Positions 1 through 64,000 of a stretch of DNA of 64,000 bases are shown here, in pieces; position 1 is the first letter of the stretch; the number at the start of each line of letters is the position of its first letter. The DNA is taken from contig CAZBAS010000007.1 in the NCBI GenBank assembly GCA_964490395.1, positions 7,208-71,207 on the forward strand, in the 5' to 3' direction. The position numbers were made by a program, and so were the translations under genes. Under the pieces are notes generated by a model, which was not told the origin of the DNA, searched no databases, and saw only the letters and a list, made by a program, of their open reading frames with translations. Source of the DNA: an uncultured Candidatus Saccharibacteria bacterium. GTDB taxonomy: Bacteria; Patescibacteriota; Doudnabacteria; UBA920.

Positions 1-84
1 GTAGGAATCGAACCTACATTTATACGTTATCCGACTTCGCTAAAGCTATGTCGGACAATGGGAGTGTTTTGTTCCTCGCCCGCC
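1..84 (-). ncRNA. Truncated tRNA-like element with a canonical T-arm (GTAGG-TTCGATT-CCTAC) at the window edge; the anticodon/variable region is atypical (24-nt hairpin CCGAC-N14-GTCGG)
   Basis: The reverse complement of 1-17 is a perfect T-stem-loop GGTTCGATTCC, and the acceptor 3' strand would lie outside the window. Upstream of the T-arm I cannot fold a canonical D-arm or anticodon arm, so this may be an intron-containing, type-II or degenerate tRNA. It lies 9 nt from tRNA-Arg. Confidence 0.35.
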
Positions 85-93
85 TGACTAGTC

Positions 94-168
94 TGGTGAC
101 CTCGATAGGAATCGAACCTATATCGGCGCGTTAGGAGTGCGCTGCTCTATCCATTGAGCTACAAGGCC
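94..168 (-). tRNA. tRNA-Arg (anticodon CCT)
   Basis: I folded the reverse complement by hand: acceptor GGCCTTG/CGAGGTC with two G-U pairs, D-stem GCTC/GAGC, anticodon loop CU-CCU-AA, T-arm ATAGG-TTCGATT-CCTAT, and an encoded CCA. Confidence 0.8.
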
Positions 169-420
169 AACAGGCTGGTCGGGCGGGTATTTTTGGAACA
201 ACGAGGAGTTCGGGCGTGCGGGGCTATGTCATTGATTTCTGCTTTCTTAAGAGCCTTTTGTGCTCTGGGGTCTCCACAAGGCTTTGTATCGCTCAAAGCA
301 GTAAGGAAAGTGCAGAAATATGGTTAACTTAGGCAATTGTAACACGAAATGGAGTCTAAATCTTTTCTGGTTGCTATTTAGAGCTGGCCCTTAAGTCCGA
401 CGATGGTCTACAATTAGCCC

Positions 421-1815
421 ATGCGCCATCTTGGGTATCCCCTAAAAACACTGTTTTCGTACGAATCTTTTTCTCTGCTGCTCGCTGGAGTGACGAGGCT
501 GTTTTTTGTTTTTTTGGTGATATTTCTATTTTTCAATGTGAGATACGAGTATGTAGCTAGTTTTTCCTATATTTTAGGTGAAAAAAAGGATTTTACCATA
601 ATATTCTTGTATATAAGCGACATAATATTATTTCTACTATGTTTATGCGCAATATTTGTATACATTCAAAAGCACAGAGGTCTCACCACGTGGAATTGGC
701 GTGAGTATGGTTTGTTTGGTCCTCTTAGTCTGCTAATTTTGGCTTTGGTCTCCTATCTGATCCGTTTCGAAAAGCTCACATTACCTATTATTTCTTTATA
801 TTATCTACTATATCTTACAAAAGGTATTGTTTTACATGAAACAATAAAATCATTTGGATATAAACTATATGGTACTTTTAGTCGGGTTTTTCTTGTATTG
901 CTCGCGCTGGTGTCTTTGCTTTCTATATACCAGTTCGCCAATCAAACAGATTTAGGTTTGCAAGTGCTAGGGGAGTCTGTGGTTGGTCCTTACGGATGGG
1001 GTGTGGCAAAAGTAGAGGCGTTAGGGCAATTTTTCCTTCGCAGTTATGGGACATTTCCCCACCCGAACATCCTAGGTGCGTTTTTAGTCTTAGGTATACT
1101 GTGCGCAGTCGGGAACACCCTAGAAAACTCCAAGAATCATCACAGGATAAGGTGCTTAGGAGGAATCTTACTCATAAATCTATACATTTTTGCTTTATTT
1201 TTAACTTTTTCTAGGGCTGCTTGGTTAGGGGCTGCGGTAGGCTTGTCTTTGTATGTTGTTTTCACGTGGAACATAAGGCACAAGGTGGAAAAATACCGGT
1301 ATTATTTAGTTTTTTCATCAATAGCTCTTAGTGCGGCAACTATTTGTTTACTCATGTTGCCTTTTATTAAGCAGCGGGGAGATATTTTTGACAAGGCTTA
1401 CAAAGAACGAAGAAGCTATAATTCCTCTGCAGGGCAGATGATACGTGAGCACCCTTTTCTTGGACTTGGCCCAGGAGAGTCAGTGCTTCACATGGAACAA
1501 TATTTAGGCAAGGGGACTAAGCCTTGGGAGGTACAGCCAATCCATAACTATTATTTATTGCTTGGAGCTGAGATTGGCTTGCCAGCATTGTTCGTTTTCT
1601 TTGTGTACGTTTGGTACGGGTTTAGTATTTGGAAAAGAGCTGGAGCGAATCAGAATTTTAGGAAAATTACTTTAGGGGTTGGCTCTTTAGTGTGTTTGGT
1701 CTTAATGCTCTTTGATCACTATTTCTATACTTTTCAAGGAACAGTGCTTTTGTTTTGGGCTTGGACTGGTATGTACATGGCCGAGGTTGCACATGAAACA
1801 GACTTGGTACAGTAA
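421..1815 (+). CDS. Polytopic membrane protein of the O-antigen ligase/polymerase (Wzy_C-like) family
   Basis: It has at least 10 predicted TM helices and a late periplasmic loop with the conserved H-N-x-Y-L-x-x-x-A-E-x-G motif (HNYYLLLGAEIGLPALF) typical of the WaaL/Wzy_C family. The true start is probably internal to the ORF-track start. Confidence 0.5.
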   Translation: MRHLGYPLKTLFSYESFSLLLAGVTRLFFVFLVIFLFFNVRYEYVASFSYILGEKKDFTIIFLYISDIILFLLCLCAIFVYIQKHRGLTTWNWREYGLFGPLSLLILALVSYLIRFEKLTLPIISLYYLLYLTKGIVLHETIKSFGYKLYGTFSRVFLVLLALVSLLSIYQFANQTDLGLQVLGESVVGPYGWGVAKVEALGQFFLRSYGTFPHPNILGAFLVLGILCAVGNTLENSKNHHRIRCLGGILLINLYIFALFLTFSRAAWLGAAVGLSLYVVFTWNIRHKVEKYRYYLVFSSIALSAATICLLMLPFIKQRGDIFDKAYKERRSYNSSAGQMIREHPFLGLGPGESVLHMEQYLGKGTKPWEVQPIHNYYLLLGAEIGLPALFVFFVYVWYGFSIWKRAGANQNFRKITLGVGSLVCLVLMLFDHYFYTFQGTVLLFWAWTGMYMAEVAHETDLVQ

Positions 1816-1914
1816 CCCGCTACTTTTCAAGGTGAGTAGATAGCAAAGCACTAGGCGTATTGCCTAGCGCTTTTGTAATTAAGAGTATCAGACTAATTAT
1901 TAGTACCCGGAATA

Positions 1915-2385
1915 TTATTTGTGGTATTCTTTGCCGCTTGCAATTGTGCATGACCTATATAATTGTTCTTCAAGAAGAACTCGCGCAAAATTGTGAGTGA
2001 ACGTCAGGGGGCTTAGCGAAATTATATGGTTCGCCCGTTCTTTTAAGAGCCTATCAGTACCTGCTCCGCTGCCAATAACAAAAATTATTTCTCTTCCAAA
2101 ACTGGTAATGCGCTCGATAAAAGCGGAAAATTCTATAGAGTCTCTGGTTACACCTTTCTCGTCAAGTAATACAACTACTGCATCTTTTGGTAGGCGCTTC
2201 AAAATAATTTCTGCTTCTTCAGTCTTGGCCTGCAGCATTTGGTCAAATGTTTTATATGAAACTTCCTTGAGCTCCTCGACCGTAATTTTACAAAAAGGCT
2301 TGAGGCGCTTTAAGTACTCGTCCTCTAAGTTTTTAAATGCGGCTTCTTTGAATTTTCCTAAACAAAGTATCTTTGCTTTAAACAT
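1915..2385 (-). CDS. rlmH: 23S rRNA (pseudouridine1915-N3)-methyltransferase RlmH (SPOUT family)
   Basis: The 156-aa product has the RlmH-like C-terminus ISLSPLTFTHNFARVLLEEQLYRSCTIASGKEYHK, which matches the SPOUT knot motif, and the length is typical. Confidence 0.8.
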   Translation of the reverse strand: MFKAKILCLGKFKEAAFKNLEDEYLKRLKPFCKITVEELKEVSYKTFDQMLQAKTEEAEIILKRLPKDAVVVLLDEKGVTRDSIEFSAFIERITSFGREIIFVIGSGAGTDRLLKERANHIISLSPLTFTHNFARVLLEEQLYRSCTIASGKEYHK

Positions 2386-2578
2386 ATGTATAGAGAGTTG
2401 GGAATTATAATAGGTGCGCTACTGGATCGAATATTACAACGCTATTAGTATAATAGTATTTACCAATTATCGCATGCACCTTAGTGTCCTGTTGCGCTGT
2501 ACTTTACTACTATAATAAGCTGAGCTACTATATCAAAGCATTACAGTACAGCTTGGTGCTGTAAGGTATGAATATTGC

Positions 2579-2652
2579 GGGCCTATAGTAAAGTGGTATT
2601 ACGCGGCATTCGCATTGCTGAGGCGGGAGTTCGATTCTCCCTAGGTCCACCA
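2579..2652 (+). tRNA. tRNA-Ala (anticodon CGC)
   Basis: The hand fold gives acceptor GGGCCTA with the G3:U70 Ala identity pair, D-arm GTAA/TTAC, anticodon loop TT-CGC-AT, T-arm GGGAG-TTCGATT-CTCCC, and an encoded CCA. Confidence 0.8.
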
Positions 2653-2743
2653 AAAGCTCGTTTAGTATGAAAACCGATGCGCTCTAATGCTTAAAGTATC
2701 GGTTCTAAAATATAATTTTAAATCTATTTTTGTTTTTGGTATA

Positions 2744-2817
2744 CGGGATGTAGTATACCGGTAGTACATACGCTTCGGGTGCGTGGAGACCGGGTTCGAT
2801 TCCCGGCATCCCGACCA
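2744..2817 (+). tRNA. tRNA-Pro (anticodon CGG)
   Basis: Acceptor CGGGATG/CATCCCG, anticodon stem TACGC/GCGTG with loop TT-CGG-GT, T-arm CCGGG-TTCGATT-CCCGG, and an encoded CCA. Confidence 0.8.
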
Positions 2818-2957
2818 GGAACAAAAATGCATTTTTAAAAGACTCTATCTGCTTGATAGGGTCTTTTGAATATACTGTCAGTTATGCAAGTAGAGCTGGG
2901 GGCCTGTGATGGCGGCAGATGGCATAGCATAATCCAACTTTCACGGCTGTTATTTTT

Positions 2958-3395
2958 TTGAACTTCGTGTACAATACCCGCATGACAAAAGTTGGTGTGG
3001 AACAGATTGGGTTTAACGATGCCGTTGCTACTGAACCAAGGTTCGCGTTTAGGCGCTGGTTTGAAACTTGGGTTGACGCGGTTAACAATGGCAACCGTGA
3101 TGTCTGGCAGCCCGCCTTACTCGATGTGATCACGGTCACCGATCTGGTGGATAAAGAACTAGGGTATGAAAGGTTTGTAGATTATATCACGACTCCACCC
3201 AAGCAGTTACGGATGCCAAGCGTGAAGGTGTCGATTGAGGACGGGTTGTACGTAGTACGAGGTTCGCTAGAATTGTTTTCTGATGGGTTCATGATTTTTG
3301 AGGGGACGTTCGAGACAGTGGTCCATGATATTGGAGTTAATGATTTTAAAATTTTCGGTATAACCTGCTATCCGCATTTTCGAGTTTCAACATAG
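2958..3395 (+). CDS. Hypothetical protein (no recognisable domain); tRNA-adjacent, with GC higher than its surroundings
   Basis: A 145-aa ORF in otherwise ORF-free space. Its composition is shifted relative to the neighbouring genes. The start is uncertain (alternative MTKVG... start). Confidence 0.4.
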   Translation: MNFVYNTRMTKVGVEQIGFNDAVATEPRFAFRRWFETWVDAVNNGNRDVWQPALLDVITVTDLVDKELGYERFVDYITTPPKQLRMPSVKVSIEDGLYVVRGSLELFSDGFMIFEGTFETVVHDIGVNDFKIFGITCYPHFRVST

Positions 3396-3450
3396 AAATT
3401 TTTTATTTATATTTTTATACATTCTGTGAGCGCTGTACCCGGTTCGGTCT

Positions 3451-4149
3451 GTGAGGCAGCGACACAGAATTTATTTTTTGTTGCATATGAAACCTTTGGG
3501 ACTTGCACTTGAGAAAAAATTTTTATCAAAAGGCTACTCGCATATTGTCGGGTGTGATGAAGTGGGTAGGGGAGCACTCGCTGGCCCCATTGTTGCGGCG
3601 GCAGTCATCTGGGGCGAGGACGCGGAATTAAGAATTACGAATCATGAATTAAGTAAAGTTCAGGATAGTAAATTGCTCAAGGCGTCAGAGCGTGAGATGT
3701 TGGCGTTCCATATTAAACATCATGCAGTCGCGTGGAGCATCGCGAGTGTCTCGCCGCAGGTGATTGATAAAATAAATATCCACCAAGCAAACTTGCTCGC
3801 GCTCTATCGTGCCGTAGAGGGTGTTCATAGAAAGTTAAAACATCATCGTAGAGACAAAACGTACACACTCGTGGATGGACGTTTCACCATACCTCAGTTG
3901 CACGACGCGCAGCAAGCCGTGGTGGATGGGGATGCAAAAGTTTTTTCTATAGCGGCAGCTTCAATTCTTGCAAAGGTTTATCGTGACGAGCTCATGATGA
4001 AACAAGACGTACAGTTTCCCGGGTATTCTTTTTCTGCTCACAAGGGCTACGGAACAGAAGTGCACCGAACAGCAATTGCTACTTTGGGACTTACCTCTAT
4101 TCACCGTAAAACTTTCTGTACGCGCATACTGAAACCAGGTACAAAATGA
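3451..4149 (+). CDS. rnhB: Ribonuclease HII
   Basis: It carries the RNase HII signature VGCDEVGRGALAGPIVAAAV (the DEVGRG catalytic motif). The likely true start is the internal Met at 3487 (MKPLGLALEKK...). Confidence 0.85.
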   Translation: MRQRHRIYFLLHMKPLGLALEKKFLSKGYSHIVGCDEVGRGALAGPIVAAAVIWGEDAELRITNHELSKVQDSKLLKASEREMLAFHIKHHAVAWSIASVSPQVIDKINIHQANLLALYRAVEGVHRKLKHHRRDKTYTLVDGRFTIPQLHDAQQAVVDGDAKVFSIAAASILAKVYRDELMMKQDVQFPGYSFSAHKGYGTEVHRTAIATLGLTSIHRKTFCTRILKPGTK

Positions 4150-4327
4150 CAGGCGCGTATGCGTGCCATGTAGTTCCATGTATTGATTCACGCGTATGAA
4201 GTGTTGACGATGGCCCGGGTAAGCCGGTATAGTATTAACGTTGCATGCGTGTTTAACATTAATATTTATTAATGTTTTACGCTCGTTCCACGCGATATCG
4301 GTTAGCCGATACGGTGCGCATATATAT

Positions 4328-4418
<91 letters not shown>

Positions 4419-4440
4419 CGGTCCGCCGGAGCGGACCTAC

Positions 4441-4620
4441 GGCGTGACGCAGTCCGCCAGTAGGGATGCGTAGGCGACCATCACCATCAGAAGTGACTAC
4501 GGCGTGACGCAGTCCGCCAGTAGGGATGCGTAGGCGACCATCACCATCAGAAGTGACTACGGCGTGACGCAGTCCGCCAGTAGGGACGCGTAGGCGACCA
4601 TCACCCATCAAAGTGTGACG
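4441..4620. repeat. Three tandem 60-bp direct repeats (two identical, the third diverged), immediately 3' of tRNA-Ser and a GGTCCGC-CGGA-GCGGACC hairpin
   Basis: Positions 4441-4500 and 4501-4560 are identical; 4561-4620 is a diverged copy. There are no intervening spacers, so this is not a CRISPR array. Confidence 0.9.
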
Positions 4621-4829
4621 TAGTCCCCCGGTAGCCGTGAGAAAGCGGCTACGATCGTGTCATTAGAATCTGGTGTGACACAGTTCGTCTACTGACACAG
4701 AAAAACCAATTCATTCTATCCAGTCGAAGCTGCTCGGTGAAAAATCTGGTTTATGAGTTGTAGTGAACGTGGCCTGGCCTAAGAGCTTCAACCTTCTATA
4801 AAAATTAGTAGGTAGACCAAAATAAAAAT

Positions 4830-5099
4830 ATGTACTATATCTATAGTCTCAAGTGCAAAGACGGATACTACATAGGCTGTACTGATGATCTTAAGAATAG
4901 GTTTGTAAGGCATCAAAAAGGTTATGTGGATGCTACAAAAGAGCGCCGACCTGTAGAGCTTGATTTCTATTTTGCAGTACATGATAAACACAAGGCTTTT
5001 CTATTTGAGAAGTATCTAAAATCTGGATCAGGCAGAGCATTTATTAATAAGCATCTGGTGTCGGCAATTGAGCCAATGTCTGCACAAGAGAAGAAATAA
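4830..5099 (+). CDS. Small GIY-YIG nuclease superfamily protein (UPF0213/YhbQ-like)
   Basis: The N-terminus MYYIYSLKCKDGYYIGCTDDLKNRFVRHQKG matches the GIY-(10-11)-YIG motif, and the 89-aa size is typical of stand-alone GIY-YIG proteins. Confidence 0.7.
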   Translation: MYYIYSLKCKDGYYIGCTDDLKNRFVRHQKGYVDATKERRPVELDFYFAVHDKHKAFLFEKYLKSGSGRAFINKHLVSAIEPMSAQEKK

Positions 5100-5105
5100 T
5101 TTTTT

Positions 5106-5411
5106 ATGAGCAACAAATCACAGTTGAACAGTTTGTCAAAAAGAGAAATATTGGAAAGCTTGCTTGCGCGTCAGCAGCAAGATAGCACAACCATGAATCG
5201 TTTGGTGTTGGCCATTGCCCTCGCTGCTGGTCTAGATGCAGAAGCAGTTGCCCAAAAATTTGCTGACGCAGCAGCAACAGGTGAGTATGCAGAAAAGTTT
5301 AACAAGGCACTCGACTCAGAGTTTAGCAAGAGGCAAGCGCAAGCACCGGAACGTTCTGAGTCAACAGCGGATGCCGTAGTAGAGGCAGCACCTGAAGAAG
5401 ATAAAAAATAA
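5106..5411 (+). CDS. Hypothetical protein, Ala/Glu-rich
   Basis: A 101-aa ORF 6 bp downstream of the GIY-YIG gene with no recognisable motif. Confidence 0.4.
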   Translation: MSNKSQLNSLSKREILESLLARQQQDSTTMNRLVLAIALAAGLDAEAVAQKFADAAATGEYAEKFNKALDSEFSKRQAQAPERSESTADAVVEAAPEEDKK

Positions 5412-5477
5412 TTTGCGTACAGAAATTCGTTGCACCATGTAACGAATTTCTTTGTTTGTATGTTTGTCTGATTTTTT

Positions 5478-6644
5478 TTGTATACCACTATGACCGAAAC
5501 ACTTTCAGGAAAAAAAATTCTTATTCTCTACACTGCGCACACGCTGGGTCACCAGCGAGTGGCAGAGAACATAGGATGGTGGCTCACACAGAGTGGGGCA
5601 ACTGTGGCGCTGCGTGAAGTTTTAAAATCTGATCCATCACCGCTTATAAAAAAGTTTTTGAAAGTACATGTCTGGGTCAATGAGCGGGCGCCGTGGCTCT
5701 GGGCGTTTTTGTATGCCTGGGGATTTTGGATTGCCATGATGCCCTTCCGTCTCATTGCTGCTAATTTTCAAAAAAAAGAAATTGTAAAATTGCTCGCAGC
5801 GGAAAAGCCGGACATGGTCATTACCACTCAGACAGCACCGTCTGCCGTCATGAGTGTGCTTAAGCGGCAACATGCCTTTAACGGTCCTTGGGGTATTGCG
5901 TTTAGCGACTATCACTTTCACCGTGCGTGGGTGTATCCGCGTGGAGATTTTTATTTGCCAAACATAGAAGAGCAGAAGACTGCGCTTCTGGCCTTAGGTG
6001 TTTCTTCTGAAAGCATGTACCGCATAGGTCTGGCGCTGCCACCCTTGGCTGAAGTGGATAGTCAGAAGGTACGGAGGTTATTAGGTATACCACAGAGTGC
6101 TCGGGTAGTGTTGGTAGGGAGTGGTACCCTTGGAGTCCGTTTACCAAATGGGCTCTATGAGTTTTTAGAAGAGGTGCGGGCAAAAGGAGCTGAATCTGGG
6201 TTAGATATTTGGGTAATTGTTGCGTGCAGCAAGAGCGAAGAACTATACCGTGCGGTAGCAGGGCAAACAGGCGGTCGCCCCTGGCTTAAGCCTTTTGGCT
6301 TTTATGAACCCATAGCAGAACTGTATGCTGCGTCGAATGTTATGGTCTCTAAACCAGGCGGTCTTACCATAGCTGAAACCCTGCAGCGGGGTCTGCCCGT
6401 ATTTGTTACTCACTATTTGCCAGGCCAGGAAAAACTGAACATAGATTTTCTTACTGCGCACAAAGCAATCATCTCTCTCTATAATAAACCAGCAAGCGAT
6501 TGGGCAAGTGCGGTGGTAGAGGAGCTTTTGAGTGGCAGTCAGCATGCGTTTTTAGTTTCACAGCCAAATATTCAAAGCTTGGTTGCCCCTTCGGACCTAG
6601 CAAATTTGGCCGACTATGTGGGGTCATGGTTTCATAAGAAATAG
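5478..6644 (+). CDS. GT28-family glycosyltransferase (MGDG synthase / processive diacylglycerol glycosyltransferase / MurG-like)
   Basis: The N-terminal KKILILYTAHTLGHQRVAENI and the C-terminal NVMVSKPGGLTIAETLQRGLPVFV correspond to the two conserved boxes of UgtP/MGDG-synthase-like GT-B enzymes. Confidence 0.65.
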   Translation: MYTTMTETLSGKKILILYTAHTLGHQRVAENIGWWLTQSGATVALREVLKSDPSPLIKKFLKVHVWVNERAPWLWAFLYAWGFWIAMMPFRLIAANFQKKEIVKLLAAEKPDMVITTQTAPSAVMSVLKRQHAFNGPWGIAFSDYHFHRAWVYPRGDFYLPNIEEQKTALLALGVSSESMYRIGLALPPLAEVDSQKVRRLLGIPQSARVVLVGSGTLGVRLPNGLYEFLEEVRAKGAESGLDIWVIVACSKSEELYRAVAGQTGGRPWLKPFGFYEPIAELYAASNVMVSKPGGLTIAETLQRGLPVFVTHYLPGQEKLNIDFLTAHKAIISLYNKPASDWASAVVEELLSGSQHAFLVSQPNIQSLVAPSDLANLADYVGSWFHKK

Positions 6645-6843
6645 ACTTACTTCTGAGTAGTTTCGACTGTTTGACGGTTATATGTAACATGCGCTAAGAT
6701 TTGATTAGATAAGGTGCTGAACAGCAATAGGTGTGCCTTGTGTGTGGGTATGGTTCTCGTAAGTGTGTCCCTTGCTCAGACGCTGTTTCGTACCAGATGA
6801 ATAAAATTAGTATCTCCAAAGTAGAGAGTGTAAAGAGATTTGT

Positions 6844-7431
6844 ATGCCTAAGGAAAAACGATCCTTTTTCGGAAAAATTATTGGTAGTCAAACAGAGGAT
6901 GCCGAAATGCAGCCTGTTTCTACTGAAGACGATGTAGAAGATGAGGAAATGGAAGATTTGGCAGATCCAGAAATACTGGAAGAAGAAGTGATAGAAGAAG
7001 AGGAAGGTGTTTCTGTCGAGATTCCAGTGGGTGCACCGGAATCTAAGCCTGCTCCAGTGAGGACTGAGGTTAGCCAGCACGAAGAGTGGCTATCTGACTA
7101 CGAAGGTCAGCTTAATATAGACATGTATCAAACCAAAGATAATGTCATTATTAAGTCAACAATTGCTGGTGTAAGACCTGAGGACATGGATATTACTGTG
7201 GCAAATGACATGGTAACCATAAAGGGCGCCCGGAAACGCGAAGAAACGGTTTCTGATGATGACTACTTCTATCAAGAGTGTTATTGGGGTAATTTTTCTC
7301 GAAGTGTCATTATTCCTGTAGATATAGATAGCGAGCACATAGAAGCAGACCTAAAAGATGGTATTTTAACCGTAGTAGTTCCAAAAGCGGCTAAGGCAAA
7401 AACTAAGAAAATCAAAGTAAAAGGCCTCTAA
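6844..7431 (+). CDS. Hsp20/alpha-crystallin family small heat-shock protein with an acidic N-terminal extension
   Basis: It has an ACD core (DMYQTKDNVIIKSTIAGVRPEDMDITVANDMVTIKG...) and the C-terminal GILTVVVPK motif, preceded by a Glu/Asp-rich low-complexity N-terminus. Confidence 0.8.
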   Translation: MPKEKRSFFGKIIGSQTEDAEMQPVSTEDDVEDEEMEDLADPEILEEEVIEEEEGVSVEIPVGAPESKPAPVRTEVSQHEEWLSDYEGQLNIDMYQTKDNVIIKSTIAGVRPEDMDITVANDMVTIKGARKREETVSDDDYFYQECYWGNFSRSVIIPVDIDSEHIEADLKDGILTVVVPKAAKAKTKKIKVKGL

Positions 7432-7467
7432 GACGTCACATCCCTTTACTTATCTCACCTCAAAAGA

Positions 7468-7505
7468 AGAGAGTAGCTACCTAGTAGCTACTCTCTGTAT
7501 TTTTG
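7468..7505 (+). terminator. Rho-independent terminator after the hsp20 gene
   Basis: A perfect 12-bp stem AGAGAGTAGCTAC/GTAGCTACTCTCT with loop CTA, followed by GTATTTTT. Confidence 0.7.
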
Positions 7506-7539
7506 AAGGTGTGCATGATACAATAAATTACTTGAAATA

Positions 7540-9753
7540 ATGAGCAATATGGCAAAAAAGAAAAAAGAAACAGCAAAAAACAAAGGTGCTTCAAAAACAA
7601 AAGCTGTTTTTGAAATGCAACTCAGTCCAGATACTAAAAGGGCACTGGTGGTAATTGTTTTGCTAGCCATTGCCCTGCTCTCCATAATGAGTTTTATAGG
7701 TCTGGCAGGCGGTTTTGGCTCTTTGTGGACTCGAGCTGTTTTTATTTTGCTTGGTCACTTTGGATATATGCTTCCCTTAGTTTTGGGGGGGTTGGCTATA
7801 GGACTAGGTTGGCCTCGTGCCTTGGAGTCGTTTGAGGGTGAGTGGGGCAAAAGAGCTGTGCTTGGCTCTGCCATGAGCGTAATAGCTGTTATTGGGGCAT
7901 GGCATATGGTGGAAGCAAAATTGTTAGGCCTTGCTGGGTTTGACGTGGCAACTGCTGGAAAAGGCGCTGGTCTGCTCGGGGCGGCTATTGCTGTGCCGAT
8001 TGTTAGTATATTTGGTTTTTGGGCTGGTTTGCTTATAGTTGCAGTACTGCTTTGCATTGGCCTGCTTATAGCCCTGAACGTACCGTTCTTTGTGAAGCAT
8101 AAAGAGCCGGCTGTAGCAAAATCTGCAGTTGTGGGTCCGTTGCCAGCAATTAAAATAAACAGCCCGCAAGACGCAGATTTTTCCGCAACTGAACTTTCTA
8201 CTCCTGCTGCAGTGAGACCCCAACCCGCTAAGCCTGCAGCTGCTCCTACTGTGCAAAAGTCGGTCTCAGAAGCAGCTCCATTGCCAGATGCCGTTATTAT
8301 TGAAGAGCGAAAAGACTGGAAGCTTCCCCCATTTGATTTACTCGATGACAGTAAAGCGCAGGTAGACAGCGGAAATATTGAGGCAAACGTTGCCATCATT
8401 CAGAAAGCACTCGCAGATTTCGGCATTGAAGTAGAGATGGGCGAGGTAAATGTGGGTCCTACCGTGACCCAGTACACACTCCGGCCGAATACGGGCGTGA
8501 AGCTATCGCAAATTGCAGGCCTGAAGAATGATCTTGCTCTTGCTCTTTCAGCTCATGCGGTTCGTATGGAGTTGCCTATCCCAGGGAAGCCGCTAGTGGG
8601 TCTTGAGGTGCCAAATAAAACAAGCCGCATTGTGTCCCTCCGTGAAGTTCTGCAAACGACTGACTTTATCAATCATCAGAGCAGGCTCGCCTTTGCCCTT
8701 GGGAGAGACGTAGCCGGTAAGCCGCAAATTGCAGATTTGGCAAAAATGCCTCATTTACTCATAGCTGGTAGTACTGGAACGGGTAAAAGTGTAGCGCTAA
8801 ATACGTTTATTATAAGTTTGTTATACCGAAATACGCCGCAGGATGTGAAGCTAATAATGGTAGATCCTAAGCGGGTTGAAATGACGCTGTATAATGGTAT
8901 ACCACACTTACTTACTCCTCCCATCACTGAACCAGAAAAAGCAGTAAACGCGCTTAAGTGGGCAGTAAGTGAGATGGATAGGCGCTATAAATTATTGGCA
9001 GAAGCGAAGAAACGCAATATATTGGAATACAATGCCACTGCTGGCCTGCCATTGTCCTATGTGGTTATTGTGGTAGATGAGTTGGCAGATCTTATGGCGG
9101 TCGCGCAGGCCGATATTGAGGCAGCCATTGTACGGCTTGCTCAAATGGCTCGTGCTATTGGTATACACTTAGTGCTCGCTACCCAGCGCCCAAGTGTCGA
9201 CATTATTACAGGCCTTATTAAGGCAAACATAACTTCACGCGTTGCGTTTGCAGTAGCGAGCCAAATAGATAGCCGCACTATTCTCGATAGTAGTGGAGCA
9301 GAGCAGCTTTTGGGAAATGGGGATATGCTCTTTGTTTCTGCGGAATTTAATAAGCCTCGTCGTATACAGGGTTCATATGTAAGCGAGAAAGAAGTGGCAA
9401 AAGTTGTAGACTTCTTTAAGTCGCAAACTGGGGCAGTCATCTATAATGATGAAATTGTCCAGCGGCCAAAAACCCCTCTTTCAATTCCTGGGTTTGAGAG
9501 TAGTGATGGAGATGGGGACGACTTGCTTGAACAGGCAAAAGAAGAAGTGCTAAGGGCGGGCAAGGCTTCTGCTTCATTCCTGCAGAGGCGGTTAAAGGTG
9601 GGGTATGCGCGCGCTGCTCGCTTACTCGATTTGCTCGAAGAACAGGGCATTATTGGGCCTGGTGATGGTGCAAAACCAAGAGAGGTATATGGTGCAACCC
9701 CGAGAGATGAAGGGTATGGCGAGGCGAGTAGTGCCCCTGAAGAGTATGAATAA
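7540..9753 (+). CDS. ftsK: DNA translocase FtsK/SpoIIIE
   Basis: It has N-terminal TM helices, a Pro/Ala-rich linker, Walker A LIAGSTGTGKSVALN, Walker B VVIVVDELADLM, and a C-terminal winged-helix gamma domain (ASFLQRRLKVGYARAARLLDLLEEQGIIGP). Confidence 0.9.
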   Translation: MSNMAKKKKETAKNKGASKTKAVFEMQLSPDTKRALVVIVLLAIALLSIMSFIGLAGGFGSLWTRAVFILLGHFGYMLPLVLGGLAIGLGWPRALESFEGEWGKRAVLGSAMSVIAVIGAWHMVEAKLLGLAGFDVATAGKGAGLLGAAIAVPIVSIFGFWAGLLIVAVLLCIGLLIALNVPFFVKHKEPAVAKSAVVGPLPAIKINSPQDADFSATELSTPAAVRPQPAKPAAAPTVQKSVSEAAPLPDAVIIEERKDWKLPPFDLLDDSKAQVDSGNIEANVAIIQKALADFGIEVEMGEVNVGPTVTQYTLRPNTGVKLSQIAGLKNDLALALSAHAVRMELPIPGKPLVGLEVPNKTSRIVSLREVLQTTDFINHQSRLAFALGRDVAGKPQIADLAKMPHLLIAGSTGTGKSVALNTFIISLLYRNTPQDVKLIMVDPKRVEMTLYNGIPHLLTPPITEPEKAVNALKWAVSEMDRRYKLLAEAKKRNILEYNATAGLPLSYVVIVVDELADLMAVAQADIEAAIVRLAQMARAIGIHLVLATQRPSVDIITGLIKANITSRVAFAVASQIDSRTILDSSGAEQLLGNGDMLFVSAEFNKPRRIQGSYVSEKEVAKVVDFFKSQTGAVIYNDEIVQRPKTPLSIPGFESSDGDGDDLLEQAKEEVLRAGKASASFLQRRLKVGYARAARLLDLLEEQGIIGPGDGAKPREVYGATPRDEGYGEASSAPEEYE

Positions 9754-9904
9754 TGCTTAGCACCGGACACGTGCAGAATTTCGTTACCTTTTTACTTGTT
9801 TTGTCAGATGTAATAAAAGTGATTCGCCATTGCCCTTGCGGCCGCGAGTCACTTTTATGTATTTTAGTTCATTTTGGTTACGGTGCATGTGATATAATTA
9901 GCAT

Positions 9905-10660
9905 ATGGTTGATTTTGAAGTTCATAAACTTGAATTAGAAACGTTGGCGGAATATTTACTTTCCATCCGCGCTGATTTAGGTTTTACGGAAAACGAGGTA
10001 GTACAAAAAACTGGAATTACTTTAAAATTATTAATAGCACTTGAGACTGGCAATTTTAGAACAATGCCAGAGCCTGTGTATGTTGTTGGTTTCATAAAGA
10101 AGTTGGCAGCGCTCTATGAAATTCCGTGTGAGCCTTTAGTGCAACAATTTTATCGAGAGGCGCTCATTGCTGAGCACAATGATACCCTAGGCGCTTCAGC
10201 GGGCTGGAAGGCGTTAGCACAGCGATTGTCTCCTCTTCGGTGGACCTTGTTAGTTTCTGTGGCCGGTGGAGCTTTGTTTATTGCAGTATGCGTGTGGCAA
10301 ATTTTTGCGATTGGCAAAGTGCCCGATGTCTCGGTTATTACTCCAAAACCCAACGATAGAATTCAAAGCAGTCTTATTATGGTTTCAGGCCTCGCCACTC
10401 CGGGAAGTGAAGTGGCGCTCAATGGCCAGACCGTGTTCGCCGGTAGCGATGGAAAGTTTTCAAGTAGCATAAGTTTCTTTTCTGGTACGCAAACAGTGAC
10501 AGTAACGGCAAAAAGTCGTTTTGGAAAAGTCGCGACTAAAACCGTTCAGTTCGTCGTTGATGCTGGAGCGAGTAGTCCTATGGGACCATTTCTTCCCAGC
10601 GGTACTAGCGCCACTGCTCACGGCATTCCTACTGCAATGGTGCAGGGTGCAACTCGGTAA
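9905..10660 (+). CDS. RodZ-like HTH (XRE-type) membrane protein
   Basis: It has an N-terminal HTH (LSIRADLGFTENEVVQKTGITLKLLIALETGNF...YVVGFIKKLAALYEI), a single TM helix, and a Ser/Thr/Gly-rich C-terminal domain. A TTGGTT-17-TATAAT promoter lies upstream. Confidence 0.55.
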   Translation: MVDFEVHKLELETLAEYLLSIRADLGFTENEVVQKTGITLKLLIALETGNFRTMPEPVYVVGFIKKLAALYEIPCEPLVQQFYREALIAEHNDTLGASAGWKALAQRLSPLRWTLLVSVAGGALFIAVCVWQIFAIGKVPDVSVITPKPNDRIQSSLIMVSGLATPGSEVALNGQTVFAGSDGKFSSSISFFSGTQTVTVTAKSRFGKVATKTVQFVVDAGASSPMGPFLPSGTSATAHGIPTAMVQGATR

Positions 10661-10764
10661 TGATTTCTTCAGGTTACTAGGTCAATATAGCAACACAATA
10701 ATATAGCAAGGGCGCGACTACCTTCGTACTAGTAGTTATCTTGGTATGTTGTTAAATTGTTAAA

Positions 10765-11856
10765 TTGATATATATGGCAAAACCTACAAAAGCAAAGTCA
10801 AAAGTTCCGGCAGCGGATTCTGAAACCGGACGGTGGAAAGCCGTTGCAAGTGCACTCGATCAGATTCGCGATAAATTTGGCGAGGGGAGCATCATGAAGC
10901 TCTCCGATTCTAGAGCTCTGAATGTTGACACTACTCCAACGGGAAGCATTAGTTTAGATATTGCTCTCGGAGTTATGGGTATTCCAAAAGGGCGCATTAT
11001 TGAAGTCTATGGTCCAGAGAGCTCTGGAAAAACTACGCTCACCCTGCACATGATTGCTGAAGTGCAAAAGCGCGGCGGTCTTGCAGCGTTTATTGATGCA
11101 GAACATGCACTGGATCCAGAGTTTGCTAAAAACTTGGGTGTGAATGTAGATGACTTATTAGTGTCGCAGCCAGACTCCGGTGAACAAGCTTTGGATATTG
11201 CTGAAACGCTGGTCCGCAGCAATGCTGTTGACTTAATTGTGATAGACTCTGTTGCGGCGCTCACACCACGCGCTGAAATAGAAGGCGAAATGGGCGATAG
11301 TCACATGGGGCTACAAGCCAGACTTATGAGCCAGGCACTTCGCAAGCTTACCGGTATAATGTCAAAGTCGAAAACTACTGTTATCTTTATCAACCAAATT
11401 CGCATGAAAATTGGGGTTATGTTTGGTAACCCTGAGACTACGACCGGTGGGAATGCGCTAAAGTTTTATGCGTCTATTCGATTAGATGTTCGCCGCATAG
11501 CGCAAATTAAGAGCGGCGAAACAGTCATTGGAAGTAGGGTGAAAGTTAAAGTACTCAAGAATAAAGTGGCCCCACCGTTTAAAGTGGCAGAGTTTGATAT
11601 TATGTATCAACCGGGCAATTGGGGTATATCTGTTGCGGGTGATGACTTAGATACTGGGGTTGCACTCGGCGTGCTTGAAAAAAATGGTAATACCTATGTA
11701 TTTAAAGATACCAAGCTTGGTGTGGGAAGAGAAAATGCCAAAACGTTCTTGAGAGAGCATGCAGATACTCTGAAAGAACTTGATGAAGCCATTCGAGCAA
11801 AAGTGAAAGAGGGTATAAGCCTTCCTGCAGAAGTGGCAGCAGCAGATGAAGAGTAG
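10765..11856 (+). CDS. recA: Recombinase RecA
   Basis: Walker [11 protein letters not shown], the RecA L1/L2 loop regions and overall collinearity identify it. The likely start is MAKPTK at 10774. Confidence 0.95.
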
Positions 11857-11891
11857 AGGGCTTAAGAATATCTAATTTCCAAAGTCAGAAT

Positions 11892-11924
11892 AAAATGCGG
11901 TACTTTACGGTACCGCATTTTACG
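11892..11924 (+). terminator. Rho-independent terminator after recA
   Basis: The stem AAAATGCGGTAC/GTACCGCATTTT with loop TTTA, followed by a U-tract. Confidence 0.7.
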
Positions 11925-12004
11925 TTTGCTAAAATTTGGCATTAGAAATTCGATATTTGTAGAGCGGGTTTGCCACATATCTACTGTCCCGGTATCATAT
12001 ATGC

Positions 12005-14218
12005 ATGAATGACAAGCAGCAAATCTATGCCAGCGTAGATTTAGAGCTTAGTGGATTTGATCCCGAAGCTGATGGAATTATTGAAATAGGAATACTGAGA
12101 TTCTGCGCGGAGGCAGGTGCTCTGACCGTTATTGACTCGTGGGGCTCGCTGGTAAGGCCAACAGCTGAAATTCGGAGCCGTGTTTTGGGCTTGACCGGGA
12201 TTGATTCTGTGGAGGCGAGTGCTGCGCCCCAGTGGGCGGAAGTGTTGCCGAAAGTGCAGGAGCTTTTAGGTGAGGCTATTATTTTAGGACACGGCGTTGA
12301 TTTAGACCGTAAGTTTCTGGAAGCCAAGGGTGTGGTATTACTTTCTAAGACCATAGACACGCTTGAACTCGCTCAAATATTTCTTCCAACCCATCATAGC
12401 TACAATTTAGAAAATTTGGCTCATGAGCTGCAGGTTGTGCACACAACAGCGCATCGTGCCCTTGCTGATGCAGAGGCAACATATGGCGTTTTAGAACAGT
12501 TGATAGGGGTCTATCAAGGCTTGCCTAAAAACCTTCAAAAAACTATTCAGCGCATTGCTGAACTGAGGCATATTGAGTGGGCAGCATTGTTTGCTGCGGT
12601 AACTCATGCAGTACCTGTAAAAATAGCTGCGTCTGGACCGATAGAGGTAGGACACCACACATTGCCTGTGCTACGGAGTTCAGGGATGGTCGTTACAGCC
12701 CCTGGTGAGCAGTATCTACCAAATTTTGAGGCGCTGAGAACCCATATCCCAACGTGGGTGGTGGCTCTGGCAGAGAGAGAACGAGTGTTGGCGCTAGCAA
12801 AACATGAGCATGTTGAGCCGTATCTCGGCGCGTTTGAATCGGTATCGCCTCGGGCGCTTGAAGAATTGCACGATAAGCTATCTGAATTGGGGCCTAGGGA
12901 AATCACTGCCTATTTAAAAGTGCTTGTGTGGCAAGCTCGAGAGTCTTCTCACGGTATATTAGCTGAGCTAAATTGGTCCATTATTGGTACAGAATTAAAG
13001 CGTTTATTCACAAACGGCTTTATTTCAAGGGTTCCGCTCGGAGTGGCGGTTTCGGACTTTCGCTCCCTACCCGATTTTAAAGATGGAAGGAATGTTTGGA
13101 TTGAACAGGCCGATAGCTATATTCAGTTTTTAGAGCAAAAAAGTGGGATGCAGGTGAGCTGGAATAGTATGCTCACTGCGCTTCGACAGGTGTATAACCC
13201 TGAAACTGGGTTTGGTGATGCCGCCCGTAGTAAGGATATTATAGAAGCAATAGCCCAAGTTGATGTATTTTATGCCCGAGTACTTCTTTTGTTTAAGCAA
13301 GAACTGCACCTAACTAGTGGGGTTGTATCTCCCGATTATGCTGGCGCGTATGTATGGTCCCGTATTACACAAGCAGCTGAAAATGTATGCGCCAAACTAC
13401 GAACGCTCTTTGAGCGAACCAAAGAAACTTCTATTAATCGTATTACGGAGAGCTTAAGCGCTTATTTCAGTCAACATGCAAAAGAAACAGAGGTTCGTTG
13501 GGTGGAATTCTCGGATAACCGATGTGTGTTTGTCCTCAGGCCAGTAGAGCTAACTGAGGTATTCAGGCAATCAACGGCCCAGAAAAAAGAAATAGTGCTA
13601 CAGACTGACGTGCGCAATAGTCTGCTCCAAAGCTATTTTGTAAAGCGCTTGGGATTTTCCAGTACCGCTACAAATGTTTCAGAGGAACTGAATGCTCCTA
13701 TTTTTCAGCGTGAACTTACTGTAATAGACGAGAGCGTAGAATTGGAAGTTTCGCGCAGGCTTGCGGGCATTCAAAATGGCATTATAATTTTCCCTACGTT
13801 AGAAAAACTAAAAAATTATTACGATTTACACTATGCCAAGCTTACTGCTGCCCCTGCTGTCGCGGCGGTAGGGGTACATGGTGGTGCGAATAAGGTTTTG
13901 CGGAACTTTAGTCATAGTAAGAAAACAATAGTCTTGGCGGCTTTGCCTAGCCTCGTGTCCTTTCTCCCGTTTTCGCTGAGCTTGTCTCATGTTCTCTTTG
14001 CCGATCTTCCTTTGGTAGATGTACGGCATCCATATCAAAGCAAATTAGCAAAGCAGTATTTCCCCGATGAGCAAAGTTATAAAAGTCATATTCAGCTTTT
14101 ACATTTTATTCAAACGCTTCGCGTATTTAACACCAAGGATCTCGCATTCTTAGAGCTTATGGCCCAAAAGAGTGATGAGCAAACGGCGAAATTTATCTTT
14201 GACGAAGTGTTTGGGTAA
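12005..14218 (+). CDS. DnaQ-like (DEDDh) 3'-5' exonuclease domain fused to a ~550-aa C-terminal region lacking Walker motifs (a DinG-like architecture with a degenerate or absent helicase)
   Basis: The Exo I motif is VDLELSGFDPEADGIIEIG. Exo II/III-like residues (HGVDLDRKFL and ...HRALADAEAT) are present. The remaining ~550 aa show no P-loop. Confidence 0.6.
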   Translation: MNDKQQIYASVDLELSGFDPEADGIIEIGILRFCAEAGALTVIDSWGSLVRPTAEIRSRVLGLTGIDSVEASAAPQWAEVLPKVQELLGEAIILGHGVDLDRKFLEAKGVVLLSKTIDTLELAQIFLPTHHSYNLENLAHELQVVHTTAHRALADAEATYGVLEQLIGVYQGLPKNLQKTIQRIAELRHIEWAALFAAVTHAVPVKIAASGPIEVGHHTLPVLRSSGMVVTAPGEQYLPNFEALRTHIPTWVVALAERERVLALAKHEHVEPYLGAFESVSPRALEELHDKLSELGPREITAYLKVLVWQARESSHGILAELNWSIIGTELKRLFTNGFISRVPLGVAVSDFRSLPDFKDGRNVWIEQADSYIQFLEQKSGMQVSWNSMLTALRQVYNPETGFGDAARSKDIIEAIAQVDVFYARVLLLFKQELHLTSGVVSPDYAGAYVWSRITQAAENVCAKLRTLFERTKETSINRITESLSAYFSQHAKETEVRWVEFSDNRCVFVLRPVELTEVFRQSTAQKKEIVLQTDVRNSLLQSYFVKRLGFSSTATNVSEELNAPIFQRELTVIDESVELEVSRRLAGIQNGIIIFPTLEKLKNYYDLHYAKLTAAPAVAAVGVHGGANKVLRNFSHSKKTIVLAALPSLVSFLPFSLSLSHVLFADLPLVDVRHPYQSKLAKQYFPDEQSYKSHIQLLHFIQTLRVFNTKDLAFLELMAQKSDEQTAKFIFDEVFG

Positions 14219-15015
14219 ATAATGCTGACTTATCCACAGTTTTGAAAAATGCGATTTTTGAGAAATGATGAAAAAAATATGTACTGCACATTTCTTCTGC
14301 TCATGAGTATGAGAGAATTAGGCTCTCTGGTGCATGAGAATTGACATAAGTTGAGATCAATTTTACAATACATAAGTAGACAAAAGAAATAGCTCTTTCA
14401 CAAATAAATAATAAGTGTCGGTTCTGCTTCGCAGGACTTATAATTGGACGAAGGAAATCTGCGCAGGAAGTCAGAATTAAGAAAGTAGAATTTCGAATTA
14501 AGTCTTAGTACATAATTTTAGATTCATACTTCGTGATTCGCTTTCTCATGCTCAGTTCTCCTTTAGCTCTTCGTCATAGATCGACCAGTCCGATCTGACT
14601 GTATAAAATAAAAATCAAAATGTAGGTACTTTCCGCTTTTGCGGATCAAAAATCAAAAAAATCAAAAATCAAAAAAATCAAAAGTACAACTTATTTTAGG
14701 TGGAAGACCACCATAAGAGGGGCTTAAGGTTCAGTTTGGCACTTAGACTTGGAATGTCAGACGCTATCTCATCTTTATTGGTGAGAAACTCCTTATAGTG
14801 ACGAAATTGTAACCTTACAACTCGGGTTAAAGACCTAGTTGTAAAGTTGCTCAAGCTATGGGGCTCCGCGCCTCTATTGGGTACTTTACAACCGTGGCCC
14901 TTAATAGGGGCGCATTTGCGTTTATAGAGCATATTCAGTATATTATCGATATATATAAATACGTTAGTCTTCGACTTATTTCTTTATATATACTTATAAT
15001 TTCTATAGAATTGCT

Positions 15016-15321
15016 ATGTTGCCAGCTGACTTTACAGAAAAAATGAAAATCCGCCTTATCGATATGAAGGCTAAACTAGAAGCTGAGCTTGCAGAGGTTA
15101 AGCCTCATACCGAGCTTGGTAATGATTATGATGATACGGCTTCCGAACTGCAAATTGATGAGGTGAATCAAGACGTCATTGCTCAAATTACAAGCGATCT
15201 GGAAAAGATTAATGCTGCTCTTCAAAAAATTGAAGATGGTACGTATGGTATTGACGACGAGGGTAATGAAATAAGTCCAGAGCGCCTTGAGGTATTGCCG
15301 TACGCAGATAAGGCTATCTAG
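15016..15321 (+). CDS. DksA/TraR-family protein, a cysteine-less variant (general stress protein 16O-like)
   Basis: It has a coiled-coil N-terminus and a C-terminal GTYGIDDEGNEISPERLEVLPYA that aligns with the DksA C4 zinc-finger region, but all four Cys positions are substituted. Confidence 0.55.
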   Translation: MLPADFTEKMKIRLIDMKAKLEAELAEVKPHTELGNDYDDTASELQIDEVNQDVIAQITSDLEKINAALQKIEDGTYGIDDEGNEISPERLEVLPYADKAI

Positions 15322-15327
15322 TAGTAT

Positions 15328-15807
15328 ATGGATACCAGTTCCACACATGTATCAACGAGCGAGGCTACTCCAGTGAGCCCGCTCGTTTGGTTTATAAGCA
15401 CAAGTATTTTAGTAGTGGCAGACGTTGCGAGTCGTGCTGCATGTTTTTCTTATTGCAACTTCACTCTTACCAAGTACATTGGACTCCATCCGTTCAAGAA
15501 TGAATATTTCGCATTTAGCATACCGTTGCCCTTGTGGTGCATGTATATGTTATACGGGCTAGTAATGACAGTGCTGGTTTGGTATGTTACTAGGCAATGG
15601 TTAAAGCTCGGAGTGTATATGAGAATGGCGTGGCTACTTATTGTCGCTGGGGCGGTGGTGAACGTAGGTGAGCGTCTGGCAATTGGCTATGTGCGCGATT
15701 TTATCCAAGTTGGTACCGGGTATTTGAACTTAGGTGATATCTACATACTCGTCGGAGTTGCATACTTGTTGTATCATAATAGTAGACACGCTCAGCGAAC
15801 TGTCTAA
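15328..15807 (+). CDS. lspA: Lipoprotein signal peptidase II
   Basis: It has four TM helices, with the conserved FAFSIPLP (N-x-G-x-AFS-like) and GAVVNVGERLAIGYVRDFI...NLGDIYI (GNxxDRxxxGxVxDF...FNxAD) boxes. Confidence 0.75.
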   Translation: MDTSSTHVSTSEATPVSPLVWFISTSILVVADVASRAACFSYCNFTLTKYIGLHPFKNEYFAFSIPLPLWCMYMLYGLVMTVLVWYVTRQWLKLGVYMRMAWLLIVAGAVVNVGERLAIGYVRDFIQVGTGYLNLGDIYILVGVAYLLYHNSRHAQRTV

Positions 15808-15889
15808 ATATCTACTCCTTTTTTCTCGCGCAGGCTCTGTGTCCCGGTGATGTATAAGGTGTTAGACTTTTGATATTTCATCGAAAGGT

Positions 15890-17398
15890 ATGGTTTCAAG
15901 AATTACAACCGCAACCGTAGTTGGTCTTGATGCTGAAGTTATAGAAGTAGAGGCCGATGTAACAAATGGCTTGCCCGCAACAATAATTGTGGGACTGCCT
16001 GACGCTGCTGTTCAGGAAAGTAAAGAGCGAGTGCGAAGCGCTCTAAAAAACTCCAGCTGCCAATATCCGCTGACCCGTGTTTCAGTAAATTTAGCTCCAG
16101 CAGATACGCAAAAAATTGGAACTTTGTTCGATGTTCCCATTGCCCTGGCCATTATCTTGGCTTCAGGGCAATTTTCTTTTTCTGCTCTGCACCGCTGGTT
16201 TGTTGGTGAGTTGTCGCTGGATGGCGCGGTGCGTGCTGTGCCCGGTGTACTTGCTATTGCGCTTAAAGCTAAAGAGTGTGGTGCGCAAGAGTTGTTTGTT
16301 CCTGTCCAAAACGCAGTCGAGGCATCTTTGGTGCAAGGGCTGGCGGTGTATCCTTACGGTAGTTTAAAAGAATTGCTTGCGCACTTGCTTGCTACTGCCA
16401 GTATTGCTATGCAGCCGCCAGCAGACCTGTCCCTGCTTTTTACACAGACCTCTGTAGGGCTTGATATGGCTGAGATTTCAGGGCAGGAGACCGCGAAACG
16501 TGCTCTGGAGATTGCTGCGAGTGGGGGGCACAATGTGCTTATGTCGGGCCCGCCTGGTTCTGGTAAGACGCTTTTAGCGCGGGCCATGACTAGTATTTTA
16601 CCGCGCATGGAGTTGTCGGAAAGTCTTGAACTGACAAAAATATATAGTATTGCAGGACAGCTTCCCGTGAGCGGAGTCATAACGCAGCGACCAGTGCGCA
16701 GCCCACACCATACGACTTCAAGTGTGGCCCTGGTTGGAGGGGGTGCGTCGCCTAAACCAGGCGAAATTACATTGTCGCACAGAGGCATCTTGTTTATGGA
16801 TGAATTACCGGAGTTTCCGCGTAATGTTCTAGAGGCGCTGAGACAACCGCTTGAAGACGGAATTGTGACTGTTTCAAGAGCAAAAAATACATTTACGTTT
16901 CCTGCTAAATTTATGCTTGTAGCAGCGCTCAATCCCTGTCCGTGCGGGTATTATGGCGACACAAGTAAACGATGCATTTGTACCCCTGCTCAAATTTTTA
17001 AATATCAAAAACGTTTGTCTGGTCCGCTGCTAGACCGGATAGATTTGCACATAGATGTGCCGAGGCTGTCCTATGAAAAAATGGCCGCTCCGGCTTTGGC
17101 AGAGGCTTCTTCTCATGTGCAAGCACGGGTCCAAGCAGCGCGAACTTTGCAATACAAAAGATTGGGAAGCGCAAAGACAAATAGTGAGATGAATGTAGTT
17201 GAGATTCGTCGGTACTGCTCTTTAGGTGAAGCGGAAAATAAAGTTCTGTCTCTTGCAACGCAAAAATATAGCCTATCTGGTCGGAGCATTCATCGTATGC
17301 TGAAAGTAGCTAGGACCATAGCAGACCTTTCAGGTTCAGAGACTATTACTGCAGACCATCTTGCTGAGGCATTTCAGTATCGCCCTAAAGAAGACTAA
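15890..17398 (+). CDS. comM: YifB/ComM family Mg-chelatase-like AAA+ ATPase
   Basis: It has an N-terminal Lon-like/ChlI domain, Walker A MSGPPGSGKTLLAR, Walker B ILFMDELPEF, and the C-terminal region typical of ComM. Confidence 0.85.
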   Translation: MVSRITTATVVGLDAEVIEVEADVTNGLPATIIVGLPDAAVQESKERVRSALKNSSCQYPLTRVSVNLAPADTQKIGTLFDVPIALAIILASGQFSFSALHRWFVGELSLDGAVRAVPGVLAIALKAKECGAQELFVPVQNAVEASLVQGLAVYPYGSLKELLAHLLATASIAMQPPADLSLLFTQTSVGLDMAEISGQETAKRALEIAASGGHNVLMSGPPGSGKTLLARAMTSILPRMELSESLELTKIYSIAGQLPVSGVITQRPVRSPHHTTSSVALVGGGASPKPGEITLSHRGILFMDELPEFPRNVLEALRQPLEDGIVTVSRAKNTFTFPAKFMLVAALNPCPCGYYGDTSKRCICTPAQIFKYQKRLSGPLLDRIDLHIDVPRLSYEKMAAPALAEASSHVQARVQAARTLQYKRLGSAKTNSEMNVVEIRRYCSLGEAENKVLSLATQKYSLSGRSIHRMLKVARTIADLSGSETITADHLAEAFQYRPKED

Positions 17399-17563
17399 AG
17401 GTCATTTCCCTTAGTCGTGCGCATGCCTACTCAATCATGCCAATTTCCATCATGTAGTCCCTATACTAAATACGAAGGCCTGCGCTACGCTGGAGGCTTC
17501 GGCAAGGCGAGCCGTCACAGATGGTTTTGAGGTTGCTCGAATGCTAGGCGAAGACAATCGCGG

Positions 17564-19111
17564 TTAGGGGAGGAGTTGGTAAATTGAGGTTGCGCTGTCT
17601 TCGTAGCGCAGAGAAAAATATTCTGGCGCTGCGGCAAGTACGTGTTTTAAGTATTTATTTCTCGAATTTTCTAAAAATATATAGTGAGCATGAAAGTGGT
17701 GCGCAAGGGTATTATGAATCATGGTTGGGTCCAGAGTGGTTTCGTTGGCAACAGATTTATAAAACAAGTATTCGTCTTTGTTCTGTAGGTACATGAACGT
17801 GGGATCAAGACCAACAATGTACGTATTGCGTTGGTTCCAATAAAAGAGTTGTGGAAATTCATCCCATTGGGTATTCCATACCGTACTTCCTTTGGGGCTG
17901 TTGTATAGTAACCAATCGGCCGCGGGTTTGTACCCTTGGGCTGGAGTTCCGTGCGTTAACGCTAGAAACGTTTGGGTAATGTTTTTAGCGAGTAATAGCA
18001 TGGTGCATATGCCCATAAACATGCTTAACGCTTTTCGAGAGGTTGGCCAGGCACTAACGCTAGACAAACTGAGTGTGCTTAGGGCCTGAGCGTATACAGT
18101 GGTAAGAGTGTATCCAGAGAATAGCAACGCACATGGTATCCAGTACTCTATGTATCTGCCGCTCTTAAGCATGACGAGAAATGTACACACACTCAGAGCA
18201 CCAAGCCAGCTTATGGTGAGGGCTGTGTGGGGTGCAAACTTTTTGTGGATGAGATTTTTTATAGCTATATAGAGGGCGAATATCCATGGTGCGGATATAA
18301 GTATATCCTGCGTGCTATCACGCCCAACGTTGTACGGTAGCCATTCGTAGCCCTGCTCCACAACGCCATGCAGCTGGAGTCCGCTGTCGACTATTTGTTG
18401 CCAAAGAAAGCTGGGGAGTGTTAATCGGTACGGGTGTGTAAGTATGCCGAGCCCGAGCCCTGCACAGATGTATACAAAAGATGTATACTCAAATTTTTTT
18501 GTGTAGAGATATACGCATATGGAGTAGAGTGCCGCGCACAAGGGCAGGAGTATGAACCCGCCGTAGAGCCATACCGCGACAAAAGCTATGAGAAAGAGGG
18601 GCCATGTGCGCTTTTGCGTAATATACCAGAGCGCCACGAGCAGCAGGGCTAAAAATAGTGGTACGGCTTTGACCAAGTTTAGCCTCAGAAGGAACGTAGC
18701 TGAGCCTGCCATGTATATGATGAGCCAGAGTGGTTTCCAAGATATGGTAAAGAACCGAAGTATAAACAAAAATGCAAGTAGGTTAACGCTGGTGAATAGT
18801 ACAGTCGCCAGATGAAGCTCTGCTATAGAGGTGAACGGTTTTAGGAGAACGTGAAACAGGTGCTGTTGGTCAGCAAATGTGTGCAGCAATGTTGTGTTTT
18901 GTAACCATGGAAATGTGCTAGTACCGTGGAGTATCTGTGCCAGCGATGCCATTCTACCATGGTAAAAGGCGTCAGCGTCAATAAACACGTGACGCGAAGC
19001 ATATTGTAGAAATGCTATGAGTATAATGCACCCAACAGCGGTGAGAGGAGTTGCGGGGTGCTTTAGTGTATTCACAATCGCTTTGTGTATGTTAGTACGC
19101 AGTGAGTTCAT
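17564..19111 (-). CDS. Polytopic membrane protein, candidate GT-C-fold glycosyltransferase (PMT/ArnT-like); paralog of 23439-25064
   Basis: It has at least 11 TM helices. The first extracytoplasmic loop carries a D-x-D-x-F-Y-H-G motif (IDADAFYHGRMA), reminiscent of GT39/GT83. The C-terminal soluble domain is shared with 23439-25064 (WNTQWDEFPQLFYWNQRNTYIVGLDP...). Confidence 0.5.
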   Translation of the reverse strand: MNSLRTNIHKAIVNTLKHPATPLTAVGCIILIAFLQYASRHVFIDADAFYHGRMASLAQILHGTSTFPWLQNTTLLHTFADQQHLFHVLLKPFTSIAELHLATVLFTSVNLLAFLFILRFFTISWKPLWLIIYMAGSATFLLRLNLVKAVPLFLALLLVALWYITQKRTWPLFLIAFVAVWLYGGFILLPLCAALYSICVYLYTKKFEYTSFVYICAGLGLGILTHPYRLTLPSFLWQQIVDSGLQLHGVVEQGYEWLPYNVGRDSTQDILISAPWIFALYIAIKNLIHKKFAPHTALTISWLGALSVCTFLVMLKSGRYIEYWIPCALLFSGYTLTTVYAQALSTLSLSSVSAWPTSRKALSMFMGICTMLLLAKNITQTFLALTHGTPAQGYKPAADWLLYNSPKGSTVWNTQWDEFPQLFYWNQRNTYIVGLDPTFMYLQNKDEYLFYKSVANETTLDPTMIHNTLAHHFHAHYIFLENSRNKYLKHVLAAAPEYFSLRYEDSATSIYQLLP

Positions 19112-19225
19112 AATTTCTGTATTGTCTCATTTTAGTATACTGCATCGCCCCCACAGATACTGGTAATGAACGAAAACTGCCCTTTGACAGGGTGCTCTGG
19201 TTTCGTCATCATATAGAGGCGTCCG

Positions 19226-19295
19226 TAGGACGGAATTTTCAATTTCTCCGCCCAAGGCGGACCCGCCCGGGCGGGCAATTTCTAATTTCTAATGT
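19226..19295. repeat. Dispersed ~55-bp repeat element (two GC hairpins CCGCC-CAA-GGCGG and CCCGCC-CG-GGCGGG, followed by a CTAATTTCTAAT motif); an inverted copy sits at 63941-64000
   Basis: The reverse complement of 63941-64000 matches 19240-19295 with about 5 mismatches over ~55 bp. Confidence 0.75.
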
Positions 19296-19365
19296 AATAC
19301 CTAAGTCCTATGATGATGCAGTCACTGTAGAACTGAAGTCTAGGGTTTACGTTCAACTATAGATT

Positions 19366-20265
19366 ATGAGTCAAAAAGTTAAAAAAGCAGTTATTGCAGC
19401 AGCGGGTTTTGGCACTCGTTTCCTTCCAGCGACTAAAGCAATGCCAAAAGAGATGCTGCCGGTGGTCGATAAGCCCATCATCCAATATGTGGTGGAAGAA
19501 GTAGTTGCTGCTGGGATTGAAGATATTTGTATTGTGAGCGGCTGGCATAAGCGCAGTATAGAAGATCATTTTGATTATCCGTTTGAGCTAGAAAAGCGGC
19601 TTGAGGAGTGGGGTAAGCATGATTACCTTGAGCAGGTACGGGCCATTGCAGAAATGGCGAACTTCCACTACATACGACAGAAAGGTCCTATGGGAAATGG
19701 TACGCCTATTTGGAGCGCCCGTAGTTTTATTGGTGAGGACCCTTTTGTGTATTTGTGGGCAGACGAATTTTATATGAGCAAAGGTCCAAGCCGTTGCCAG
19801 CAGCTTATTGCTGCGTATGAAAAACTAAATGCCAGTGCCATCCTTGGTAGTTTCCGCAAAACTGAAGATAGGGACTACAAGCTTTGGGCGTATGCCATGG
19901 GCAAGGAACTAGAAGATGGAGTGCTGAAAGTGGCGCAGACAGTAGAAAAACCTGGTCCTGGGGTGGTCGATTCAGATTATGCAGTATTCTCTCCGTATGT
20001 GTTTGATGCAAGTATTGTGCCGGCCATAAAAGAAGCAATGGTGCGCCTTGAAAAAGAAGGGAGCGGTCGCGAGCTCTATGTGGTGGAAGGGATAAACATA
20101 CTGCTCGAACAAACGCGTGATGTGTATGCGGTAGAGATGAAGGGCGGTCAGTTTTACCAATGTGGTAATAAATTGGACTACCTGAAAAGCATAGTTGAAC
20201 TTGGTCTTGAACATGAAGACCTCCGAGAAGATTTTAGAGCGTTTCTTAAAACCTTATCATTGTAG
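19366..20265 (+). CDS. galU: UTP--glucose-1-phosphate uridylyltransferase
   Basis: The N-terminal KAVIAAAGFGTRFLPATKAMPKEMLPVVDKPIIQY is the GalU signature, and the protein is GalU-like throughout. Confidence 0.9.
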   Translation: MSQKVKKAVIAAAGFGTRFLPATKAMPKEMLPVVDKPIIQYVVEEVVAAGIEDICIVSGWHKRSIEDHFDYPFELEKRLEEWGKHDYLEQVRAIAEMANFHYIRQKGPMGNGTPIWSARSFIGEDPFVYLWADEFYMSKGPSRCQQLIAAYEKLNASAILGSFRKTEDRDYKLWAYAMGKELEDGVLKVAQTVEKPGPGVVDSDYAVFSPYVFDASIVPAIKEAMVRLEKEGSGRELYVVEGINILLEQTRDVYAVEMKGGQFYQCGNKLDYLKSIVELGLEHEDLREDFRAFLKTLSL

Positions 20266-20355
20266 TTTTAGTAGGTAGTAGAGTATAACGACCCTTGCTC
20301 GCGCAGAGGTCGTTTTTGTTTGCTATACTATACCTATAGTAGTTATAGATACATT

Positions 20356-21675
20356 ATGAAACTAACATTCAAACAATTTATTAAACCCGTTGCAACTTGT
20401 TTGGCCATTAGCTTGCTCGCTGCTGGGTGTGGTGGCGGCGGTACTAAAAGTGCAGCGGTAGAGCTTGTGGTGTGGAAAGTGTTTGAGGACAATTCTCATT
20501 TCCAGCCCCTCTTGCAGGCATACAAAAAAGCTCATCCGAATGTCCGGGTTACCTTTGTAGAAAAGAACGCTACCGGCTACAAAGAAGAACTCATTAACGC
20601 CTTGGCTTCAGGTACAGGCCCTGACATCTTTTCTATTAACAATGCATGGCTTCCAGAGTACATAGATAAAGTTGCTCCGACTACGGAACAACAGTGGACG
20701 TTCAATGACTATAAAAATACGTTTGTAGATGCAGTAGTTAATGACTTTACGCGTGATAGAAAAATCTATGGCGCTGCAACATATGTAGATAGCTTGGCCC
20801 TCTATTACAACAAAGATTTGCTGGGTAGTGCTGGCATAGCAACCCCGCCTCGTACCTGGGATGAGCTTGCCCGCGATGTGCAAAACCTAACCAGACAAAA
20901 CCAAACTGGCTACTTTAGCCGGAGCGGTATAGCCGCTGGGCTTTCCAGCGCAGCCCCCAGTGGCCAAGTAAATAGGGCAGAGGACATACTCTATTTGTTC
21001 ATGCTCCAGCAAGGAGCGCAGGCCTGGTCCGCAGATGGTACCCGCCCACTCTTTAATGGTACGGTGACGAACAGCCAGGGCCAGCAAATATATCCCGCAC
21101 GTGAGGCGCTGAGCTTCTACACCTCGTTTGCGAACTCAACTTCGCCCTATTACTCCTGGAATACCCGAAGTGATTATTCTATAGATGCTTTTGCAAACAC
21201 TAGAGCGGCTATGATGATCAATTATTCATACGCCCGCGACCTTATTACGCAAAAAGCTTCCACTTTGAACTTTGACGTGGCTCCCGTGCCGCAGCCAAAC
21301 TTGGACCAGCCAGAAGTGAACTTTGCCAACTACTGGGGAGAAGTAGTGAGTAAGCAGAGCAAGCACCAAAAAGAGGCTTGGGACTTCCTTAAAACCATTA
21401 CTGGTAAAGATGCACTAGATAAGTACTATGCAGGGCATAAACTTCCCTCGAGCCGCAAAGATTTAATTGAGCTGCAAACCTCAGATCCGGATATAGGTGT
21501 GTTCGCTCACGCAAACCTTACTGCCAAAACGTTTTACCGACCAGACCAGTTGAAGTTTGATGCCATTATGGCTAAGGCAATAGATGATGTAGTATTGCGC
21601 GGTGCTTCTGTAGACCAGGCAGTATCCGAAGCAGCCAGCCAAGGCGGCGCTCTGGCAGTTCCGAGGAAGAATTAA
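20356..21675 (+). CDS. ABC transporter substrate-binding lipoprotein (family-1 sugar-binding, MalE-like)
   Basis: It has the lipobox LLAAGCGGGG after a signal peptide and solute-binding-protein-like periplasmic domains. The ORF-track start at 20320 is extended; the Met at 20356 precedes the signal peptide. Confidence 0.65.
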   Translation: MKLTFKQFIKPVATCLAISLLAAGCGGGGTKSAAVELVVWKVFEDNSHFQPLLQAYKKAHPNVRVTFVEKNATGYKEELINALASGTGPDIFSINNAWLPEYIDKVAPTTEQQWTFNDYKNTFVDAVVNDFTRDRKIYGAATYVDSLALYYNKDLLGSAGIATPPRTWDELARDVQNLTRQNQTGYFSRSGIAAGLSSAAPSGQVNRAEDILYLFMLQQGAQAWSADGTRPLFNGTVTNSQGQQIYPAREALSFYTSFANSTSPYYSWNTRSDYSIDAFANTRAAMMINYSYARDLITQKASTLNFDVAPVPQPNLDQPEVNFANYWGEVVSKQSKHQKEAWDFLKTITGKDALDKYYAGHKLPSSRKDLIELQTSDPDIGVFAHANLTAKTFYRPDQLKFDAIMAKAIDDVVLRGASVDQAVSEAASQGGALAVPRKN

Positions 21676-21731
21676 GTATCTTACTTATAAAAAAGACCCA
21701 GCAAGGGTCTTTTTTGAATATATGTACTAGG

Positions 21732-22049
21732 TTATTCTAGTGTTTTGCGCAGTTTTGTGATTTCTTTCTTTTCAGCAATATTTTGAGACACTTTGTTCAG
21801 TTCTTCCAGCTGCTCAGTATTTTCTTTAAGCAGGTCTGCATACGCAGCGAGTTCAGCATTTCTACTTTCAAGATATTTCTGAGTGATCGCTAAAAGGCCG
21901 GGACTTTTTACATTTTCAACGCTTTCAATAAGTATTTTTTCTAACAGAGCTTGCGCCTCTGCCTTTTTCCCGGCGTCTAGAAGAGTTGAGTATTCCTCTA
22001 GTGCGTCATTGGTATTTGTTGTGATAGGTTTAGACGATTCCATGGGCAT
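21732..22049 (-). CDS. Hypothetical coiled-coil protein
   Basis: A 105-aa, helical, K/E-rich product that overlaps the stop of the upstream 439-aa gene by 20 bp, suggesting translational coupling. Confidence 0.4.
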   Translation of the reverse strand: MPMESSKPITTNTNDALEEYSTLLDAGKKAEAQALLEKILIESVENVKSPGLLAITQKYLESRNAELAAYADLLKENTEQLEELNKVSQNIAEKKEITKLRKTLE

Positions 22050-23349
22050 AGTTGTGGTTATTTAACAACTGTAAAAAAGTAAATGCTTTAGCTCGGTTGA
22101 CTGCCTTCAGTTTTTTGTGAGCAGCCTTGACTGCTTCGTTGAAAGCTTTGCTAAATTCCTTCCCTTTGAGTGTACCGACCTTTGTTCTTCTAAATACAGG
22201 AGAGCTGAATATGCGGTCCATGTCGCCACTACTTATACCTTCTGCTGCTAAAAACATTTCCTGGGCGAAGTTTTCTTGAATGAGCTTCTCTAGTTTTGCT
22301 AGTTTTGTTCCGCGAGTCTTATTGTAAGTAGACCAGTTAATTCCAAGCTCAGATTGCCCAGAGACTCTTTGCAAGTGTTCACTGAGGGCCTCTTCTGCGG
22401 CAGCTAGGTCGCCTTTTTCGGCTTTTTTCATTGCGGCTTTATATTTTTCTGTAGAGCGTTTTTTTGCTGCTGCAGCTAAGGCTTTGCCGATAGCACTTTC
22501 TTCAAATAAAGACTTCCTGGTTGCGGCAATATCCTGTTCTAGGTCGTCGAGATCGCTTTCCGTTTTTACAGCTTCTGCTACCGACCTTTGTATGGTCTTT
22601 GCATCAAAACGCTGACCCTTCACAAGCCCCCTGAGGTCGTTTCCGCCACCGAGTTTTACATTTACTTCCCTGAGTGCGGTTTGCTCTTCGTGAGTTAGGG
22701 TGTGAGGATTCTCTAGTTGTTTTTTGTTCAGGCCGTTGACTATTTCCACTTGTTTTGCAAAGTGTTCAATCATATGGCTATTGCCTCCCATCTTTTCCTG
22801 TTTTTCTTCCAGCGCTTGAATTTTTTTTAGGTTTGCCTTGTGTTCCAGTGCAGTTGCCAAGAGTTTTGTAACGCCAGTTGGGTTTTCCCTTACTTCGTGG
22901 TCGACCTCAGACTCTATTAGCTTAAGAACTTCCTCGGGTAGCTGTTCGGTTGTGGTATTTTTTCCTTCAAGCTCACGCGCCATGGTTTCTCTGTATAGAG
23001 CTTTGAGCTCGGCCTTCACTTTATCTTGAACTTTATATGCTGCATACCGTTCTGCAATGAACAGAGCAGTGTCCGGATGTTTTTCTGGCTCTAAGGCTTC
23101 ACGCTCTCTTTGCTCATCAAATCCAGATGAGTTTGCAAGTACCTCGTGAAACTTCCTGTCTGCTACGGCTGTGCGGGCATCGCTCGCTATAGTTTCTTGT
23201 TTGTCTTTTTCAATGCGTTCAGCGCGGGCATTTTTGAACTCTTCAACTTTTTTGTCTTTAAATTTTTTTAAGCGATCGAGTCCGCCTGAAAGGCTGCCCA
23301 CAAATGAGCCTGCGCGTTCTGCGGCGGTAGGGGGTAATGTTTCAGACAT
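22030..23349 (-). CDS. Hypothetical K/E-rich coiled-coil protein
   Basis: A 439-aa product with extended heptad-like charged repeats and no catalytic motifs. Confidence 0.5.
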   Translation of the reverse strand: MSETLPPTAAERAGSFVGSLSGGLDRLKKFKDKKVEEFKNARAERIEKDKQETIASDARTAVADRKFHEVLANSSGFDEQREREALEPEKHPDTALFIAERYAAYKVQDKVKAELKALYRETMARELEGKNTTTEQLPEEVLKLIESEVDHEVRENPTGVTKLLATALEHKANLKKIQALEEKQEKMGGNSHMIEHFAKQVEIVNGLNKKQLENPHTLTHEEQTALREVNVKLGGGNDLRGLVKGQRFDAKTIQRSVAEAVKTESDLDDLEQDIAATRKSLFEESAIGKALAAAAKKRSTEKYKAAMKKAEKGDLAAAEEALSEHLQRVSGQSELGINWSTYNKTRGTKLAKLEKLIQENFAQEMFLAAEGISSGDMDRIFSSPVFRRTKVGTLKGKEFSKAFNEAVKAAHKKLKAVNRAKAFTFLQLLNNHNYAHGIV

Positions 23350-23438
23350 ATGTACCAGAACAAAACAATAATATTAAATTTATTATGGCATAAAATTTTT
23401 ATTTATGCAAAAAATTACCCCCCAAAAATATGCCCAAA

Positions 23439-25064
23439 TCATTGATTGACCTGGAATATGGAAATGTAGATGTCGTGGTATACGAGAGAGAATTTTTTAT
23501 CAGCTACCGCATTTGTGTATATGTAGTCCAATAGTTTCGGGCTCCGATAATTTTCTATAAGTATATACGGGGAATTAAAGTCATTTCGAATTATGGAAGC
23601 AAGTATGGCATTGCTCCATTGTTCCGGCTGCTCGTCAGTAACTACGTGCCATTTGCGGTACAAAGTTGAGTTGTATGTATACATAAACAAAGGATCTAAT
23701 CCTACTATGTACCGATTGTGTGTGTTCAAATAAAAAAGCTGAGGAAAGTGGTCCCATCGTGTATTAAAGATTATGGCATCTTGCTCTGTATTTTCCCTAA
23801 GCCAGTTGCTCGCACCAGTATACGATTCCACACCGGCATTATGTTTAAGGTCTACAATAGCGAGTTTGGTATTGTACCAGGCCATTGTTCCCGCGCACAC
23901 AATAAGCAGTAAAGTGCCTAATGCTACTTGCCATGTTGTTTTTAAAAGTTTTATAAAACTACTTACGTGTATTCGGGCTACATAGGGGGCGCACGCAATA
24001 ATTACTGCTATGCTTGCAGTGGGTACCCAGTATTCAATAAACCTCTTACTACTTAGAAATAGAAAAAACCATCCAACGCTTAAAACTCCAAGCCAGGTAT
24101 TTGCGCTGCGGAATTTTGAGAAAGAAATTTTATTTGCTAATTTTTCTGCGCACTGAATTACTATGGTCGATATCCATGCACAGAGTAGGGGGGAGCTGTA
24201 CTTAATAAGGCTACTAAAGCCGTACGCGTACCACTCACTACCTACGCTGGCACTATGTTTACCACTGAGTGGCACCATAAGCTGGGTTTTTAAATAGGGT
24301 ATTAGCGCAGCGTGTTGCGGGTGGAGTAGGTAGCCACAAACCATGCCGAGCGCAGTGTATAGAATTATGTATCCTATGTTTCGCTTTCCAGTTTTTACTA
24401 TAATGAAGTAACTCACTACGAGTGGTATGGTTAGTACAAATGATCCGTGCGCAAGTACCCACAGCGCTAGTACAGGAGCAAGTAGCCAAAATTTATTTTT
24501 GAGTAGGGTTAATATGGTTATGCAGAAAAAGAGCACGCCAAGCATACTACCTTTAACAAGGTTTACTCGGAACAGGAAGCCGCTACTTGCAAGAAATATA
24601 GTAAGACTCCACCAGTATGGTTTCAAGACAGTGCGTTCGCGGAGGATTACACCTGCGGTCGTGAAAATACCAAGACCCACCAAGACCGTTACTATTTGCG
24701 CCCACACATGAGTGGAATGGAGTGCTAAAAGTTTGTGATATAGAAACTGCTGATCGAAAAAAGTGTTTTTTAAAATGGTTGCATCAAGCCAGGGGAGCTG
24801 CGTTGTTACTTGTCCGCTATGGTATAGCTTTGCTATGCCAAGGTGGTACCAACCATCTGGGTCGCCAAAACCTGTGCCGGTGAATTTTTGAAGAAAGGCG
24901 CACAGTAGTAGCAATAGCGCTGCGGGTATCCAGTAATCTGAGTATTTTCTTAGGTTAAAGTAAGTGAGGGACAGAATTCTCATATTTGATATAGTATCAC
25001 GAAAGTGAAAAGCTTTTTGGGCAAAAAGAAAGAACGCTTGCGGGTGTGACGACACACACTGCAA
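23439..25064 (-). CDS. Polytopic membrane protein, candidate GT-C-fold glycosyltransferase; paralog of 17564-19111
   Basis: It has the N-terminal loop motif GDPDGWYHLGIA and a C-terminal domain FNTRWDHFPQLFYLNTHNRYIVGLDP..., collinear with the 17564-19111 product. Confidence 0.5.
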   Translation of the reverse strand: MQCVSSHPQAFFLFAQKAFHFRDTISNMRILSLTYFNLRKYSDYWIPAALLLLLCAFLQKFTGTGFGDPDGWYHLGIAKLYHSGQVTTQLPWLDATILKNTFFDQQFLYHKLLALHSTHVWAQIVTVLVGLGIFTTAGVILRERTVLKPYWWSLTIFLASSGFLFRVNLVKGSMLGVLFFCITILTLLKNKFWLLAPVLALWVLAHGSFVLTIPLVVSYFIIVKTGKRNIGYIILYTALGMVCGYLLHPQHAALIPYLKTQLMVPLSGKHSASVGSEWYAYGFSSLIKYSSPLLCAWISTIVIQCAEKLANKISFSKFRSANTWLGVLSVGWFFLFLSSKRFIEYWVPTASIAVIIACAPYVARIHVSSFIKLLKTTWQVALGTLLLIVCAGTMAWYNTKLAIVDLKHNAGVESYTGASNWLRENTEQDAIIFNTRWDHFPQLFYLNTHNRYIVGLDPLFMYTYNSTLYRKWHVVTDEQPEQWSNAILASIIRNDFNSPYILIENYRSPKLLDYIYTNAVADKKFSLVYHDIYISIFQVNQ

Positions 25065-25076
25065 GCGTTCTAAAAG

Positions 25077-27611
25077 TTACCCATTCCGTTCCGGTGGTGG
25101 TTGTCCCTCCGGAGTCGGGCTGGGTGTAGGAGTAGAAGAAGGACCTACAGTCCTTGGGCGTGAACCCAAGGGTGTTGGCGTTGCAGTTGGCGTTGCTGTT
25201 GGTGTGGGTGTTGGAGTTGGCTCACCCTCAACCGGCGTTGGCTCGGGTGTTGGCGTAGGAGTTTCGGCTGGTAGAACAAACTTTGGTTGTTTGCCTTCCA
25301 GAAAATATCCATACACCGGATTTCCGTTTACGTCCGTAGTGTAGGGAGCTTTCACTACACCAGGGACAATGTCCGGAAAGTCACCACCCAAGTCTGGCCT
25401 GGCTGCAAGCGCTTTTTGCAAAAAGTCTACCCAAATGGGTAGTGCAACTTTTGCGCCCGTAGCACCAATGTCCTTGTTGTCGTCTGCGCCAATATAAACG
25501 ACAACTACCAAGTTCGGCGTATAACCCAAGAACCAAGCGTCACGCGACGAACCAGTTTTGCCGGCCGCCATATGCGTGAGGCCCAAAACACCGGCACTGG
25601 CGCCAGTACCGCCTTCCTCAAAGATCCGCTGCATCATTTTGGTCATGATGAACGCTTCTTCGGAAGACAGTACTTGCCCGTAGTCCGTAGTCTTTGGTTC
25701 CAACTTGCTCACGCCAGGGCCAGTTGCTTCGCGGTATAACACCGGTGTAACTGGCTTTCCAGTTACGAACATGGCTGCAGCCCCCGCAATTTGCAGAGGC
25801 GTTACTTCACTGTTGCCAATGAAGCTTGCCCTGTCGGCTCTGGGCTTCGGCATACCAGTTGCTTGAATAAATTCTTGCACTGTACTTATGCCAAGCTCGT
25901 CGCCGATCTTCACTGCTACGTCATTGCTCGATATTTTTAAGGCATCGGGCAAAAACAGGTCGCACTCGCAGTAGCCATGTAAACTTCCGGGCCAGCCACT
26001 TGCTGGTTTGGATTCGCGAATTCGCCGCGCCCAGTTAAATTTGTCCGCGTCTTTGTGCATTGCTGCAGCCCAGAGGAACGGCTTGAACACCGATCCAGGC
26101 TGGCGCTTTGCATTTGTTGCGCGGTTAAACTGGTTAGCAACATAGTCACGCCCTCCTACAAGCGCGAGTACGTCACCGTTGTGGGGGTTAAGCGCCACGA
26201 GCGCGACATTGGGCGTTACCCCTTTGCGCACTCGTGTGTCCACCGTAGCCATCCAATCCTGTACTGCCTGCGTGGCAGCATCTTGGAGTGTCTTGCTGAT
26301 GGTGGACTGGATATGGAGCGATCCTGCCTCGGCAGCGCTCAGATTCTCGTGGTCCTGACGAACACGTGAGTATACAGCGTCGACTGCATATGGCGCATCA
26401 TCGTTGACGTTGCGTTGTTCTTTCGTTTCAAGCGACGTAGATGCAAGCACCTTTGTCGCCTGTTGAGAAATGCGAGATTTTTTCTTTAACTGCATAAGAA
26501 CCTTTCGGCTCTCATCGTTAAAGCTCATCATATCTGTAATTGTCTCGTTACTACGTGCAAGGACTACTTGGGCATTCTTTGTCCAGGGCGCGTAACGTCC
26601 GGGACTCTGAATCATTTGCGCTAGAATGGCAGCTTGCCGTAGACTCAGGTCGCGCACTTCGCAACCAAAGTATACCCACGCTGCCTGCCCGATGCCGCGA
26701 ATCTCCATACCACCATATTGCCCAAAGTAGGCAATGTTGAGATAGTATGTAAAGATTGCATCTTTGTCGGGTATTTCAATTTCTAGAGCAAGTGCGAGCA
26801 GTCCCTCTCGGATTTTGCGCCGATATCTTTTTTCAGGAGTCAGCAGAAGATTTTTAATAATCTGCTGGTCAATCGTGCTTGCGCCTTGCACGCTTTCTCC
26901 TGCCTCGTAGTTCGCGTCTACTGCGCGCATAACGCTCCAGACATCTACGCCCACATGGTCGTAGAATGCCCGGTCTTCGCGGATGAATATGGCATACGCA
27001 ACGTGTGCAGGGACCCAGTTACCTGGTGAGTCTTTTTTGACTTCCGCGTCTACGTGGAATTCCACGAGACGAAAAGCCTTTACGCTTTTGTCGCTGCCAA
27101 CCTCACGGCCAGCAAGTAGCTCAGGAGGCTTGTCGCCTTCCTTTGCAGCGTAGACTCCGGCGGCAATATTTTGCCTTGGAAGACCGTTACGAATGGTCTT
27201 TCTATCTTCTGGCAAAATAAATCCAGCCCAGTAAATCAGAGTGATTGCAATCGCTATCACCACAAGCGTTACTAGGACCATAAGAGTGGTAATGATGTTC
27301 TGAATCAAGCGCTTTCGCTTGAGTTTTTTTGCCAACTCTGCGGCCTTCTGCTTTGCTTCTTCTGACTGAGCAGATTCTTCGCTTAGGCCAGCAAGGTTGT
27401 CGTCTGTGACGACCGTCCTCTTGCTGGTTGGTTTTGGTTTCTTGGCTGGCAAAAGCTTTGCCCACCAAGGTGGTTGTTCTGTTCCTGGTTTTCGCTTTTT
27501 CTTGGTACTAAAAAACATTGAGTACCAAGGTTGTGTGCGCTTCCGTTTTTTACGACTCGAGCGACGTGACGAATAACCAGGCGTAGGTCTTCTATTACTA
27601 TTCCTAATCAT
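25077..27611 (-). CDS. Bifunctional class A penicillin-binding protein (PBP1A; GT51 transglycosylase plus transpeptidase) with a Pro/Thr-rich C-terminal tail
   Basis: The GT51 motifs are QGASTIDQQ and RKIREG. The transpeptidase motifs are SGSVFKP (SxxK), SSN and KTGSS (KTG). A C-terminal PTPTPEPTP... linker follows. Confidence 0.9.
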   Translation of the reverse strand: MIRNSNRRPTPGYSSRRSSRKKRKRTQPWYSMFFSTKKKRKPGTEQPPWWAKLLPAKKPKPTSKRTVVTDDNLAGLSEESAQSEEAKQKAAELAKKLKRKRLIQNIITTLMVLVTLVVIAIAITLIYWAGFILPEDRKTIRNGLPRQNIAAGVYAAKEGDKPPELLAGREVGSDKSVKAFRLVEFHVDAEVKKDSPGNWVPAHVAYAIFIREDRAFYDHVGVDVWSVMRAVDANYEAGESVQGASTIDQQIIKNLLLTPEKRYRRKIREGLLALALEIEIPDKDAIFTYYLNIAYFGQYGGMEIRGIGQAAWVYFGCEVRDLSLRQAAILAQMIQSPGRYAPWTKNAQVVLARSNETITDMMSFNDESRKVLMQLKKKSRISQQATKVLASTSLETKEQRNVNDDAPYAVDAVYSRVRQDHENLSAAEAGSLHIQSTISKTLQDAATQAVQDWMATVDTRVRKGVTPNVALVALNPHNGDVLALVGGRDYVANQFNRATNAKRQPGSVFKPFLWAAAMHKDADKFNWARRIRESKPASGWPGSLHGYCECDLFLPDALKISSNDVAVKIGDELGISTVQEFIQATGMPKPRADRASFIGNSEVTPLQIAGAAAMFVTGKPVTPVLYREATGPGVSKLEPKTTDYGQVLSSEEAFIMTKMMQRIFEEGGTGASAGVLGLTHMAAGKTGSSRDAWFLGYTPNLVVVVYIGADDNKDIGATGAKVALPIWVDFLQKALAARPDLGGDFPDIVPGVVKAPYTTDVNGNPVYGYFLEGKQPKFVLPAETPTPTPEPTPVEGEPTPTPTPTATPTATPTPLGSRPRTVGPSSTPTPSPTPEGQPPPERNG

Positions 27612-27876
27612 TGTTTTCCTCCTGAAAACATTTTGTAAAGTACCTACGCCATGCCGCGGCGCTCGGGTTCAATTCCTCACATTCTTCACCGACTAAACTA
27701 TAAAAAGAATTATTATGACGAAATGAGGCGAACGGTATGCATGTTTGAATAAATCATGCATGCATACCACCCGTCTCATCACTATTCAATTTTACATAAT
27801 ATTATGCCATGCATTATGGATTATGTCAATAGTATTGTGTAATAAAAAATGGCAAGAAAGAGTTACTATATGCAAA

Positions 27877-27910
27877 AGGGTAACAAAAAAGAGCAGACTA
27901 ACGGGCTGCT
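27877..27910 (-). terminator. Rho-independent terminator for the 27967-29094 gene (minus strand)
   Basis: The reverse complement reads GAGCAGCCCGTTAGTCTGCTC followed by TTTTTTGTT. Confidence 0.6.
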
Positions 27911-27966
27911 CCCATGTCCTTAAAGGACTCCGGTTAAATTGGCAATTCACAGGAAGCTAGAATAGT

Positions 27967-29094
27967 TTAGTGCAAGGGGCGTGGGGTAATGTAATCCTTA
28001 TCCCTACCCCCCGACATGTTGTAGAACCGCGACTTTACCCCAATGCTTGGTGTAATAGCTGCGAAATCTACTCCATGCGCTGCCCCGTAGACCATGGCTC
28101 CGTGCTTTAACCCATAGGTTTTGAGGTACCGTATGAATTTAGCTAGAGACACGTAGCTTCGCCATTCCACAACAAGACTGTCCTCTATGTCTTGTATGGA
28201 CTTGCCGTTTTCATTGAGACAGGCGTACTTGTGAATTGGGAAAACATTCTCGTGGAGCGGCGGGTCTTCCACCCCTGTTACTCGCCTGTTAAGGTCGCGA
28301 AGCTGCCACTGAAACGGGGCGTAGACCTGCACCTGTTTTTTGATCTTGTTATCGAACTTATCTCGTTCGGTGGGGTCGCTTAGGTTGTACAGACGACCTA
28401 AGGTGGCTATGTAAACGGGCATGCTTTCTTTCTCATCATACCCGCCTTCCATGCCGACTGCCTGAGGTGCAAGCTCCTCCAAACCCTTAAGGATCTTGGT
28501 GTGGCAGGTTGTTAGTTCTTGTATTTCTTTCTCGCTAGACTCGCCAAACGGCGACTCGTGAATCATGAGAAAGAAATCAATCGAAAGTCCTTCTGCCTCG
28601 GAAAGCGCGCTTGTTACTTCGCTCTTTTCGCGATCGTATTCTTTTCTGATTAGCCCAACACTGCTGCCGAACCGTTCATCGTTTCGATACTTCGCCAGGA
28701 GTGCTTCGATGTGGCTTGTAATCTTGTCGAGCCGATTTTTGGTGGCCTTGGTATCCACCTTAGATTCGACTACCAACGCAGCGCCGCTTGTGGTTGCGTT
28801 GATCGAAAGGGGCGGGGTTGATTTGGGGTTGTTCTTTTTTGCTATCACGGGCCTGCTCGAACCCTCTTCTCGCTTCCCTTTTAGGGGTACGAAATAGAGA
28901 AACAGGCAAGTTGTGATTCCCAGGAACATTGCTGTTCCTGAAACAATAAAGATAGTCCGTGAAGTATTTTTCTTTAACCGACGTTGCCGCCGGCTGGACT
29001 TCCTGCCCTTTCCAAAGAATGAGGGTAAGGAGAAAGAAAAGCTTACGCGACGGTTGCGTAACTGCCGACTGCGTCCAGATCTGTGAATTGCCAT
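27967..29094 (-). CDS. Hypothetical membrane-anchored protein (Arg-rich N-terminus, one TM helix, ~300-aa C-terminal domain); weak resemblance to the TraB/GumN/TIKI family
   Basis: A 375-aa product. It has FFLMIHESP and downstream E/H/R residues in a spacing that loosely recalls TraB-family motifs (I could not verify this). Its codon usage is GC3-enriched relative to the core genes. Confidence 0.45.
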   Translation of the reverse strand: MAIHRSGRSRQLRNRRVSFSFSLPSFFGKGRKSSRRQRRLKKNTSRTIFIVSGTAMFLGITTCLFLYFVPLKGKREEGSSRPVIAKKNNPKSTPPLSINATTSGAALVVESKVDTKATKNRLDKITSHIEALLAKYRNDERFGSSVGLIRKEYDREKSEVTSALSEAEGLSIDFFLMIHESPFGESSEKEIQELTTCHTKILKGLEELAPQAVGMEGGYDEKESMPVYIATLGRLYNLSDPTERDKFDNKIKKQVQVYAPFQWQLRDLNRRVTGVEDPPLHENVFPIHKYACLNENGKSIQDIEDSLVVEWRSYVSLAKFIRYLKTYGLKHGAMVYGAAHGVDFAAITPSIGVKSRFYNMSGGRDKDYITPRPLH

Positions 29095-29279
29095 TATGAA
29101 CCCTCCGATTCAGTGGTTTGGCCGGGTAAAATCCGGCTTTTCGTTTGTAATGTACTGTAACCTTGCTAAACGCATTATACGTATAATCATTATATAAGTC
29201 AATAGCTATATATATGCAATATGCTAAATTATCCTTTATATAAGCCATTATATGACACGATGTCTTTGAGCAAATACTA

Positions 29280-29309
29280 TTGACAAATACCGAAATAAAT
29301 GATATAATG
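29280..29309 (+). promoter_or_regulatory. Near-consensus sigma-70 promoter (TTGACA-N18-TATAAT) driving the 29512-32141 operon through a ~200-nt leader
   Basis: TTGACA lies at 29280-29285 and TATAAT at 29304-29309. The leader contains a long-range inverted repeat, GGCATGGCCTTTTTAA ... TTAAAAGGCCATGCG. Confidence 0.6.
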
Positions 29310-29511
29310 TTTTCACAGTACATTGACAACTGAGCTGGAAGTGGCAGGCATGGCCTTTTTAAGCCAAAGAGTGAAACACTATTTTCTCTGGTTTTAAAAG
29401 GCCATGCGGGCCGATACTTGGGAGTACGCACGCGCGGACTCCTAAATTCTTTGCTTCTTGTGACCGCATGGCCACGGAAGTTTAACTTGCAACTCAACCT
29501 GTGGAGGGTAT

Positions 29512-31077
29512 ATGCCAGTGAATCAAATTCAAATTAGCGATGAAACTCGAAAAGCGCAGGCGCGCATTAAACTCGATTTCATCCCCGTTACCTTTACTAC
29601 CGATCTTCAGAAACGCATTACTGCGTTAGTGGCAACGTTCGTTGCTGCTACCGGTATCGAACCGCTTTACAAGACCGCTGCGGGTTGGGCTGCGCAGATC
29701 TATGCTGGTTTAATCCAGCGTGTGCATCCTATCGTCGAAGAAGCGAAGTCAGAAGCCACGGAAGTGGTGGATGGTACGAGCTTTGGAGGCGAAGCCGCAG
29801 TTTACAGAAGCGCGGTTGAAAGCGCGGAAAAGAAGTACCGTGAAAAGGTCAAAAAGGCGTTTAAGAAGGCCTTGGGCAATGACCGCAGCAATTCCCGTAA
29901 GTTGACAGGTCTGAAGGCTGAAAGAACCGAACTCCTCGTTCGCATCAAAGATCAAGTGGTGCGCATGACTGGCGATGAGAATGCCCATATCCGGTCCGAG
30001 AGTAAAATCCTCGAATGGGTTATGAGGTCGGCGTTGCTTGGCTCCTTCTCTACCGTTGAATACTTGCTCGGCTTCGGCGCATATGCATTCTTGGGTAATG
30101 ACCAAATTGCCACCGGCTTTTCCGGCGGCACTGTGCTGGCCATGCTCATCTTGACTATTCTTGCAGGCGAATGTTTTAGCCGTATGTATGCTTATCGGAG
30201 CGCTCTGCGAACTCTCGCGGAGAATTATCCTGATGGCTACTACGACTACGATGACCGTAAGGTTATCATTGTTCGTCCGAGTGAGAAAGTCGAACTCATA
30301 GCGAAGTCTAGTTTACGGGGGCTGATCGGTCTTAGCGTTATTCTGCTCTTGATGCGTATTGTGGTCGCGTTTATGGACCATGAGACGGGGCCAATTGCCA
30401 TCGGCGGCGCACTCATTATGGCCGCGTTGAGCGGTGCATTTCTGCTTGTCGAACTTAAGATCGGCATGCAGTATGACGCCGACGCCTACCGTAAGTGGAA
30501 AGAGCTGAATGACCGCCTGGACGAAGTTGAAGACGGGATTGATGAAATCGAAAATCCGGATCCGGAAGCGCCGGAAGATACGACTGTACAGGATGAATTG
30601 ACCAAAACTTTGACTGTGGCACACGAAGAATATCTGGAAGTGGTCCGCAACCCTGCGGAAACGATTGAAAGGAAAATTCGTGTTGAAGCAGCAAAAGTGG
30701 AGTTCTTCCTGGCTGTGATTGATCGCGTTGCAGAAGCTGGAAAAATGATTGAGGACAAACTGGCTGAGTTGATGGTGTTAATTTGCGAAGCGGTTCTGGC
30801 CAGTAATGCTGGTCTGGATCGGGATGCGATGATACCGAAGCGCAGTCAAGTCCAAAAATTGTTAACCGAAGCAATTGGTGCCTCCTCGGCCTTCAGTGTT
30901 TCTGAAGCGTTGATCGAACGCATGCGGCAGTTCCAACCGCCCACCATTATTTCCCTTGGCTTGCCAGCCGCCATTACCGATTTTGCATTTGTTAATAGCG
31001 AAATCGAAATGGCTGTGCGAGCTGAACTCTTGAATGAAGACCTACAGCAGCCAGTCGCCCTGGCTGAGGACATCTAA
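29512..31077 (+). CDS. Orphan membrane protein (soluble N-terminal domain, four central TM helices, acidic helical C-terminal domain)
   Basis: A 521-aa product with no recognisable motif and an atypical codon signature (AAG, ATC, CCG and GCG preferred). Confidence 0.55.
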   Translation: MPVNQIQISDETRKAQARIKLDFIPVTFTTDLQKRITALVATFVAATGIEPLYKTAAGWAAQIYAGLIQRVHPIVEEAKSEATEVVDGTSFGGEAAVYRSAVESAEKKYREKVKKAFKKALGNDRSNSRKLTGLKAERTELLVRIKDQVVRMTGDENAHIRSESKILEWVMRSALLGSFSTVEYLLGFGAYAFLGNDQIATGFSGGTVLAMLILTILAGECFSRMYAYRSALRTLAENYPDGYYDYDDRKVIIVRPSEKVELIAKSSLRGLIGLSVILLLMRIVVAFMDHETGPIAIGGALIMAALSGAFLLVELKIGMQYDADAYRKWKELNDRLDEVEDGIDEIENPDPEAPEDTTVQDELTKTLTVAHEEYLEVVRNPAETIERKIRVEAAKVEFFLAVIDRVAEAGKMIEDKLAELMVLICEAVLASNAGLDRDAMIPKRSQVQKLLTEAIGASSAFSVSEALIERMRQFQPPTIISLGLPAAITDFAFVNSEIEMAVRAELLNEDLQQPVALAEDI

Positions 31078-31094
31078 GATAAGGAGAGCAAATC

Positions 31095-32141
31095 GTGAGA
31101 AACAGTAGACGTAGTAAACGCAGTGGAAAAGGTAATGGGCGATTGGTGTTACAAATCATCGCTGCGATCATGGGTTTATTGATCGTGGTTGGTGGTATCG
31201 GCTACATCGCTTATCGTCAAATCAAGAGCCATACTGATTATAAAGTTGCCAGTGACGAACAGATGATTGCCCGGGATGCACTCAGTGATGAACATCCCAC
31301 GATCCCATCTTTCTTCACTAAGCCTCTCGTCAAAAAGTTGTATCAAGGCGAAGGGTTTAAGGTGACCTTTGTAGTCAAACATGATCCAAATAATGGCTAT
31401 AAAGACTCAGAGGAAGTCTTTGAAATCCAACCCTGGGAGAAATACCAGGAAACGTTTGTCCGGGTTCGGAGGAACCAGGTGGACGAACAGATTAAGAAGT
31501 TTCCGGAGTTTGTTGAACGCTTTAACGAAGACCGGCCCCGAACCATCCAACTCTACCTCTGTGTCGACGACACAGAAGGGATCAGTACCGGCTTGAAGAA
31601 GCAGGTGACTGAAGAAGTTAAGAGTTGGGATATCGCGGCAAAACTGGCCAAGGGACACACGGTTGAAGTGATTGCGTGGCCACTTAGTGACACGGAATTC
31701 ACTCATAACCAGAAAGTAGTCCTGAAGCCAGACACTGACGATGTCGAGACGAAGCTGAAACCGCTATATACGTTTTTGTTCGGTGAAAAACCGGGCGACG
31801 TACAAGCGACAGCGACGTCCGACATTGCCGGCGGCATTAAGCGAATTGCCAGCGTAGCAGCGGAACATCCAGACCGTCAGTTTCTTTTTTTCGGCGACAG
31901 TCTTCAGAACCACAACGGCGTGCATTTTTACGGCGCTGAGGGAATGAAGATGCTTGAAGAGAAGAATTGGCCAAGTTTAGACAAAACGTTGTTTGACGAC
32001 AAGCTTCCCGCCCTTAAGGATGCCAAAATTGATTGGTTTCCACCACAGGTGGCGGCGAGCGAATCGGCATTGGTTCGTAAATCTTTGACGTATTGGGAAC
32101 ACGTCTTCGCCAAGGCCGGCGCAAAGGCCAAGATTCACTGA
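31095..32141 (+). CDS. Orphan protein with an N-terminal signal-anchor TM helix and a ~310-aa extracytoplasmic domain
   Basis: A 348-aa product starting 18 bp after the upstream gene (operonic) and followed by a terminator. Confidence 0.55.
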   Translation: MRNSRRSKRSGKGNGRLVLQIIAAIMGLLIVVGGIGYIAYRQIKSHTDYKVASDEQMIARDALSDEHPTIPSFFTKPLVKKLYQGEGFKVTFVVKHDPNNGYKDSEEVFEIQPWEKYQETFVRVRRNQVDEQIKKFPEFVERFNEDRPRTIQLYLCVDDTEGISTGLKKQVTEEVKSWDIAAKLAKGHTVEVIAWPLSDTEFTHNQKVVLKPDTDDVETKLKPLYTFLFGEKPGDVQATATSDIAGGIKRIASVAAEHPDRQFLFFGDSLQNHNGVHFYGAEGMKMLEEKNWPSLDKTLFDDKLPALKDAKIDWFPPQVAASESALVRKSLTYWEHVFAKAGAKAKIH

Positions 32142-32146
32142 TAGCA

Positions 32147-32211
32147 AGCGGCGGTAGTTGCAGAAGAGAAATTAAACACTCTTCTTGCGACTACTGCCGC
32201 TGTTTTTTTAT
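32147..32211 (+). terminator. Rho-independent terminator closing the 29512-32141 operon
   Basis: A long imperfect stem AGCGGCGGTAGTTGCAGAAGAG / CTCTTCTTGCGACTACTGCCGCT, followed by GTTTTTTTA. Confidence 0.65.
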
Positions 32212-32261
32212 TTGATAATGTATTTAAAAGCAGCCATGTTATATGGCTGCTTTAAAGTAAA

Positions 32262-35200
32262 TTATTTGAATATTTCTTCTTTTATGCGTTTAGCACGAGG
32301 GGATAGTCTACTTATTTGATTCACAAAGTCATCCAGGAAGGCCATATCTCCCTTGCCGGCATCCTTGGCCTGCTTGAGTGCTCTCAGCGCTGGTTCGTAC
32401 TCTTGATCGGATAGCTGCTTTAACATAACACCCTGTTCAGTTTTGCTTCCAACTACTTCTTTGCGATGCAGGCTTTGTGCGTTAGTAAGGACAGCTGTTT
32501 GTATGCCAGTGAACTCTCGGGGTGTTGGAAGGCGTCGCAAGGTTTGCTCTACTGTTTCATTTATTGGTAGTGGAACTTTCAGCGTATCCGGTTGGCGTAG
32601 GGGTTCGAGGCTAGCACGTTTTGTTTCCGTGTCTATGACAACTGTTTTAATGGCTTTGAGCCTGTCTGAGTAGTCCGTAAGTAGGAGTACTGCTTCGTCC
32701 ATCTCGTCTTCATTTTGTTCTAGGAACCGAGCATCTACTTCGCGTCCTTGAGTGGTAATGCGTAGTGTAAGGTCTGGTCGTATAGATGCCCTAAGCTCGC
32801 CATCCCATTTTTCAAATAGGTTTTCCGCCGGTGGCTTTACTTCTGGTGCAGCTGTCTGCTTAAGTGGTTCTAGTTCTTTTTCTATTTCTGCGCGAGAAGT
32901 GAGCTTGCCAGTGGGCACCCATAGTTCTGCTTTCCCAACGTCTGGGTCTAAATCCAAGCCAGTTTCTTTAGAGCCTACAACGAATACGACTTCAGTCACA
33001 CCGTTTAACAGTCTGGCGTTTTGCGCAACAATTAGTAGGTTTGCTTTTATAATTATTTCATCATTTACCGTCTGTTGCCCCACATCTGGTATGCCCAAAT
33101 TGCCAAATGATAGTTTCGGTAAACCGGGAATTTTGCCCCACTCGGCTAAAGCGCCTGCTTCTATTTGTGCAGCCTTTTCCTTTACCCCCATTTCTACTTC
33201 TTTTGTAAACGGGACCTCAACTATCTTAGCATCTGTTAGTTTGTAGTCAGTAGGGTTTTGGAAAATAACAATTTTGTTTACTCCGCCAGCGGTTTGGGCA
33301 AACTTCTCATATGGTGGTTGTAGGGGGATGTTATTTGTATATGCGTCTCCCTGTTTCCAGGTTTCCTGTGTTATAGACACACCTTTACCGTTGTTACGGT
33401 CCGGTCCCATGGGCATAGTCGTAAAAGCCTGCTCAGCTATCTTACGTATGAACTCAGGGTGCTCGTTCAGGTATTTGCTCAACTCTTCGTACGTACTTTT
33501 GTTCACGATAACTTCCGTGAAGAGCTCCTGCCCACCACGTGTACTGTAGTCTTGATAGGCGTGTTCGTTCTGCGCACCTGGAGCTGTTACAAAATAACCA
33601 ATACGGTATGCTACTTCTGCTCCTGCTTTTTGTTTATTATATTGGCTTAAAGGAGTGTTGCCCGCTACTTTTTCCAGTGTGATAAATTCATGCAGGCTTT
33701 TATCGTTGGCCGCTAGTTCGCGCAGTGGACTTACATATGCGATGGAGGGATAGCGCTTGGCATCTGCCCTATTTTCTCCGAATGTTCCCACGAACCCAGC
33801 CGAACCTTCGGGGTGATAGTGCTGGGGTAAGCTGGTATACACTAAGTTAGCCGCGTTTTCAGGCTTCGCGAGGAGCTCAAGCAGTCTCTGCTCTTTTGCT
33901 TCTTTGGTCTCAGCCTGTTCTGCTGCTGCCACTGCTGGTTGCTTGGCTTCCGGTGTCGTTGTATTTCCAGCTCCAAACACAGTATCCAAGTCTGCAGCAG
34001 TGATCTCTCGAGTTGCGGGGATAAATAGTGTACTCGCAAGACGAATAACAGAGGTTTCTTCAAAGTCTATGTTTATTGTGGAAATGGTGCTTATTTCTTT
34101 TCTGCCGCCCAGCTGACCAAGGTTTGCTTCTATAGTTGCAACATTGAGCGCGACTTGTGTGTAGTTATATTGATTTTTATTAGGGGTAGGATCACCCACT
34201 TTTTTATTTGCAATATATTCTTGGTATCCTTGTCCAAACGCCCACACTATATCTATTCCCGGGCGCGCCTGTTTCCATGTTTGCGTTATGCGGCCAGCAG
34301 CTGCCATGCCCACTCCGCTTTCCCGCATAAAATCTGGTATGGCATGTTCGGCCGCAGATTGGGCTGTCTCTGGTGGTTTCGATGCGGGAGGTACTGCTTG
34401 GTGTTTGGTAGGCGTTGATTGTGTGGTTGCCTTAGGAGAAGCTCCAGATATGATTTGCTCAAGAGCTTGTTCCTCAATGGCGTTTCTACAGGGGACAACG
34501 AGTGTATCTCCTTCTTCATGCAATGTTGCTCGCTCTTGCAGATCTAACTGAACCAGTCTGTACTTGCCTAGACCTGCTTTATTCTTTACAAGTAAGCCCA
34601 CGTTTATATCTATATCGCTTTCATGTTCAGCGACTAGCGCTAAATTATATACTCGCTCGTTTGGTAGTTTGCCTGCCGTAGCCTTGGCTGTTAACTCCGC
34701 ATATCCAGTAGTGTCATATTGCGTTTTAAGAGCGGCTGGCATGGTTTCAGTTTTCCATAACTCCACTACCCTTGAAACAATCATAGTTCCTTTGCCCGCC
34801 TCAGTAAGGTATTCGGTTACTTCTTTTTCGGGTGCGATATTTTTTTTACTAACTGGTTTGCTGGAGGGGGTGATTTTACTGCTCTTCTTTTTTGGTGCAG
34901 TCCCTTCTAACTCGGTGAGTATTTCTTCAGCTCGTTGTCTGCCGTTTTCATTTAGGCTTACCCGGTATATGAGGGCCTCGTTGGACGGTACTCTTTTCCA
35001 TCCCCATACCCTCCCCCAAGATTCACGGTTTTGTTCATCTATCCACTTCAAAAATTCCGCGCTGCTATTCCCCGGTTGCACTTCACGGTTCGCTCTGTCG
35101 TTCATTATATTTTCTGCCGCCCACATTGTTCTTTGGGGCTTAGGCATGCCTTCTACATCATATGGTTTTGCCAGGAGTGGGTTCCATTCAGGACGAGCTG

Positions 35201-35306
35201 CTTCCGTTTCGAGCTTGCTTTGTCTTCGGGTCTGTGGTGGTTTTTCGGGTTGTTGGTCTCTTTCTGGTTGCGCGGTAGGGTACCAATCGGCGCCTCTTCT
35301 TATCAT
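32262..35306 (-). CDS. Large (1014 aa) hydrophilic orphan protein with no TM helix, no signal peptide and no recognisable catalytic motif
   Basis: A single uninterrupted ORF with core-like AT-rich codon usage. It contains a Lys/Glu/Thr-rich linker (residues ~280-330) and a Pro-rich N-terminus. Confidence 0.6.
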   Translation of the reverse strand: MIRRGADWYPTAQPERDQQPEKPPQTRRQSKLETEAARPEWNPLLAKPYDVEGMPKPQRTMWAAENIMNDRANREVQPGNSSAEFLKWIDEQNRESWGRVWGWKRVPSNEALIYRVSLNENGRQRAEEILTELEGTAPKKKSSKITPSSKPVSKKNIAPEKEVTEYLTEAGKGTMIVSRVVELWKTETMPAALKTQYDTTGYAELTAKATAGKLPNERVYNLALVAEHESDIDINVGLLVKNKAGLGKYRLVQLDLQERATLHEEGDTLVVPCRNAIEEQALEQIISGASPKATTQSTPTKHQAVPPASKPPETAQSAAEHAIPDFMRESGVGMAAAGRITQTWKQARPGIDIVWAFGQGYQEYIANKKVGDPTPNKNQYNYTQVALNVATIEANLGQLGGRKEISTISTINIDFEETSVIRLASTLFIPATREITAADLDTVFGAGNTTTPEAKQPAVAAAEQAETKEAKEQRLLELLAKPENAANLVYTSLPQHYHPEGSAGFVGTFGENRADAKRYPSIAYVSPLRELAANDKSLHEFITLEKVAGNTPLSQYNKQKAGAEVAYRIGYFVTAPGAQNEHAYQDYSTRGGQELFTEVIVNKSTYEELSKYLNEHPEFIRKIAEQAFTTMPMGPDRNNGKGVSITQETWKQGDAYTNNIPLQPPYEKFAQTAGGVNKIVIFQNPTDYKLTDAKIVEVPFTKEVEMGVKEKAAQIEAGALAEWGKIPGLPKLSFGNLGIPDVGQQTVNDEIIIKANLLIVAQNARLLNGVTEVVFVVGSKETGLDLDPDVGKAELWVPTGKLTSRAEIEKELEPLKQTAAPEVKPPAENLFEKWDGELRASIRPDLTLRITTQGREVDARFLEQNEDEMDEAVLLLTDYSDRLKAIKTVVIDTETKRASLEPLRQPDTLKVPLPINETVEQTLRRLPTPREFTGIQTAVLTNAQSLHRKEVVGSKTEQGVMLKQLSDQEYEPALRALKQAKDAGKGDMAFLDDFVNQISRLSPRAKRIKEEIFK

Positions 35307-35381
35307 ATAAGTATCAAATTATTCACTAAAATCATTATAGCGGTTTGGAGGTGTTTGAACAAAATGTACCCCGATACCCTT

Positions 35382-37013
35382 TTAGAGGCCAACTTTGTAA
35401 ATTTTAAGCTCAGCGTTTTGATATATATTTTTTAAATAGTCGCGTTCTTCAAAAGCAGCGCTGGACCATGAAGAGACTTCGCTATCTATAATAAGGTAAT
35501 CTATGCCATTCATTTTGCAGAAAGTTTTGAGGGGATCGCTCTGGTTTGGCTCCGTGACTAGCACCCTTCTAAGCAACGTGTATTTAGCGTAATAAAATGC
35601 AGTTTGGTCTCCGTGGCCTATATATACTGTTTGTCCGGTTGTACCAGGGATTATATTTCCAAGGTTTGAACCAGTAGCAACTATGCTCCTAGACGGGGTG
35701 TTTGTTTTCAGCCAGTCTAAAGCTTCATGTTCTGAGGAGGGTATATAGTACGGCTGTGTATTTGTTTGGAAGGCCTGTACGTCTTGCCATGCAATACGGA
35801 GATTACCATATGAAAATAATAAAATAATGGCTATGGCAGTTGTGTACCGTAAATATGTGAATCTAATTTTTAAAATTATATCCCACAGTATATATCCAGC
35901 CATTATGGCAAGAGGAATGTGCAGCCCCAGAATTAGCTTTCTTTGGAACGTAATTTGTAGGGGTGCGTATACAAGCATGAGTAGCGCACCTGCCCAAAGA
36001 GCACAAAATAAAATATATTTGTTGCTAGTTTCGTGTTTAATCCAAGCAAAGAAAGCAAAGGGGAGTAGGGGCGCATATGTTTGTATGAGGGGTAAAAGTG
36101 GTGGCGCTGGCCGCGGAGGCTGCATGTTAAACCATAGGCCGAAAGCTTCGTTGTGGCTAATAACGTATCCTTGCCAGAGTATCGCCGGAAGGGTCAACAG
36201 AGTAAGGTGCATGAAATGTTTTATTGTCCCAAGATTTCGGTTGGAAAAGGCTTGGTATACAACGTACAATCCTAGTACGCTAAAGATAGAAATAATGTCA
36301 TATGGATGTACAAGGATAATCGCGTTACACAATAGTGCTTCTATGGCCAATCGTTTCTTAGAAAACGCGGTATCGTTTTTTAGGAATGATGCGTATAGTA
36401 GCAACATGAGTAGCATCGCGCTTATATTTAGCACTGACTCATAGAGCGACAAGAAAGTAACCGCTTCTGTCATCCATGTATCCAGGGAAACGTTTGAATG
36501 GGTGATCCAACCTAGACCAGACGAAGTTGCTACTAGGGCCCAGATAAACCATGATCGAGATGTTGTAAGGACGAACCTTTTTATAAATATATAGAGGGAA
36601 GTAAGAAATGCTGTTCCAAGAAGAATGCGGGCAATATTGTACCAAATAATATTTGGTAAAGATATGATTTTTGCTACAAGGCCTATTACTAAGAAAATAG
36701 GATGAAATAGTCGAGGCCCATTATTCTCCGTTGTATATAGTGGGGCGAATAATATGTGTCCTTGTCTCCCTTGCTCAATCCATGCCAGGTAACTATAAGT
36801 ATCTCCCTGGTTAATGCGGTGAACGCCTGTAAACGATCCAGGGTGTGAACGCATTGCGCCATATATATAGGGTAAGGAAATTATTACCATGGCTATTAAC
36901 GACGTTGTTACTAGCAAGATCGTACTCCTGTTTTTGGTGTATAGAGATGAGAACATGTGGTGATTATAACAAAAAAGAGCGGGTCCTTTACGCTGAGCTA
37001 TAAATAGCTTCAC
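35382..37013 (-). CDS. Polytopic membrane protein (at least 12 TM helices), possibly a GT-C-like glycosyltransferase, with a C-terminal soluble domain
   Basis: A 543-aa product whose hydrophobic helices span the first ~400 aa, followed by a C-terminal ~100-aa domain. It is not obviously related to the 17564 and 23439 paralogs. Confidence 0.5.
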   Translation of the reverse strand: MKLFIAQRKGPALFCYNHHMFSSLYTKNRSTILLVTTSLIAMVIISLPYIYGAMRSHPGSFTGVHRINQGDTYSYLAWIEQGRQGHILFAPLYTTENNGPRLFHPIFLVIGLVAKIISLPNIIWYNIARILLGTAFLTSLYIFIKRFVLTTSRSWFIWALVATSSGLGWITHSNVSLDTWMTEAVTFLSLYESVLNISAMLLMLLLYASFLKNDTAFSKKRLAIEALLCNAIILVHPYDIISIFSVLGLYVVYQAFSNRNLGTIKHFMHLTLLTLPAILWQGYVISHNEAFGLWFNMQPPRPAPPLLPLIQTYAPLLPFAFFAWIKHETSNKYILFCALWAGALLMLVYAPLQITFQRKLILGLHIPLAIMAGYILWDIILKIRFTYLRYTTAIAIILLFSYGNLRIAWQDVQAFQTNTQPYYIPSSEHEALDWLKTNTPSRSIVATGSNLGNIIPGTTGQTVYIGHGDQTAFYYAKYTLLRRVLVTEPNQSDPLKTFCKMNGIDYLIIDSEVSSWSSAAFEERDYLKNIYQNAELKIYKVGL

Positions 37014-37076
37014 GTAAATTTCTCGCTCTCAGTTTTCCCTCCCTGCTCCTCCTGCAGGGTTGTTTGGTCGCGCACG

Positions 37077-38432
37077 TTATTTGTGCACGATCCGGATTGT
37101 CACATGGAATCCGCCAGAGTTGTTTCCGTCGGAATATCCATGCAGTGATTCAATGATGCGGAGCGTTGGCACGCCCGCCTCTTTGGCCGATTGATTAAAC
37201 CGCGACCCAACAAAGTACCGGCTTGTGTCTTTGTTGGTGCCGATCCACATCTCCAAGCCTCCGATGTGGGCGGTGAATGGGCTGTCTACGCTGGGGTCGC
37301 GGTAGGCTGACCTCTCGCCTTCGGGGCTCACAGGACCGCGGCCAATGTTGGCCGTGCCTGTTGCCTCAATGCTGAGTTCGTCGCCTACTTTAAGCTTCAG
37401 CTCTTCGCCGCTCGCGGTGACCAGCTTGACGCCTTCCGCAACAACGGGGACGTCGGCTGACCATGATCCATCAGCGTTTTTGGTGACTTTGGCTTGTACA
37501 TCTGGAAGCGTGCTGCCACGTCCAGAAGTGGAAGAGGATTCCTTTGTCCAGCTAAACCAGCCATGGCGATAGGCGTACAACCCAGCCAAGACCAGCCCGA
37601 GTAACATTGCCGCTATTACCACGTGGTTTCGCGTCAACTTAAAACTGAACTTCAACCCTTTTCCAGCGCGTTCGCCCATCATGTAGCGGATCAGGAACCT
37701 GGCCGCATACAGGATGATTGCCAAGCCAATGAGGACTCGGAGCCACCAATATGGGTTTGTGTAGTTTGCTGCCCGTTCCCACTCGTCCCAGTGGTATATC
37801 CAACCAAACAACTTGCCGTTGGTTATAGCATCAACCACCAGGAAAATTGTCAGCAGGACCTGGCTGCCCAGCGCCAAGCGTTGCAGTGCCTTTAGCCAGA
37901 AGCCATCCGCTTTGAATGCAATCGCCATTATGCCGGCAATAAGCGAGGCCAAGATGATGACTGCAAACTTCATTGGGTGTTCATGCAGCGGTGTGAGCGC
38001 TGTGATCTCCAAGAGAAGTCCGAAGAGTGCGAACAGGGCGATAAACGTCGTTATGAACGAGTCCCTCTGCTCCACGGTTACCCACGGATCAGATGCCTTT
38101 TGTTCACCCGGCGCGATTTCACGAACGGCGTCCACGCCTGTGCGGAGAGCTTTCTCTGCAGCCGTGAAAAGCGCTGCAAGAAAACCTAACTGCAAGGTCG
38201 CCGCATATGCACCCAGCATGATCATTATTGAAGCGCCAATCATCACGAAGTAACCAAAGCTGTGAGAGTACCAGTCTGAGGCCATCCCTCCCAGATAGAC
38301 GGCAAAAAAGAAAGCCGGCCATCCGTAGAGGAAGATCATGAGGCGGCCAAGGTGGTACTGTAGTTCGCGCTGGGCATCCAGGACTCTTTCCTGTGTCCAA
38401 AAGAAGAAGAATTGTAGGTAGTCTTTCGGCAT
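37077..38432 (-). CDS. Orphan membrane protein (~8 TM helices) with a C-terminal ~170-aa beta-rich extracytoplasmic domain
   Basis: A 451-aa product with GC3-enriched codon usage. It is the last gene of a three-gene minus-strand operon, 40001 to 37077. Confidence 0.5.
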   Translation of the reverse strand: MPKDYLQFFFFWTQERVLDAQRELQYHLGRLMIFLYGWPAFFFAVYLGGMASDWYSHSFGYFVMIGASIMIMLGAYAATLQLGFLAALFTAAEKALRTGVDAVREIAPGEQKASDPWVTVEQRDSFITTFIALFALFGLLLEITALTPLHEHPMKFAVIILASLIAGIMAIAFKADGFWLKALQRLALGSQVLLTIFLVVDAITNGKLFGWIYHWDEWERAANYTNPYWWLRVLIGLAIILYAARFLIRYMMGERAGKGLKFSFKLTRNHVVIAAMLLGLVLAGLYAYRHGWFSWTKESSSTSGRGSTLPDVQAKVTKNADGSWSADVPVVAEGVKLVTASGEELKLKVGDELSIEATGTANIGRGPVSPEGERSAYRDPSVDSPFTAHIGGLEMWIGTNKDTSRYFVGSRFNQSAKEAGVPTLRIIESLHGYSDGNNSGGFHVTIRIVHK

Positions 38433-38441
38433 GTTTCCCCT

Positions 38442-39230
38442 TTAGGACCCTTGAATAAGGGCCCGGATGATGAGCACAATAATTGAGCCGAACCCGATTC
38501 CGAGAACGACCCCCCAGTAGAGGATTCTGAACCACAGCGGCGCTGTGGGCGCAGAGAGCCTCTGGCCAGGAAGTAAGGTTTCGGGTTGTAGGTGGAAGAG
38601 CTGAGCCAGGGTTGGCCGGTTGCGAAGACGATCCAGTTTTGCGGCAATGCGGGCCTCGCGGACCACATTCGCATCGCGGACTGCAGTCTCGCCGAATTCG
38701 CGGACTGCATCCAAGATACGTTCTGACATCGTGAGGTCAGCACAACCGGTACTGGCCAGTAAGGCCAAGCGTTCGGTGTCGTCCTCACAAAGTAGAAGTG
38801 CAGCAATTTCGTCGCTGCGGTGATTTTCGTCGGCGATACGGAAGTGGCGTTTCAGATACTTTTTCCTCATCCGGGTCACGGCTTCATCCGTGCTCGCGAG
38901 AAAGAAAATGGTATCATTTAACCGTGCCACGCCCGCAGGGCCATCAAGGTCCTCATGCAAACGTTCCAGTTGCTTACGCACCTGGCCCAAATCACGCAGA
39001 AACAATGCTCCTTCAGCAGTCATGCCCAATTTATCATCTTGCATGGTCATGATGCGCTGCGCTGCTCGAACATCGCCCTCTTCCAGTTTCTTCTGGGCAG
39101 CACCCACGACGGCTTCAGCGCCTTTGCCTTCCGCAAAGAGTGCATGAACCGCTGTGTTCGCCGTAAATTCGGACATGAAGTGTTTGGCCACGTCCCAGCC
39201 CTCATCAATAATCTTTTGAACTGTCGGCAT
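38442..39230 (-). CDS. Orphan helical protein with a single C-terminal TM helix (tail-anchored topology)
   Basis: A 262-aa product with the C-terminus LWFRILYWGVVLGIGFGSIIVLIIRALIQGS. It ends 9 bp upstream of the next gene. Confidence 0.5.
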   Translation of the reverse strand: MPTVQKIIDEGWDVAKHFMSEFTANTAVHALFAEGKGAEAVVGAAQKKLEEGDVRAAQRIMTMQDDKLGMTAEGALFLRDLGQVRKQLERLHEDLDGPAGVARLNDTIFFLASTDEAVTRMRKKYLKRHFRIADENHRSDEIAALLLCEDDTERLALLASTGCADLTMSERILDAVREFGETAVRDANVVREARIAAKLDRLRNRPTLAQLFHLQPETLLPGQRLSAPTAPLWFRILYWGVVLGIGFGSIIVLIIRALIQGS

Positions 39231-39239
39231 AGCTCTCTC

Positions 39240-40001
39240 CTATGAGTACTTGAGGTCAAGGATGACCGGTTGATCGTTGGGGTGAAGCACAGTAAGCTGT
39301 GTTTCGTTCACCCTAAAGAATTTTAAGCGGATAGTTTCAATGCCCGCTGCTGGTGTAAATTTCCAACTCGCGACCGCGAATTTCTCTTGGGTCGCTGGCG
39401 GGGTTGGTGGTACACGCGTGATGGGTGTGCCGTCGGCTGCCTGCATTACGAACTTGGCCCCACAACTAATTTCGACTTCCTCGGGGTTTTGGTCACCAGC
39501 GGCATTCGCCGTTTTAATGGTGAGTAAGAACCAGGGGTTGCCGCCACTAATTGCGGTTTTGCCAGTAACTGTAACGCGCGACTTCTTGGACGTTGCCACG
39601 CTCACAGTCCCTGCGGGTGCAGGCGGAGCCTTTGGGATTTCGAGCGCTTTCGATGTAACGTTGTCTACGTCCTCCCGCGCGCAGATGTGCGTGAAAGGAG
39701 CGCCAGACAAGTTAACGGTGACAGAACCCCAGCCCCGGTTGTTAGTGCTGATAGTCACTGGAGCATCCGGCGTGGTGCCTTTCGTAAGCTGTATGTCAAA
39801 CGCGTCAGCAGTCTCATCGTTCCCCAGATAGAGTTTGACATTTTTCACGGCAAGCCCTTTATTTCCTTTCCTTGTTTTTATTCTCAAGGTTAATTTAGTG
39901 GGGTCCTTGCCGATAATCTCAAAATCAATCGCCTCTCGGCTCTGCTGGGCCTGTTGACCAGGTTTCTTTCCGTTGGGCTGTTTGCCTTTATCGTCGGCCA
40001 T
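39240..40001 (-). CDS. Orphan protein, predicted beta-sandwich-like, with a Lys/Gln-rich N-terminus
   Basis: A 253-aa product. It is the first gene of the minus-strand operon; an AT-rich promoter region lies upstream at 40002-40600. Confidence 0.5.
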   Translation of the reverse strand: MADDKGKQPNGKKPGQQAQQSREAIDFEIIGKDPTKLTLRIKTRKGNKGLAVKNVKLYLGNDETADAFDIQLTKGTTPDAPVTISTNNRGWGSVTVNLSGAPFTHICAREDVDNVTSKALEIPKAPPAPAGTVSVATSKKSRVTVTGKTAISGGNPWFLLTIKTANAAGDQNPEEVEISCGAKFVMQAADGTPITRVPPTPPATQEKFAVASWKFTPAAGIETIRLKFFRVNETQLTVLHPNDQPVILDLKYS

Positions 40002-40262
40002 AGCTTGCTTCTCCTTTCAAGAGAAATTGTTTACGGTTTACGCAAGCTATGCCAACAGGCATTTGCTGCGCGCTGGTATATGATTTATAACTATTTAGTT
40101 GTAAAAGAGCGCGAAACACGGACAATTGTCCGCTGGTAGGTGGATTAAGAATTATCCTACCAGATATATGGCTTACATAAGCCATAAGTCTCATAGGGCA
40201 ATTCGTGTATTCATTTGAAACAACATTATAGTATATTATTGCAAATATGTCAATATATAGGT

Positions 40263-40300
40263 ATACATAAACTCTGCTTAATTAAGCAGAGTTTATGTAT
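40263..40300. promoter_or_regulatory. 38-bp perfect palindrome (ATACATAAACTCTGCTTAA|TTAAGCAGAGTTTATGTAT) in the divergent region between the orphan operon and the pilin-like array
   Basis: It is exactly self-complementary over 19+19 bp and no U-tract follows. A second 9+9 palindrome, TATGGCTTA-CAT-AAGCCATA, sits at ~40166-40186. Confidence 0.6.
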
Positions 40301-40599
40301 ATTATTGTGTTGGTGTATGCGCCAAAATAGAGCATAAATAAGCCTTGCATAGACTTAGCATTGTATCTTCCTTGTCTTGGTCTGGCTCTGCTCGGCTCAC
40401 TGTTCCGTTTCGACGTGCTATCTATATATAGCCATAAGTATGAACCATTATTTTCACCTCCCAGATTTCATATGGGTCCTACAGAACTAATCCCATATCA
40501 TTTCTACAATTTGTCTTTAAGTTTCGAGAGTCATTTACTGTACGCATGGAATATGTTCTGGTATAATTTTTTTAAAGGCAGTTTACTTTAAGAAACCAA

Positions 40600-41073
40600 A
40601 TGCTTAAAAAAATAAATTGGAAATTTGTTCGGTATCTGCTCGCATCGGTTGTGGTCGCTGTTGCGTTGTATGCTCCTATGGCGCATGCCGCAATAGTTAA
40701 TTGCGGCAATCAAGACGGGGGAGATGCAAAAGATGGGTGTAAGTTTAGTGACCTGTTTACCAGCGCAACAAATTTAATAAATTATTTTTTGAGTGGCGCT
40801 GCTGTTGTGGCGGTAGGTGGAGTAGTATATGGTGGTTTTCTCATGGTTACGTCTGCGGGCAATGCAAGCAAACAGGGTGCTGGTAAGAAAGCAGTTACGA
40901 ATTCGCTCATTGGCCTCGGGGTTATACTTGTGTCGTTTCTGCTCATAAAGAGTGTGTTTGTAATTCTTGGCTTTAAAGGTGGCGCAGATCCTTTGCAGAA
41001 CCCAACGCAATTTATAAATGGCCAGAGTGGAAACTTAATAGACTCTGGTGTGCCGAGCGGCGGAGGGAAATAA
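40600..41073 (+). CDS. Pilin-like array member 1: signal peptide, a short Cys-containing ectodomain, and the C-terminal VirB2/TrbC-like two-helix domain
   Basis: The C-terminus is VVAVGGVVYGGFLMVTSAGNASKQGAGKKAVTNSLIGLGVILVSFLLI (hydrophobic helix, polar loop TSAGN..K.G.K, hydrophobic helix). Confidence 0.6.
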   Translation: MLKKINWKFVRYLLASVVVAVALYAPMAHAAIVNCGNQDGGDAKDGCKFSDLFTSATNLINYFLSGAAVVAVGGVVYGGFLMVTSAGNASKQGAGKKAVTNSLIGLGVILVSFLLIKSVFVILGFKGGADPLQNPTQFINGQSGNLIDSGVPSGGGK

Positions 41074-41115
41074 GTTCGTTAATGCATTTTCTAAAAATAA
41101 ACTAAACAAGCTATC

Positions 41116-41967
41116 ATGACATTTAAAAAATTATCTATTATTAGTAACTCCATAGCCTTGCTCGTAAGCCTTGCTACAGTGGCATCTGTATGGAGCGCAC
41201 CTGCATTTGCCGCTGGGTGTGATCCAGATATATATTTTTCAATTACCGACCCAGTAACTGGCAACATTGTTACGCAAGCTCCTCAAAATGGTAAAGTTAC
41301 GTTTTATGTAAAACTTACTCCGAAGGGTGACTGCTCGACCACGGTAATAAACGATGTAGTAATAAATCAGCGTCTTACCAATGGAATCACCTTTTTGGCA
41401 AATTTTCCTATTTCTGATAAAAACGGATTGCGACGAGGGGTTGTTGAATCTAAATATACCCAGGGCGTAGATGGGATCCTCGACACCACGACGGGTAAGC
41501 CAGTACAAGTTGGTGGGAAGTTGTCGCTTGAAGGGGCCGTCAAATTAGAGGGTGAAGATAAATACCGTAATTCAAGTCCCACGCCACTTGCTGCGGTTGC
41601 TGCTGTTCCTGGCGGAGGTGGTGGAGATGTGAATGCGCCAAACGTAAACACCCCTGGTGGAAACGTAAACACCCCCGGTGGCGATCCTAGTACTGTAGGC
41701 ACTATTGGTACCATCTCAAACCCTATTGGCTATGAGTCTTTGGGTGCGCTTGTGGTGGCCATTATCCGTTTTCTACTTACTATGATTGGTGGTCTTGCCG
41801 TGCTGTTCATTATTATAGGTGCGGTGCGCATGGTTACCTCTCAAGGTAATGAAAAGGCCGTTACTGCTGGTAAGCAAACTGTTACCTGGGCAGTCATAGG
41901 TCTTATTACTGCACTCATGGCGTTCTCGCTCATTAGTTTGGTCCAGAGTTTAATAGGGCGTAAGTAG
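41116..41967 (+). CDS. Pilin-like array member 2: signal peptide, a beta-rich ectodomain with NVNTPGG repeats, and the conserved C-terminal domain
   Basis: The C-terminus is LLTMIGGLAVLFIIIGAVRMVTSQGNEKAVTAGKQTVTWAVIGLITALMAF. Confidence 0.6.
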   Translation: MTFKKLSIISNSIALLVSLATVASVWSAPAFAAGCDPDIYFSITDPVTGNIVTQAPQNGKVTFYVKLTPKGDCSTTVINDVVINQRLTNGITFLANFPISDKNGLRRGVVESKYTQGVDGILDTTTGKPVQVGGKLSLEGAVKLEGEDKYRNSSPTPLAAVAAVPGGGGGDVNAPNVNTPGGNVNTPGGDPSTVGTIGTISNPIGYESLGALVVAIIRFLLTMIGGLAVLFIIIGAVRMVTSQGNEKAVTAGKQTVTWAVIGLITALMAFSLISLVQSLIGRK

Positions 41968-41997
41968 AAGCGACACTAATCAACGAATTTCACACGA

Positions 41998-42744
41998 ATG
42001 ACACGAATAATAAAATTCAACCATACACTACGTGCGTTTCCACTTTTTGTTTTTGTTGCTGGTTTAGTTGTGGCGATGTGGTTTACCGGTACAGCCGTGG
42101 CGCAGACAGGTAATCCGTATGCATGTCCTACCCATCCACAAATTCCGACTGCTACCCGAAACGGTACTTGTGTACAAGCATTACAGTGGTTGCTCAATAG
42201 TAAAATACCAACGCCTGCTCTAGAAGAGAATGGCGACTTTGATACTGCTACGGAAGACAAACTTACGTTGTATCAGAAAGGTGCTGGTCTAAAATGTACC
42301 GACGGTATAGCTGGGCCAGAAACATGGAACTCACTTATTCCCGGTTTGAATCAAACAGGGGGGTGCGCTGGTGGAGGAGCAACCACCACTCCTTCCGCGA
42401 CAAACACAACTACGGGTGGAGTTTCTGCAGGCTGTAGTAAGATAGAGCAAAACTTTACTGAGTTTGGTGGCGGCACACCAGGTCCGCTTGCCAACAATTG
42501 CTATACTCCGGGTGAAGGAGTGAATAAAGTTATCAAAATAGCGTTTACGTTGGTTGGCATACTCACTGTTCTCTTTATAGTCATTGGTGGGTTTAGGTAT
42601 ATGACTTCTGCTGGTGATGAGAAGCGTGCAGGGAGTGGCAAGAAAACAATTCAGTGGGCGCTCATTGGTTTGGTGTTGGTGTTGTTTGCTTATGCGATTG
42701 TTACTATCTCCACACGACTCGCAACTACCAGTCAACTTTTCTAG
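41998..42744 (+). CDS. Pilin-like array member 3: signal peptide, a peptidoglycan-binding (PG_binding_1-like) domain, a Thr/Gly linker, and the conserved C-terminal domain
   Basis: The PGBD-like stretch is VQALQWLLNSKIPTPALEENGDFDTATEDKLTLYQKGAGLKCTDGIAGPETWNSL. The C-terminus is LVGILTVLFIVIGGFRYMTSAGDEKRAGSGKKTIQWALIGLVLVLFAYAIV. Confidence 0.6.
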   Translation: MTRIIKFNHTLRAFPLFVFVAGLVVAMWFTGTAVAQTGNPYACPTHPQIPTATRNGTCVQALQWLLNSKIPTPALEENGDFDTATEDKLTLYQKGAGLKCTDGIAGPETWNSLIPGLNQTGGCAGGGATTTPSATNTTTGGVSAGCSKIEQNFTEFGGGTPGPLANNCYTPGEGVNKVIKIAFTLVGILTVLFIVIGGFRYMTSAGDEKRAGSGKKTIQWALIGLVLVLFAYAIVTISTRLATTSQLF

Positions 42745-42859
42745 CGCGCAAAAAAATTAAAATATTCTACCTCCCTTAAAATGTGATATAATAATTATGT
42801 AAAAATAATCCTCTAGAGTTTAAAGCTCCTAGAATAAAAGGAGAGGGGGTGAAAGTAAA

Positions 42860-43267
42860 TTGAAACAAATGATGAAAAAAATAAATTGGTTGGGCGTTGT
42901 CCCAATAGTCGCAGTTGTAGTATTGATGGGTATCTCCATTATCGCACCAAGCTTTGCTCATGCAAGTCAAATTCCTGATCCAGGTTTGTGCACCAAGGTA
43001 AATGGACTCAACTGTACTAACTACACATTGAATGGTCTTATTATCCGTGTTATCAACTGGATATTGGCTATTACATTGGCAGTAGATGTATTGTTCATGA
43101 TCATTGGTGGTTTCCTGTACATTACTTCTGCAGGTAACGAAGATCGTGCAAAGAAGGGAAGGACTACCGTTATCAATGCTATCATTGGTTTGGTAATTAT
43201 CATCCTCGCATACGTCATTGCAAACGTAGTTTCTAGCTTCTTCTCAACTGAAAACTTCACCGCATAA
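42860..43267 (+). CDS. Pilin-like array member 4 (TTG start), with a short ectodomain
   Basis: It starts at TTG at 42860, preceded by the RBS AGGAGAGGGGGTG. The C-terminus is LAITLAVDVLFMIIGGFLYITSAGNEDRAKKGRTTVINAIIGLVIIILAYVIAN. Confidence 0.6.
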   Translation: MKQMMKKINWLGVVPIVAVVVLMGISIIAPSFAHASQIPDPGLCTKVNGLNCTNYTLNGLIIRVINWILAITLAVDVLFMIIGGFLYITSAGNEDRAKKGRTTVINAIIGLVIIILAYVIANVVSSFFSTENFTA

Positions 43268-43432
43268 ATAAAATTCTCCGTACTGCGTCGTGTTTTTCTA
43301 CTCATTTCTGTGAGCACGGCTGCAGCCACATGACGCAGTGCGGATGAATATATATTGCAAGTTGCAAATTGTAGATTGCATAGGTGTGAACCTTTCAATC
43401 TACAATGTGAAATTTACAATCGGAACCTGCTC

Positions 43433-43843
43433 ATGTTCTATACACCAAAAGTACGCACATTGGTTGCCACGTTTATTCTCTTGGTAACCTTTGTTGTCCC
43501 ACGCGCCCTGTTTGCACAAACAACAGGAACAAACGGAAACGTTCAGGGCGGTTTAAACGAAATCAAAAATCAGTTTAATTCTCAAAGCGAAATAGCGCAG
43601 TCGCAAACGGTAGGAGACCTCATCTTGTCCGTCATTCGAATACTGATTGGTTTGCTCATGGCTATTACTGTACTGTTTATTATTTTAGGTGGGTACCAGT
43701 ACGTAACTTCTGCCGGCAACGAGGAGCAGGCCAAGCGGGGGAGGAGAACACTGACCTACGCAATTATTGGTCTTGTAGTAGTCATTCTTTCTTATGTAAT
43801 AGTAAATACAGTGTCCGGTGCGGTGGACTCTACACAACTCTAA
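43433..43843 (+). CDS. Pilin-like array member 5
   Basis: The likely start is MFYTPKVRT... at 43433; the ORF-track start at 43355 runs through the upstream hairpin and inverted-repeat region. The C-terminus is LLMAITVLFIILGGYQYVTSAGNEEQAKRGRRTLTYAIIGLVVVILSYVIVN. Confidence 0.6.
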   Translation: MFYTPKVRTLVATFILLVTFVVPRALFAQTTGTNGNVQGGLNEIKNQFNSQSEIAQSQTVGDLILSVIRILIGLLMAITVLFIILGGYQYVTSAGNEEQAKRGRRTLTYAIIGLVVVILSYVIVNTVSGAVDSTQL

Positions 43844-43849
43844 AAATGT

Positions 43850-44722
43850 ATGATGAATACGACTTTGTTTAAAAAAATACTTCTATACCTCGGGGTTGCA
43901 GCAATTGGTGTATCTGTAACGTTTGCTTCTACCGCTGCAGCAATTATTGATATGCGGGCAACCGGTATGAGTGGGTGTGACACCAGTCTTACAACATGTA
44001 CTCCGAACAAGGTGCAGCAGGGGCAAATATTAGTAGTACGGGCAACCGGCGTACCCGTGGACTCGCTCGATGCTGTTCGTGTTGCATTTAACTTCGATGT
44101 AGATAATGGTTTAGGTAATGCCCCGTACGATTATAAAACTGATCCTGTAACCGGGGAGACTAGCTTCTTTGTAAAAGTACAGGCTGGAGCTTCGGAGATG
44201 GGTGTGGGTACTCACAAAATTGCTCTTATTGGGCAGGGTATACCTTCGACTGTGGTTGGGTCGCTTACTATTGCAGCTGCAACATCGCCTACAGGTCCGG
44301 TGCCGCCCGGTCCGACCGGCCCTGTCCCGCCAGGGCCAACTGGCCCCGCTCCTGTCACTCCTGTTCAGTCAGATCTGGAGTGTGCTTCACAGGGTCTTGA
44401 AAAAGACACTGCGACTGGTCTGTGTTTGCCTAAGAATCCTTATGCGAGCGCTAGCCCAGATAGCTTGGTAAAAGCAACGAGTGTTGGGGATTTAATCAAA
44501 AAGATTTTAAACATCTTGCTTACCCTTGGCGGAGTAGTCGCGGTACTCTTTATAGTGCTTGGCGGGTATGAGTACATCACTTCGCGCGGTAGTGAAGAGC
44601 GCGCAAAGAGCGGTCGCAAGACTATGACGTATGCCATTATCGGGTTAGTTGCCATACTGTTGGCTTTCATGATGGTAACAGTAATGACAAACTTGTTTAC
44701 GCAAGGGAAGCTGTTTAGTTAG
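43850..44722 (+). CDS. Pilin-like array member 6: signal peptide, a beta-rich ectodomain with PTGPVPPGPTGP collagen-like repeats, and the conserved C-terminal domain
   Basis: The C-terminus is LLTLGGVVAVLFIVLGGYEYITSRGSEERAKSGRKTMTYAIIGLVAILLAFMMV. Confidence 0.6.
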   Translation: MMNTTLFKKILLYLGVAAIGVSVTFASTAAAIIDMRATGMSGCDTSLTTCTPNKVQQGQILVVRATGVPVDSLDAVRVAFNFDVDNGLGNAPYDYKTDPVTGETSFFVKVQAGASEMGVGTHKIALIGQGIPSTVVGSLTIAAATSPTGPVPPGPTGPVPPGPTGPAPVTPVQSDLECASQGLEKDTATGLCLPKNPYASASPDSLVKATSVGDLIKKILNILLTLGGVVAVLFIVLGGYEYITSRGSEERAKSGRKTMTYAIIGLVAILLAFMMVTVMTNLFTQGKLFS

Positions 44723-44766
44723 AAGTCTTAAACAGGTAACAGATACCATGTAACATGGAGCATATA

Positions 44767-44798
44767 AAACATCTCTGCACGCGCAGAGATGTTTTTGT
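44767..44798 (+). terminator. Rho-independent terminator closing the pilin-like array
   Basis: The stem AAAACATCTCTGC/GCAGAGATGTTTT with loop ACGC, followed by a U-tract. Confidence 0.7.
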
Positions 44799-44929
44799 TA
44801 CATGCTGCACGTGCGATGTTTCTTACAATTTGTTAGCTCTGGCTTTAACTGAAGGGACCTGGTAGAATATCCATATTGTTGCCCCTTCGGGGGTTAAATG
44901 AAAAAAGCCTTATATTTGTAAGCGCTTTG

Positions 44930-45016
44930 GCCCAGGTGGTGGAATTGGTATACACGCCAGCCTTAGGAGCTGGTGGGAGAAATCCCGTGGAGGTTCGAGT
45001 CCTCTCCTGGGCACCA
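44930..45016 (+). tRNA. tRNA-Leu (anticodon TAG), type II
   Basis: Acceptor GCCCAGG/CCTGGGC, anticodon stem CCAGC/GCTGG with loop CT-TAG-GA, variable arm GGGA-GAAA-TCCC, T-loop TTCGAGT, discriminator A, and an encoded CCA. Confidence 0.8.
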
Positions 45017-45129
45017 GAAATAGAATTAAGAATATAGAATAATGAATTATGCACAAGATAAAATCGAGTGTTTGATTCCGATTCATAATTCTTAATTCAT
45101 GATTCATAATTCTAGATTTTACATACCCT

Positions 45130-47049
45130 ATGTGGAAAATTACTCGTAACATTATTATCGCGTTGGTTATATTTTTGCTTATCACCGCAGGTATTTCTGC
45201 GCTGTCTGGTGATACAAAAGTAAAGCCAGTCTCAGTAAGCGAAATTGTAAACCTTGCTAACAATGGCAAGGTTCAGTCTGTTGAAGTTACCGAAGACAAG
45301 GTGCTCGCTACCATAAAAGACTCAGACACTAAGCTCTCGGCTACTTTAGGAAAAAATACGGAGTTTGTAACCTTGCTCAAAGACAATGGTATATCTGCCG
45401 ATGGTATTCGCTCTCTGCAAATAGAGTACAAGCAACCCGGGTGGGGAAGCTCCATACTTTCAAATATCTTGCCTATCTTGCTACCGTTTTTGCTTATCTC
45501 TTTGTTCATCTACTTCCTCATGAGGCAAGTGCAAGGGACAAATAACCGTGCTATGTCTTTTGGGCAGAGTAGTGTAAAACTTTCCGATGAACGAAAGAAT
45601 AAAGTTCGTTTTGTTGACGTTGCGGGCGCAAAAGAAGCAAAAGAAGAGCTGAAAGAAGTTGTAGAATTTCTTAGGTTTCCTCAAAAGTTTTTGCAGCTTG
45701 GCGCAAAAATACCAAAAGGCGTGTTGCTTCTTGGTAGTCCTGGAGTTGGCAAAACATTGCTTGCCCGCGCTGTAGCGGGTGAAGCGAATGTGCCTTTTTT
45801 CCATATTTCCGGTAGTGAGTTTGTGGAAATGTTTGTTGGTGTGGGCGCAAGCCGCGTACGAGATTTGTTCCGCAAAGCAAAACGAAACAGCCCATGTATT
45901 GTATTTATAGATGAGATAGATGCAGTAGGGCGTCAGCGGGGCACTGGCCTTGGCGGCGGCCATGACGAGCGCGAACAAACCCTAAACCAAATTTTGGTTG
46001 AGATGGACGGGTTTGAAAACGAAACAAATGTCATAGTCATCGCAGCGACGAACCGGCCAGATGTGCTGGATCCTGCATTGCTGAGACCAGGGCGTTTTGA
46101 CCGCCAAGTAGTGCTCGACTTACCAGATATAAAAGACCGTGAAGAAATACTGAAGGTCCATGCCCGCAATAAGCCGTTGGCAACAGACGTAAACTTACGT
46201 AACATAGCAGAGCGAACTCCCGGGTTTTCCGGCGCAGACTTGGCCAATCTTCTAAATGAAGGTGCCATACTGGCTGCCCGCAGCGAAAAGAAAGATATAG
46301 GTACAAGCGACCTGCGCGAAGCAATTGAAAAGGTTATGCTTGGCCCAAAGCGTGCAAGCCATATACTGAGTACGGCCGAAAAGAAAGTTACTGCATATCA
46401 TGAAGGCGGTCACGCGCTTATAGGCGCAGTGCTTCCCGAAGCGGATCCAGTACATAAAATTACCATCCTTTCCCGTGGTCGCGCAGCAGGGTATACCATG
46501 AAGCTTCCGAGTGAGGAAAAGCATATGCAAACTCGCTCTAGTTTCTTAGACGAAATTGCAGCGCTTCTTGGCGGCTATGCTGCTGAAAAGCTGGTTTTTG
46601 GTGAGTTAACCACAGGTGCTTCAAACGACCTTAAGGTTGCTACCAGCATGGCTCGTAAACTTGTCACTGCATATGGTATGAGCGACGTTTTGGGTCCTAT
46701 CACCTTTGCAGAGCCGAGCGAAACAGTATTTCTAGGTCGCGAACTGGGCGAACATACCAATTACAGTGAAACTGTTGCTACTCAGATAGATGCTGAAATT
46801 AGCCGCATAATGCGCGAACAGCTGGAGCGCGCAACCGAAGTGCTTACTACTCAGCGCAGTTATCTAGATGCTATTGCAACAAAGTTGGTGGCAGAAGAGA
46901 CTTTGGAGCAAGAACAATTCTACGACATTGTAAAAGATATTGTTCCAAAAGATAAAATGGGCCCTACGCTTAATTCTGCTACGCCAATTGTAGAAGAGCC
47001 AGTAGCCGCTGTAGTTGCTCCTGGGCAAACTACAGAAGACGCATCCTAA
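45130..47049 (+). CDS. ftsH: ATP-dependent zinc metalloprotease FtsH
   Basis: It has an N-terminal TM helix and periplasmic domain, AAA Walker [17 protein letters not shown], the SRH motif, and the zinc-binding HEGGHAL (HEXXH). Confidence 0.95.
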
Positions 47050-47285
47050 ATATACGTATCTTGCATACCGCTGGAAGCCTATGGTACCATACTTCCAGCG
47101 GTATTTTGTTTGTACAGCAAGTACAATCCGTAACAGGGGCGGCAGGCTTAGTGTGCCTGTACCCACGCTAAGCGCGGGCGGTTAGCTTCCGCCGACCCCG
47201 CCAGCTGGCGGATATGGCGGACGAGAATTGCAAATATATAGCTGAATATGTGTAGGCTTGCCCTACGTAACTTCAGTGAAGTAGG

Positions 47286-47361
47286 GGGCGGTTAGCTCAG
47301 TTGGTAGAGCGTCACATTGACGTTGTGAATGTCACAGGTTCGACTCCTGTACCGCCCACCA
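47286..47361 (+). tRNA. tRNA-Val (anticodon GAC)
   Basis: Acceptor GGGCGGT/ACCGCCC, D-arm GCTC-AGTTGGTA-GAGC, anticodon stem TCACA/TGTGA with loop TT-GAC-GT, T-arm ACAGG-TTCGACT-CCTGT, and an encoded CCA. Confidence 0.85.
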
Positions 47362-47563
47362 GAGTAAAATCCGAAGCACGAATTTCGAAATACGAAACAA
47401 ATTCGAGACTGTAAACTTCAATGCTCAGGATCAAGGTCTAGAATTTAGAGCATTTGAATTTAGAATTTATTTAGGATTTCAATATTCGAATTTCGAATTT
47501 TATAAAAATTATTAATTTTTATCGAAGAGTCAAACCGTACTGTAACAGTTATTTCGGTCCGAT

Positions 47564-48286
47564 TTGACGTTTCGATTCCAAAAGGAATCTAAACACACCA
47601 TGATAACGAAAGAAGCAGCTGAGCGCGTACTCGGCATAAAAATACAAAACCTCGATCTCTATATATCTGCGTGTACGCATCGTTCGTACTTGAACGAGCA
47701 TCGCAGTTTCCCCCTTCCTCACAACGAGCGCTTGGAGTTCTTGGGTGATGCTGTTTTAGAGCTTGCCGCAACAGAGCACCTCTATCGCACGTATCCTTAC
47801 TCAGAAGGGGAGCTTACGAACTTTCGCTCCGCGCTCGTAAACTATAAAATGCTTTCAGAAATAGCGGACCGATTGGGCCTAGAAGAGTTTTTGCTTATGT
47901 CTCGCGGCGAAGCAAAAGACACTGGCCGTGCGCGTCAGGTTATTTTGGCAAACGCGTTTGAAGCAGTGGTTGGGGCTATTTATTTAGATGTTGGTTTTGA
48001 GCCCGCAGCAGATTTTATCAATCGAGAAGTATTGCGAGAGCTGCCCGGAATTATTGCTACAGGCCAATATGTAGACCCGAAAAGCAAGCTCCAGGAAATT
48101 GTACAAGAGCGCAAAGGGGTTACTCCAACCTATGGTGTAGTTTCAGAAACTGGTCCAGATCACAATAAAGAGTTCGTTGTGGCTGTATACGTTCAGCAAG
48201 CAGAGGCGGGTCGGGGCACTGGACCTTCCAAGCAAGAAGCAGAAATTTCTGCCGCAGAAAATGCTTTGAAGAACATGGGTATCTAG
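47564..48286 (+). CDS. rnc: Ribonuclease III
   Basis: It has the catalytic signature ERLEFLGDAVLELAATEHLY and a C-terminal dsRBD. The likely true start is MITKEAAERVLG at 47600. Confidence 0.9.
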   Translation: MTFRFQKESKHTMITKEAAERVLGIKIQNLDLYISACTHRSYLNEHRSFPLPHNERLEFLGDAVLELAATEHLYRTYPYSEGELTNFRSALVNYKMLSEIADRLGLEEFLLMSRGEAKDTGRARQVILANAFEAVVGAIYLDVGFEPAADFINREVLRELPGIIATGQYVDPKSKLQEIVQERKGVTPTYGVVSETGPDHNKEFVVAVYVQQAEAGRGTGPSKQEAEISAAENALKNMGI

Positions 48287-48291
48287 TTACT

Positions 48292-48735
48292 CAAATCTAC
48301 AAATGAGACAAATATACAAATGTCTACAGATGCAGGATCTAAAAACAAACTCCTGTATGGCGAATTAAGCTATAAGCTTAATGGGTTATTATTTGCCATC
48401 CACAATGAGCTCGGGACGTATGCTCGCGAAAAGCAATACGGTGATTTACTGGCTCTAAAGTTAGATGAAAGTAATATATTGTTCCGAAGAGAGTGCATAA
48501 TTGGCGATTCAGGAAATATAGCAGACTTTATTATAGAAAATGTTATAATTTTAGAGTTGAAAGCAAAGCCGTTTTTGCTTAGAAGCGATTACGAGCAGGT
48601 TCAGCGTTATTTATATATTTGTAATTTACAACTCGGATTGCTTGTTAATTTTAGAAGTAGATTTCTACAGCCTAAAAGAATTCTGCATCGAGATTATTTG
48701 TAGCCATTTGTATATTTGTCTCATTTGTAGATTTG
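48292..48735. mobile_element. 444-bp cassette: perfect 31-bp inverted repeats (CAAATCTACAAATGAGACAAATATACAAATG at 48292-48322; its exact reverse complement at 48705-48735) bracketing a GxxExxY-family ORF
   Basis: The two arms are identical on reverse complementation. The ORF start ATG lies in the left arm, and the stop abuts the right arm. The cassette exactly fills the rnc-smc intergenic space. Confidence 0.7.
48320..48703 (+). CDS. GxxExxY-family protein (PD-(D/E)XK-like; the family commonly encoded inside 23S rRNA intervening sequences)
   Basis: The N-terminus LLYGELSYKLNGLLFAIHNELGTYAREKQYGDLLALKL and the C-terminus ...IADFIIENVIILELKA (E-hydrophobic-K) fit the family. Confidence 0.55.
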   Translation: MSTDAGSKNKLLYGELSYKLNGLLFAIHNELGTYAREKQYGDLLALKLDESNILFRRECIIGDSGNIADFIIENVIILELKAKPFLLRSDYEQVQRYLYICNLQLGLLVNFRSRFLQPKRILHRDYL

Positions 48736-48739
48736 GACT

Positions 48740-51358
48740 ATGCATTTAAAACGTTTAGAAATTCAAGGGTTTAAATCCTTTGCGCAAAAAACAGCGCTGG
48801 AGTTTGAGCCTGGTATAACCGCAATTGTTGGTCCCAACGGAAGTGGGAAGAGTAACGTTGCCGATAGTATCCGCTGGATACTAGGAGAACAATCAGTAAA
48901 ACAACTTCGCGGTAAAAAGAGTGACGATGTAATTTTTGCGGGGAGTGATAAACGTACACGCGGATCTTTTGCCGAAGTGATCGCTACGTTCGATAACGCA
49001 GATCGTCGTATTCCTTTAGACAGTAGTGAGGTTAGCATTGGTCGCCGTGTTGATAGAAGTGGGGAAAGCGAATATTTAATAAACGGTGCTCGGGTAAGAC
49101 TGCTAGACATTATAGACCTTGTGCTCAAGAGCAATATCGGTACGTCTCGGTATACCGTTATAGGGCAGGGCACTATAGACCAGCTCATTCTTGCTGGCCC
49201 TGCTGAAATAAAAGGTCTGCTTGATGAAGCGAGTGGTGTTAAAACGTACCACGTTCGTCGGGAGAAAACTCTAAAGCGTCTCGACCAGACCGCGCAAAAT
49301 TTGATGCGCGCCCAGGACGTGGTAAACGAGCTTGAACCACGCCTAAAAAGCTTGCGCAGACAGGCAAAGCGTATGGAAGCTCGTGAAGGCATTGAGCTAG
49401 AACTTAAGGTGTTGTTGCGAGAGCGCCTTGGGGGCAGCTTTTATGTGCTTTCAAATCAGGTCGCAGAGCTTACTCGTCGCCTCCAAGCGTTTACTGAGCA
49501 GCGGCAGGCAATTGAAGAGCAAATTCGAGCAGCACAGGAAAAAATAGAAAAAGAGGCTCAAGGGGAGAGTAGCGAAGCTGCACGGTTTGCTACACTACGA
49601 CGCGATCTTTTGAGTTTACAAGAACAAAAAAATAGATTATTTGAGCAGCGTAGTATATTGCAAGGTAAGCTCGCAAGTGCGAAAAGTGGCGCTGCAGGCG
49701 ACCCGCGCACTTTGCAATTGCAGGCACACCAGCTTGAGCTTAAGTTGCAAGCACTTGAGGAGCAGCTCGCTCGCGCAAACCAAGAGCTAGCGGGGAGCGT
49801 TGAGCAGGTGCAGCACTTGCAGCACGAGCGTGCCAACGTAGAAAAGCACTTACAAGAACTATACGCAGTGCTCGCCGAGCCAGATACGGTGGACCGAGAT
49901 GCATTTGCAAAGGCCATGGATGGCCTCCACAACGCCGTAGACAGTTTTCTTGAGCGTGTCGAAAGCGCTCAGAACCTCCTACAAATACAAGAACTTACGT
50001 CCACATTTAAGCACTCGTATGCAGACTTAAAGCATACGGCCCATGCTGTTTTGCAGCAGGGTGGTGGAAAGTCTGTAGAGCGACAAGAAGAGCTTCAGAA
50101 GCTTCACGTAGTGAAGTCGCGTATTGAGCAAGAGCTTTCCACGCTTTCCGCGAGGCGCGCGAGCGCGGAAACGAGTGTGCGACTATTGGAAGAACAGAAG
50201 CAGGCACTGTCTCAGGAGCATTTAGATGTAAGGCTGGAGCTGCAAAAAGCATCGAGTACAGGTACTGATAGCTTCGTAGAGCAGCTCACAAGCGAGTCTA
50301 CCCGCATAGAGCAAGAAGTGGCTACTCTTCAGGCTCGTATGCGATCCATTGAGGAAGAGCTGGCTAAGGCAGATGCAGGCGAAGCACAGCGCAGGCAGTT
50401 ACTTTCTGAGACCGAGCGCCATATACGAACCCTCCAAGATGCCATAAGCAAGCTCAGAGACCAAGAGTCGGGTATTAATATAGAAAAAGCTCGGTACGAC
50501 ACCCAGCTTGAGTCTTTAACAGCAGAGATAGAGCAGGTCTTTGGTGCTGATCTTGGAAGTGAAGTCATGCGAACTGCTGCTCCGAGCACTACGCCGAATA
50601 TAGACGAATCCATAGCGAAATTTAAGCACCAGCTTGAACTTATTGGCGGCGTAGACGAGATGACCATGCAGGAGTACCGAGAAACAGAGGAGCGCTTTAC
50701 GCGGCTTTCAGACCAGATTGCCGATCTAAACCGCAGTATGGAAGATTTAAAACAGGTTATGGATGAACTAGATGAACACATTAAGACCCGTTTTAATGAA
50801 GCTTTCCATAAAATAAACGAGCGGTTTGAAAACTACTTTAGAGTATTGTTCAATGGTGGTCGCGCTCAGCTTACACTCGTAAGGGCCAAGGACGAAGCAG
50901 CTGAAGAGGCCCTAGAAGCCAATGAAGCTCCAGAAGCTGTAGGCACCAATCTTCGTCCAGAAGAAAAGTTAGTTCAAAAATACGAAGCTGGTAGTAGTAA
51001 TGTAGTTGGTGTGGACATGAAAGCAACCCCACCGGGAAAGAAGCTTGCGAATATTCAAGCCCTTTCTGGCGGTGAACGAGCATTAACATCTATTGCCTTA
51101 CTGTGCGCACTGCTCGCGTGTTTCCCTTCGCCTTTTGTGGTGCTTGATGAAGTAGATGCAGCCCTTGATGAGGCCAATACCATTCGTTTTGGCCAAATAC
51201 TCGGAACTCTAGCCCACCAAACCCAATTCGTCACCATTTCCCACAATCGCGAGACCATGGCTCAAAGTACCATGCTGTATGGCGTTACCATGGGCGATGA
51301 CAGTGTTTCCAAAATCTTGAGCCTGAAGTTTGATCAGGCAACTGAGTATGCGAAATAG
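48740..51358 (+). CDS. smc: Chromosome partition protein SMC, a compact 872-aa form
   Basis: The N-terminal head is MHLKRLEIQGFKSFA...AIVGPNGSGKSNVADSIRWILGEQS. The C-terminal head has the signature LSGGERALTSIALLCALL and Walker B FVVLDEVDAALD. The central region is coiled-coil, with no obvious glycine-rich hinge. Confidence 0.8.
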   Translation: MHLKRLEIQGFKSFAQKTALEFEPGITAIVGPNGSGKSNVADSIRWILGEQSVKQLRGKKSDDVIFAGSDKRTRGSFAEVIATFDNADRRIPLDSSEVSIGRRVDRSGESEYLINGARVRLLDIIDLVLKSNIGTSRYTVIGQGTIDQLILAGPAEIKGLLDEASGVKTYHVRREKTLKRLDQTAQNLMRAQDVVNELEPRLKSLRRQAKRMEAREGIELELKVLLRERLGGSFYVLSNQVAELTRRLQAFTEQRQAIEEQIRAAQEKIEKEAQGESSEAARFATLRRDLLSLQEQKNRLFEQRSILQGKLASAKSGAAGDPRTLQLQAHQLELKLQALEEQLARANQELAGSVEQVQHLQHERANVEKHLQELYAVLAEPDTVDRDAFAKAMDGLHNAVDSFLERVESAQNLLQIQELTSTFKHSYADLKHTAHAVLQQGGGKSVERQEELQKLHVVKSRIEQELSTLSARRASAETSVRLLEEQKQALSQEHLDVRLELQKASSTGTDSFVEQLTSESTRIEQEVATLQARMRSIEEELAKADAGEAQRRQLLSETERHIRTLQDAISKLRDQESGINIEKARYDTQLESLTAEIEQVFGADLGSEVMRTAAPSTTPNIDESIAKFKHQLELIGGVDEMTMQEYRETEERFTRLSDQIADLNRSMEDLKQVMDELDEHIKTRFNEAFHKINERFENYFRVLFNGGRAQLTLVRAKDEAAEEALEANEAPEAVGTNLRPEEKLVQKYEAGSSNVVGVDMKATPPGKKLANIQALSGGERALTSIALLCALLACFPSPFVVLDEVDAALDEANTIRFGQILGTLAHQTQFVTISHNRETMAQSTMLYGVTMGDDSVSKILSLKFDQATEYAK

Positions 51359-51413
51359 AAAAACCTTGTACCAAGCGATGCTGCTTGATACAAGGTTTAT
51401 GGTCACACATCCT

Positions 51414-51713
51414 CTAATCATCCAATTTAAATGTGGCCTTCGCTAAACCCCCTTCGCGCGGAACACGAAACGTTCCATGTTTCACTCCTTGCCATTTCGG
51501 GTCGTTCGGGCGCCTTGCCCTGATCTTTGCAACCCAACGTGTGTCAAACATGCAGTTGTCCTTATTGCAATCCCTTATTTCTATTGCGAAAGGCTCATAG
51601 CCCGCATTTCTCATAGCGTCTCGGGACGCAATATACACCTCGTCCCTGGTTTGACCGTGGGCGGTGATTGCCAGCATCAAGGCAATAGTAATTGAAAGCA
51701 GTCTTCTTTTCAT
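51414..51713 (-). CDS. Small secreted protein (signal peptide MKRRLLSITIALMLAITAHG), hypothetical
   Basis: The ORF-track start at 51797 is extended; the Met preceding the signal peptide maps to 51713. Two Cys residues are present in the mature region. Confidence 0.45.
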   Translation of the reverse strand: MKRRLLSITIALMLAITAHGQTRDEVYIASRDAMRNAGYEPFAIEIRDCNKDNCMFDTRWVAKIRARRPNDPKWQGVKHGTFRVPREGGLAKATFKLDD

Positions 51714-51744
51714 TGAAACTCCTTTTTTATATGTGTTGATATTG

Positions 51745-51833
51745 TCGTCAAACTCTTGACGACTAATAGTTATAACAGGATATATTGTTATTGTCAACTC
51801 TAAATTGACGATAATAGCGTATTATGCTATAAT
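51745..51833. promoter_or_regulatory. Divergent control region: palindrome TCGTCAA-ACTC-TTGACGA (51745-51762), the related TGTCAA-N8-TTGACG (51792-51810), and a TTGACG-N17-TATAAT promoter whose -10 ends 6 nt before the ATG at 51840 (a leaderless mRNA)
   Basis: The motifs and spacing are read directly from the sequence. The promoter -35 overlaps the second palindrome arm. Confidence 0.55.
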
Positions 51834-51839
51834 TAAGCC

Positions 51840-52601
51840 ATGAAATACGAAAGTTTGTTCAGCAAGCTTGGTTTAAGTAAATCTGCTACTAAGATCTACT
51901 CTATTTTATTGCAGCTGGGGGCTACTAAGGCTGGGCCGATTGTTAAAGCCGCAGGTATGCACCGGATGATGGTGTATGATGCTTTGGAAGAACTTAAAAA
52001 AGAAGGCCTTGTTTCCATTGCATCAAAAAACAATGTAAAGGTTTTTTCTCCAGCAGACCCGGACAAGCTAATTACTAAAGCGCAGGGTCTTTTGGAGGAA
52101 ACGGAAGCAGTGGTAGATGAGTTGCGGAAGAGTGCTCAAATACCTGCATCGCAAATTACAGTGCAGACACTAGTAGGAAAAGAAGGGTTTTGGGAGAACC
52201 TACAGTTGTTGACTATGGCTTGCGGAAGGCAGGAACAAAAGATTATGCGTATAATTGGCGCGGGCGATGACAAACAGTATTACGACGCTTTAGGTAGAAA
52301 ATATAAGCAATACGCTGAACTTTGCGAACGTTTACAAGTGGGCAAGCGTCTATTAACTGATGCGAGAGAACAGGAAGAGTTTAACAAAAAAGTTGTTCCG
52401 GGGACTGACTCCGAACTACGCACTCTTCCGAGCAACGCGTTCTCGCCCATGTACACTCGTATTACTGAGGAATATATCTCGTTTGAAATCTTTGAGCCGG
52501 AAATTACCATTATTCAAGTTCATAGTCCAATAGTGGCAAAGAGCTACATAGATTCGTTTGATTATATTTGGTCACAGCGTGGTCAAAGGGTCAATGCTTA
52601 G
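51840..52601 (+). CDS. TrmB-family-like HTH transcriptional regulator
   Basis: The N-terminal winged-HTH KLGLSKSATKIYSILLQLGATKAGPIVKAAGMHRMMVYDALEELKKEGLVS resembles the TrmB N-terminal domain. A C-terminal ~150-aa effector-type domain follows. Confidence 0.55.
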   Translation: MKYESLFSKLGLSKSATKIYSILLQLGATKAGPIVKAAGMHRMMVYDALEELKKEGLVSIASKNNVKVFSPADPDKLITKAQGLLEETEAVVDELRKSAQIPASQITVQTLVGKEGFWENLQLLTMACGRQEQKIMRIIGAGDDKQYYDALGRKYKQYAELCERLQVGKRLLTDAREQEEFNKKVVPGTDSELRTLPSNAFSPMYTRITEEYISFEIFEPEITIIQVHSPIVAKSYIDSFDYIWSQRGQRVNA

Positions 52602-52681
52602 ACCGAAGCCGTATAATGGGTTCCTTGACCACATGCTTATTGAGTGTTAGAATAAGTCTACTTTATTGATATATTTGATAC

Positions 52682-53065
52682 ATGTTAACTATCCGTTTTC
52701 AACGCACAGGTAAGCGAAATCGAGCAGAATTCCGAGTTGTTGTAGCTCCTAAAACAGCTGCTGCTCAGAAGAAATTTACCGAAATATTGGGTAACTATAA
52801 CCCTCGCACCAAAGAGCTAACCGTAAAGAACCAGGACAGGCTAAATTACTGGCTTTCTCAGAAGCTAGAAATGTCAGCAAGTGTTCAGAACCTCTTTGTT
52901 ACCAAGAAGCTTATGGAAGGCACCAAAGTGAAAGCTTTTACTCTTCCAAAGAAAGAAGCACCTAAGGTAGAAGAGGCTCCTGCGGCTCCAGTGACCGAAG
53001 AAACCCCTGCTGTTGAAGAAGCTCCTGCAGCTGAACCAGCAACCGAAGAAACTCCAGCAGCATAA
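52682..53065 (+). CDS. rpsP: 30S ribosomal protein S16 with an Ala/Pro/Glu-rich C-terminal extension
   Basis: The N-terminus is S16-like: MLTIRFQRTGKRNRAEFRVVVA...LGNYNPRTKEL...NQDRLNYWLSQ. Confidence 0.85.
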   Translation: MLTIRFQRTGKRNRAEFRVVVAPKTAAAQKKFTEILGNYNPRTKELTVKNQDRLNYWLSQKLEMSASVQNLFVTKKLMEGTKVKAFTLPKKEAPKVEEAPAAPVTEETPAVEEAPAAEPATEETPAA

Positions 53066-53108
53066 TGCCGGAACATGTAACATATAGCATGTAGCATAAA
53101 ACATTTAA

Positions 53109-53138
53109 ATATCCCGCCGTGCGGGATATTTTTTTTGT
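53109..53138 (+). terminator. Rho-independent terminator after rpsP
   Basis: ATATCCCGC-CGT-GCGGGATAT followed by TTTTTTTT. Confidence 0.75.
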
Positions 53139-53193
53139 TATGTGTCATATGTTATGCGTTACATGCTACATGTTTTTGTTCTATGAATACATT

Positions 53194-53222
53194 TTGACAC
53201 GAGATGAAGATTTTGCTATAAT
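53194..53222 (+). promoter_or_regulatory. Consensus sigma-70 promoter (TTGACA-N17-TATAAT) with a ~190-nt leader preceding the 1270-aa surface-protein gene
   Basis: TTGACA lies at 53194-53199 and TATAAT at 53217-53222. The leader contains the hairpin CCCACC-GCCGCTAAAGCTAT-GGTGGG at 53310-53335. Confidence 0.65.
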
Positions 53223-53399
53223 GCATGTACAAAAGTTTACAAATCCCTCTGGGAGTTGAAACACAAATAAAAAACAATTAAATAAGCGTTCCGAATTTAC
53301 GAATCACATCCCACCGCCGCTAAAGCTATGGTGGGCAAAGTCGAATATGACTCTGTATTCGTGCTTGTCCGACGAAGTTTTGGCGAAGTTGGATGAGAT

Positions 53400-56300
53400 T
53401 TGTATATTCGTTTCGCAAAGAAAACAAAAAGTATGCAATCTTCAGAGCCGGGATACGATCCTGGGAAAAGTTCTAGCGGCGCTACTGGCCAGAAAAAAGT
53501 GGCTGAGCGTCTTTTGTCGTTCGTAGGGCCACGCACAGCGTTCGCTGTGATTTTTGCAGGTATTTTAGTATCTGCTGCCCTTATTCTTGCTGCGTTTAGC
53601 ACCGGTCGAGGTGGTCTTGCAGTAAAATCTCTCACTAGCATGGCTGGGTTTACCAACTCAAGCGCTGGTAGAGTAATAGACCCTGTAAATGGCAAATGCC
53701 CATTGAACTACAGGCTCGATGCACTAACAAGGAAGTGTATATTGCCTCTTCCTCCAGAGCCAACCCCTCCGGCGCCTACTCGTGCGCTAAAGCTTGATGT
53801 GGGCTTTACGCCGACTGTTGTCGCGCCTGGAGGCTCATATACTTTTTCTGCCTCATATGTAGATACGAACGGCGCTACCCAGAAATACTCTGGTCTTTTG
53901 GACGTTCAGCTTAGACTCTGCCAAATTGCAAATCCCTCATCTTGTCAGAGCAGTACTGGACCATGGGGTGACTACAATGTCACAAATGGTTCTATAGTAA
54001 TTAACCTTCCTACAACAATAGGGGAGGGTATATATAACGCATCATTCATACCTCGCGGCCAGCCTGGATGGACATGGAGCAACGAAGCAGCAGTAACCGT
54101 ACAAGCGACTTCGGTAACCCCTCCAACGGGTGGCCAGAAAATAAGACCAATATCTGCAAATGCTTCTCGAGCGACCTATGGGTCTGCCATGAACGCAATT
54201 GATGACAATATCAATACAACGTGGAATTCGGGTGATGGTGCTCCTCAGTGGATTGAACTCGATCTGGGGCAATATTATTCCGTCTCTTCAATGCGTTTTA
54301 ATGTAGAAAAGACTCCAGGTGGGGAGGCTACACACCAAATTTATGCTGGAGCATGTCCTACTCCTACCTCTCTTGCTACTACATTTACTGAGAACTTAAC
54401 AAGTAAGCAGTGGAAAGACGTATCTTTTTCTGCTGCCTCTGTCCGCTATGTTCGCGTGCTCACTACAGCCTCTCCTTCGTGGATTGCCTGGAATGAAATA
54501 GAAACTTACGGAACCTCGGCAACGTTCACTGGTTCATGTGATGGCGGTACGCCACCTTCACCAGTTGGTTGTTTAACCGGCTCCGTTAACCTATATAGCA
54601 ACAATATTGCAGTAGGCACTACCACAACTGCAAGCTCCTCAGTCCCGGGTGTTGCTGTTACCTACGAAAGCAATAATCAGAGCATAGCGACTGTAAATGG
54701 TACTACTATTACTGCAGGGAATACCGCAGGAACGGCTACCATATCTGGTCGGTTCGTATATGCCGGTAGGACTTGTTACCTCACTAGTGCAACGTTAACT
54801 GTAACTGGCGGAAATGCTCAGGGTACTGTTAGTGCTAATCCAACAGATGTATATTTGTGTACAAGCAATGGTACTTCCAACCAGGCTACTGTTACCGTAG
54901 CGGTAACTCGTGGAAGCGGTAAGGTTGATGTGTCCGGCGCTGTAACCTTCTCTGGACCAAACCGGTTAGATGCTCCTAACACGTGGACGCAAGTAATTAG
55001 CCCAGGAAACTTTACCGGCCTTAACGCCACAGCAAATGGCCAGGCAAGTGTCACTATTAGTTTGAAAGACTACTTCACAGGTCAGACCATTGCTAGCAAA
55101 ACAATTACTGCACGTATAAATCCTCCAAGTAACTGTCCTCAAGCTGGTCAGTCCAGCCTAACAGTTGGTACTGTGTATGCTGCATGTAGCTCATCTTTGA
55201 GCGCTACCGCAGATTCCATTCAGGCCACCAGCGGTACGGGTTCAACTTCTCGTGTTCTCGGAAATGGTCGCATGTTGTTTGCCTTAGACCCAAATGGTAG
55301 CGCTTCGCAGTCAAATGTAAGCATTGGATATGCTACAGACGGCAATAGCATAAGCTTTACCTTGGTAGAAGACGGTAGCAACCGTGTCCTGGCTGGTCCC
55401 GTCACAAAGATAGTACAGCCAAATCCTGCTTGTTCTCCTACGGGTACCATTACTCCAAATACTTCATACGTAAGCACTTGTGCCTTAAGCGGTCGTCCTG
55501 CAAGCGTAACCTTGAGTGCTGCTATTACCACACCATTTGGTGAAGGCGACATAGTAGTTGGTACTGGTTCTTATCCTGGTGCTTCATTCGGTCATGTGGT
55601 GGCCAACGGTGGTCCAAAAACATTCACTGTGAGTGCAAGCCAGATGGATATGTATTCTGGTGTAACATTCAACATTCGTTCTACAAGCGGTAGTTTGGTA
55701 AGCGGGGCAGGTGCGGTGGTCTATCGTGATGATAGAAACTGTAATACCTCTACTCCAACTGGTACCATTACCGTTACTCCTTCAACCTTAGCACTCTGTC
55801 CTGGCCAAAGCGGCCAGGTAACAGTGAGTGTCACATCAAATGCTCCTGGTGTTATTGGAGCTGGTGGTGTTATCTTCGGCAACTTCAATGCGCCTGGTGA
55901 CAGTTGGCAGCGTACCGTTACTGAAACAACCACATTCTCAGGTAACGTTGGTGGGTTAAGCCCAGTTGCTATGGCTTCTAAAAATGTAACTGTGACACAG
56001 GCTAGTAACTGTGCGACCACCACACCGACTTATGATTTCATACTCACCGCTAACGACACCACAGTATGTGCTGTAACCAATGACACTGCTCTCATAGCGT
56101 TCAACGCTAGTGCGGCTAATATCCCCGACTCCTATCAGGCTAGTGGCAACGACCAAGTTATCGTCTCTAAAGATGGTCAAATCGTGTATGCAAAAGGATT
56201 TGTGTCGGTGCAGCCGGGTAGCTACGTAGCTGCGGGTTCGTATTCGGCTACTACAACCGGGGTATACTCTGTGGCCATGACTTTTAACGGACAGCTTCGT

Positions 56301-57212
56301 GGTGGTACCCCTCGCTTGGTCAATGTTTCTCAAAATTGTCCAACAGCTACTCCAAGCTATGACCTGAACGTTACTGCTAATGATACTACAGTATGTCCAA
56401 TCATCAATGACAACGCATCAATCAATATGGCTGCTACTGCCTTTGATATGCCAGCAGGATATGTATCTACAAACGCAGATTCACTCACGGTAGCAAAAGA
56501 TGGTCAGATTGTATTTAATCACGGTTTTGTTCAGGGTAATCCTGGCAACTGGACTGCGAGCGGTAGTTATACTGCAACCACTCCAGGTACCTACTCAGTA
56601 GCCATGAACTTCAACGGTCAATTACGACAGATCCGACAAATAGTTATTACTCAGAATTGCCCTGCCCCTACTGGTTCCCTTTCAGTAAGCGGTGGTACGG
56701 TTCCTTGTAACTCAACTAATGGTTTAGTAAACATCTCTATATCGGGGCAGGATGGTGTGCAGTATAGTGTTGCTCGTAGCGGTGGGTGGTACTATAACAC
56801 TACGGGTTCAGGTTCTACTACCGATATAGTTCCGTTAGGTACAACATATACCTATTCCCTTTCTGCGGGTAGTCAGTACCTTGGATCGAAGAGTGTGACT
56901 GGTGTGTCAGACTCAAATTGTGGCGGTGCTGGTCACATTAGCGTAGATTCTACTACGCTGATCCTCGCTCGTCAGCCAGTATTCCCATATGCCTGTGGTA
57001 TAGCAAGACAGGGTTCCATAACCGCAACTAACAGTGGCAATGTAAACTTAACCTTTAGTGCTGGCGGGGTATCTTATCTAATAACTCCCGGCCAGACTCG
57101 AACTGGTAATATGTGGTATACCTCCGCAGGTACATATACACATAGGTTGGTCACTGAATCTACTGGTCAGCAAGTTGATTCAGTATCAGTGAACGTTTCT
57201 TGTGTGAACTAG
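53400..57212 (+). CDS. Giant (1270 aa) cell-surface protein with an N-terminal signal-anchor, an F5/8 type C (discoidin-like) domain, a Big_2-like Ig domain, tandem ~105-aa repeats and a Thr/Ser/Gly/Asn-rich beta-rich body
   Basis: The discoidin-like stretch is ISANASRATYGSAMNAIDDNINTTWNSGDGAPQWIELDLGQYY.VSSMRFN. The Big_2-like stretch is YESNNQSIATVNGTTITAGNTAGTATISG. The tandem repeats are TPTYDFILTANDTTVCAV... and TPSYDLNVTANDTTVCPI.... An alternative start lies at 53433. Confidence 0.7.
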   Translation: MYIRFAKKTKSMQSSEPGYDPGKSSSGATGQKKVAERLLSFVGPRTAFAVIFAGILVSAALILAAFSTGRGGLAVKSLTSMAGFTNSSAGRVIDPVNGKCPLNYRLDALTRKCILPLPPEPTPPAPTRALKLDVGFTPTVVAPGGSYTFSASYVDTNGATQKYSGLLDVQLRLCQIANPSSCQSSTGPWGDYNVTNGSIVINLPTTIGEGIYNASFIPRGQPGWTWSNEAAVTVQATSVTPPTGGQKIRPISANASRATYGSAMNAIDDNINTTWNSGDGAPQWIELDLGQYYSVSSMRFNVEKTPGGEATHQIYAGACPTPTSLATTFTENLTSKQWKDVSFSAASVRYVRVLTTASPSWIAWNEIETYGTSATFTGSCDGGTPPSPVGCLTGSVNLYSNNIAVGTTTTASSSVPGVAVTYESNNQSIATVNGTTITAGNTAGTATISGRFVYAGRTCYLTSATLTVTGGNAQGTVSANPTDVYLCTSNGTSNQATVTVAVTRGSGKVDVSGAVTFSGPNRLDAPNTWTQVISPGNFTGLNATANGQASVTISLKDYFTGQTIASKTITARINPPSNCPQAGQSSLTVGTVYAACSSSLSATADSIQATSGTGSTSRVLGNGRMLFALDPNGSASQSNVSIGYATDGNSISFTLVEDGSNRVLAGPVTKIVQPNPACSPTGTITPNTSYVSTCALSGRPASVTLSAAITTPFGEGDIVVGTGSYPGASFGHVVANGGPKTFTVSASQMDMYSGVTFNIRSTSGSLVSGAGAVVYRDDRNCNTSTPTGTITVTPSTLALCPGQSGQVTVSVTSNAPGVIGAGGVIFGNFNAPGDSWQRTVTETTTFSGNVGGLSPVAMASKNVTVTQASNCATTTPTYDFILTANDTTVCAVTNDTALIAFNASAANIPDSYQASGNDQVIVSKDGQIVYAKGFVSVQPGSYVAAGSYSATTTGVYSVAMTFNGQLRGGTPRLVNVSQNCPTATPSYDLNVTANDTTVCPIINDNASINMAATAFDMPAGYVSTNADSLTVAKDGQIVFNHGFVQGNPGNWTASGSYTATTPGTYSVAMNFNGQLRQIRQIVITQNCPAPTGSLSVSGGTVPCNSTNGLVNISISGQDGVQYSVARSGGWYYNTTGSGSTTDIVPLGTTYTYSLSAGSQYLGSKSVTGVSDSNCGGAGHISVDSTTLILARQPVFPYACGIARQGSITATNSGNVNLTFSAGGVSYLITPGQTRTGNMWYTSAGTYTHRLVTESTGQQVDSVSVNVSCVN

Positions 57213-57318
57213 TAGGGAGTTTGACATTTAAAAGGCGCACTTGTAAAATCTAAGTAGAGCTGGCTTTGTAAGAAAGGTCGAAAGCTAGAACCAGTTTAGA
57301 GCAGCTTTTATAACAGAT

Positions 57319-57669
57319 ATGGCAGAAGAACAAGACGCAGCATTCGTAGAGTATGTAGTTCGCGCGTTGGTCGACAACCCGGACGATGTACGCACCGAGC
57401 GCGTGGTAGATGAGATGGGTGTATTAATCACTCTTCACATCAACCCAAAAGACATGGGTCAGGTTATTGGTCGCCAAGGCCAGACCGCTAAAGCTATCCG
57501 CACACTTCTTCGTGTAGTGGGTGCTAAGCACAAAGCTCGCGTGAACTTGAAAATCTATGAACCAGAAGGTTCTCACCGTGGCCCTATGCATGGTGGTGAC
57601 CATCAGGATCATGGCATGTCCACTCCAGCACCGGTTGGCGCTGATGATATGGACGATTTCAAGATCTAG
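57319..57669 (+). CDS. KH-domain RNA-binding protein (YlqC/UPF0109-like) with a His/Asp-rich C-terminal tail
   Basis: The KH core is VLITLHINPKDMGQVIGRQGQTAKAIRTLLRVVG, and it sits in the canonical position between rpsP and trmD. Confidence 0.75.
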   Translation: MAEEQDAAFVEYVVRALVDNPDDVRTERVVDEMGVLITLHINPKDMGQVIGRQGQTAKAIRTLLRVVGAKHKARVNLKIYEPEGSHRGPMHGGDHQDHGMSTPAPVGADDMDDFKI

Positions 57670-57679
57670 TTTAGAATTT

Positions 57680-57717
57680 AAAATCCGGTCCGATGTTATA
57701 TCGGACCGGATTTTTTT
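57680..57717 (+). terminator. Rho-independent terminator/attenuator between the KH gene and trmD
   Basis: AAAATCCGGTCCGAT-GTTAT-ATCGGACCGGATTTTTTT. Confidence 0.7.
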
Positions 57718-57725
57718 GTTATACT

Positions 57726-58472
57726 ATGCTCATGAAGAAGCGGAAAACCATCTCTATTAGTATTATTACTTTATTTCCAAAGTTTACGGACCATTACACT
57801 ACCTTTGGCATTATCGCTCGCGCCGTTGCAAACAACTTGTTGAAGTGGCAGTCCATAGACTTGCGGCAGTTTGGGCTAGATGCCCGCCAAACAGTAGATG
57901 ACCGGCCGTATGGTGGTGGGGTAGGGATGGTATTAAAACCGGATGTTTTGTATGCAGCCATTGCTGCCGCAAGAAAGCAGCAAGCAGTAAGTAGTAAGCG
58001 CAAAGTACGGGTAATTTTACTCACACCATCGGGCAAGGTTTTTAAGCAGAAAGATGCAGTGCGGTTGGCAAGGTATGATGAGCTTATTTTTGTGTCTGGG
58101 CGGTACGAAGGGTACGATGAGCGTATTACGAAATTTGTAGACGAAGAACTGTCCATAGGTGACTATGTGCTTATGGGCGGTGAGCTTCCTGCGCTCGTAA
58201 TAAGCGAGGCAGTACTTCGTAATGTGCCAGGTGTGTTGGGGAAAGATGAGTCCGCAGTGGGTGAATCTTTTAGTGAACAGATGTTGGAGTATCCGCAGTT
58301 CACGAAACCTGAACAGTGGAAAGTGGAAAGTGGAAAGTGGAAAGGCAAAACTTTTAAAGTGCCGAAAGTACTGCTTACCGGGCATCATGCAAACGTAAAG
58401 GCGTGGCGCGCCCAGGAAGCGCTGAGGCGTACTAAAAAAAGACGGCCAGACATGTTAATTGACCAAAATTAA
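57726..58472 (+). CDS. trmD: tRNA (guanine37-N1)-methyltransferase
   Basis: It has ISIITLFPKF...IDLRQFGLDARQTVDDRPYGGGVGMVLKPDVL and a SPOUT fold. The ORF-track start at 57693 lies inside the terminator hairpin, so I placed the start at the downstream Met (MLMKKRK). Confidence 0.85.
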   Translation: MLMKKRKTISISIITLFPKFTDHYTTFGIIARAVANNLLKWQSIDLRQFGLDARQTVDDRPYGGGVGMVLKPDVLYAAIAAARKQQAVSSKRKVRVILLTPSGKVFKQKDAVRLARYDELIFVSGRYEGYDERITKFVDEELSIGDYVLMGGELPALVISEAVLRNVPGVLGKDESAVGESFSEQMLEYPQFTKPEQWKVESGKWKGKTFKVPKVLLTGHHANVKAWRAQEALRRTKKRRPDMLIDQN

Positions 58473-58542
58473 ATAAAATTGTCCATAATTGCCCAGAATT
58501 GAAATGGTAATTTTGGGCAATTATGGTCAATTTTGGACAATT

Positions 58543-59541
58543 ATGGGCAATATATTCACTGTGACACAACTTAAAACGAGATTAGATAAATTCTTGGTAG
58601 AACAACTGCCAAGCCTTTCTCGTAGCCAGATTCAGCGTGGCATAGAAGCAGGTGCGGTAGCGGTAAATGGGGTGGTGCAGAAAGAGTCGAAGTTTGTGGT
58701 GCGAGTGGGAGATGAGGTGGGGTATGCGCAAGAATCAATAATCAAAAATCAAGAATCAAGTAACCGGCTTGCACGCCAGAAAATCAAAACGCTTTATGAT
58801 AATCATGGGCTGCTCATTATAGACAAGCCTGCGGGGCTGAGTGTGCACCCGGGTGCGGGGGTGAAGGGGGATTCGCTCTCGGATCTATTGCTGTTGCAGT
58901 TTCCAGAAATATCCGGGGTGGGTGAGGCGCATCGTCAGGGCATAGTGCACCGTCTCGATAAAGATACGAGCGGGGTTATGTTGGTGGCAAAAACACCTGA
59001 CATGTATGAGTACTTAAAAGATGCGTTTGCTGAAAGAAAAGTCAAAAAAGAATACATTGCGCTTGTCCAAGGTGTGCCTGAAAAAGCGCATGAGTTTATA
59101 GATGTGCCAATTGGCAAGAGTAAGGCCGATTTCCGCAAATATACCACAACGGACATGCTTGAACCAAAGCCGTCCCTGACCGAATATCGTGTTTTAGAGG
59201 TTTTACCCCTACCAGCTACCAGCTATCCGCCCCAGGCTGACCTGCCTCGGGCGGGCAACCTGCTCATTGACAAAACAGCCCTAATTTCTGTAAACTTACA
59301 TACAGGTCGAACACATCAGATCCGTGTTCACATGAAAAGCATTGGCCATCCACTTATGGGCGATAGTTTGTATGGTGGTAAAAAGTCAAAGCTTTCTGGC
59401 CTTATCCGGCAGTTCTTGCATGCTCGTCGCATAGAAGTACAGCTTCCCGACGGCACCTGGATAGAAGCGGAGTCAGAGCTCGCAGGAGACCTAAAGGATG
59501 TACTTGTTTCTTTGGGCAGTAAAGCAGTAAAGAATTTATAA
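58543..59541 (+). CDS. RluA-family 23S rRNA pseudouridine synthase (RluD/RluC-like) with an N-terminal S4 domain
   Basis: The S4 domain is RLDKFLVEQLPSLSRSQIQRGIEAGAVAVNG. The catalytic motif is HRLDKDTSGVMLVAKT. The start is uncertain; the ORF-track start at 58489 runs through an AT-rich palindromic repeat. Confidence 0.8.
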   Translation: MGNIFTVTQLKTRLDKFLVEQLPSLSRSQIQRGIEAGAVAVNGVVQKESKFVVRVGDEVGYAQESIIKNQESSNRLARQKIKTLYDNHGLLIIDKPAGLSVHPGAGVKGDSLSDLLLLQFPEISGVGEAHRQGIVHRLDKDTSGVMLVAKTPDMYEYLKDAFAERKVKKEYIALVQGVPEKAHEFIDVPIGKSKADFRKYTTTDMLEPKPSLTEYRVLEVLPLPATSYPPQADLPRAGNLLIDKTALISVNLHTGRTHQIRVHMKSIGHPLMGDSLYGGKKSKLSGLIRQFLHARRIEVQLPDGTWIEAESELAGDLKDVLVSLGSKAVKNL

Positions 59542-59640
59542 TATTTAGACAATAAAATGTCTAATGTCTAATACCTAATTCCTAATGGAATGCTCCGGAT
59601 ATTTAGACATTAGAAATTAGTAATTAGACATTTCATTTAT

Positions 59641-60015
59641 ATGGCCATTGTAAAGCATTTAGAAGAGAAACAAATTCGGGAGCTCCCCACTTTCCGTGTT
59701 GGTAACACTGTTAAAGTTCATCAGAAAATTCGGGAAGGTAGCAAAGAGCGCGTACAGATTTTTGAAGGACTTGTTATTGCTCGTAAGGGCGGCACAGGCG
59801 CAAACGCAACCTTTATGGTTCGCAAAATTGCCAGCGGTGTTGGTGTGGAACGCATTTACCCTTTGCATAGCCCAAACATTGTAAAGCTTGAAGTGGTGAA
59901 GAATCCAATCGTACGCCAGGCCAAGCTCTACTATGTACGTGCTCGTCAGGACAACACTCCTCGCACTCGCAAAGAAAAGAAGCCAATGAAGAAAGAAAAG
60001 GCTCCTAAGAAATAG
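59641..60015 (+). CDS. rplS: 50S ribosomal protein L19
   Basis: [35 protein letters not shown]...[25 protein letters not shown] is the L19 signature. Confidence 0.9.
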   Translation: [124 protein letters not shown]

Positions 60016-60095
60016 AATTCTGAATTACGAATTACGAAGAATGAAAAACAGCCACGCACATGCGTGGCTGTTTTTGTTTGGCATAATAATTGCGC

Positions 60096-60704
60096 TTATT
60101 GTGCGGAAGCTTTGTCCATCCCGAGCTTTACGGCAGTGGCTTCGACATCTTCCCAGTTTATATTTTTGAAGAATGCGGCTATGTAGTCGGCGCGGGAAGT
60201 GCCATAGTCCATGAAGTAAGCATGCTCATACACATCCAGTGCCACCAGAGGGGTGGCGTGCCAAATGGGGAAGGCATCGTGGGCATCGCCTAAATAGTTG
60301 AATACGCTTTTATTTTGCCAGTCAAAGGCAAACCAGACCCAGCCCCGAGCAGCAATGCCCGTGGCTTTCATGTCTGTAAGCCAGTTTTCGTACGACCCAA
60401 ACTGGTCAGCTATCATTTTGCCAATAGCGCCCGTGGGGGCTGCGCCATTGCCAGAGAGGTTGCTAAAGTAAAGCTCGTGGCTTTTAATGGCATTAACAGC
60501 AAATGAGTATCCAAGCTTAAGTGCGCGAAGGTCTGAGTAGGTGGCATTCGCTTTGGAAAGGTCTACTGTTTTGAGCGACTCTTGAATTTCGTTCGCTTTT
60601 TTTATGTAGCCCTCATAGAGCTTGTAGTGCTCTTTCATTTGACGCTCGGAAAGTCCGTCTACACCGTTAATAGAGTTAAACTGTTTTACTTCAAATTTGG
60701 CCAT
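60096..60704 (-). CDS. sodA: Fe/Mn superoxide dismutase
   Basis: The N-terminal domain and the C-terminal metal ligands in DVYEHAYFMDYGTSRADYIAAFFKNINWEDV (the D-x-W-E-H-A-Y-Y box) identify it. Confidence 0.9.
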   Translation of the reverse strand: MAKFEVKQFNSINGVDGLSERQMKEHYKLYEGYIKKANEIQESLKTVDLSKANATYSDLRALKLGYSFAVNAIKSHELYFSNLSGNGAAPTGAIGKMIADQFGSYENWLTDMKATGIAARGWVWFAFDWQNKSVFNYLGDAHDAFPIWHATPLVALDVYEHAYFMDYGTSRADYIAAFFKNINWEDVEATAVKLGMDKASAQ

Positions 60705-60713
60705 ATAACTCCT

Positions 60714-60810
60714 AGCTCAAAAATCAAAAGTCAAAACTTCAACTCCTAACTTAAAACTGGTAGTATTACAAGTTTGTAGTTTTTGGTTGAAGTTTTGCTT
60801 TTTGAGTTCT
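60714..60810. terminator. Long AT-rich hairpin (arms AGCTCAAAAATCAAAAGTCAAAACTTCAAC and GTTGAAGTTTTGCTTTTTGAGTTCT) between the prx stop and the sodA start
   Basis: It has ~24-bp imperfect complementary arms with a ~40-nt loop. The position fits a terminator for prx and/or an operator for sodA. Confidence 0.5.
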
Positions 60811-60828
60811 AAGATTTTATTTAATTAT

Positions 60829-61398
60829 TTAGGCTTTCCCTAATGTTTTCTCGCCGGTATGCCAGTTTGCAGGGCAGCGTTCACCGGTTTGAAGAGCTTT
60901 AACTACGCGGAGAGTTTCTTCTATATTGCGTCCAACAGAGTCTGCAGACACTAAAGCGAATTTAAGCGTCCCTTCTGGGTCTATAACGAACGTGCCACGC
61001 TGAGCTGAGCCGTCCATGTCGAGCACGCCGTACATATCTGCCAGTTCTTGTGTAGTGTCCGCCACTATTGGGTAGGTAACCCCTTTAAGGCGTTCGTCGG
61101 TTTCGTACCATGCCTTATGTACATATTCGCTATCGGTGCTTGCGCCAAGTACTTCGCAGTTCACGGCTTTGAACTCCTCATACAGTTTCCCAAAAGCTTC
61201 TATTTCAGTTGGGCAGATAAAGGTAAAATCTCGTGGGTAAAAAAAGAGCACGAGCCACTTACCTTTGTAGTCAGACAGTGATACTTTGTGATATTCGCCC
61301 TGGTGGTAGCTTTGGAGGTCTTTAAACACAGGTGTTGCCTGGCCCACTTTTGGAGCAAAGTCACCGTTTTGGCAGCCGCAATCGCATGTAGTTTCCAT
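60829..61398 (-). CDS. Peroxiredoxin (AhpC/2-Cys Prx type) with an N-terminal CDCGC cysteine cluster
   Basis: The peroxidatic Cys is in FTFICPTE, the resolving Cys is in GERCPANW, and the extra N-terminus is METTCDCGCQNGD. Confidence 0.85.
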   Translation of the reverse strand: METTCDCGCQNGDFAPKVGQATPVFKDLQSYHQGEYHKVSLSDYKGKWLVLFFYPRDFTFICPTEIEAFGKLYEEFKAVNCEVLGASTDSEYVHKAWYETDERLKGVTYPIVADTTQELADMYGVLDMDGSAQRGTFVIDPEGTLKFALVSADSVGRNIEETLRVVKALQTGERCPANWHTGEKTLGKA

Positions 61399-61804
61399 TG
61401 TATTCCTTTCCTAAAAATAATGTATATACATTCATAATACTGTCCCTACCTTACAAGTGCAACAGTTGCTTCATAAAAAAGTCATTAATTTTTGGAGCTG
61501 CGGGCAAATTGACCATGGCTGGTAGCGCGTGGTATAGTGAGGGTGGTTACATTATTACTATTTTCTAGTTTGCATGAGAGCGTGTAGTAGCAAAACAGAG
61601 TACTATAGTATGTCCCATTTACCTCAGATTTATTCAGTTTTTTCCATAGCAAATTTACATTTGGTTGCAAATAAGCCAAATATACTTCGCTTGTGCGACG
61701 GCACTAAAAAATTAGGCACATACGCATAAACTTATAACAGTTACTGAAGGCAGTAGCTGAACTTTGCTATACTCACGTCCGTTCGAACTATAATAAGGAA
61801 CGGT

Positions 61805-63352
61805 ATGATTTTGTTATATATACTAGGCGGTCTCATTGTGGGCCTCTTAGTTGGCTATGCTTTCAGACAGAGTCTGGCTACCAAAAAAGTTGGTAGCGCA
61901 GAAAGTCGGGCTGAAAGAATACTAGAAGAAGCAAAGAACAAAGAGCGAGAGCTACTCTTGGAAGCAAAGAGCAAGGCGCTTGAAATTACCGATCAGGCCA
62001 AGAAGGCTGAGGGTGACTTTAGAGCACAGATTGTTCGTTTTGAAGAGCGCATAGATCGTCGCGAAAAAGAACTAAATACTAAGGAGCTTGCTCTGGACCA
62101 GTCAAAGCAAAACTTGGAAGTTAGACAGGCAGAGGTTCAAAAAACTTTAGAAGAGGCGAAAGAGACCAAGGCTAAACAGTTGGCAACTTTAGAAAAGATT
62201 GCAGGGCTTACTCGCGAAGAAGCGGGGAAGGTACTTATGGACAATGCAGAGCGAAGCATTTCAGAAGAAATGGTAAAGCTGCATCGTAAGCTGCTCATGA
62301 CCGCACGAGAGGATGCAGATAAAGAAGCTCGTCGCATTATTGCTCAGGCCATAGACCGGGTTGTCAGTGACGTAACTGCAGAAACTACCACTACAACTGT
62401 GGCGCTGCCAAATGAAGAACTAAAAGGGAGAATTATTGGTAAGGAAGGTAGAAACATCCGCGCCTTTGAGCAGATGATGGGTGTAGAAATACTCATAGAC
62501 GACAGTCCAGATACCGTAGTGCTTTCCGGCTTTAACTCCATTCGCCGCCACATTGCTAAGCTTACCTTAGAGAAATTGGTTTCCGACGGGCGCATACATC
62601 CGGCTCGCATTGAAGAAGCATACGAAAAGAGCAAAGCAGAAATAAATGAGCAAATTAAGCAGGCTGGGGAAGAGGCTGTATTTGAGCTTGGCATAACCAA
62701 CTTCCCTCCAAAGCTCGTGCATTTGGTTGGGCGTCTTATGTTCCGCACCAGTTATGGTCAGAACGTGCTCCGTCACAGCGTGGAAATGGCTAAACTCGCA
62801 AGCCTTATGGCTGAAGAGCTTGGCGCTGACCAGCAAATAGTAAAACAAGGCGCACTGCTCCACGATATTGGAAAAGCTTTAGACCAAGACATGGAAGGTA
62901 CGCACGTAGAGATTGGGCGTAAGATTGCCGAGAAGTTTGGCTTAGACAATAAAGTCATAGAAGCTATTGAATCTCACCACCACGATACCGATGTAGCAGA
63001 GCACGCACACAAGCATGAAGGTCCACTTTCTGTTGAAGCTTTGATTGTAGATGCAGCCGATACTATTTCCGGTGGTCGCCCTGGCGCACGCAAAGACAGC
63101 TTTGAAAACTATGTAAAGCGTCTGACCGACCTTGAAAACATAGCGAACAGTTACGAAGGCGTAGAAAAGACCTACGCTATACAAGGTGGTCGTGAGCTTC
63201 GCGTATTTATAACTCCTACTCGAATAGACGATCTTGCAGCTCAAAAGCTTGCTCGTGAAATTGCCAATCGCTTAGAAAACGAACTTAAATTCCCTGGCGA
63301 AATTCGCGTGGTGGTTATCCGCGAAACAAGAATTGTCGAATATGCACGATAA
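61805..63352 (+). CDS. rny: Ribonuclease Y
   Basis: It has an N-terminal TM helix, coiled coil, KH domain (LKGRIIGKEGRNIRAFE) and HD domain (HSVEMAKLA...LLHDIGKA). Confidence 0.9.
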   Translation: MILLYILGGLIVGLLVGYAFRQSLATKKVGSAESRAERILEEAKNKERELLLEAKSKALEITDQAKKAEGDFRAQIVRFEERIDRREKELNTKELALDQSKQNLEVRQAEVQKTLEEAKETKAKQLATLEKIAGLTREEAGKVLMDNAERSISEEMVKLHRKLLMTAREDADKEARRIIAQAIDRVVSDVTAETTTTTVALPNEELKGRIIGKEGRNIRAFEQMMGVEILIDDSPDTVVLSGFNSIRRHIAKLTLEKLVSDGRIHPARIEEAYEKSKAEINEQIKQAGEEAVFELGITNFPPKLVHLVGRLMFRTSYGQNVLRHSVEMAKLASLMAEELGADQQIVKQGALLHDIGKALDQDMEGTHVEIGRKIAEKFGLDNKVIEAIESHHHDTDVAEHAHKHEGPLSVEALIVDAADTISGGRPGARKDSFENYVKRLTDLENIANSYEGVEKTYAIQGGRELRVFITPTRIDDLAAQKLAREIANRLENELKFPGEIRVVVIRETRIVEYAR

Positions 63353-63920
63353 GAAACTACAAGATATGTCCTGGGTCGAGGCGGCTCGCGCCATGGCGGC
63401 AAATGCAGCCGATGCTGTTTTTGCTCTCCGATGGTGGCAGTGGCTCTTGAGCGCCCTAGTTGTGATAGTGGCTGTATACTTTGTGTCCAGCTTGGCAGAG
63501 TTTATTGTAGCTGTGCAGAATAAATATTCAGTCTATCCAGTAGGCTACGATAGTAACATGACTTCTAAGAGCATTGGTCTTGAAGGTGTGCTTAGTCTTG
63601 GCGCGGCATTTCTTGTGGGGTATATCTGGAAAATTATCCCTACTAAGTGGTATGTGGTTGTGCTCGCACTTTTTTTCTCTGGTCTCGTCTGCCTGGTAGA
63701 TACTCAGGTACAGTGGGTTGTCGTTCCATTCTTTCTTATATTCGCTGTGACAGTGGGTTTAAGTTTTTGGGCTAAAATACCTTTTCTCGTGCCGCTCCTA
63801 GGTTTTTGCATTATGCTCTTGCTTCGTCCAAGTGTGTTGCCGGATCGCTGGTGTAAGTACGAATTAACCATGTATCCCTGCGCTGACCAGGTAAATTATA
63901 ATCTGAACATTAAACAGTAG
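63333..63920 (+). CDS. Hypothetical membrane protein (4-5 TM helices)
   Basis: A 195-aa ORF that overlaps the rny stop by 20 bp; the start may be the Met at 63369. Confidence 0.45.
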   Translation: MSNMHDKKLQDMSWVEAARAMAANAADAVFALRWWQWLLSALVVIVAVYFVSSLAEFIVAVQNKYSVYPVGYDSNMTSKSIGLEGVLSLGAAFLVGYIWKIIPTKWYVVVLALFFSGLVCLVDTQVQWVVVPFFLIFAVTVGLSFWAKIPFLVPLLGFCIMLLLRPSVLPDRWCKYELTMYPCADQVNYNLNIKQ

Positions 63921-63940
63921 CCTCGGTAACGATTTCCAGC

Positions 63941-64000
63941 ACTGTTTTACTATTAGAAATTAGGAATTACCCGCCCGAGGCGGGTCCGCCTTGGGCGGAG
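63941..64000. repeat. Second (inverted) copy of the GC-hairpin/CTAAT dispersed repeat, truncated by the window end
   Basis: The reverse complement aligns to 19240-19295 (see that feature). Confidence 0.7.

Follow-up and report, generated by a model that had tools for sequence, protein, structure and literature searches.

Tandem arrays of VirB2-like pilin genes have already been published for Patescibacteria (PMC10633639, PMC12102498, PMC12857230), with 441 arrays of 2 to 11 genes found across 383 assemblies. The six-gene pilin array of Southlakia epibionticum is essential, S. epibionticum ML1's type IV secretion system (T4SS) cluster (SEML1_0006-0019) holds pilin genes, and the 'Sec-secreted array' of TM7x is a further published case. 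The patescibacterial VirB4 clade nests in the MPF-FATA class of T4SSs. Nobody has observed a pilus of such proteins in a Patescibacterium, and reviews call a pilus a possibility. Elsewhere, the multiple paralogs of Bartonella trwL and trwJ and of Anaplasma virB2 are thought to broaden binding to host surfaces (as cited in PMC12102498).

The window, meaning the whole 64,000-nucleotide stretch of DNA analyzed here, belongs to an ultrasmall member of the Patescibacteria/CPR, probably of the Doudnabacteria. It carries six tandem genes (P1 to P6) that are probably the organism's VirB2-like pilin operon, serving a Patescibacteria-type T4SS (monoderm and MPF-FATA-derived) with a heteromeric set of subunits that includes "modular pilins". 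The features of the array are as follows.

40559..40567, + strand: candidate extended -10 promoter of the array (TGGTATAAT), lying 32 nt upstream of where P1 begins; putative function
40600-41073, + strand: P1, 157 aa ORF
41116-41967, + strand: P2, 283 aa ORF
41998-42744, + strand: P3, 248 aa ORF
42784..42792, + strand: candidate extended -10 promoter (TGATATAAT) in the 115-nt P3-P4 spacer; putative function
42860-43267, + strand: P4, 135 aa ORF; an alternative ATG at 42869 would give 132 aa
43433-43843, + strand: P5, 136 aa; the ORF opens with TTG at 43355, and gene callers take the ATG at 43433
43850-44722, + strand: P6, 290 aa ORF
44766..44797, + strand: intrinsic-terminator-like hairpin and T-run at the array end, with a 13-bp stem and a 4-nt loop

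That these six same-strand genes share a C-terminal module had been claimed in the initial annotation, and ORFs, alignment and a module HMM all agree. Each product opens with a signal peptide, followed by an N-terminal region that varies and a C-terminal two-helix module common to all (consensus VLFI.IGG..Y.TS.GNE..AK.G+.T...AIIGL......AY.I.N), and full-length identity among the six is just 23-32%. Run on all six-frame ORFs of 60 aa or longer over the whole 64 kb, the module HMM matched P1-P6 alone, and a six-fold recurrence of this kind is no chance pattern. All six paralogs exceed the gathering cutoff (26.6 bits) of the Pfam profile T4SS_pilin PF18895 (P1, 28.0 bits; P2, 26.8; P3, 44.6; P4, 39.6; P5, 42.8; P6, 49.9), which places the module in the T4SS-pilin family as proposed; all 71 homologues match the same profile, and the pilin family amounts to 108,434 representative clusters when grouped at 50% identity. 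The proposed link to VirB2/TrbC is upheld for the wider family, 27 of whose 71 members match TrbC/VirB2 PF04956 at E <= 1e-3 (best, 7e-8), but not for the array itself, where none of the six paralogs reaches the PF04956 cutoff of 27.9 bits and P5 scores 24.8-25.6 bits. NCBIfam NF045849 is the best NCBIfam match for all six and spans the whole module; membership was rejected, as every paralog falls below the curated cutoff of 40, P3 (39.1) and P5 (39.6) lying near it.

The N-terminal regions of P1-P6 are predicted to lie outside the cell. Each signal peptide has an AxA-like site, the Cys count is even in every ectodomain, and the loop between the helices is net-positive throughout. The AlphaFold2 model of P5 is a helical hairpin (H60-91/H97-133) with a block-mean pLDDT of about 84-96. 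The family profile retrieved no solved pilin by sequence, and fold searches returned generic helical hairpins only, again with no solved pilin; it is therefore sequence profiles and topology that support the resemblance to VirB2. We propose that each product would pass through Sec and then be cleaved by signal peptidase I, so that what stays in the membrane is a helical hairpin whose two ends face outward and whose positive loop faces inward, which is the topology of VirB2/TrbC.

P1, P4 and P5 are the plain members of the set, and the short Cys-containing stubs described initially were found in P1 and P4. P1 comprises a signal peptide (..AHA/A), a 2-Cys stub, the two-helix module (70.6 bits with the module HMM) and a 35-aa Gly/Pro-rich C-terminal tail. 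It has 1:1 orthologues in related loci L002-L007, L010-L013, L015 and L023, those of L003, L004 and L006 bearing a C-terminal extension of ~190 aa. P5 has no ectodomain here, whereas its orthologues in L003 and L004 carry one of ~140 aa. P4 is identical at 135/135 aa to its orthologue in L002, the nearest relative, in surrounding DNA of ~84% identity; its dS against L002 is 0.3-0.6, with adjacent genes near or at saturation, and among the paralogs its module is the most conserved in L003-L005. The complete identity to the L002 counterpart, an extended -10 of its own and a strong ribosome-binding site suggest that P4 is likely the major subunit of the array. Together with P5 and P1, it would build a filament or stalk.

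The other three members carry ectodomains. P2 comprises a signal peptide, a beta-rich 2-Cys ectodomain of ~130 aa that had no family match in a profile search, a Gly/NVNTPGG linker with a 21-bp tandem repeat in its gene (41640-41681), and the module. P3 has a signal peptide, a PG_binding_1 domain (PF01471; residues 59-113, 36.4 bits), a Thr/Gly linker, a Cys-containing juxtamembrane segment and the module, and this fusion of PG_binding_1 to the module is kept in at least 16 proteins whose identity falls as low as 41%, five Cys being invariant across them. In P6 the signal peptide is followed by an ectodomain of ~140 aa, a PTGPVPPG linker, a juxtamembrane segment that is conserved and holds 2 Cys, and the module. 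The peptidoglycan-binding domain and both repeat types of the initial annotation are thus present, in P3, P2 and P6, respectively. Its description of the N-terminal regions as completely different holds at the level of sequence (P2 versus P6 ectodomains, BLASTP E = 0.09). Measured against L002, dN is 0.24 in the P2 ectodomain and 0.05 in its module, 0.08 in the P3 ectodomain, and 0.89 in the P6 ectodomain against 0.03 in its module. Between the two P6 proteins the module is identical at 82/83 positions and the preceding region at 78/201, with 102 gap positions, and relatives whose C-terminal part is 80-90% identical have a form of ~378 aa carrying IPT/TIG. Comparison of the arrays among relatives, suggested earlier as a check for N-terminal swapping, thus shows that the P6 ectodomain was replaced among close relatives on a 99%-identical stalk. 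In our model the modular pilins are P2, P3 and P6, with N-terminal ectodomains that would come to lie on the outer face of the filament. That of P3 may target the wall of the cell itself or of its host; those of P2 and P6, beta domains of an adhesin-like kind that evolve fast and can be replaced, sit on Pro/Gly linkers and could recognize the host surface. Polymerization and display on a filament would meet a packing problem, since a VirB2-type helix would have little room for a domain of 15-20 kDa on every subunit; the long paralogs would need to be minor, terminal or processed.

Signals for expression bear out part of the earlier claim that members have their own ribosome-binding sites and promoters. 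The window holds nine copies of the exact extended -10 (TGNTATAAT) where 2.8 +/- 1.8 would be expected; several of them stand just upstream of genes, and candidates precede P1 and P4. The P4 start also has the array's sole clear and strong Shine-Dalgarno sequence (AAGGAGAGGGGGTGA), and sigma-70 hexamer-pair matches are at chance level (15 versus 11 +/- 3.7 expected). The strong terminator reported at 44767 is evident as a hairpin at 44766-44795 followed by the T-run (-20.8 kcal/mol, z -4.5; 0/200 shuffles fold as well). Intergenic gaps across P1-P6 are 6-165 nt.

Among related Patescibacteria loci, 32 of 54 have 4-8 tandem module genes. Paralog positions are orthologous 1:1 in L002-L007, and reciprocal-best-hit communities tie the paralog types of the window to fixed positions in Saccharimonadia arrays. 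The six paralogs are thus old types in conserved order that predate class-level splits. Module dN is 0.03-0.06, compared with 0.044 for FtsH and 0.076 for SMC; purifying selection on the modules is as strong as on either protein, and variation is confined to the ectodomains of particular paralogs. The suggestion of a diversifying family therefore fits some ectodomains, which vary strongly and in P6 are replaced, but not the array as a whole. We propose that the six anciently diverged types would work together and not as alternatives.

In this lineage the array occupies a conserved housekeeping site (SBP ... array, tRNA-Leu, FtsH, SMC). As first reported, VirB4, VirB6 and VirD4 families had no match in any sizeable ORF of the 64-kb window, and in 16 related loci T4SS machinery genes were absent from the 10 kb on either side of the array; of the 60 ORFs there that reach 350 aa, 56 are homologous to genes of the window and the other four are shorter than 500 aa. 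Such absences favor the earlier reading of the hairpin as purely a membrane anchor for a family of surface domains, independent of a T4SS and not polymerizing, as do the generic hairpin fold and the architecture of family members in related loci, about one-quarter of which have at least 100 aa ahead of the module and 13% at least 60 aa after it (maximum, 1,027 aa). The step from missing VirB4 to co-option is not supported, however: VirB4 occurs in 2,417 of 3,035 Patescibacteria assemblies (about 80%), and pilin genes lie near virB4 in 1,135 of the 1,948 assemblies having both (PMC12102498), so a window without VirB4 is no proof of T4SS independence. One class-Doudnabacteria genome is entered as VirB4-positive in Table S1 of that study. 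Saccharimonadia arrays L019 and L021 adjoin a PrgI/VirB3-family gene (39 and 49 bits), L021 also having a weak TrbL/VirB6 match, and homologous arrays form part of T4SS clusters or adjoin them, and in that setting they are essential. An anchor would also have no need of six conserved paralog types in fixed order, and P1, P4 and P5 have virtually nothing to display, yet their conservation equals or exceeds that of the decorated paralogs. We regard a pure anchor as distinctly unlikely. For a pilin operon, the assembly machine (VirB4, VirB6 and others) would be encoded elsewhere in the genome, and we expect VirB4 to be present there.

Could the paralogs instead be an interchangeable antigenic or host-range repertoire, with one or few expressed at a time, as published discussion has proposed along the lines of the Bartonella trwL and Anaplasma virB2 copies (PMC12102498)? 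Low in-array identity and the fast-evolving ectodomains of P2 and P6 would suit this, but the age and kept order of the types, housekeeping-level selection on the modules, restriction of variation to certain ectodomains, tight spacing and a single terminator at the array end make it very unlikely. Single polypeptides with six tandem modules are also known (e.g., P0114), which speaks for different modules working next to one another. Covalent fusion of this kind is easier to reconcile with a membrane assembly of fixed stoichiometry than with a helical polymer of open-ended length, and so lends weight to a T4SS part without a pilus, in which the hairpins form a short conduit or ring spanning membrane or wall and the ectodomains tether it to peptidoglycan and the host surface. 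Monoderm T4SSs normally lack pili (PMC12102498, PMC12857230), and P3 bears a peptidoglycan-binding domain. We nevertheless judge a conduit fairly unlikely given the sequence similarity to pilus-forming TrbC/VirB2 and the long Pro/Gly linkers of P2 and P6, which suggest reach past the wall, although no evidence here distinguishes conduit from filament.

Set beside known systems, the pilin operon is closest to the arrays of S. epibionticum and other Patescibacteria, with which it shares PF18895, tandem same-strand genes and a patescibacterial chromosome; it matches S. epibionticum in having six genes and the published arrays in its in-array identity (about 25% there, 23-32% here). Unlike the S. 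epibionticum T4SS cluster, its site is a housekeeping one beside tRNA-Leu and ftsH, and unlike the published arrays, three of its members have ectodomains of 130-180 aa (PG_binding_1 and two without a family, with IPT/TIG in orthologues); no mention of these ectodomains was found in the publications consulted on Patescibacteria arrays. With diderm VirB2/TrbC/TraA (PF04956) it shares a signal peptide, two hydrophobic helices, a short basic loop and sub-threshold to threshold-level profile similarity, but the setting here is monoderm with no adjacent VirB3-B11, and three members have 2-3 times the length of a classical pilin. NF045849 describes the Mbov_0395/MMCAP2_0565 pilin-like conjugal transfer protein of Mycoplasma ICEs, in an MPF-FATA (Tenericutes) context, and these proteins, unlike the array here, are single-copy with models of ~80 aa. 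Multiple tandem divergent pilin paralogs also occur in Bartonella Trw, as trwL (VirB2) and trwJ (VirB5), and as Anaplasma virB2, where they are recent lineage-specific amplifications inside the T4SS locus, whereas the types here are ancient and positionally conserved and vary mostly in grafted ectodomains. In Streptococcus sanguinis, PilB reportedly carries a vWA module and PilC a lectin. These modular type IV pilins, minor subunits that give adhesion to a monoderm's filament, are alike in concept in joining a pilin module to a binding module (PMC8179133, PMC9934059), but they belong to the unrelated type 4 filament superfamily, with a class III signal peptide and a C-terminal graft, in contrast to the SPase I-type signal peptide, VirB2-like hairpin and usually N-terminal graft here. 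The array type is therefore already known; what is less ordinary is that three of its six members bear extra outward-facing domains, one of them swapped between relatives.

Six consecutive open reading frames, P1 to P6, lie in tandem on the forward strand, with spacers of 6-165 nt between them. They are followed by a terminator-like hairpin, downstream of which come a tRNA-Leu and then ftsH:

40600-41073, + strand, P1, 157 aa
41116-41967, + strand, P2, 283 aa
41998-42744, + strand, P3, 248 aa
42860-43267, + strand, P4, 135 aa
43433-43843, + strand, P5, 136 aa (162 aa if begun at an upstream TTG)
43850-44722, + strand, P6, 290 aa
44766-44797, + strand, terminator-like hairpin with T-run at the array end (-20.8 kcal/mol, z -4.5)

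An Rfam scan of 39900-45200 returned the tRNA alone. Alignment of the six proteins, whose full-length pairwise identity is just 23-32%, revealed a shared C-terminal block of ~80 residues (the module): a helix, the motif TS.GNE..AK.G+.T and a second helix. A module HMM matched P1-P6 and no others among all six-frame window ORFs of at least 60 aa. ORFs, alignment and HMM together confirm the six-gene tandem reported in the initial annotation. Each protein starts with a hydrophobic signal peptide of the SPase I type (28-36 aa) with an AxA-like site at its end, as judged from hydropathy segments and inspection of the site. The number of cysteines between signal peptide and module is always even (2, 2, 6, 2, 0 and 4 in P1-P6), and the loop between the helices has a net charge of +1 to +3. 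These three features predict a hairpin whose termini are both external and whose loop is internal, as in the membrane topology of VirB2, TrbC and TraA. AlphaFold2 modelled P5 (71-sequence alignment; mean pLDDT 75) with helices at 60-91 and 97-133 of block-mean pLDDT about 84-96; its model of P3 (16 sequences; mean pLDDT 58.5) is too weak for reading its ectodomain, the N-terminal part before the module.

All six proteins score above the gathering cutoff of Pfam family PF18895 (T4SS_pilin; 26.6 bits), with whole-protein scores of 28.0, 26.8, 44.6, 39.6, 42.8 and 49.9 bits for P1-P6, so the family first guessed was the right one, although P1 and P2 exceed the cutoff barely. P3 also carries a PG_binding_1 domain (36.4 bits, Pfam). 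The cutoff of PF04956 (TrbC/VirB2; 27.9 bits) was reached by none of the six: P5 came closest at 24.8-25.6 bits (E about 2e-5), P3 scored 10.5 bits, and P1, P2, P4 and P6 were unmatched. PF04956 was matched at E ≤ 1e-3 by 27 of 71 homologues (best 7e-8). A superfamily-level link to TrbC/VirB2 remains, and on these profile scores the label appears moderately strong. A 50-sequence module profile retrieved only chance matches to viral fusion proteins (E > 1) and no solved pilin from PDB sequences, phmmer of P2 and P6 against the PDB gave no match, and neither did tblastn of P5 against 72,556 plasmids. The family is very large, comprising 108,434 representative clusters (E ≤ 1e-3).

Arrays of this kind have already been published, by Wang et al. 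among others, and the window locus itself is not a discovery. Quinonero-Coronel et al. screened 3,035 Patescibacteria genomes for PF18895 and PF04956; 383 assemblies contained 441 arrays, each of 2-11 pilin genes, and identity within arrays averaged 25% (PMC12102498). They define an array as 2-11 genes of either family, in tandem or one gene apart, in a Patescibacteria genome and with low in-array identity (PMC12102498), a definition that fits the six consecutive forward-strand genes of the window with their short spacers and divergent sequences. The closest homologues of P3 that are named come from Candidatus Doudnabacteria. All of the 54 related loci (species-representative genomes) are from Patescibacteria MAGs except one, in a MAG labelled Gammaproteobacteria, where L047 (7678-10605 of the 440-kb contig CAZIMC010000001.1) holds an eight-gene array with short modules of about 100-148 aa; either this bin is mislabelled or the family is present outside Patescibacteria.

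Families VirB4, VirB6 and VirD4 found no match in any sizeable ORF of the 64-kb window, a part of an 81,965-bp contig, bearing out their initially reported absence. Otherwise the window encodes housekeeping proteins (RecA, FtsK, ComM, PBP1A, FtsH, RNase III, SMC, S16, TrmD, L19 and RNase Y). Within 10 kb either side of the array in 16 related loci, no T4SS machinery genes (virB3, virB4, virB6, etc.) were found; 56 of the 60 ORFs of at least 350 aa in these flanks are homologous to window genes, and the remaining four are shorter than 500 aa. Walker-A ORFs near arrays elsewhere were considered as VirB4 and ruled out, being FtsH, SMC, ComM, DnaA, RecG and PriA. Gene order in the related loci runs ComM, a 515-aa protein, NTP-transferase, SBP_bac_1, array, FtsH, RNase III, SMC. 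Given this conserved order and the window homology of the flanking ORFs, the array is a stable chromosomal operon unlinked to virB4 in this lineage. In the Saccharimonadia loci L019 and L021, a homologous array divergently adjoins a PrgI/VirB3-family gene (39 and 49 bits), and L021 additionally has a weak TrbL/VirB6 match. Two further observations concern the surroundings. In L010 (10575-13796), the FtsH downstream of the array is 1073 aa long and contains an intein (Intein_splicing and LAGLIDADG) within its AAA domain. In the window, 9 kb downstream of the array (53400-57212), a 1270-aa protein matches the F5/8 type C (discoidin)/NedA-like galactose-binding domain, in agreement with the discoidin surface protein annotated from sequence, and is probably another surface-binding protein.

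The following features lie upstream of the array or, in the last case, within it:

20320-21675, SBP_bac_1 extracellular solute-binding protein gene
22030-40001, ~18-kb block of mostly orphan genes
25077-27611, PBP1A, within the block
40559, candidate extended -10 TGGTATAAT, preceding P1 (motif match)
42784, candidate extended -10 TGATATAAT, preceding P4 (exact motif match)

The SBP gene is a conserved same-strand upstream neighbor in many Doudnabacteria-like loci. It directly precedes the array in at least nine related loci and stops within 0-50 nt of the first pilin gene in L005, L007 and L013-L016, an adjacency that may reflect co-transcription or a functional link to uptake. Because of this arrangement in the relatives, the intervening block in the window looks like a lineage-specific insertion. 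It encodes a 1014-aa protein without family match, two multi-TM proteins of 541-543 aa and one of 451 aa; its GC content is 0.48-0.53 versus 0.42 in the array. Homologues of the block are absent from the surroundings of other arrays, and a Pfam search at E ≤ 1 for hidden T4SS parts gave nothing relevant. The extended -10 motif TGNTATAAT has nine occurrences in the window, where 2.8 ± 1.8 are expected (sites include 9890, 40559, 42784, 51825 and 53214), mostly a short distance upstream of gene starts, suggesting frequent use of -35-independent promoters by this organism. A scan for sigma-70 hexamer pairs gave matches not above chance. The divergent intergenic region of 600 bp before the array contains a perfect palindrome with 20-bp arms (40260-40303), a possible operator or bidirectional terminator; directly adjoining it on the reverse strand is a 12/12 sigma-70 consensus, TTGACA-17-TATAAT (40253..40225).

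The members of the array are paralog types of fixed identity. Each has one clear orthologue in L002-L007, where gene order is kept save for a swap of paralogs 1 and 2 in L003, L004 and L006. Communities of reciprocal best hits tie the window types to fixed positions in Saccharimonadia arrays, with the P4 type at position 2, the P3 type at position 3 and the P5/P6 type at the last positions. Selection was gauged against the nearest relative, L002, whose FtsH protein is 97% identical and whose DNA is 73-84% identical to the window. Module dN is 0.03-0.06, compared to 0.044 for FtsH and 0.076 for SMC, values indicative of strong purifying selection. P4 is identical to its L002 orthologue over 135/135 aa, and its dS (42860-43267 versus L002 8296-8703) is 0.3-0.6, with neighboring genes near or at saturation. 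The low dS is consistent with a highly expressed gene under strong constraint at the codon or RNA level, or with recent inter-lineage gene conversion. P4 also has the best-conserved module in comparisons with L003-L005 and is preceded by the sole strong Shine-Dalgarno sequence of the array. From its identity, low dS, module conservation, Shine-Dalgarno and own extended -10, we infer that P4 is the major, highly expressed subunit.

The ectodomains are grafts specific to particular lineages. Of the 201 module proteins encoded in the related loci, 49 carry 100 aa or more ahead of the module, and 26 carry 60 aa or more behind it. The PG_binding_1 graft of the P3 type is kept within this clade (at least 16 proteins, down to 41% identity, with five invariant Cys; ectodomain dN versus L002 of 0.08), whereas outside it the P3 type lacks the graft. 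P5 is plain in the window but its L003 and L004 orthologues bear a graft of ~140 aa, and P1 orthologues of L003, L004 and L006 carry a C-terminal extension of ~190 aa. The P2 ectodomain evolves at ~5x the rate of its module and shares no BLASTP similarity with that of P6. In P6, 82 of 83 module residues are identical to L002 and the 2-Cys juxtamembrane segment is largely kept; before the module, only 78 of 201 positions are identical, with 102 gap positions, an ectodomain dN of 0.89 and no DNA alignment over the greater part of the sequence coding for the ectodomain. The window-type P6 ectodomain was found in one database protein (P0263, 88% identical). Six others have a C-terminal part 80-90% identical to that of P6 but take a ~378-aa form, and IPT/TIG was above cutoff in one of three scanned relatives of this form. 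This is cassette-like replacement of the ectodomain on a near-identical stalk.

Elsewhere in the family, modules occur fused. Proteins P0114-P0262, the best-scoring members in a library of 1.84 billion proteins, are single chains with 2-17 tandem modules; P0114 (552 aa) has six in one uninterrupted chain, and other examples are P0118 (386 aa) and P0125 (1775 aa). Whether true polyproteins or fusions of whole arrays, such chains suggest that different modules act next to one another. Paceibacteria-type genomes (L034, L036-L039, L043, L045, L046, L048, L049 and L051-L053) show another architecture of this family, a single ~300-aa protein with the module near its N-terminus. Ten of these loci share a conserved C-terminal extension, and in L034, L036, L039, L045, L049 and L051 the gene lies ~3.5 kb upstream of dnaA.

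The initial annotation suggested that a VirB2/TrbC-like pilin fold had been co-opted, away from any T4SS, as an anchor for freely diversifying surface domains. This is borne out only in part. T4SS independence does not follow from the lack of VirB4 in 64 kb, since VirB4 is widespread and pilin genes often lie away from it. VirB4 occurs in 2,417 of 3,035 assemblies, spanning 18 of the 20 classes, and a pilin gene is near virB4 in just 1,135 of the 1,948 assemblies having both (PMC12102498). In the portion of Table S1 available, one genome of class Doudnabacteria is scored VirB4 'Yes' (PMC12102498), and the source genome would presumably encode it as well. An anchor independent of a T4SS is distinctly unlikely: the undecorated paralogs are well conserved and arrays in other classes are linked to T4SS genes. 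Free diversification is likewise at odds with fixed types under purifying selection. An antigenic-variation repertoire we consider very unlikely given the ancient orthology, the purifying selection and the fused forms.

We propose that the array is probably the pilin operon of a Patescibacteria-type T4SS, used as a heteromeric kit. The plain pilins (P4 as major subunit, with P5 and P1) would assemble into a filament or stalk, and P2, P3 and P6 would be 'modular pilins' with N-terminal domains outside; P3 would bind peptidoglycan, and P2 and P6 could be fast-evolving host-binding modules on Pro/Gly linkers. To our knowledge, such modular pilins are undescribed for any T4SS pilin. Pili themselves are still just a possibility in Patescibacteria (PMC12857230), and a T4SS conduit or ring instead of a long pilus, though unlikely in our estimate, accounts for the present data as well as a filament does. 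More tentatively, we speculate that the pilin kit is a fixed one in which conserved hairpin stalks carry exchangeable grafted ectodomains (peptidoglycan-binding, IPT/TIG-like, unassigned beta), shown on a T4SS filament and deciding which host cell can be attached. Cassettes would be swapped between close relatives, and the six-module polyproteins elsewhere would be the fused form.

A large fraction of bacterial diversity belongs to Patescibacteria, which live attached to host cells. In the only species put to the test, both the T4SS and its pilin array proved essential. If the array consists of specialized subunits in a fixed set, some of them with exchangeable host- or wall-binding domains, it offers concrete experimental targets: the identity of the major subunit, the ectodomain ligands, and ectodomain allele versus host range. 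The 'modular pilin' concept would then reach beyond type IV pili to T4SS pilins as well. Ectodomain-bearing modular pilins, P6 ectodomain replacement, conserved paralog types and six-module polyproteins did not appear in the array literature searched and merit focused follow-up, which does not make the locus itself novel.

Among known systems, type IV pilins have a class III signal peptide (short basic leader, G|F/M-x-x-x-E) and a single N-terminal hydrophobic helix, both absent in P1-P6. That identity is ruled out by the SPase I-type signal peptides and C-terminal two-helix module, and type IV pilin Pfam families gave no match in the six proteins. Soluble secreted effectors, an old TM7x label, are ruled out by the two transmembrane helices per protein. 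The nearest NCBIfam family is NF045849, the Mbov_0395 pilin-like conjugal transfer protein of a Mycoplasma ICE; all six fall below its curated cutoff of 40 bits (18.1-39.6 bits), P3 and P5 narrowly. The window array departs from the gene setting of TrbC/VirB2 pilins, a T4SS locus with virB3, virB4 and virB6. In architecture (signal peptide, two hydrophobic helices, short basic loop), P1-P6 all conform to those pilins. In size (mature about 70-100 aa, no extra domain), P4 and P5 conform at about 100-110 aa and P1 roughly so, whereas P2, P3 and P6 differ from the small pilin by ectodomains of about 130-180 aa.

Follow-up and report, generated by a model that had tools for sequence, protein, structure and literature searches.

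The rnc and smc genes in the 64-kb stretch of DNA analysed here (the window) are separated by a cassette in which a small nuclease-like gene is enclosed by long inverted repeats. This cassette is one member of a widespread palindromic element family, which occupies gene junctions and the inside of genes in Patescibacteria (CPR), the group in which homologues and related contigs place the window genome. The arms of these elements, composed of tandem ~8-nt units (ATACNAAT / CTACAAAT type), enclose either a mini-nuclease gene or a short loop. We found no published description of this element family. In the searchable literature, work that names GxxExxY, PDDEXK_3, PF13366 or TIGR04256 does not describe the architecture, no report on palindromic elements in Patescibacteria was found, and a recent review of MITEs omits this group.

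The cassette between rnc and smc

The cassette is delimited by a perfect inverted repeat of 31 nt, with CAAATCTACAAATGAGACAAATATACAAATG at 48292-48322 on the + strand and its exact reverse complement at 48705-48735. These are the two matches to CAAATCTACAAATGAGACAAATATACAAATG in the window even when up to three mismatches are allowed (0.00 expected, 100 shuffles), and the repeat grows to 40 nt with 95% complementarity and two mismatches (48292-48331 / 48696-48735). The 12-mer AATATACNAATG, which forms the inner end of the exact left arm, likewise occurs in the window only at the cassette, where an inverted copy lies at 48705-48716 (0.03 expected). The parts of the cassette and its neighbours are as follows.

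47600..48286, + strand: rnc (RNase III), upstream neighbour, given as context (TIGR02191, 3.2e-70)
48292..48331, + strand: left arm, exact part 48292-48322; holds the ORF start codon and the first 4 codons; composed of ~8-nt units as CAAAT-CTACAAAT-GAGACAAAT-ATACAAATG
48311..48322, + strand: family motif AATATACNAATG; its last 3 bases are the start codon
48320..48703, + strand: GxxExxY / PDDEXK_3 ORF of 127 aa, from profile matches and alignment
48696..48735, + strand: right arm, exact part 48705-48735; holds the last two codons and the TAG stop
48705..48716, - strand: inverted copy of the family motif; begins 2 nt past the stop codon
48740..51358, + strand: smc, downstream neighbour, given as context (TIGR02168, 6e-195)

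All three genes lie on the + strand, and the cassette fills the spacer between rnc and smc. In the ORF list rnc opens at 47564, its probable start being the ATG at 47600; the stop codon of rnc (48284-48286) is located 5 nt ahead of the left arm. The smc ATG at 48740 follows the right arm by 4 nt, so that any ribosome-binding region of smc would sit at the foot of the stem. Between the arms there is just one sizeable ORF (48320-48703), whose ATG is formed by the final three bases of the exact left arm and whose TAG stop lies inside the extended right arm. The original prediction, which had described perfect 31-bp inverted repeats around a 127-aa GxxExxY ORF, an intervening sequence (IVS)-like architecture with the start codon in the left arm, and an exact fit into the rnc-smc spacer, is borne out by these coordinates and by profile matches to PF13366 and TIGR04256. 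It had also raised the possibility that the arms are common, unrelated repeats; within the 64-kb window, the arm sequence is confined to the cassette.

RNA folding of the region 48285-48745 (461 nt) pairs the arms as one long stem at -140.8 kcal/mol, with a z-score of -8.5 relative to shuffled sequences. Sequence scans gave no excess of promoter-like or terminator-like sites near the window cassette over shuffles, and a terminator scan found no T-tract terminator at it. The window holds no further copies of the ORF, the specific arm and motif are absent elsewhere in it, and its Rfam families are tRNAs alone, with no rRNA. Three other readings of the palindrome were rejected: an intrinsic terminator, as the cassette has no T tract; an integron attC site, as the palindrome is split around the ORF and not placed 3' of it; and a TIGR array, as the units are far too short. 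Several more long AT-rich intergenic hairpins are present in the window, made of other units than the cassette arms.

The encoded protein matches PF13366 PDDEXK_3 (7.8e-18, 65.4 bits, cut-off 22), its only Pfam match, and TIGR04256 GxxExxY (4.9e-17, 62.4 bits, cut-off 35). An alignment of 39 sequences contains six invariant residues, E37, D69, E79, K81, Q93 and Y97, which include the catalytic D...ExK of the PD-(D/E)XK fold. The protein is a minimal Cas4/RecB-like PD-(D/E)XK core and a predicted nuclease. It shares the catalytic D, ExK and QxxxY with the Cas4 and RecB-family nuclease domains, but consists of the ~120-aa core alone, without a helicase partner and without the cysteine cluster that holds the Fe-S centre in Cas4. 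In the family, the protein begins with a disordered segment (M-S/T-T-N...) and ends with a tail (...YL*, ...RIxRI...), both of them translated arm units. One relative, the cassette of L002, has an in-frame TAG stop at the invariant Q93. A sequence search of the PDB with the cassette protein matched no solved structure (best E = 0.74), the PADLOC defence models gave no match, PHROGs gave one weak match to a family of unknown function, and no relatives of the protein were found on viral contigs.

A palindromic element family at gene junctions and inside genes

The family was sampled through 80 genomic loci that encode relatives of the protein, and the best inverted repeat between the ORF flanks was scored at each of them. 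A flanking inverted repeat with a score of at least 13 is present at 56 of the 76 homologous loci (74%), compared with 1-4% of control positions or other ORFs. The start codon lies within the arms, and the stop codon borders directly on them. They are arrays of degenerate ~8-nt units of the ATACNAAT type, with variants such as ATAC[G/T/A/C]AAT, CTACAAAT, ACAGATxT and similar sequences. An 11-nt core, AATATACNAAT, is found within 130 nt upstream of the ATG at 40 of 77 loci and its complement after the stop codon at 38, and at none of the 77 is it found upstream in the opposite orientation. The last two bases of this core are commonly the first two of the ATG, the window cassette included. Thus, AATATACNAAT(G) and its complement are present in fixed orientation at unrelated sites, as terminal inverted repeats. 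Arms of the same locus match each other better (median score 16) than arms of different loci do (median score 10, p = 6e-19), which shows that the two arms co-evolve.

All 76 homologous loci lie outside rRNA and are flanked by protein-coding ORFs, and the spacers around the family ORFs mostly measure a few tens of nucleotides. The ORF is co-directional with both neighbours at 60 loci and opposed to both at one. The occupied junctions belong to diverse housekeeping genes, such as Wzm and Wzt, a Mur ligase, AspRS and a YbaK-like gene, frr and rseP, and PrgI. Several divergent copies can reside in one genome, as with L037, L060 and L061, which all come from one metagenome-assembled genome (MAG), and fragments of related MAGs carry two to five copies within about 6 kb (L073, L079, L071). 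Beyond Patescibacteria, there were only three plasmid matches, one of which (Treponema) has a 16-nt flanking repeat; this sample is too small to gauge how general the architecture is.

Two pairs of loci with unrelated flanks mark the limits of the unit. The proteins of L048 and L057 are 82% identical, and the nucleotide homology of these loci runs from left arm to right arm. For L040 and L077, whose proteins are also 82% identical, homology clearly stops at the right arm, while its left limit is less sharp. These limits indicate that ORF and arms are one unit that moves together. Family dN/dS values range from 0.05 to 0.17, and the arms are far better conserved than synonymous sites: between L017 and L037, pS reaches 0.34, yet 44 of 45 arm positions are identical on each side. 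ORF and arms alike are under purifying selection.

In addition to the ORF-bearing form, the family includes ORF-less palindromes of ~105-120 nt, which share the ends of the cassette (TGATACCAATATACNAATG ... ATTNGTATATTGGTAT) and still hold the ATG and the first codons. They occupy spacers between co-directional genes in the same MAGs, at times several in succession, and at some loci a palindrome is found in almost every spacer. A covariance model of this form (R1) detected about 20 copies in 509 kb of related loci and had no match in the 64-kb window. Copies from four MAGs align with 77% mean column identity and invariant ends, 12 of 13 ORF-less elements have the polarity of the flanking genes, and in several the first three bases double as the stop codon of the upstream gene.

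The element also occurs within coding sequences. When 1.8 billion cluster representatives were scanned, the best matches included many long proteins. Eight of these were compared with Pfam: in seven, the domain lies within a recognisable host protein or is fused to one (two RecG proteins, three GT4 glycosyltransferases, one RseP and one enolase), and the eighth has it in an otherwise unassigned protein. In the sequences retrieved for these in-frame copies, the arms are translated as low-complexity peptide. At the DNA level, the enolase gene of L165 holds a full cassette and an extra ORF-less element, both in frame and with paired arms, while in the RecG gene of L166 the domain is in frame and the arms have almost decayed. 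In-gene insertion, a hallmark of the Rickettsia palindromic elements (RPEs), is therefore a property of the family and not of the window copy. The in-frame elements are sometimes placed in surface loops of the protein.

At the junction of the window itself, the gene order ftsH-rnc-cassette-smc is conserved in L002, L003, L004 and L082, where the cassette proteins are 61-67% and the RNase III proteins 63-75% identical to those of the window, which is consistent with vertical descent of the cassette at this site. The arms in these syntenic relatives are only 77-82% complementary, so the perfect stem of the window is an exception. Among 42 metagenomic loci with both rnc and smc, the gap between the two genes is short and empty (at most 100 nt) at 24 and spans 450-775 nt at 13, and bare hairpins whose arms are built of repeats occur at several. 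In L084 the spacer is empty and measures 42 nt, with an rnc 84% identical to that of the cassette-bearing L082, and L083 contains an unrelated 135-aa ORF. Since L084 is nested within the cassette clade and the outgroup L004 keeps the cassette, the cassette is ancestral here and was cleanly lost at least once. It is not a recent insertion, as relatives carry it with diverged arms. No target-site duplication is evident at the window cassette (TTACT before the left arm, GACT after the right arm) or at the inspected ORF-less copies, and the filled and empty alleles compared are too far diverged to reveal one. The mobile IVS-like element of the original prediction is supported for the family, where the unit stands in unrelated flanks and is present or absent at rnc-smc, and not as a recent arrival at this site. 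A comparison of the junction in relatives, suggested at the same time, shows such presence and absence, and also, in part, the situation that had been named as a sign against mobility and conserved structure, with diverged arms (77-82%) in relatives.

The PDDEXK_3 cassette adjoins rnc in the window's own clade only. Three other rnc-smc junctions (L089, L090, L102) contain an ORF of a different family, PF05635 (23S_rRNA_IVP), with repeat-built arms of its own and the ATG inside an arm. Hairpins are found at 6% of junctions after rnc and at 16% of other co-directional junctions, which amounts to no enrichment.

The arms as RNA stem or as DNA ends

On balance, we favour the explanation that the window cassette is a long-established copy, passed on by vertical descent, of a palindromic element whose arms form an RNA stem and a probable substrate of RNase III. 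Having no detectable promoter or terminator of its own, the cassette presumably lies on a read-through transcript that runs from rnc into smc. In the transcript, the arms would pair into an A/U-rich stem of 31-40 bp, as computed by folding, which would bury the AUG and the stop codon of the cassette together with the foot of the smc translation start. The ORF could then be translated only before the right arm is made or while ribosomes hold the stem open. By analogy with the Coxiella 23S IVS and with Correia elements, RNase III would probably recognise this stem, excise the cassette RNA and part the rnc from the smc message. The design of the cassette matches that of the Coxiella 23S IVS, which makes RNase III cleavage plausible. 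The protein, for its part, may help the element to spread or to be maintained.

Several observations fit this explanation poorly. Obligatory cutting by RNase III would split the host mRNAs of the in-frame copies in RecG, enolase, RseP and glycosyltransferases, and long-lasting purifying selection on a stationary copy is not predicted for a purely selfish element. Moreover, no RNA-specific signature emerged from mismatch types, duplex energy or covariation. G.U mismatches show no excess over A.C mismatches that would tell RNA from DNA constraint, either in the cassette arms (68 versus 57) or in the ORF-less elements (33 versus 29), the duplex energies of the sense and antisense strands are similar (-40.2 versus -38.5 kcal/mol, p = 0.13), and covariation in five syntenic cassettes does not exceed that of shuffles. 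In favour of a stem, 92% of arm positions in these five form a standard pair, G-U counted. Across the family, the variable base within a unit frequently meets a mismatch, and the conserved features of the arms look like a sequence motif as much as like a helix.

An explanation at the DNA level alone, which we regard as possible rather than probable, keeps substantial weight, because there is no RNA signature or strand asymmetry and no covariation above shuffles, the variable base is often unpaired, and cleavage would destroy in-frame copies. Here, the arms would be terminal inverted repeats with arrays of protein-binding sites, likened to the multiple transposase sites in the ends of Tn7 or Mu. 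The GxxExxY nuclease or a trans-acting factor would recognise them, so that the element could transpose or home into ORF-less palindromes, and the RNA stem would be incidental. Conserved arm motifs with freely mismatched variable unit positions, the lack of both a G.U over A.C bias and strand asymmetry, the movement of ORF and arms as a unit, the same ends in ORF-less derivatives, in-frame insertions like those of RPEs, and a protein that has its full set of nuclease catalytic residues and a Cas4/RecB-like fold all agree with it. To our knowledge, however, a 125-aa PD-(D/E)XK core alone has no precedent as a transposase, and non-nuclease 23S_rRNA_IVP ORFs occur in the same architecture. The paralogues within one genome are divergent, which argues against a recent burst of copying; target-site duplications were not found at the window cassette or the inspected ORF-less copies; cruciform extrusion from duplex DNA would be improbable for arms at least 364 nt apart; and arms are conserved even in copies that stay at one site.

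A tentative and rather doubtful proposal joins both levels: the mini-nuclease, a stand-alone Cas4/RecB-like core, would be a mobility or maintenance enzyme that recognises the hairpin or the unit arrays of ORF-less palindromes and copies its own gene into them, with the arms as portable homology and, in transcripts, as RNase III-sensitive punctuation. If so, this would be a new mechanism of mobility, in which arms and nuclease that land in essential proteins become a translated inserted domain. It would account jointly for rRNA IVSs that bear an ORF, for palindromes of the RPE kind and for the many GxxExxY and 'four helix bundle' orphans in bacterial genomes.

A third possibility is that the module has been domesticated by the host after past mobility, so that the palindromes act as processing or translational-coupling punctuation of long polycistronic mRNAs and the GxxExxY protein provides a beneficial nuclease role, such as repair or defence. 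We consider this improbable. Strong purifying selection on ORF and arms in vertically inherited, syntenic copies would fit, as would the exact filling of spacers, sometimes with supply of the upstream stop codon, the palindromes in nearly every spacer at some loci, and the persistence of the rnc-smc cassette while RNase III has diverged to 63-75% identity. The patchy presence of the element, with the clean loss in L084 and many empty junctions, the in-frame stop at Q93 in L002, the absence of matches to known defence families, and insertions in essential genes, which look parasitic, speak against it.

The original prediction had alternatively proposed a self-regulating RNase III substrate that controls read-through from rnc to smc. 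The cassette does lie directly downstream of rnc, its perfect 31-bp stem is in principle an ideal RNase III substrate, and E. coli rnc is autoregulated via a stem-loop in its own message. A role specific to rnc is nonetheless unsupported and very unlikely: the cassette is found at this junction in one clade only and the same type at many unrelated junctions, more than half of the rnc-smc junctions (24 of 42) have a short, empty gap, and hairpins are not enriched after rnc compared with elsewhere (6% versus 16%). Finally, the notion of an ordinary resident gene whose flanking repeat is a chance match or a generic terminator or hairpin, which could appeal to the other long AT-rich intergenic hairpins of the window, is refuted by zero expected chance matches, bracketing in 74% of the homologous loci by arms whose shared motifs keep one orientation, arms that travel with the ORF and the absence of a T-tract terminator.

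Relation to known systems

Among the closest counterparts of the cassette are the ORF-bearing IVSs of 23S rRNA in Coxiella burnetii and Leptospira (S23p / PF05635). Both have a long inverted-repeat stem with an ORF of ~120-130 aa in the loop, a stem arm composed of tandem 7-8-nt repeats upstream of the ATG with a poor Shine-Dalgarno sequence, and an ORF in the sense direction of the host transcript. In the Coxiella IVS, tandem 7-nt repeats (GACAGAT) in the stem are located just 5' of the ATG, which has a poor Shine-Dalgarno sequence, and RNase III cuts at the first repeat (PMC4990558). The likeness to ORF-bearing rRNA IVSs is therefore closer than had been claimed, as Coxiella shares the heptamers before the ATG (PMC4990558). 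The two differ in host transcript, which for the cassette is an mRNA operon spacer and not 23S rRNA (helix 25 or helix 45), and in the ORF, which belongs to the PF13366 nuclease family and not to the PF05635 four-helix bundle. Furthermore, the Coxiella ORF is decaying, whereas the cassette ORF is under strong purifying selection (dN/dS 0.05-0.17), and excision by RNase III has been demonstrated for the Coxiella IVS, whereas for the cassette we infer it. ORF-bearing IVSs have a sporadic distribution, with loss and horizontal transfer (PMC4990558), a trait that the cassette shares with them.

The cassette has the extended terminal-inverted-repeat stem of an IVS, with the optional ORF in the loop. 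Its position in an mRNA operon spacer and an ORF from a family other than PF05635 place it outside the classical definition. GxxExxY had been taken for the usual ORF family of 23S IVSs, which proved incorrect: that family is PF05635, none of the 76 homologous loci is in rRNA, and a census of rRNA insertions in CPR bacteria lists LAGLIDADG, GIY-YIG and 23S_rRNA_IVP ORFs and no PDDEXK_3 (PMC11270868 supplement). The IVS design, with a repeat-built stem, a loop ORF and the ATG in the stem, thus extends beyond rRNA, is common to two unrelated ORF families, and grades into ORF-less palindromes and in-frame protein insertions. Of the small genes in annotated genomes that lack an explanation, those for GxxExxY and 'four helix bundle / 23S rRNA IVS' proteins rank with the commonest. 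The question of where rRNA intervening sequences come from, open since 1990, now becomes approachable. The family is defined by sequence and can be used to study RNase III on mRNA stems, the target of the mini-nuclease and the spread of palindromes in very small genomes. For annotation, cassettes may split or extend housekeeping genes in CPR genomes.

RPE, Correia and ERIC elements are ORF-less palindromes with conserved ends in operon spacers, and the family has counterparts of this kind at ~105-120 nt. RPEs also have in-frame copies within protein-coding genes, and those of the family are likewise translated as low-complexity segments. When Correia elements are transcribed as part of mRNAs, RNase III cleaves them within the terminal repeats (MITE review). 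In contrast to these three groups, the cassette family includes a form with a conserved and selected nuclease gene, which can itself be inserted in frame, its polarity is fixed relative to transcription, and no target-site duplication or partner transposase was identified for it.

The REPIN-RAYT system consists of a gene between inverted palindromic repeats that also occur in large numbers as intergenic hairpins without an ORF, and the gene persists through long vertical descent. The cassette family resembles it in having a repeat-flanked gene and ORF-less hairpin relatives, and in one of the sampled loci, L102, a palindrome flanks a RAYT-like ORF. The RAYT protein itself is an HUH/Y1 transposase that is usually present in one or a few copies per genome, whereas the cassette encodes a PD-(D/E)XK nuclease and occurs in several divergent copies; as there is no Y1 transposase, the cassette cannot be assigned to this system.

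Homing endonuclease genes, free-standing or carried by introns, are likewise small nuclease genes that are present or absent at a fixed site between conserved host genes, as the cassette is in L082 and L084, and the cassette arms could serve as portable homology. Unlike these genes, fixed copies of the cassette are under sustained purifying selection, and the cassette architecture also occurs with the non-nuclease PF05635 ORF.

Small genes within palindromes

The enclosure of a small gene by inverted arms extends beyond the GxxExxY family. Three loci contain ORFs that match the classical IVS-protein family 23S_rRNA_IVP (PF05635), a four-helix bundle family, and a fourth ORF resembles this family by eye only:

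PF05635 and PF05635-like ORFs
L089:3259-3633, 23S_rRNA_IVP (PF05635), family match
L090:3259-3633, 23S_rRNA_IVP (PF05635), family match
L102:2881-3267, 23S_rRNA_IVP (PF05635), family match
L019:1334-1714, PF05635-like, family resemblance by eye only

Each of the four lies within its own inverted repeat of unit arrays (GTCAAAA, CCAAAT, TCCTTTA) and has its ATG inside an arm, and three of them occupy the rnc-smc junction. At locus L009, a 96-aa ORF (1224-1514) with an N-terminal sequence that looks GIY-YIG-like by eye sits within a 56-nt inverted-repeat match (...CATTCCCGCGCAGGCGGGAATC) and may be a further palindrome-enclosed small nuclease gene. The L102 contig carries, in addition to its PF05635 cassette, a RAYT-like ORF (397-1104; recognized by eye from IS200-type sequence motifs) flanked by the palindrome ACGGAGGACTGTCCTCCGT.

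Two GxxExxY cassettes show distinct alterations. The L002 ORF, which shares 96% identity with its L082 counterpart, is intact except for an in-frame TAG (3277-3279) where the codon for the invariant Q93 is expected; either the gene became a pseudogene very recently or the TAG is a sequencing error. In L057, a perfect, GC-rich 20-nt palindrome (CCTGCCTGCCGGCAGGCAGG, ~3380-3400) interrupts the right arm, as seen by comparison with its 82% identical relative L048.

Palindromes without an ORF

At four loci, palindromes that share the ends of the cassette but contain no gene take up entire spacers between co-directional genes:

ORF-less palindromes in operon spacers
L079:2446-2552
L079:4086-4192
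L038:1629-1747
L059:1906-2014
L073:1604-1756, spacer
L073:2780-2997, spacer
L073:3394-3522, spacer
L073:4507-4654, spacer

In several of these elements, the first three bases (TAA or TGA) serve the upstream gene as its stop codon, and L073 has one element per spacer almost throughout. Besides the cassette, the window contains eight more long, AT-rich intergenic hairpins:

AT-rich hairpins in the window
40226-40337
43354-43420
45023-45098
47379-47500, between tRNA-Val (47286-47361) and rnc
53069-53165
58458-58551
59551-59637
60716-60813, arms CAAAAGTCAAAAC

Their arms consist of quasi-repeats of 6-9-nt units, with a unit sequence that differs from hairpin to hairpin; those of 60716-60813 are similar to the arms of the L089 PF05635 cassette. 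These hairpins may be ORF-less kin of the cassette families. Hairpin 47379-47500 is presumably part of the rnc 5' leader. Another assembly of this genome, L001, has a run of Ns (327-380) exactly in the loop of this hairpin, which suggests that assemblers have trouble with such palindromes.

In-frame copies in housekeeping proteins

In enolase, RecG, RseP, and GT4 glycosyltransferases (L165, L166, and proteins P0130, P0122, P0140, and P0151), the GxxExxY domain also occurs as an in-frame insertion, together with the translation of its arms; P0140 additionally contains three ORF-less repeat peptide copies in frame.

Interrupted genes
L165:1501-3360, enolase, in-frame insertions ~2016-2170 and ~2305-2880
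L166:1001-3700, RecG, in-frame insertion ~2380-2820

These GxxExxY copies resemble Rickettsia palindromic elements in their in-frame insertion within host proteins, but differ from them in bringing a folded nuclease domain.

Other occupants of the rnc-smc junction, and SMC

Further genes were found between rnc and smc:

Other genes at the junction
L083:3168-3575, 135-aa ORF
L099:3402-3788, Cys-rich ORF, weak DUF2197 match
L143:3277-3840, prepilin-type protein
L151:3200-3526, 108-aa ORF
L153:3201-3536 (-), HTH_3 regulator, opposite strand

No convincing ORF was found in the 450-560-nt gaps of L092, L096, L108, and L128. The window SMC (48740-51358) is a shortened coiled-coil version of only 872 aa, with two separate stretches matching TIGR02168 (a model of 1181 positions), and the L004 SMC is similarly short (874 aa).
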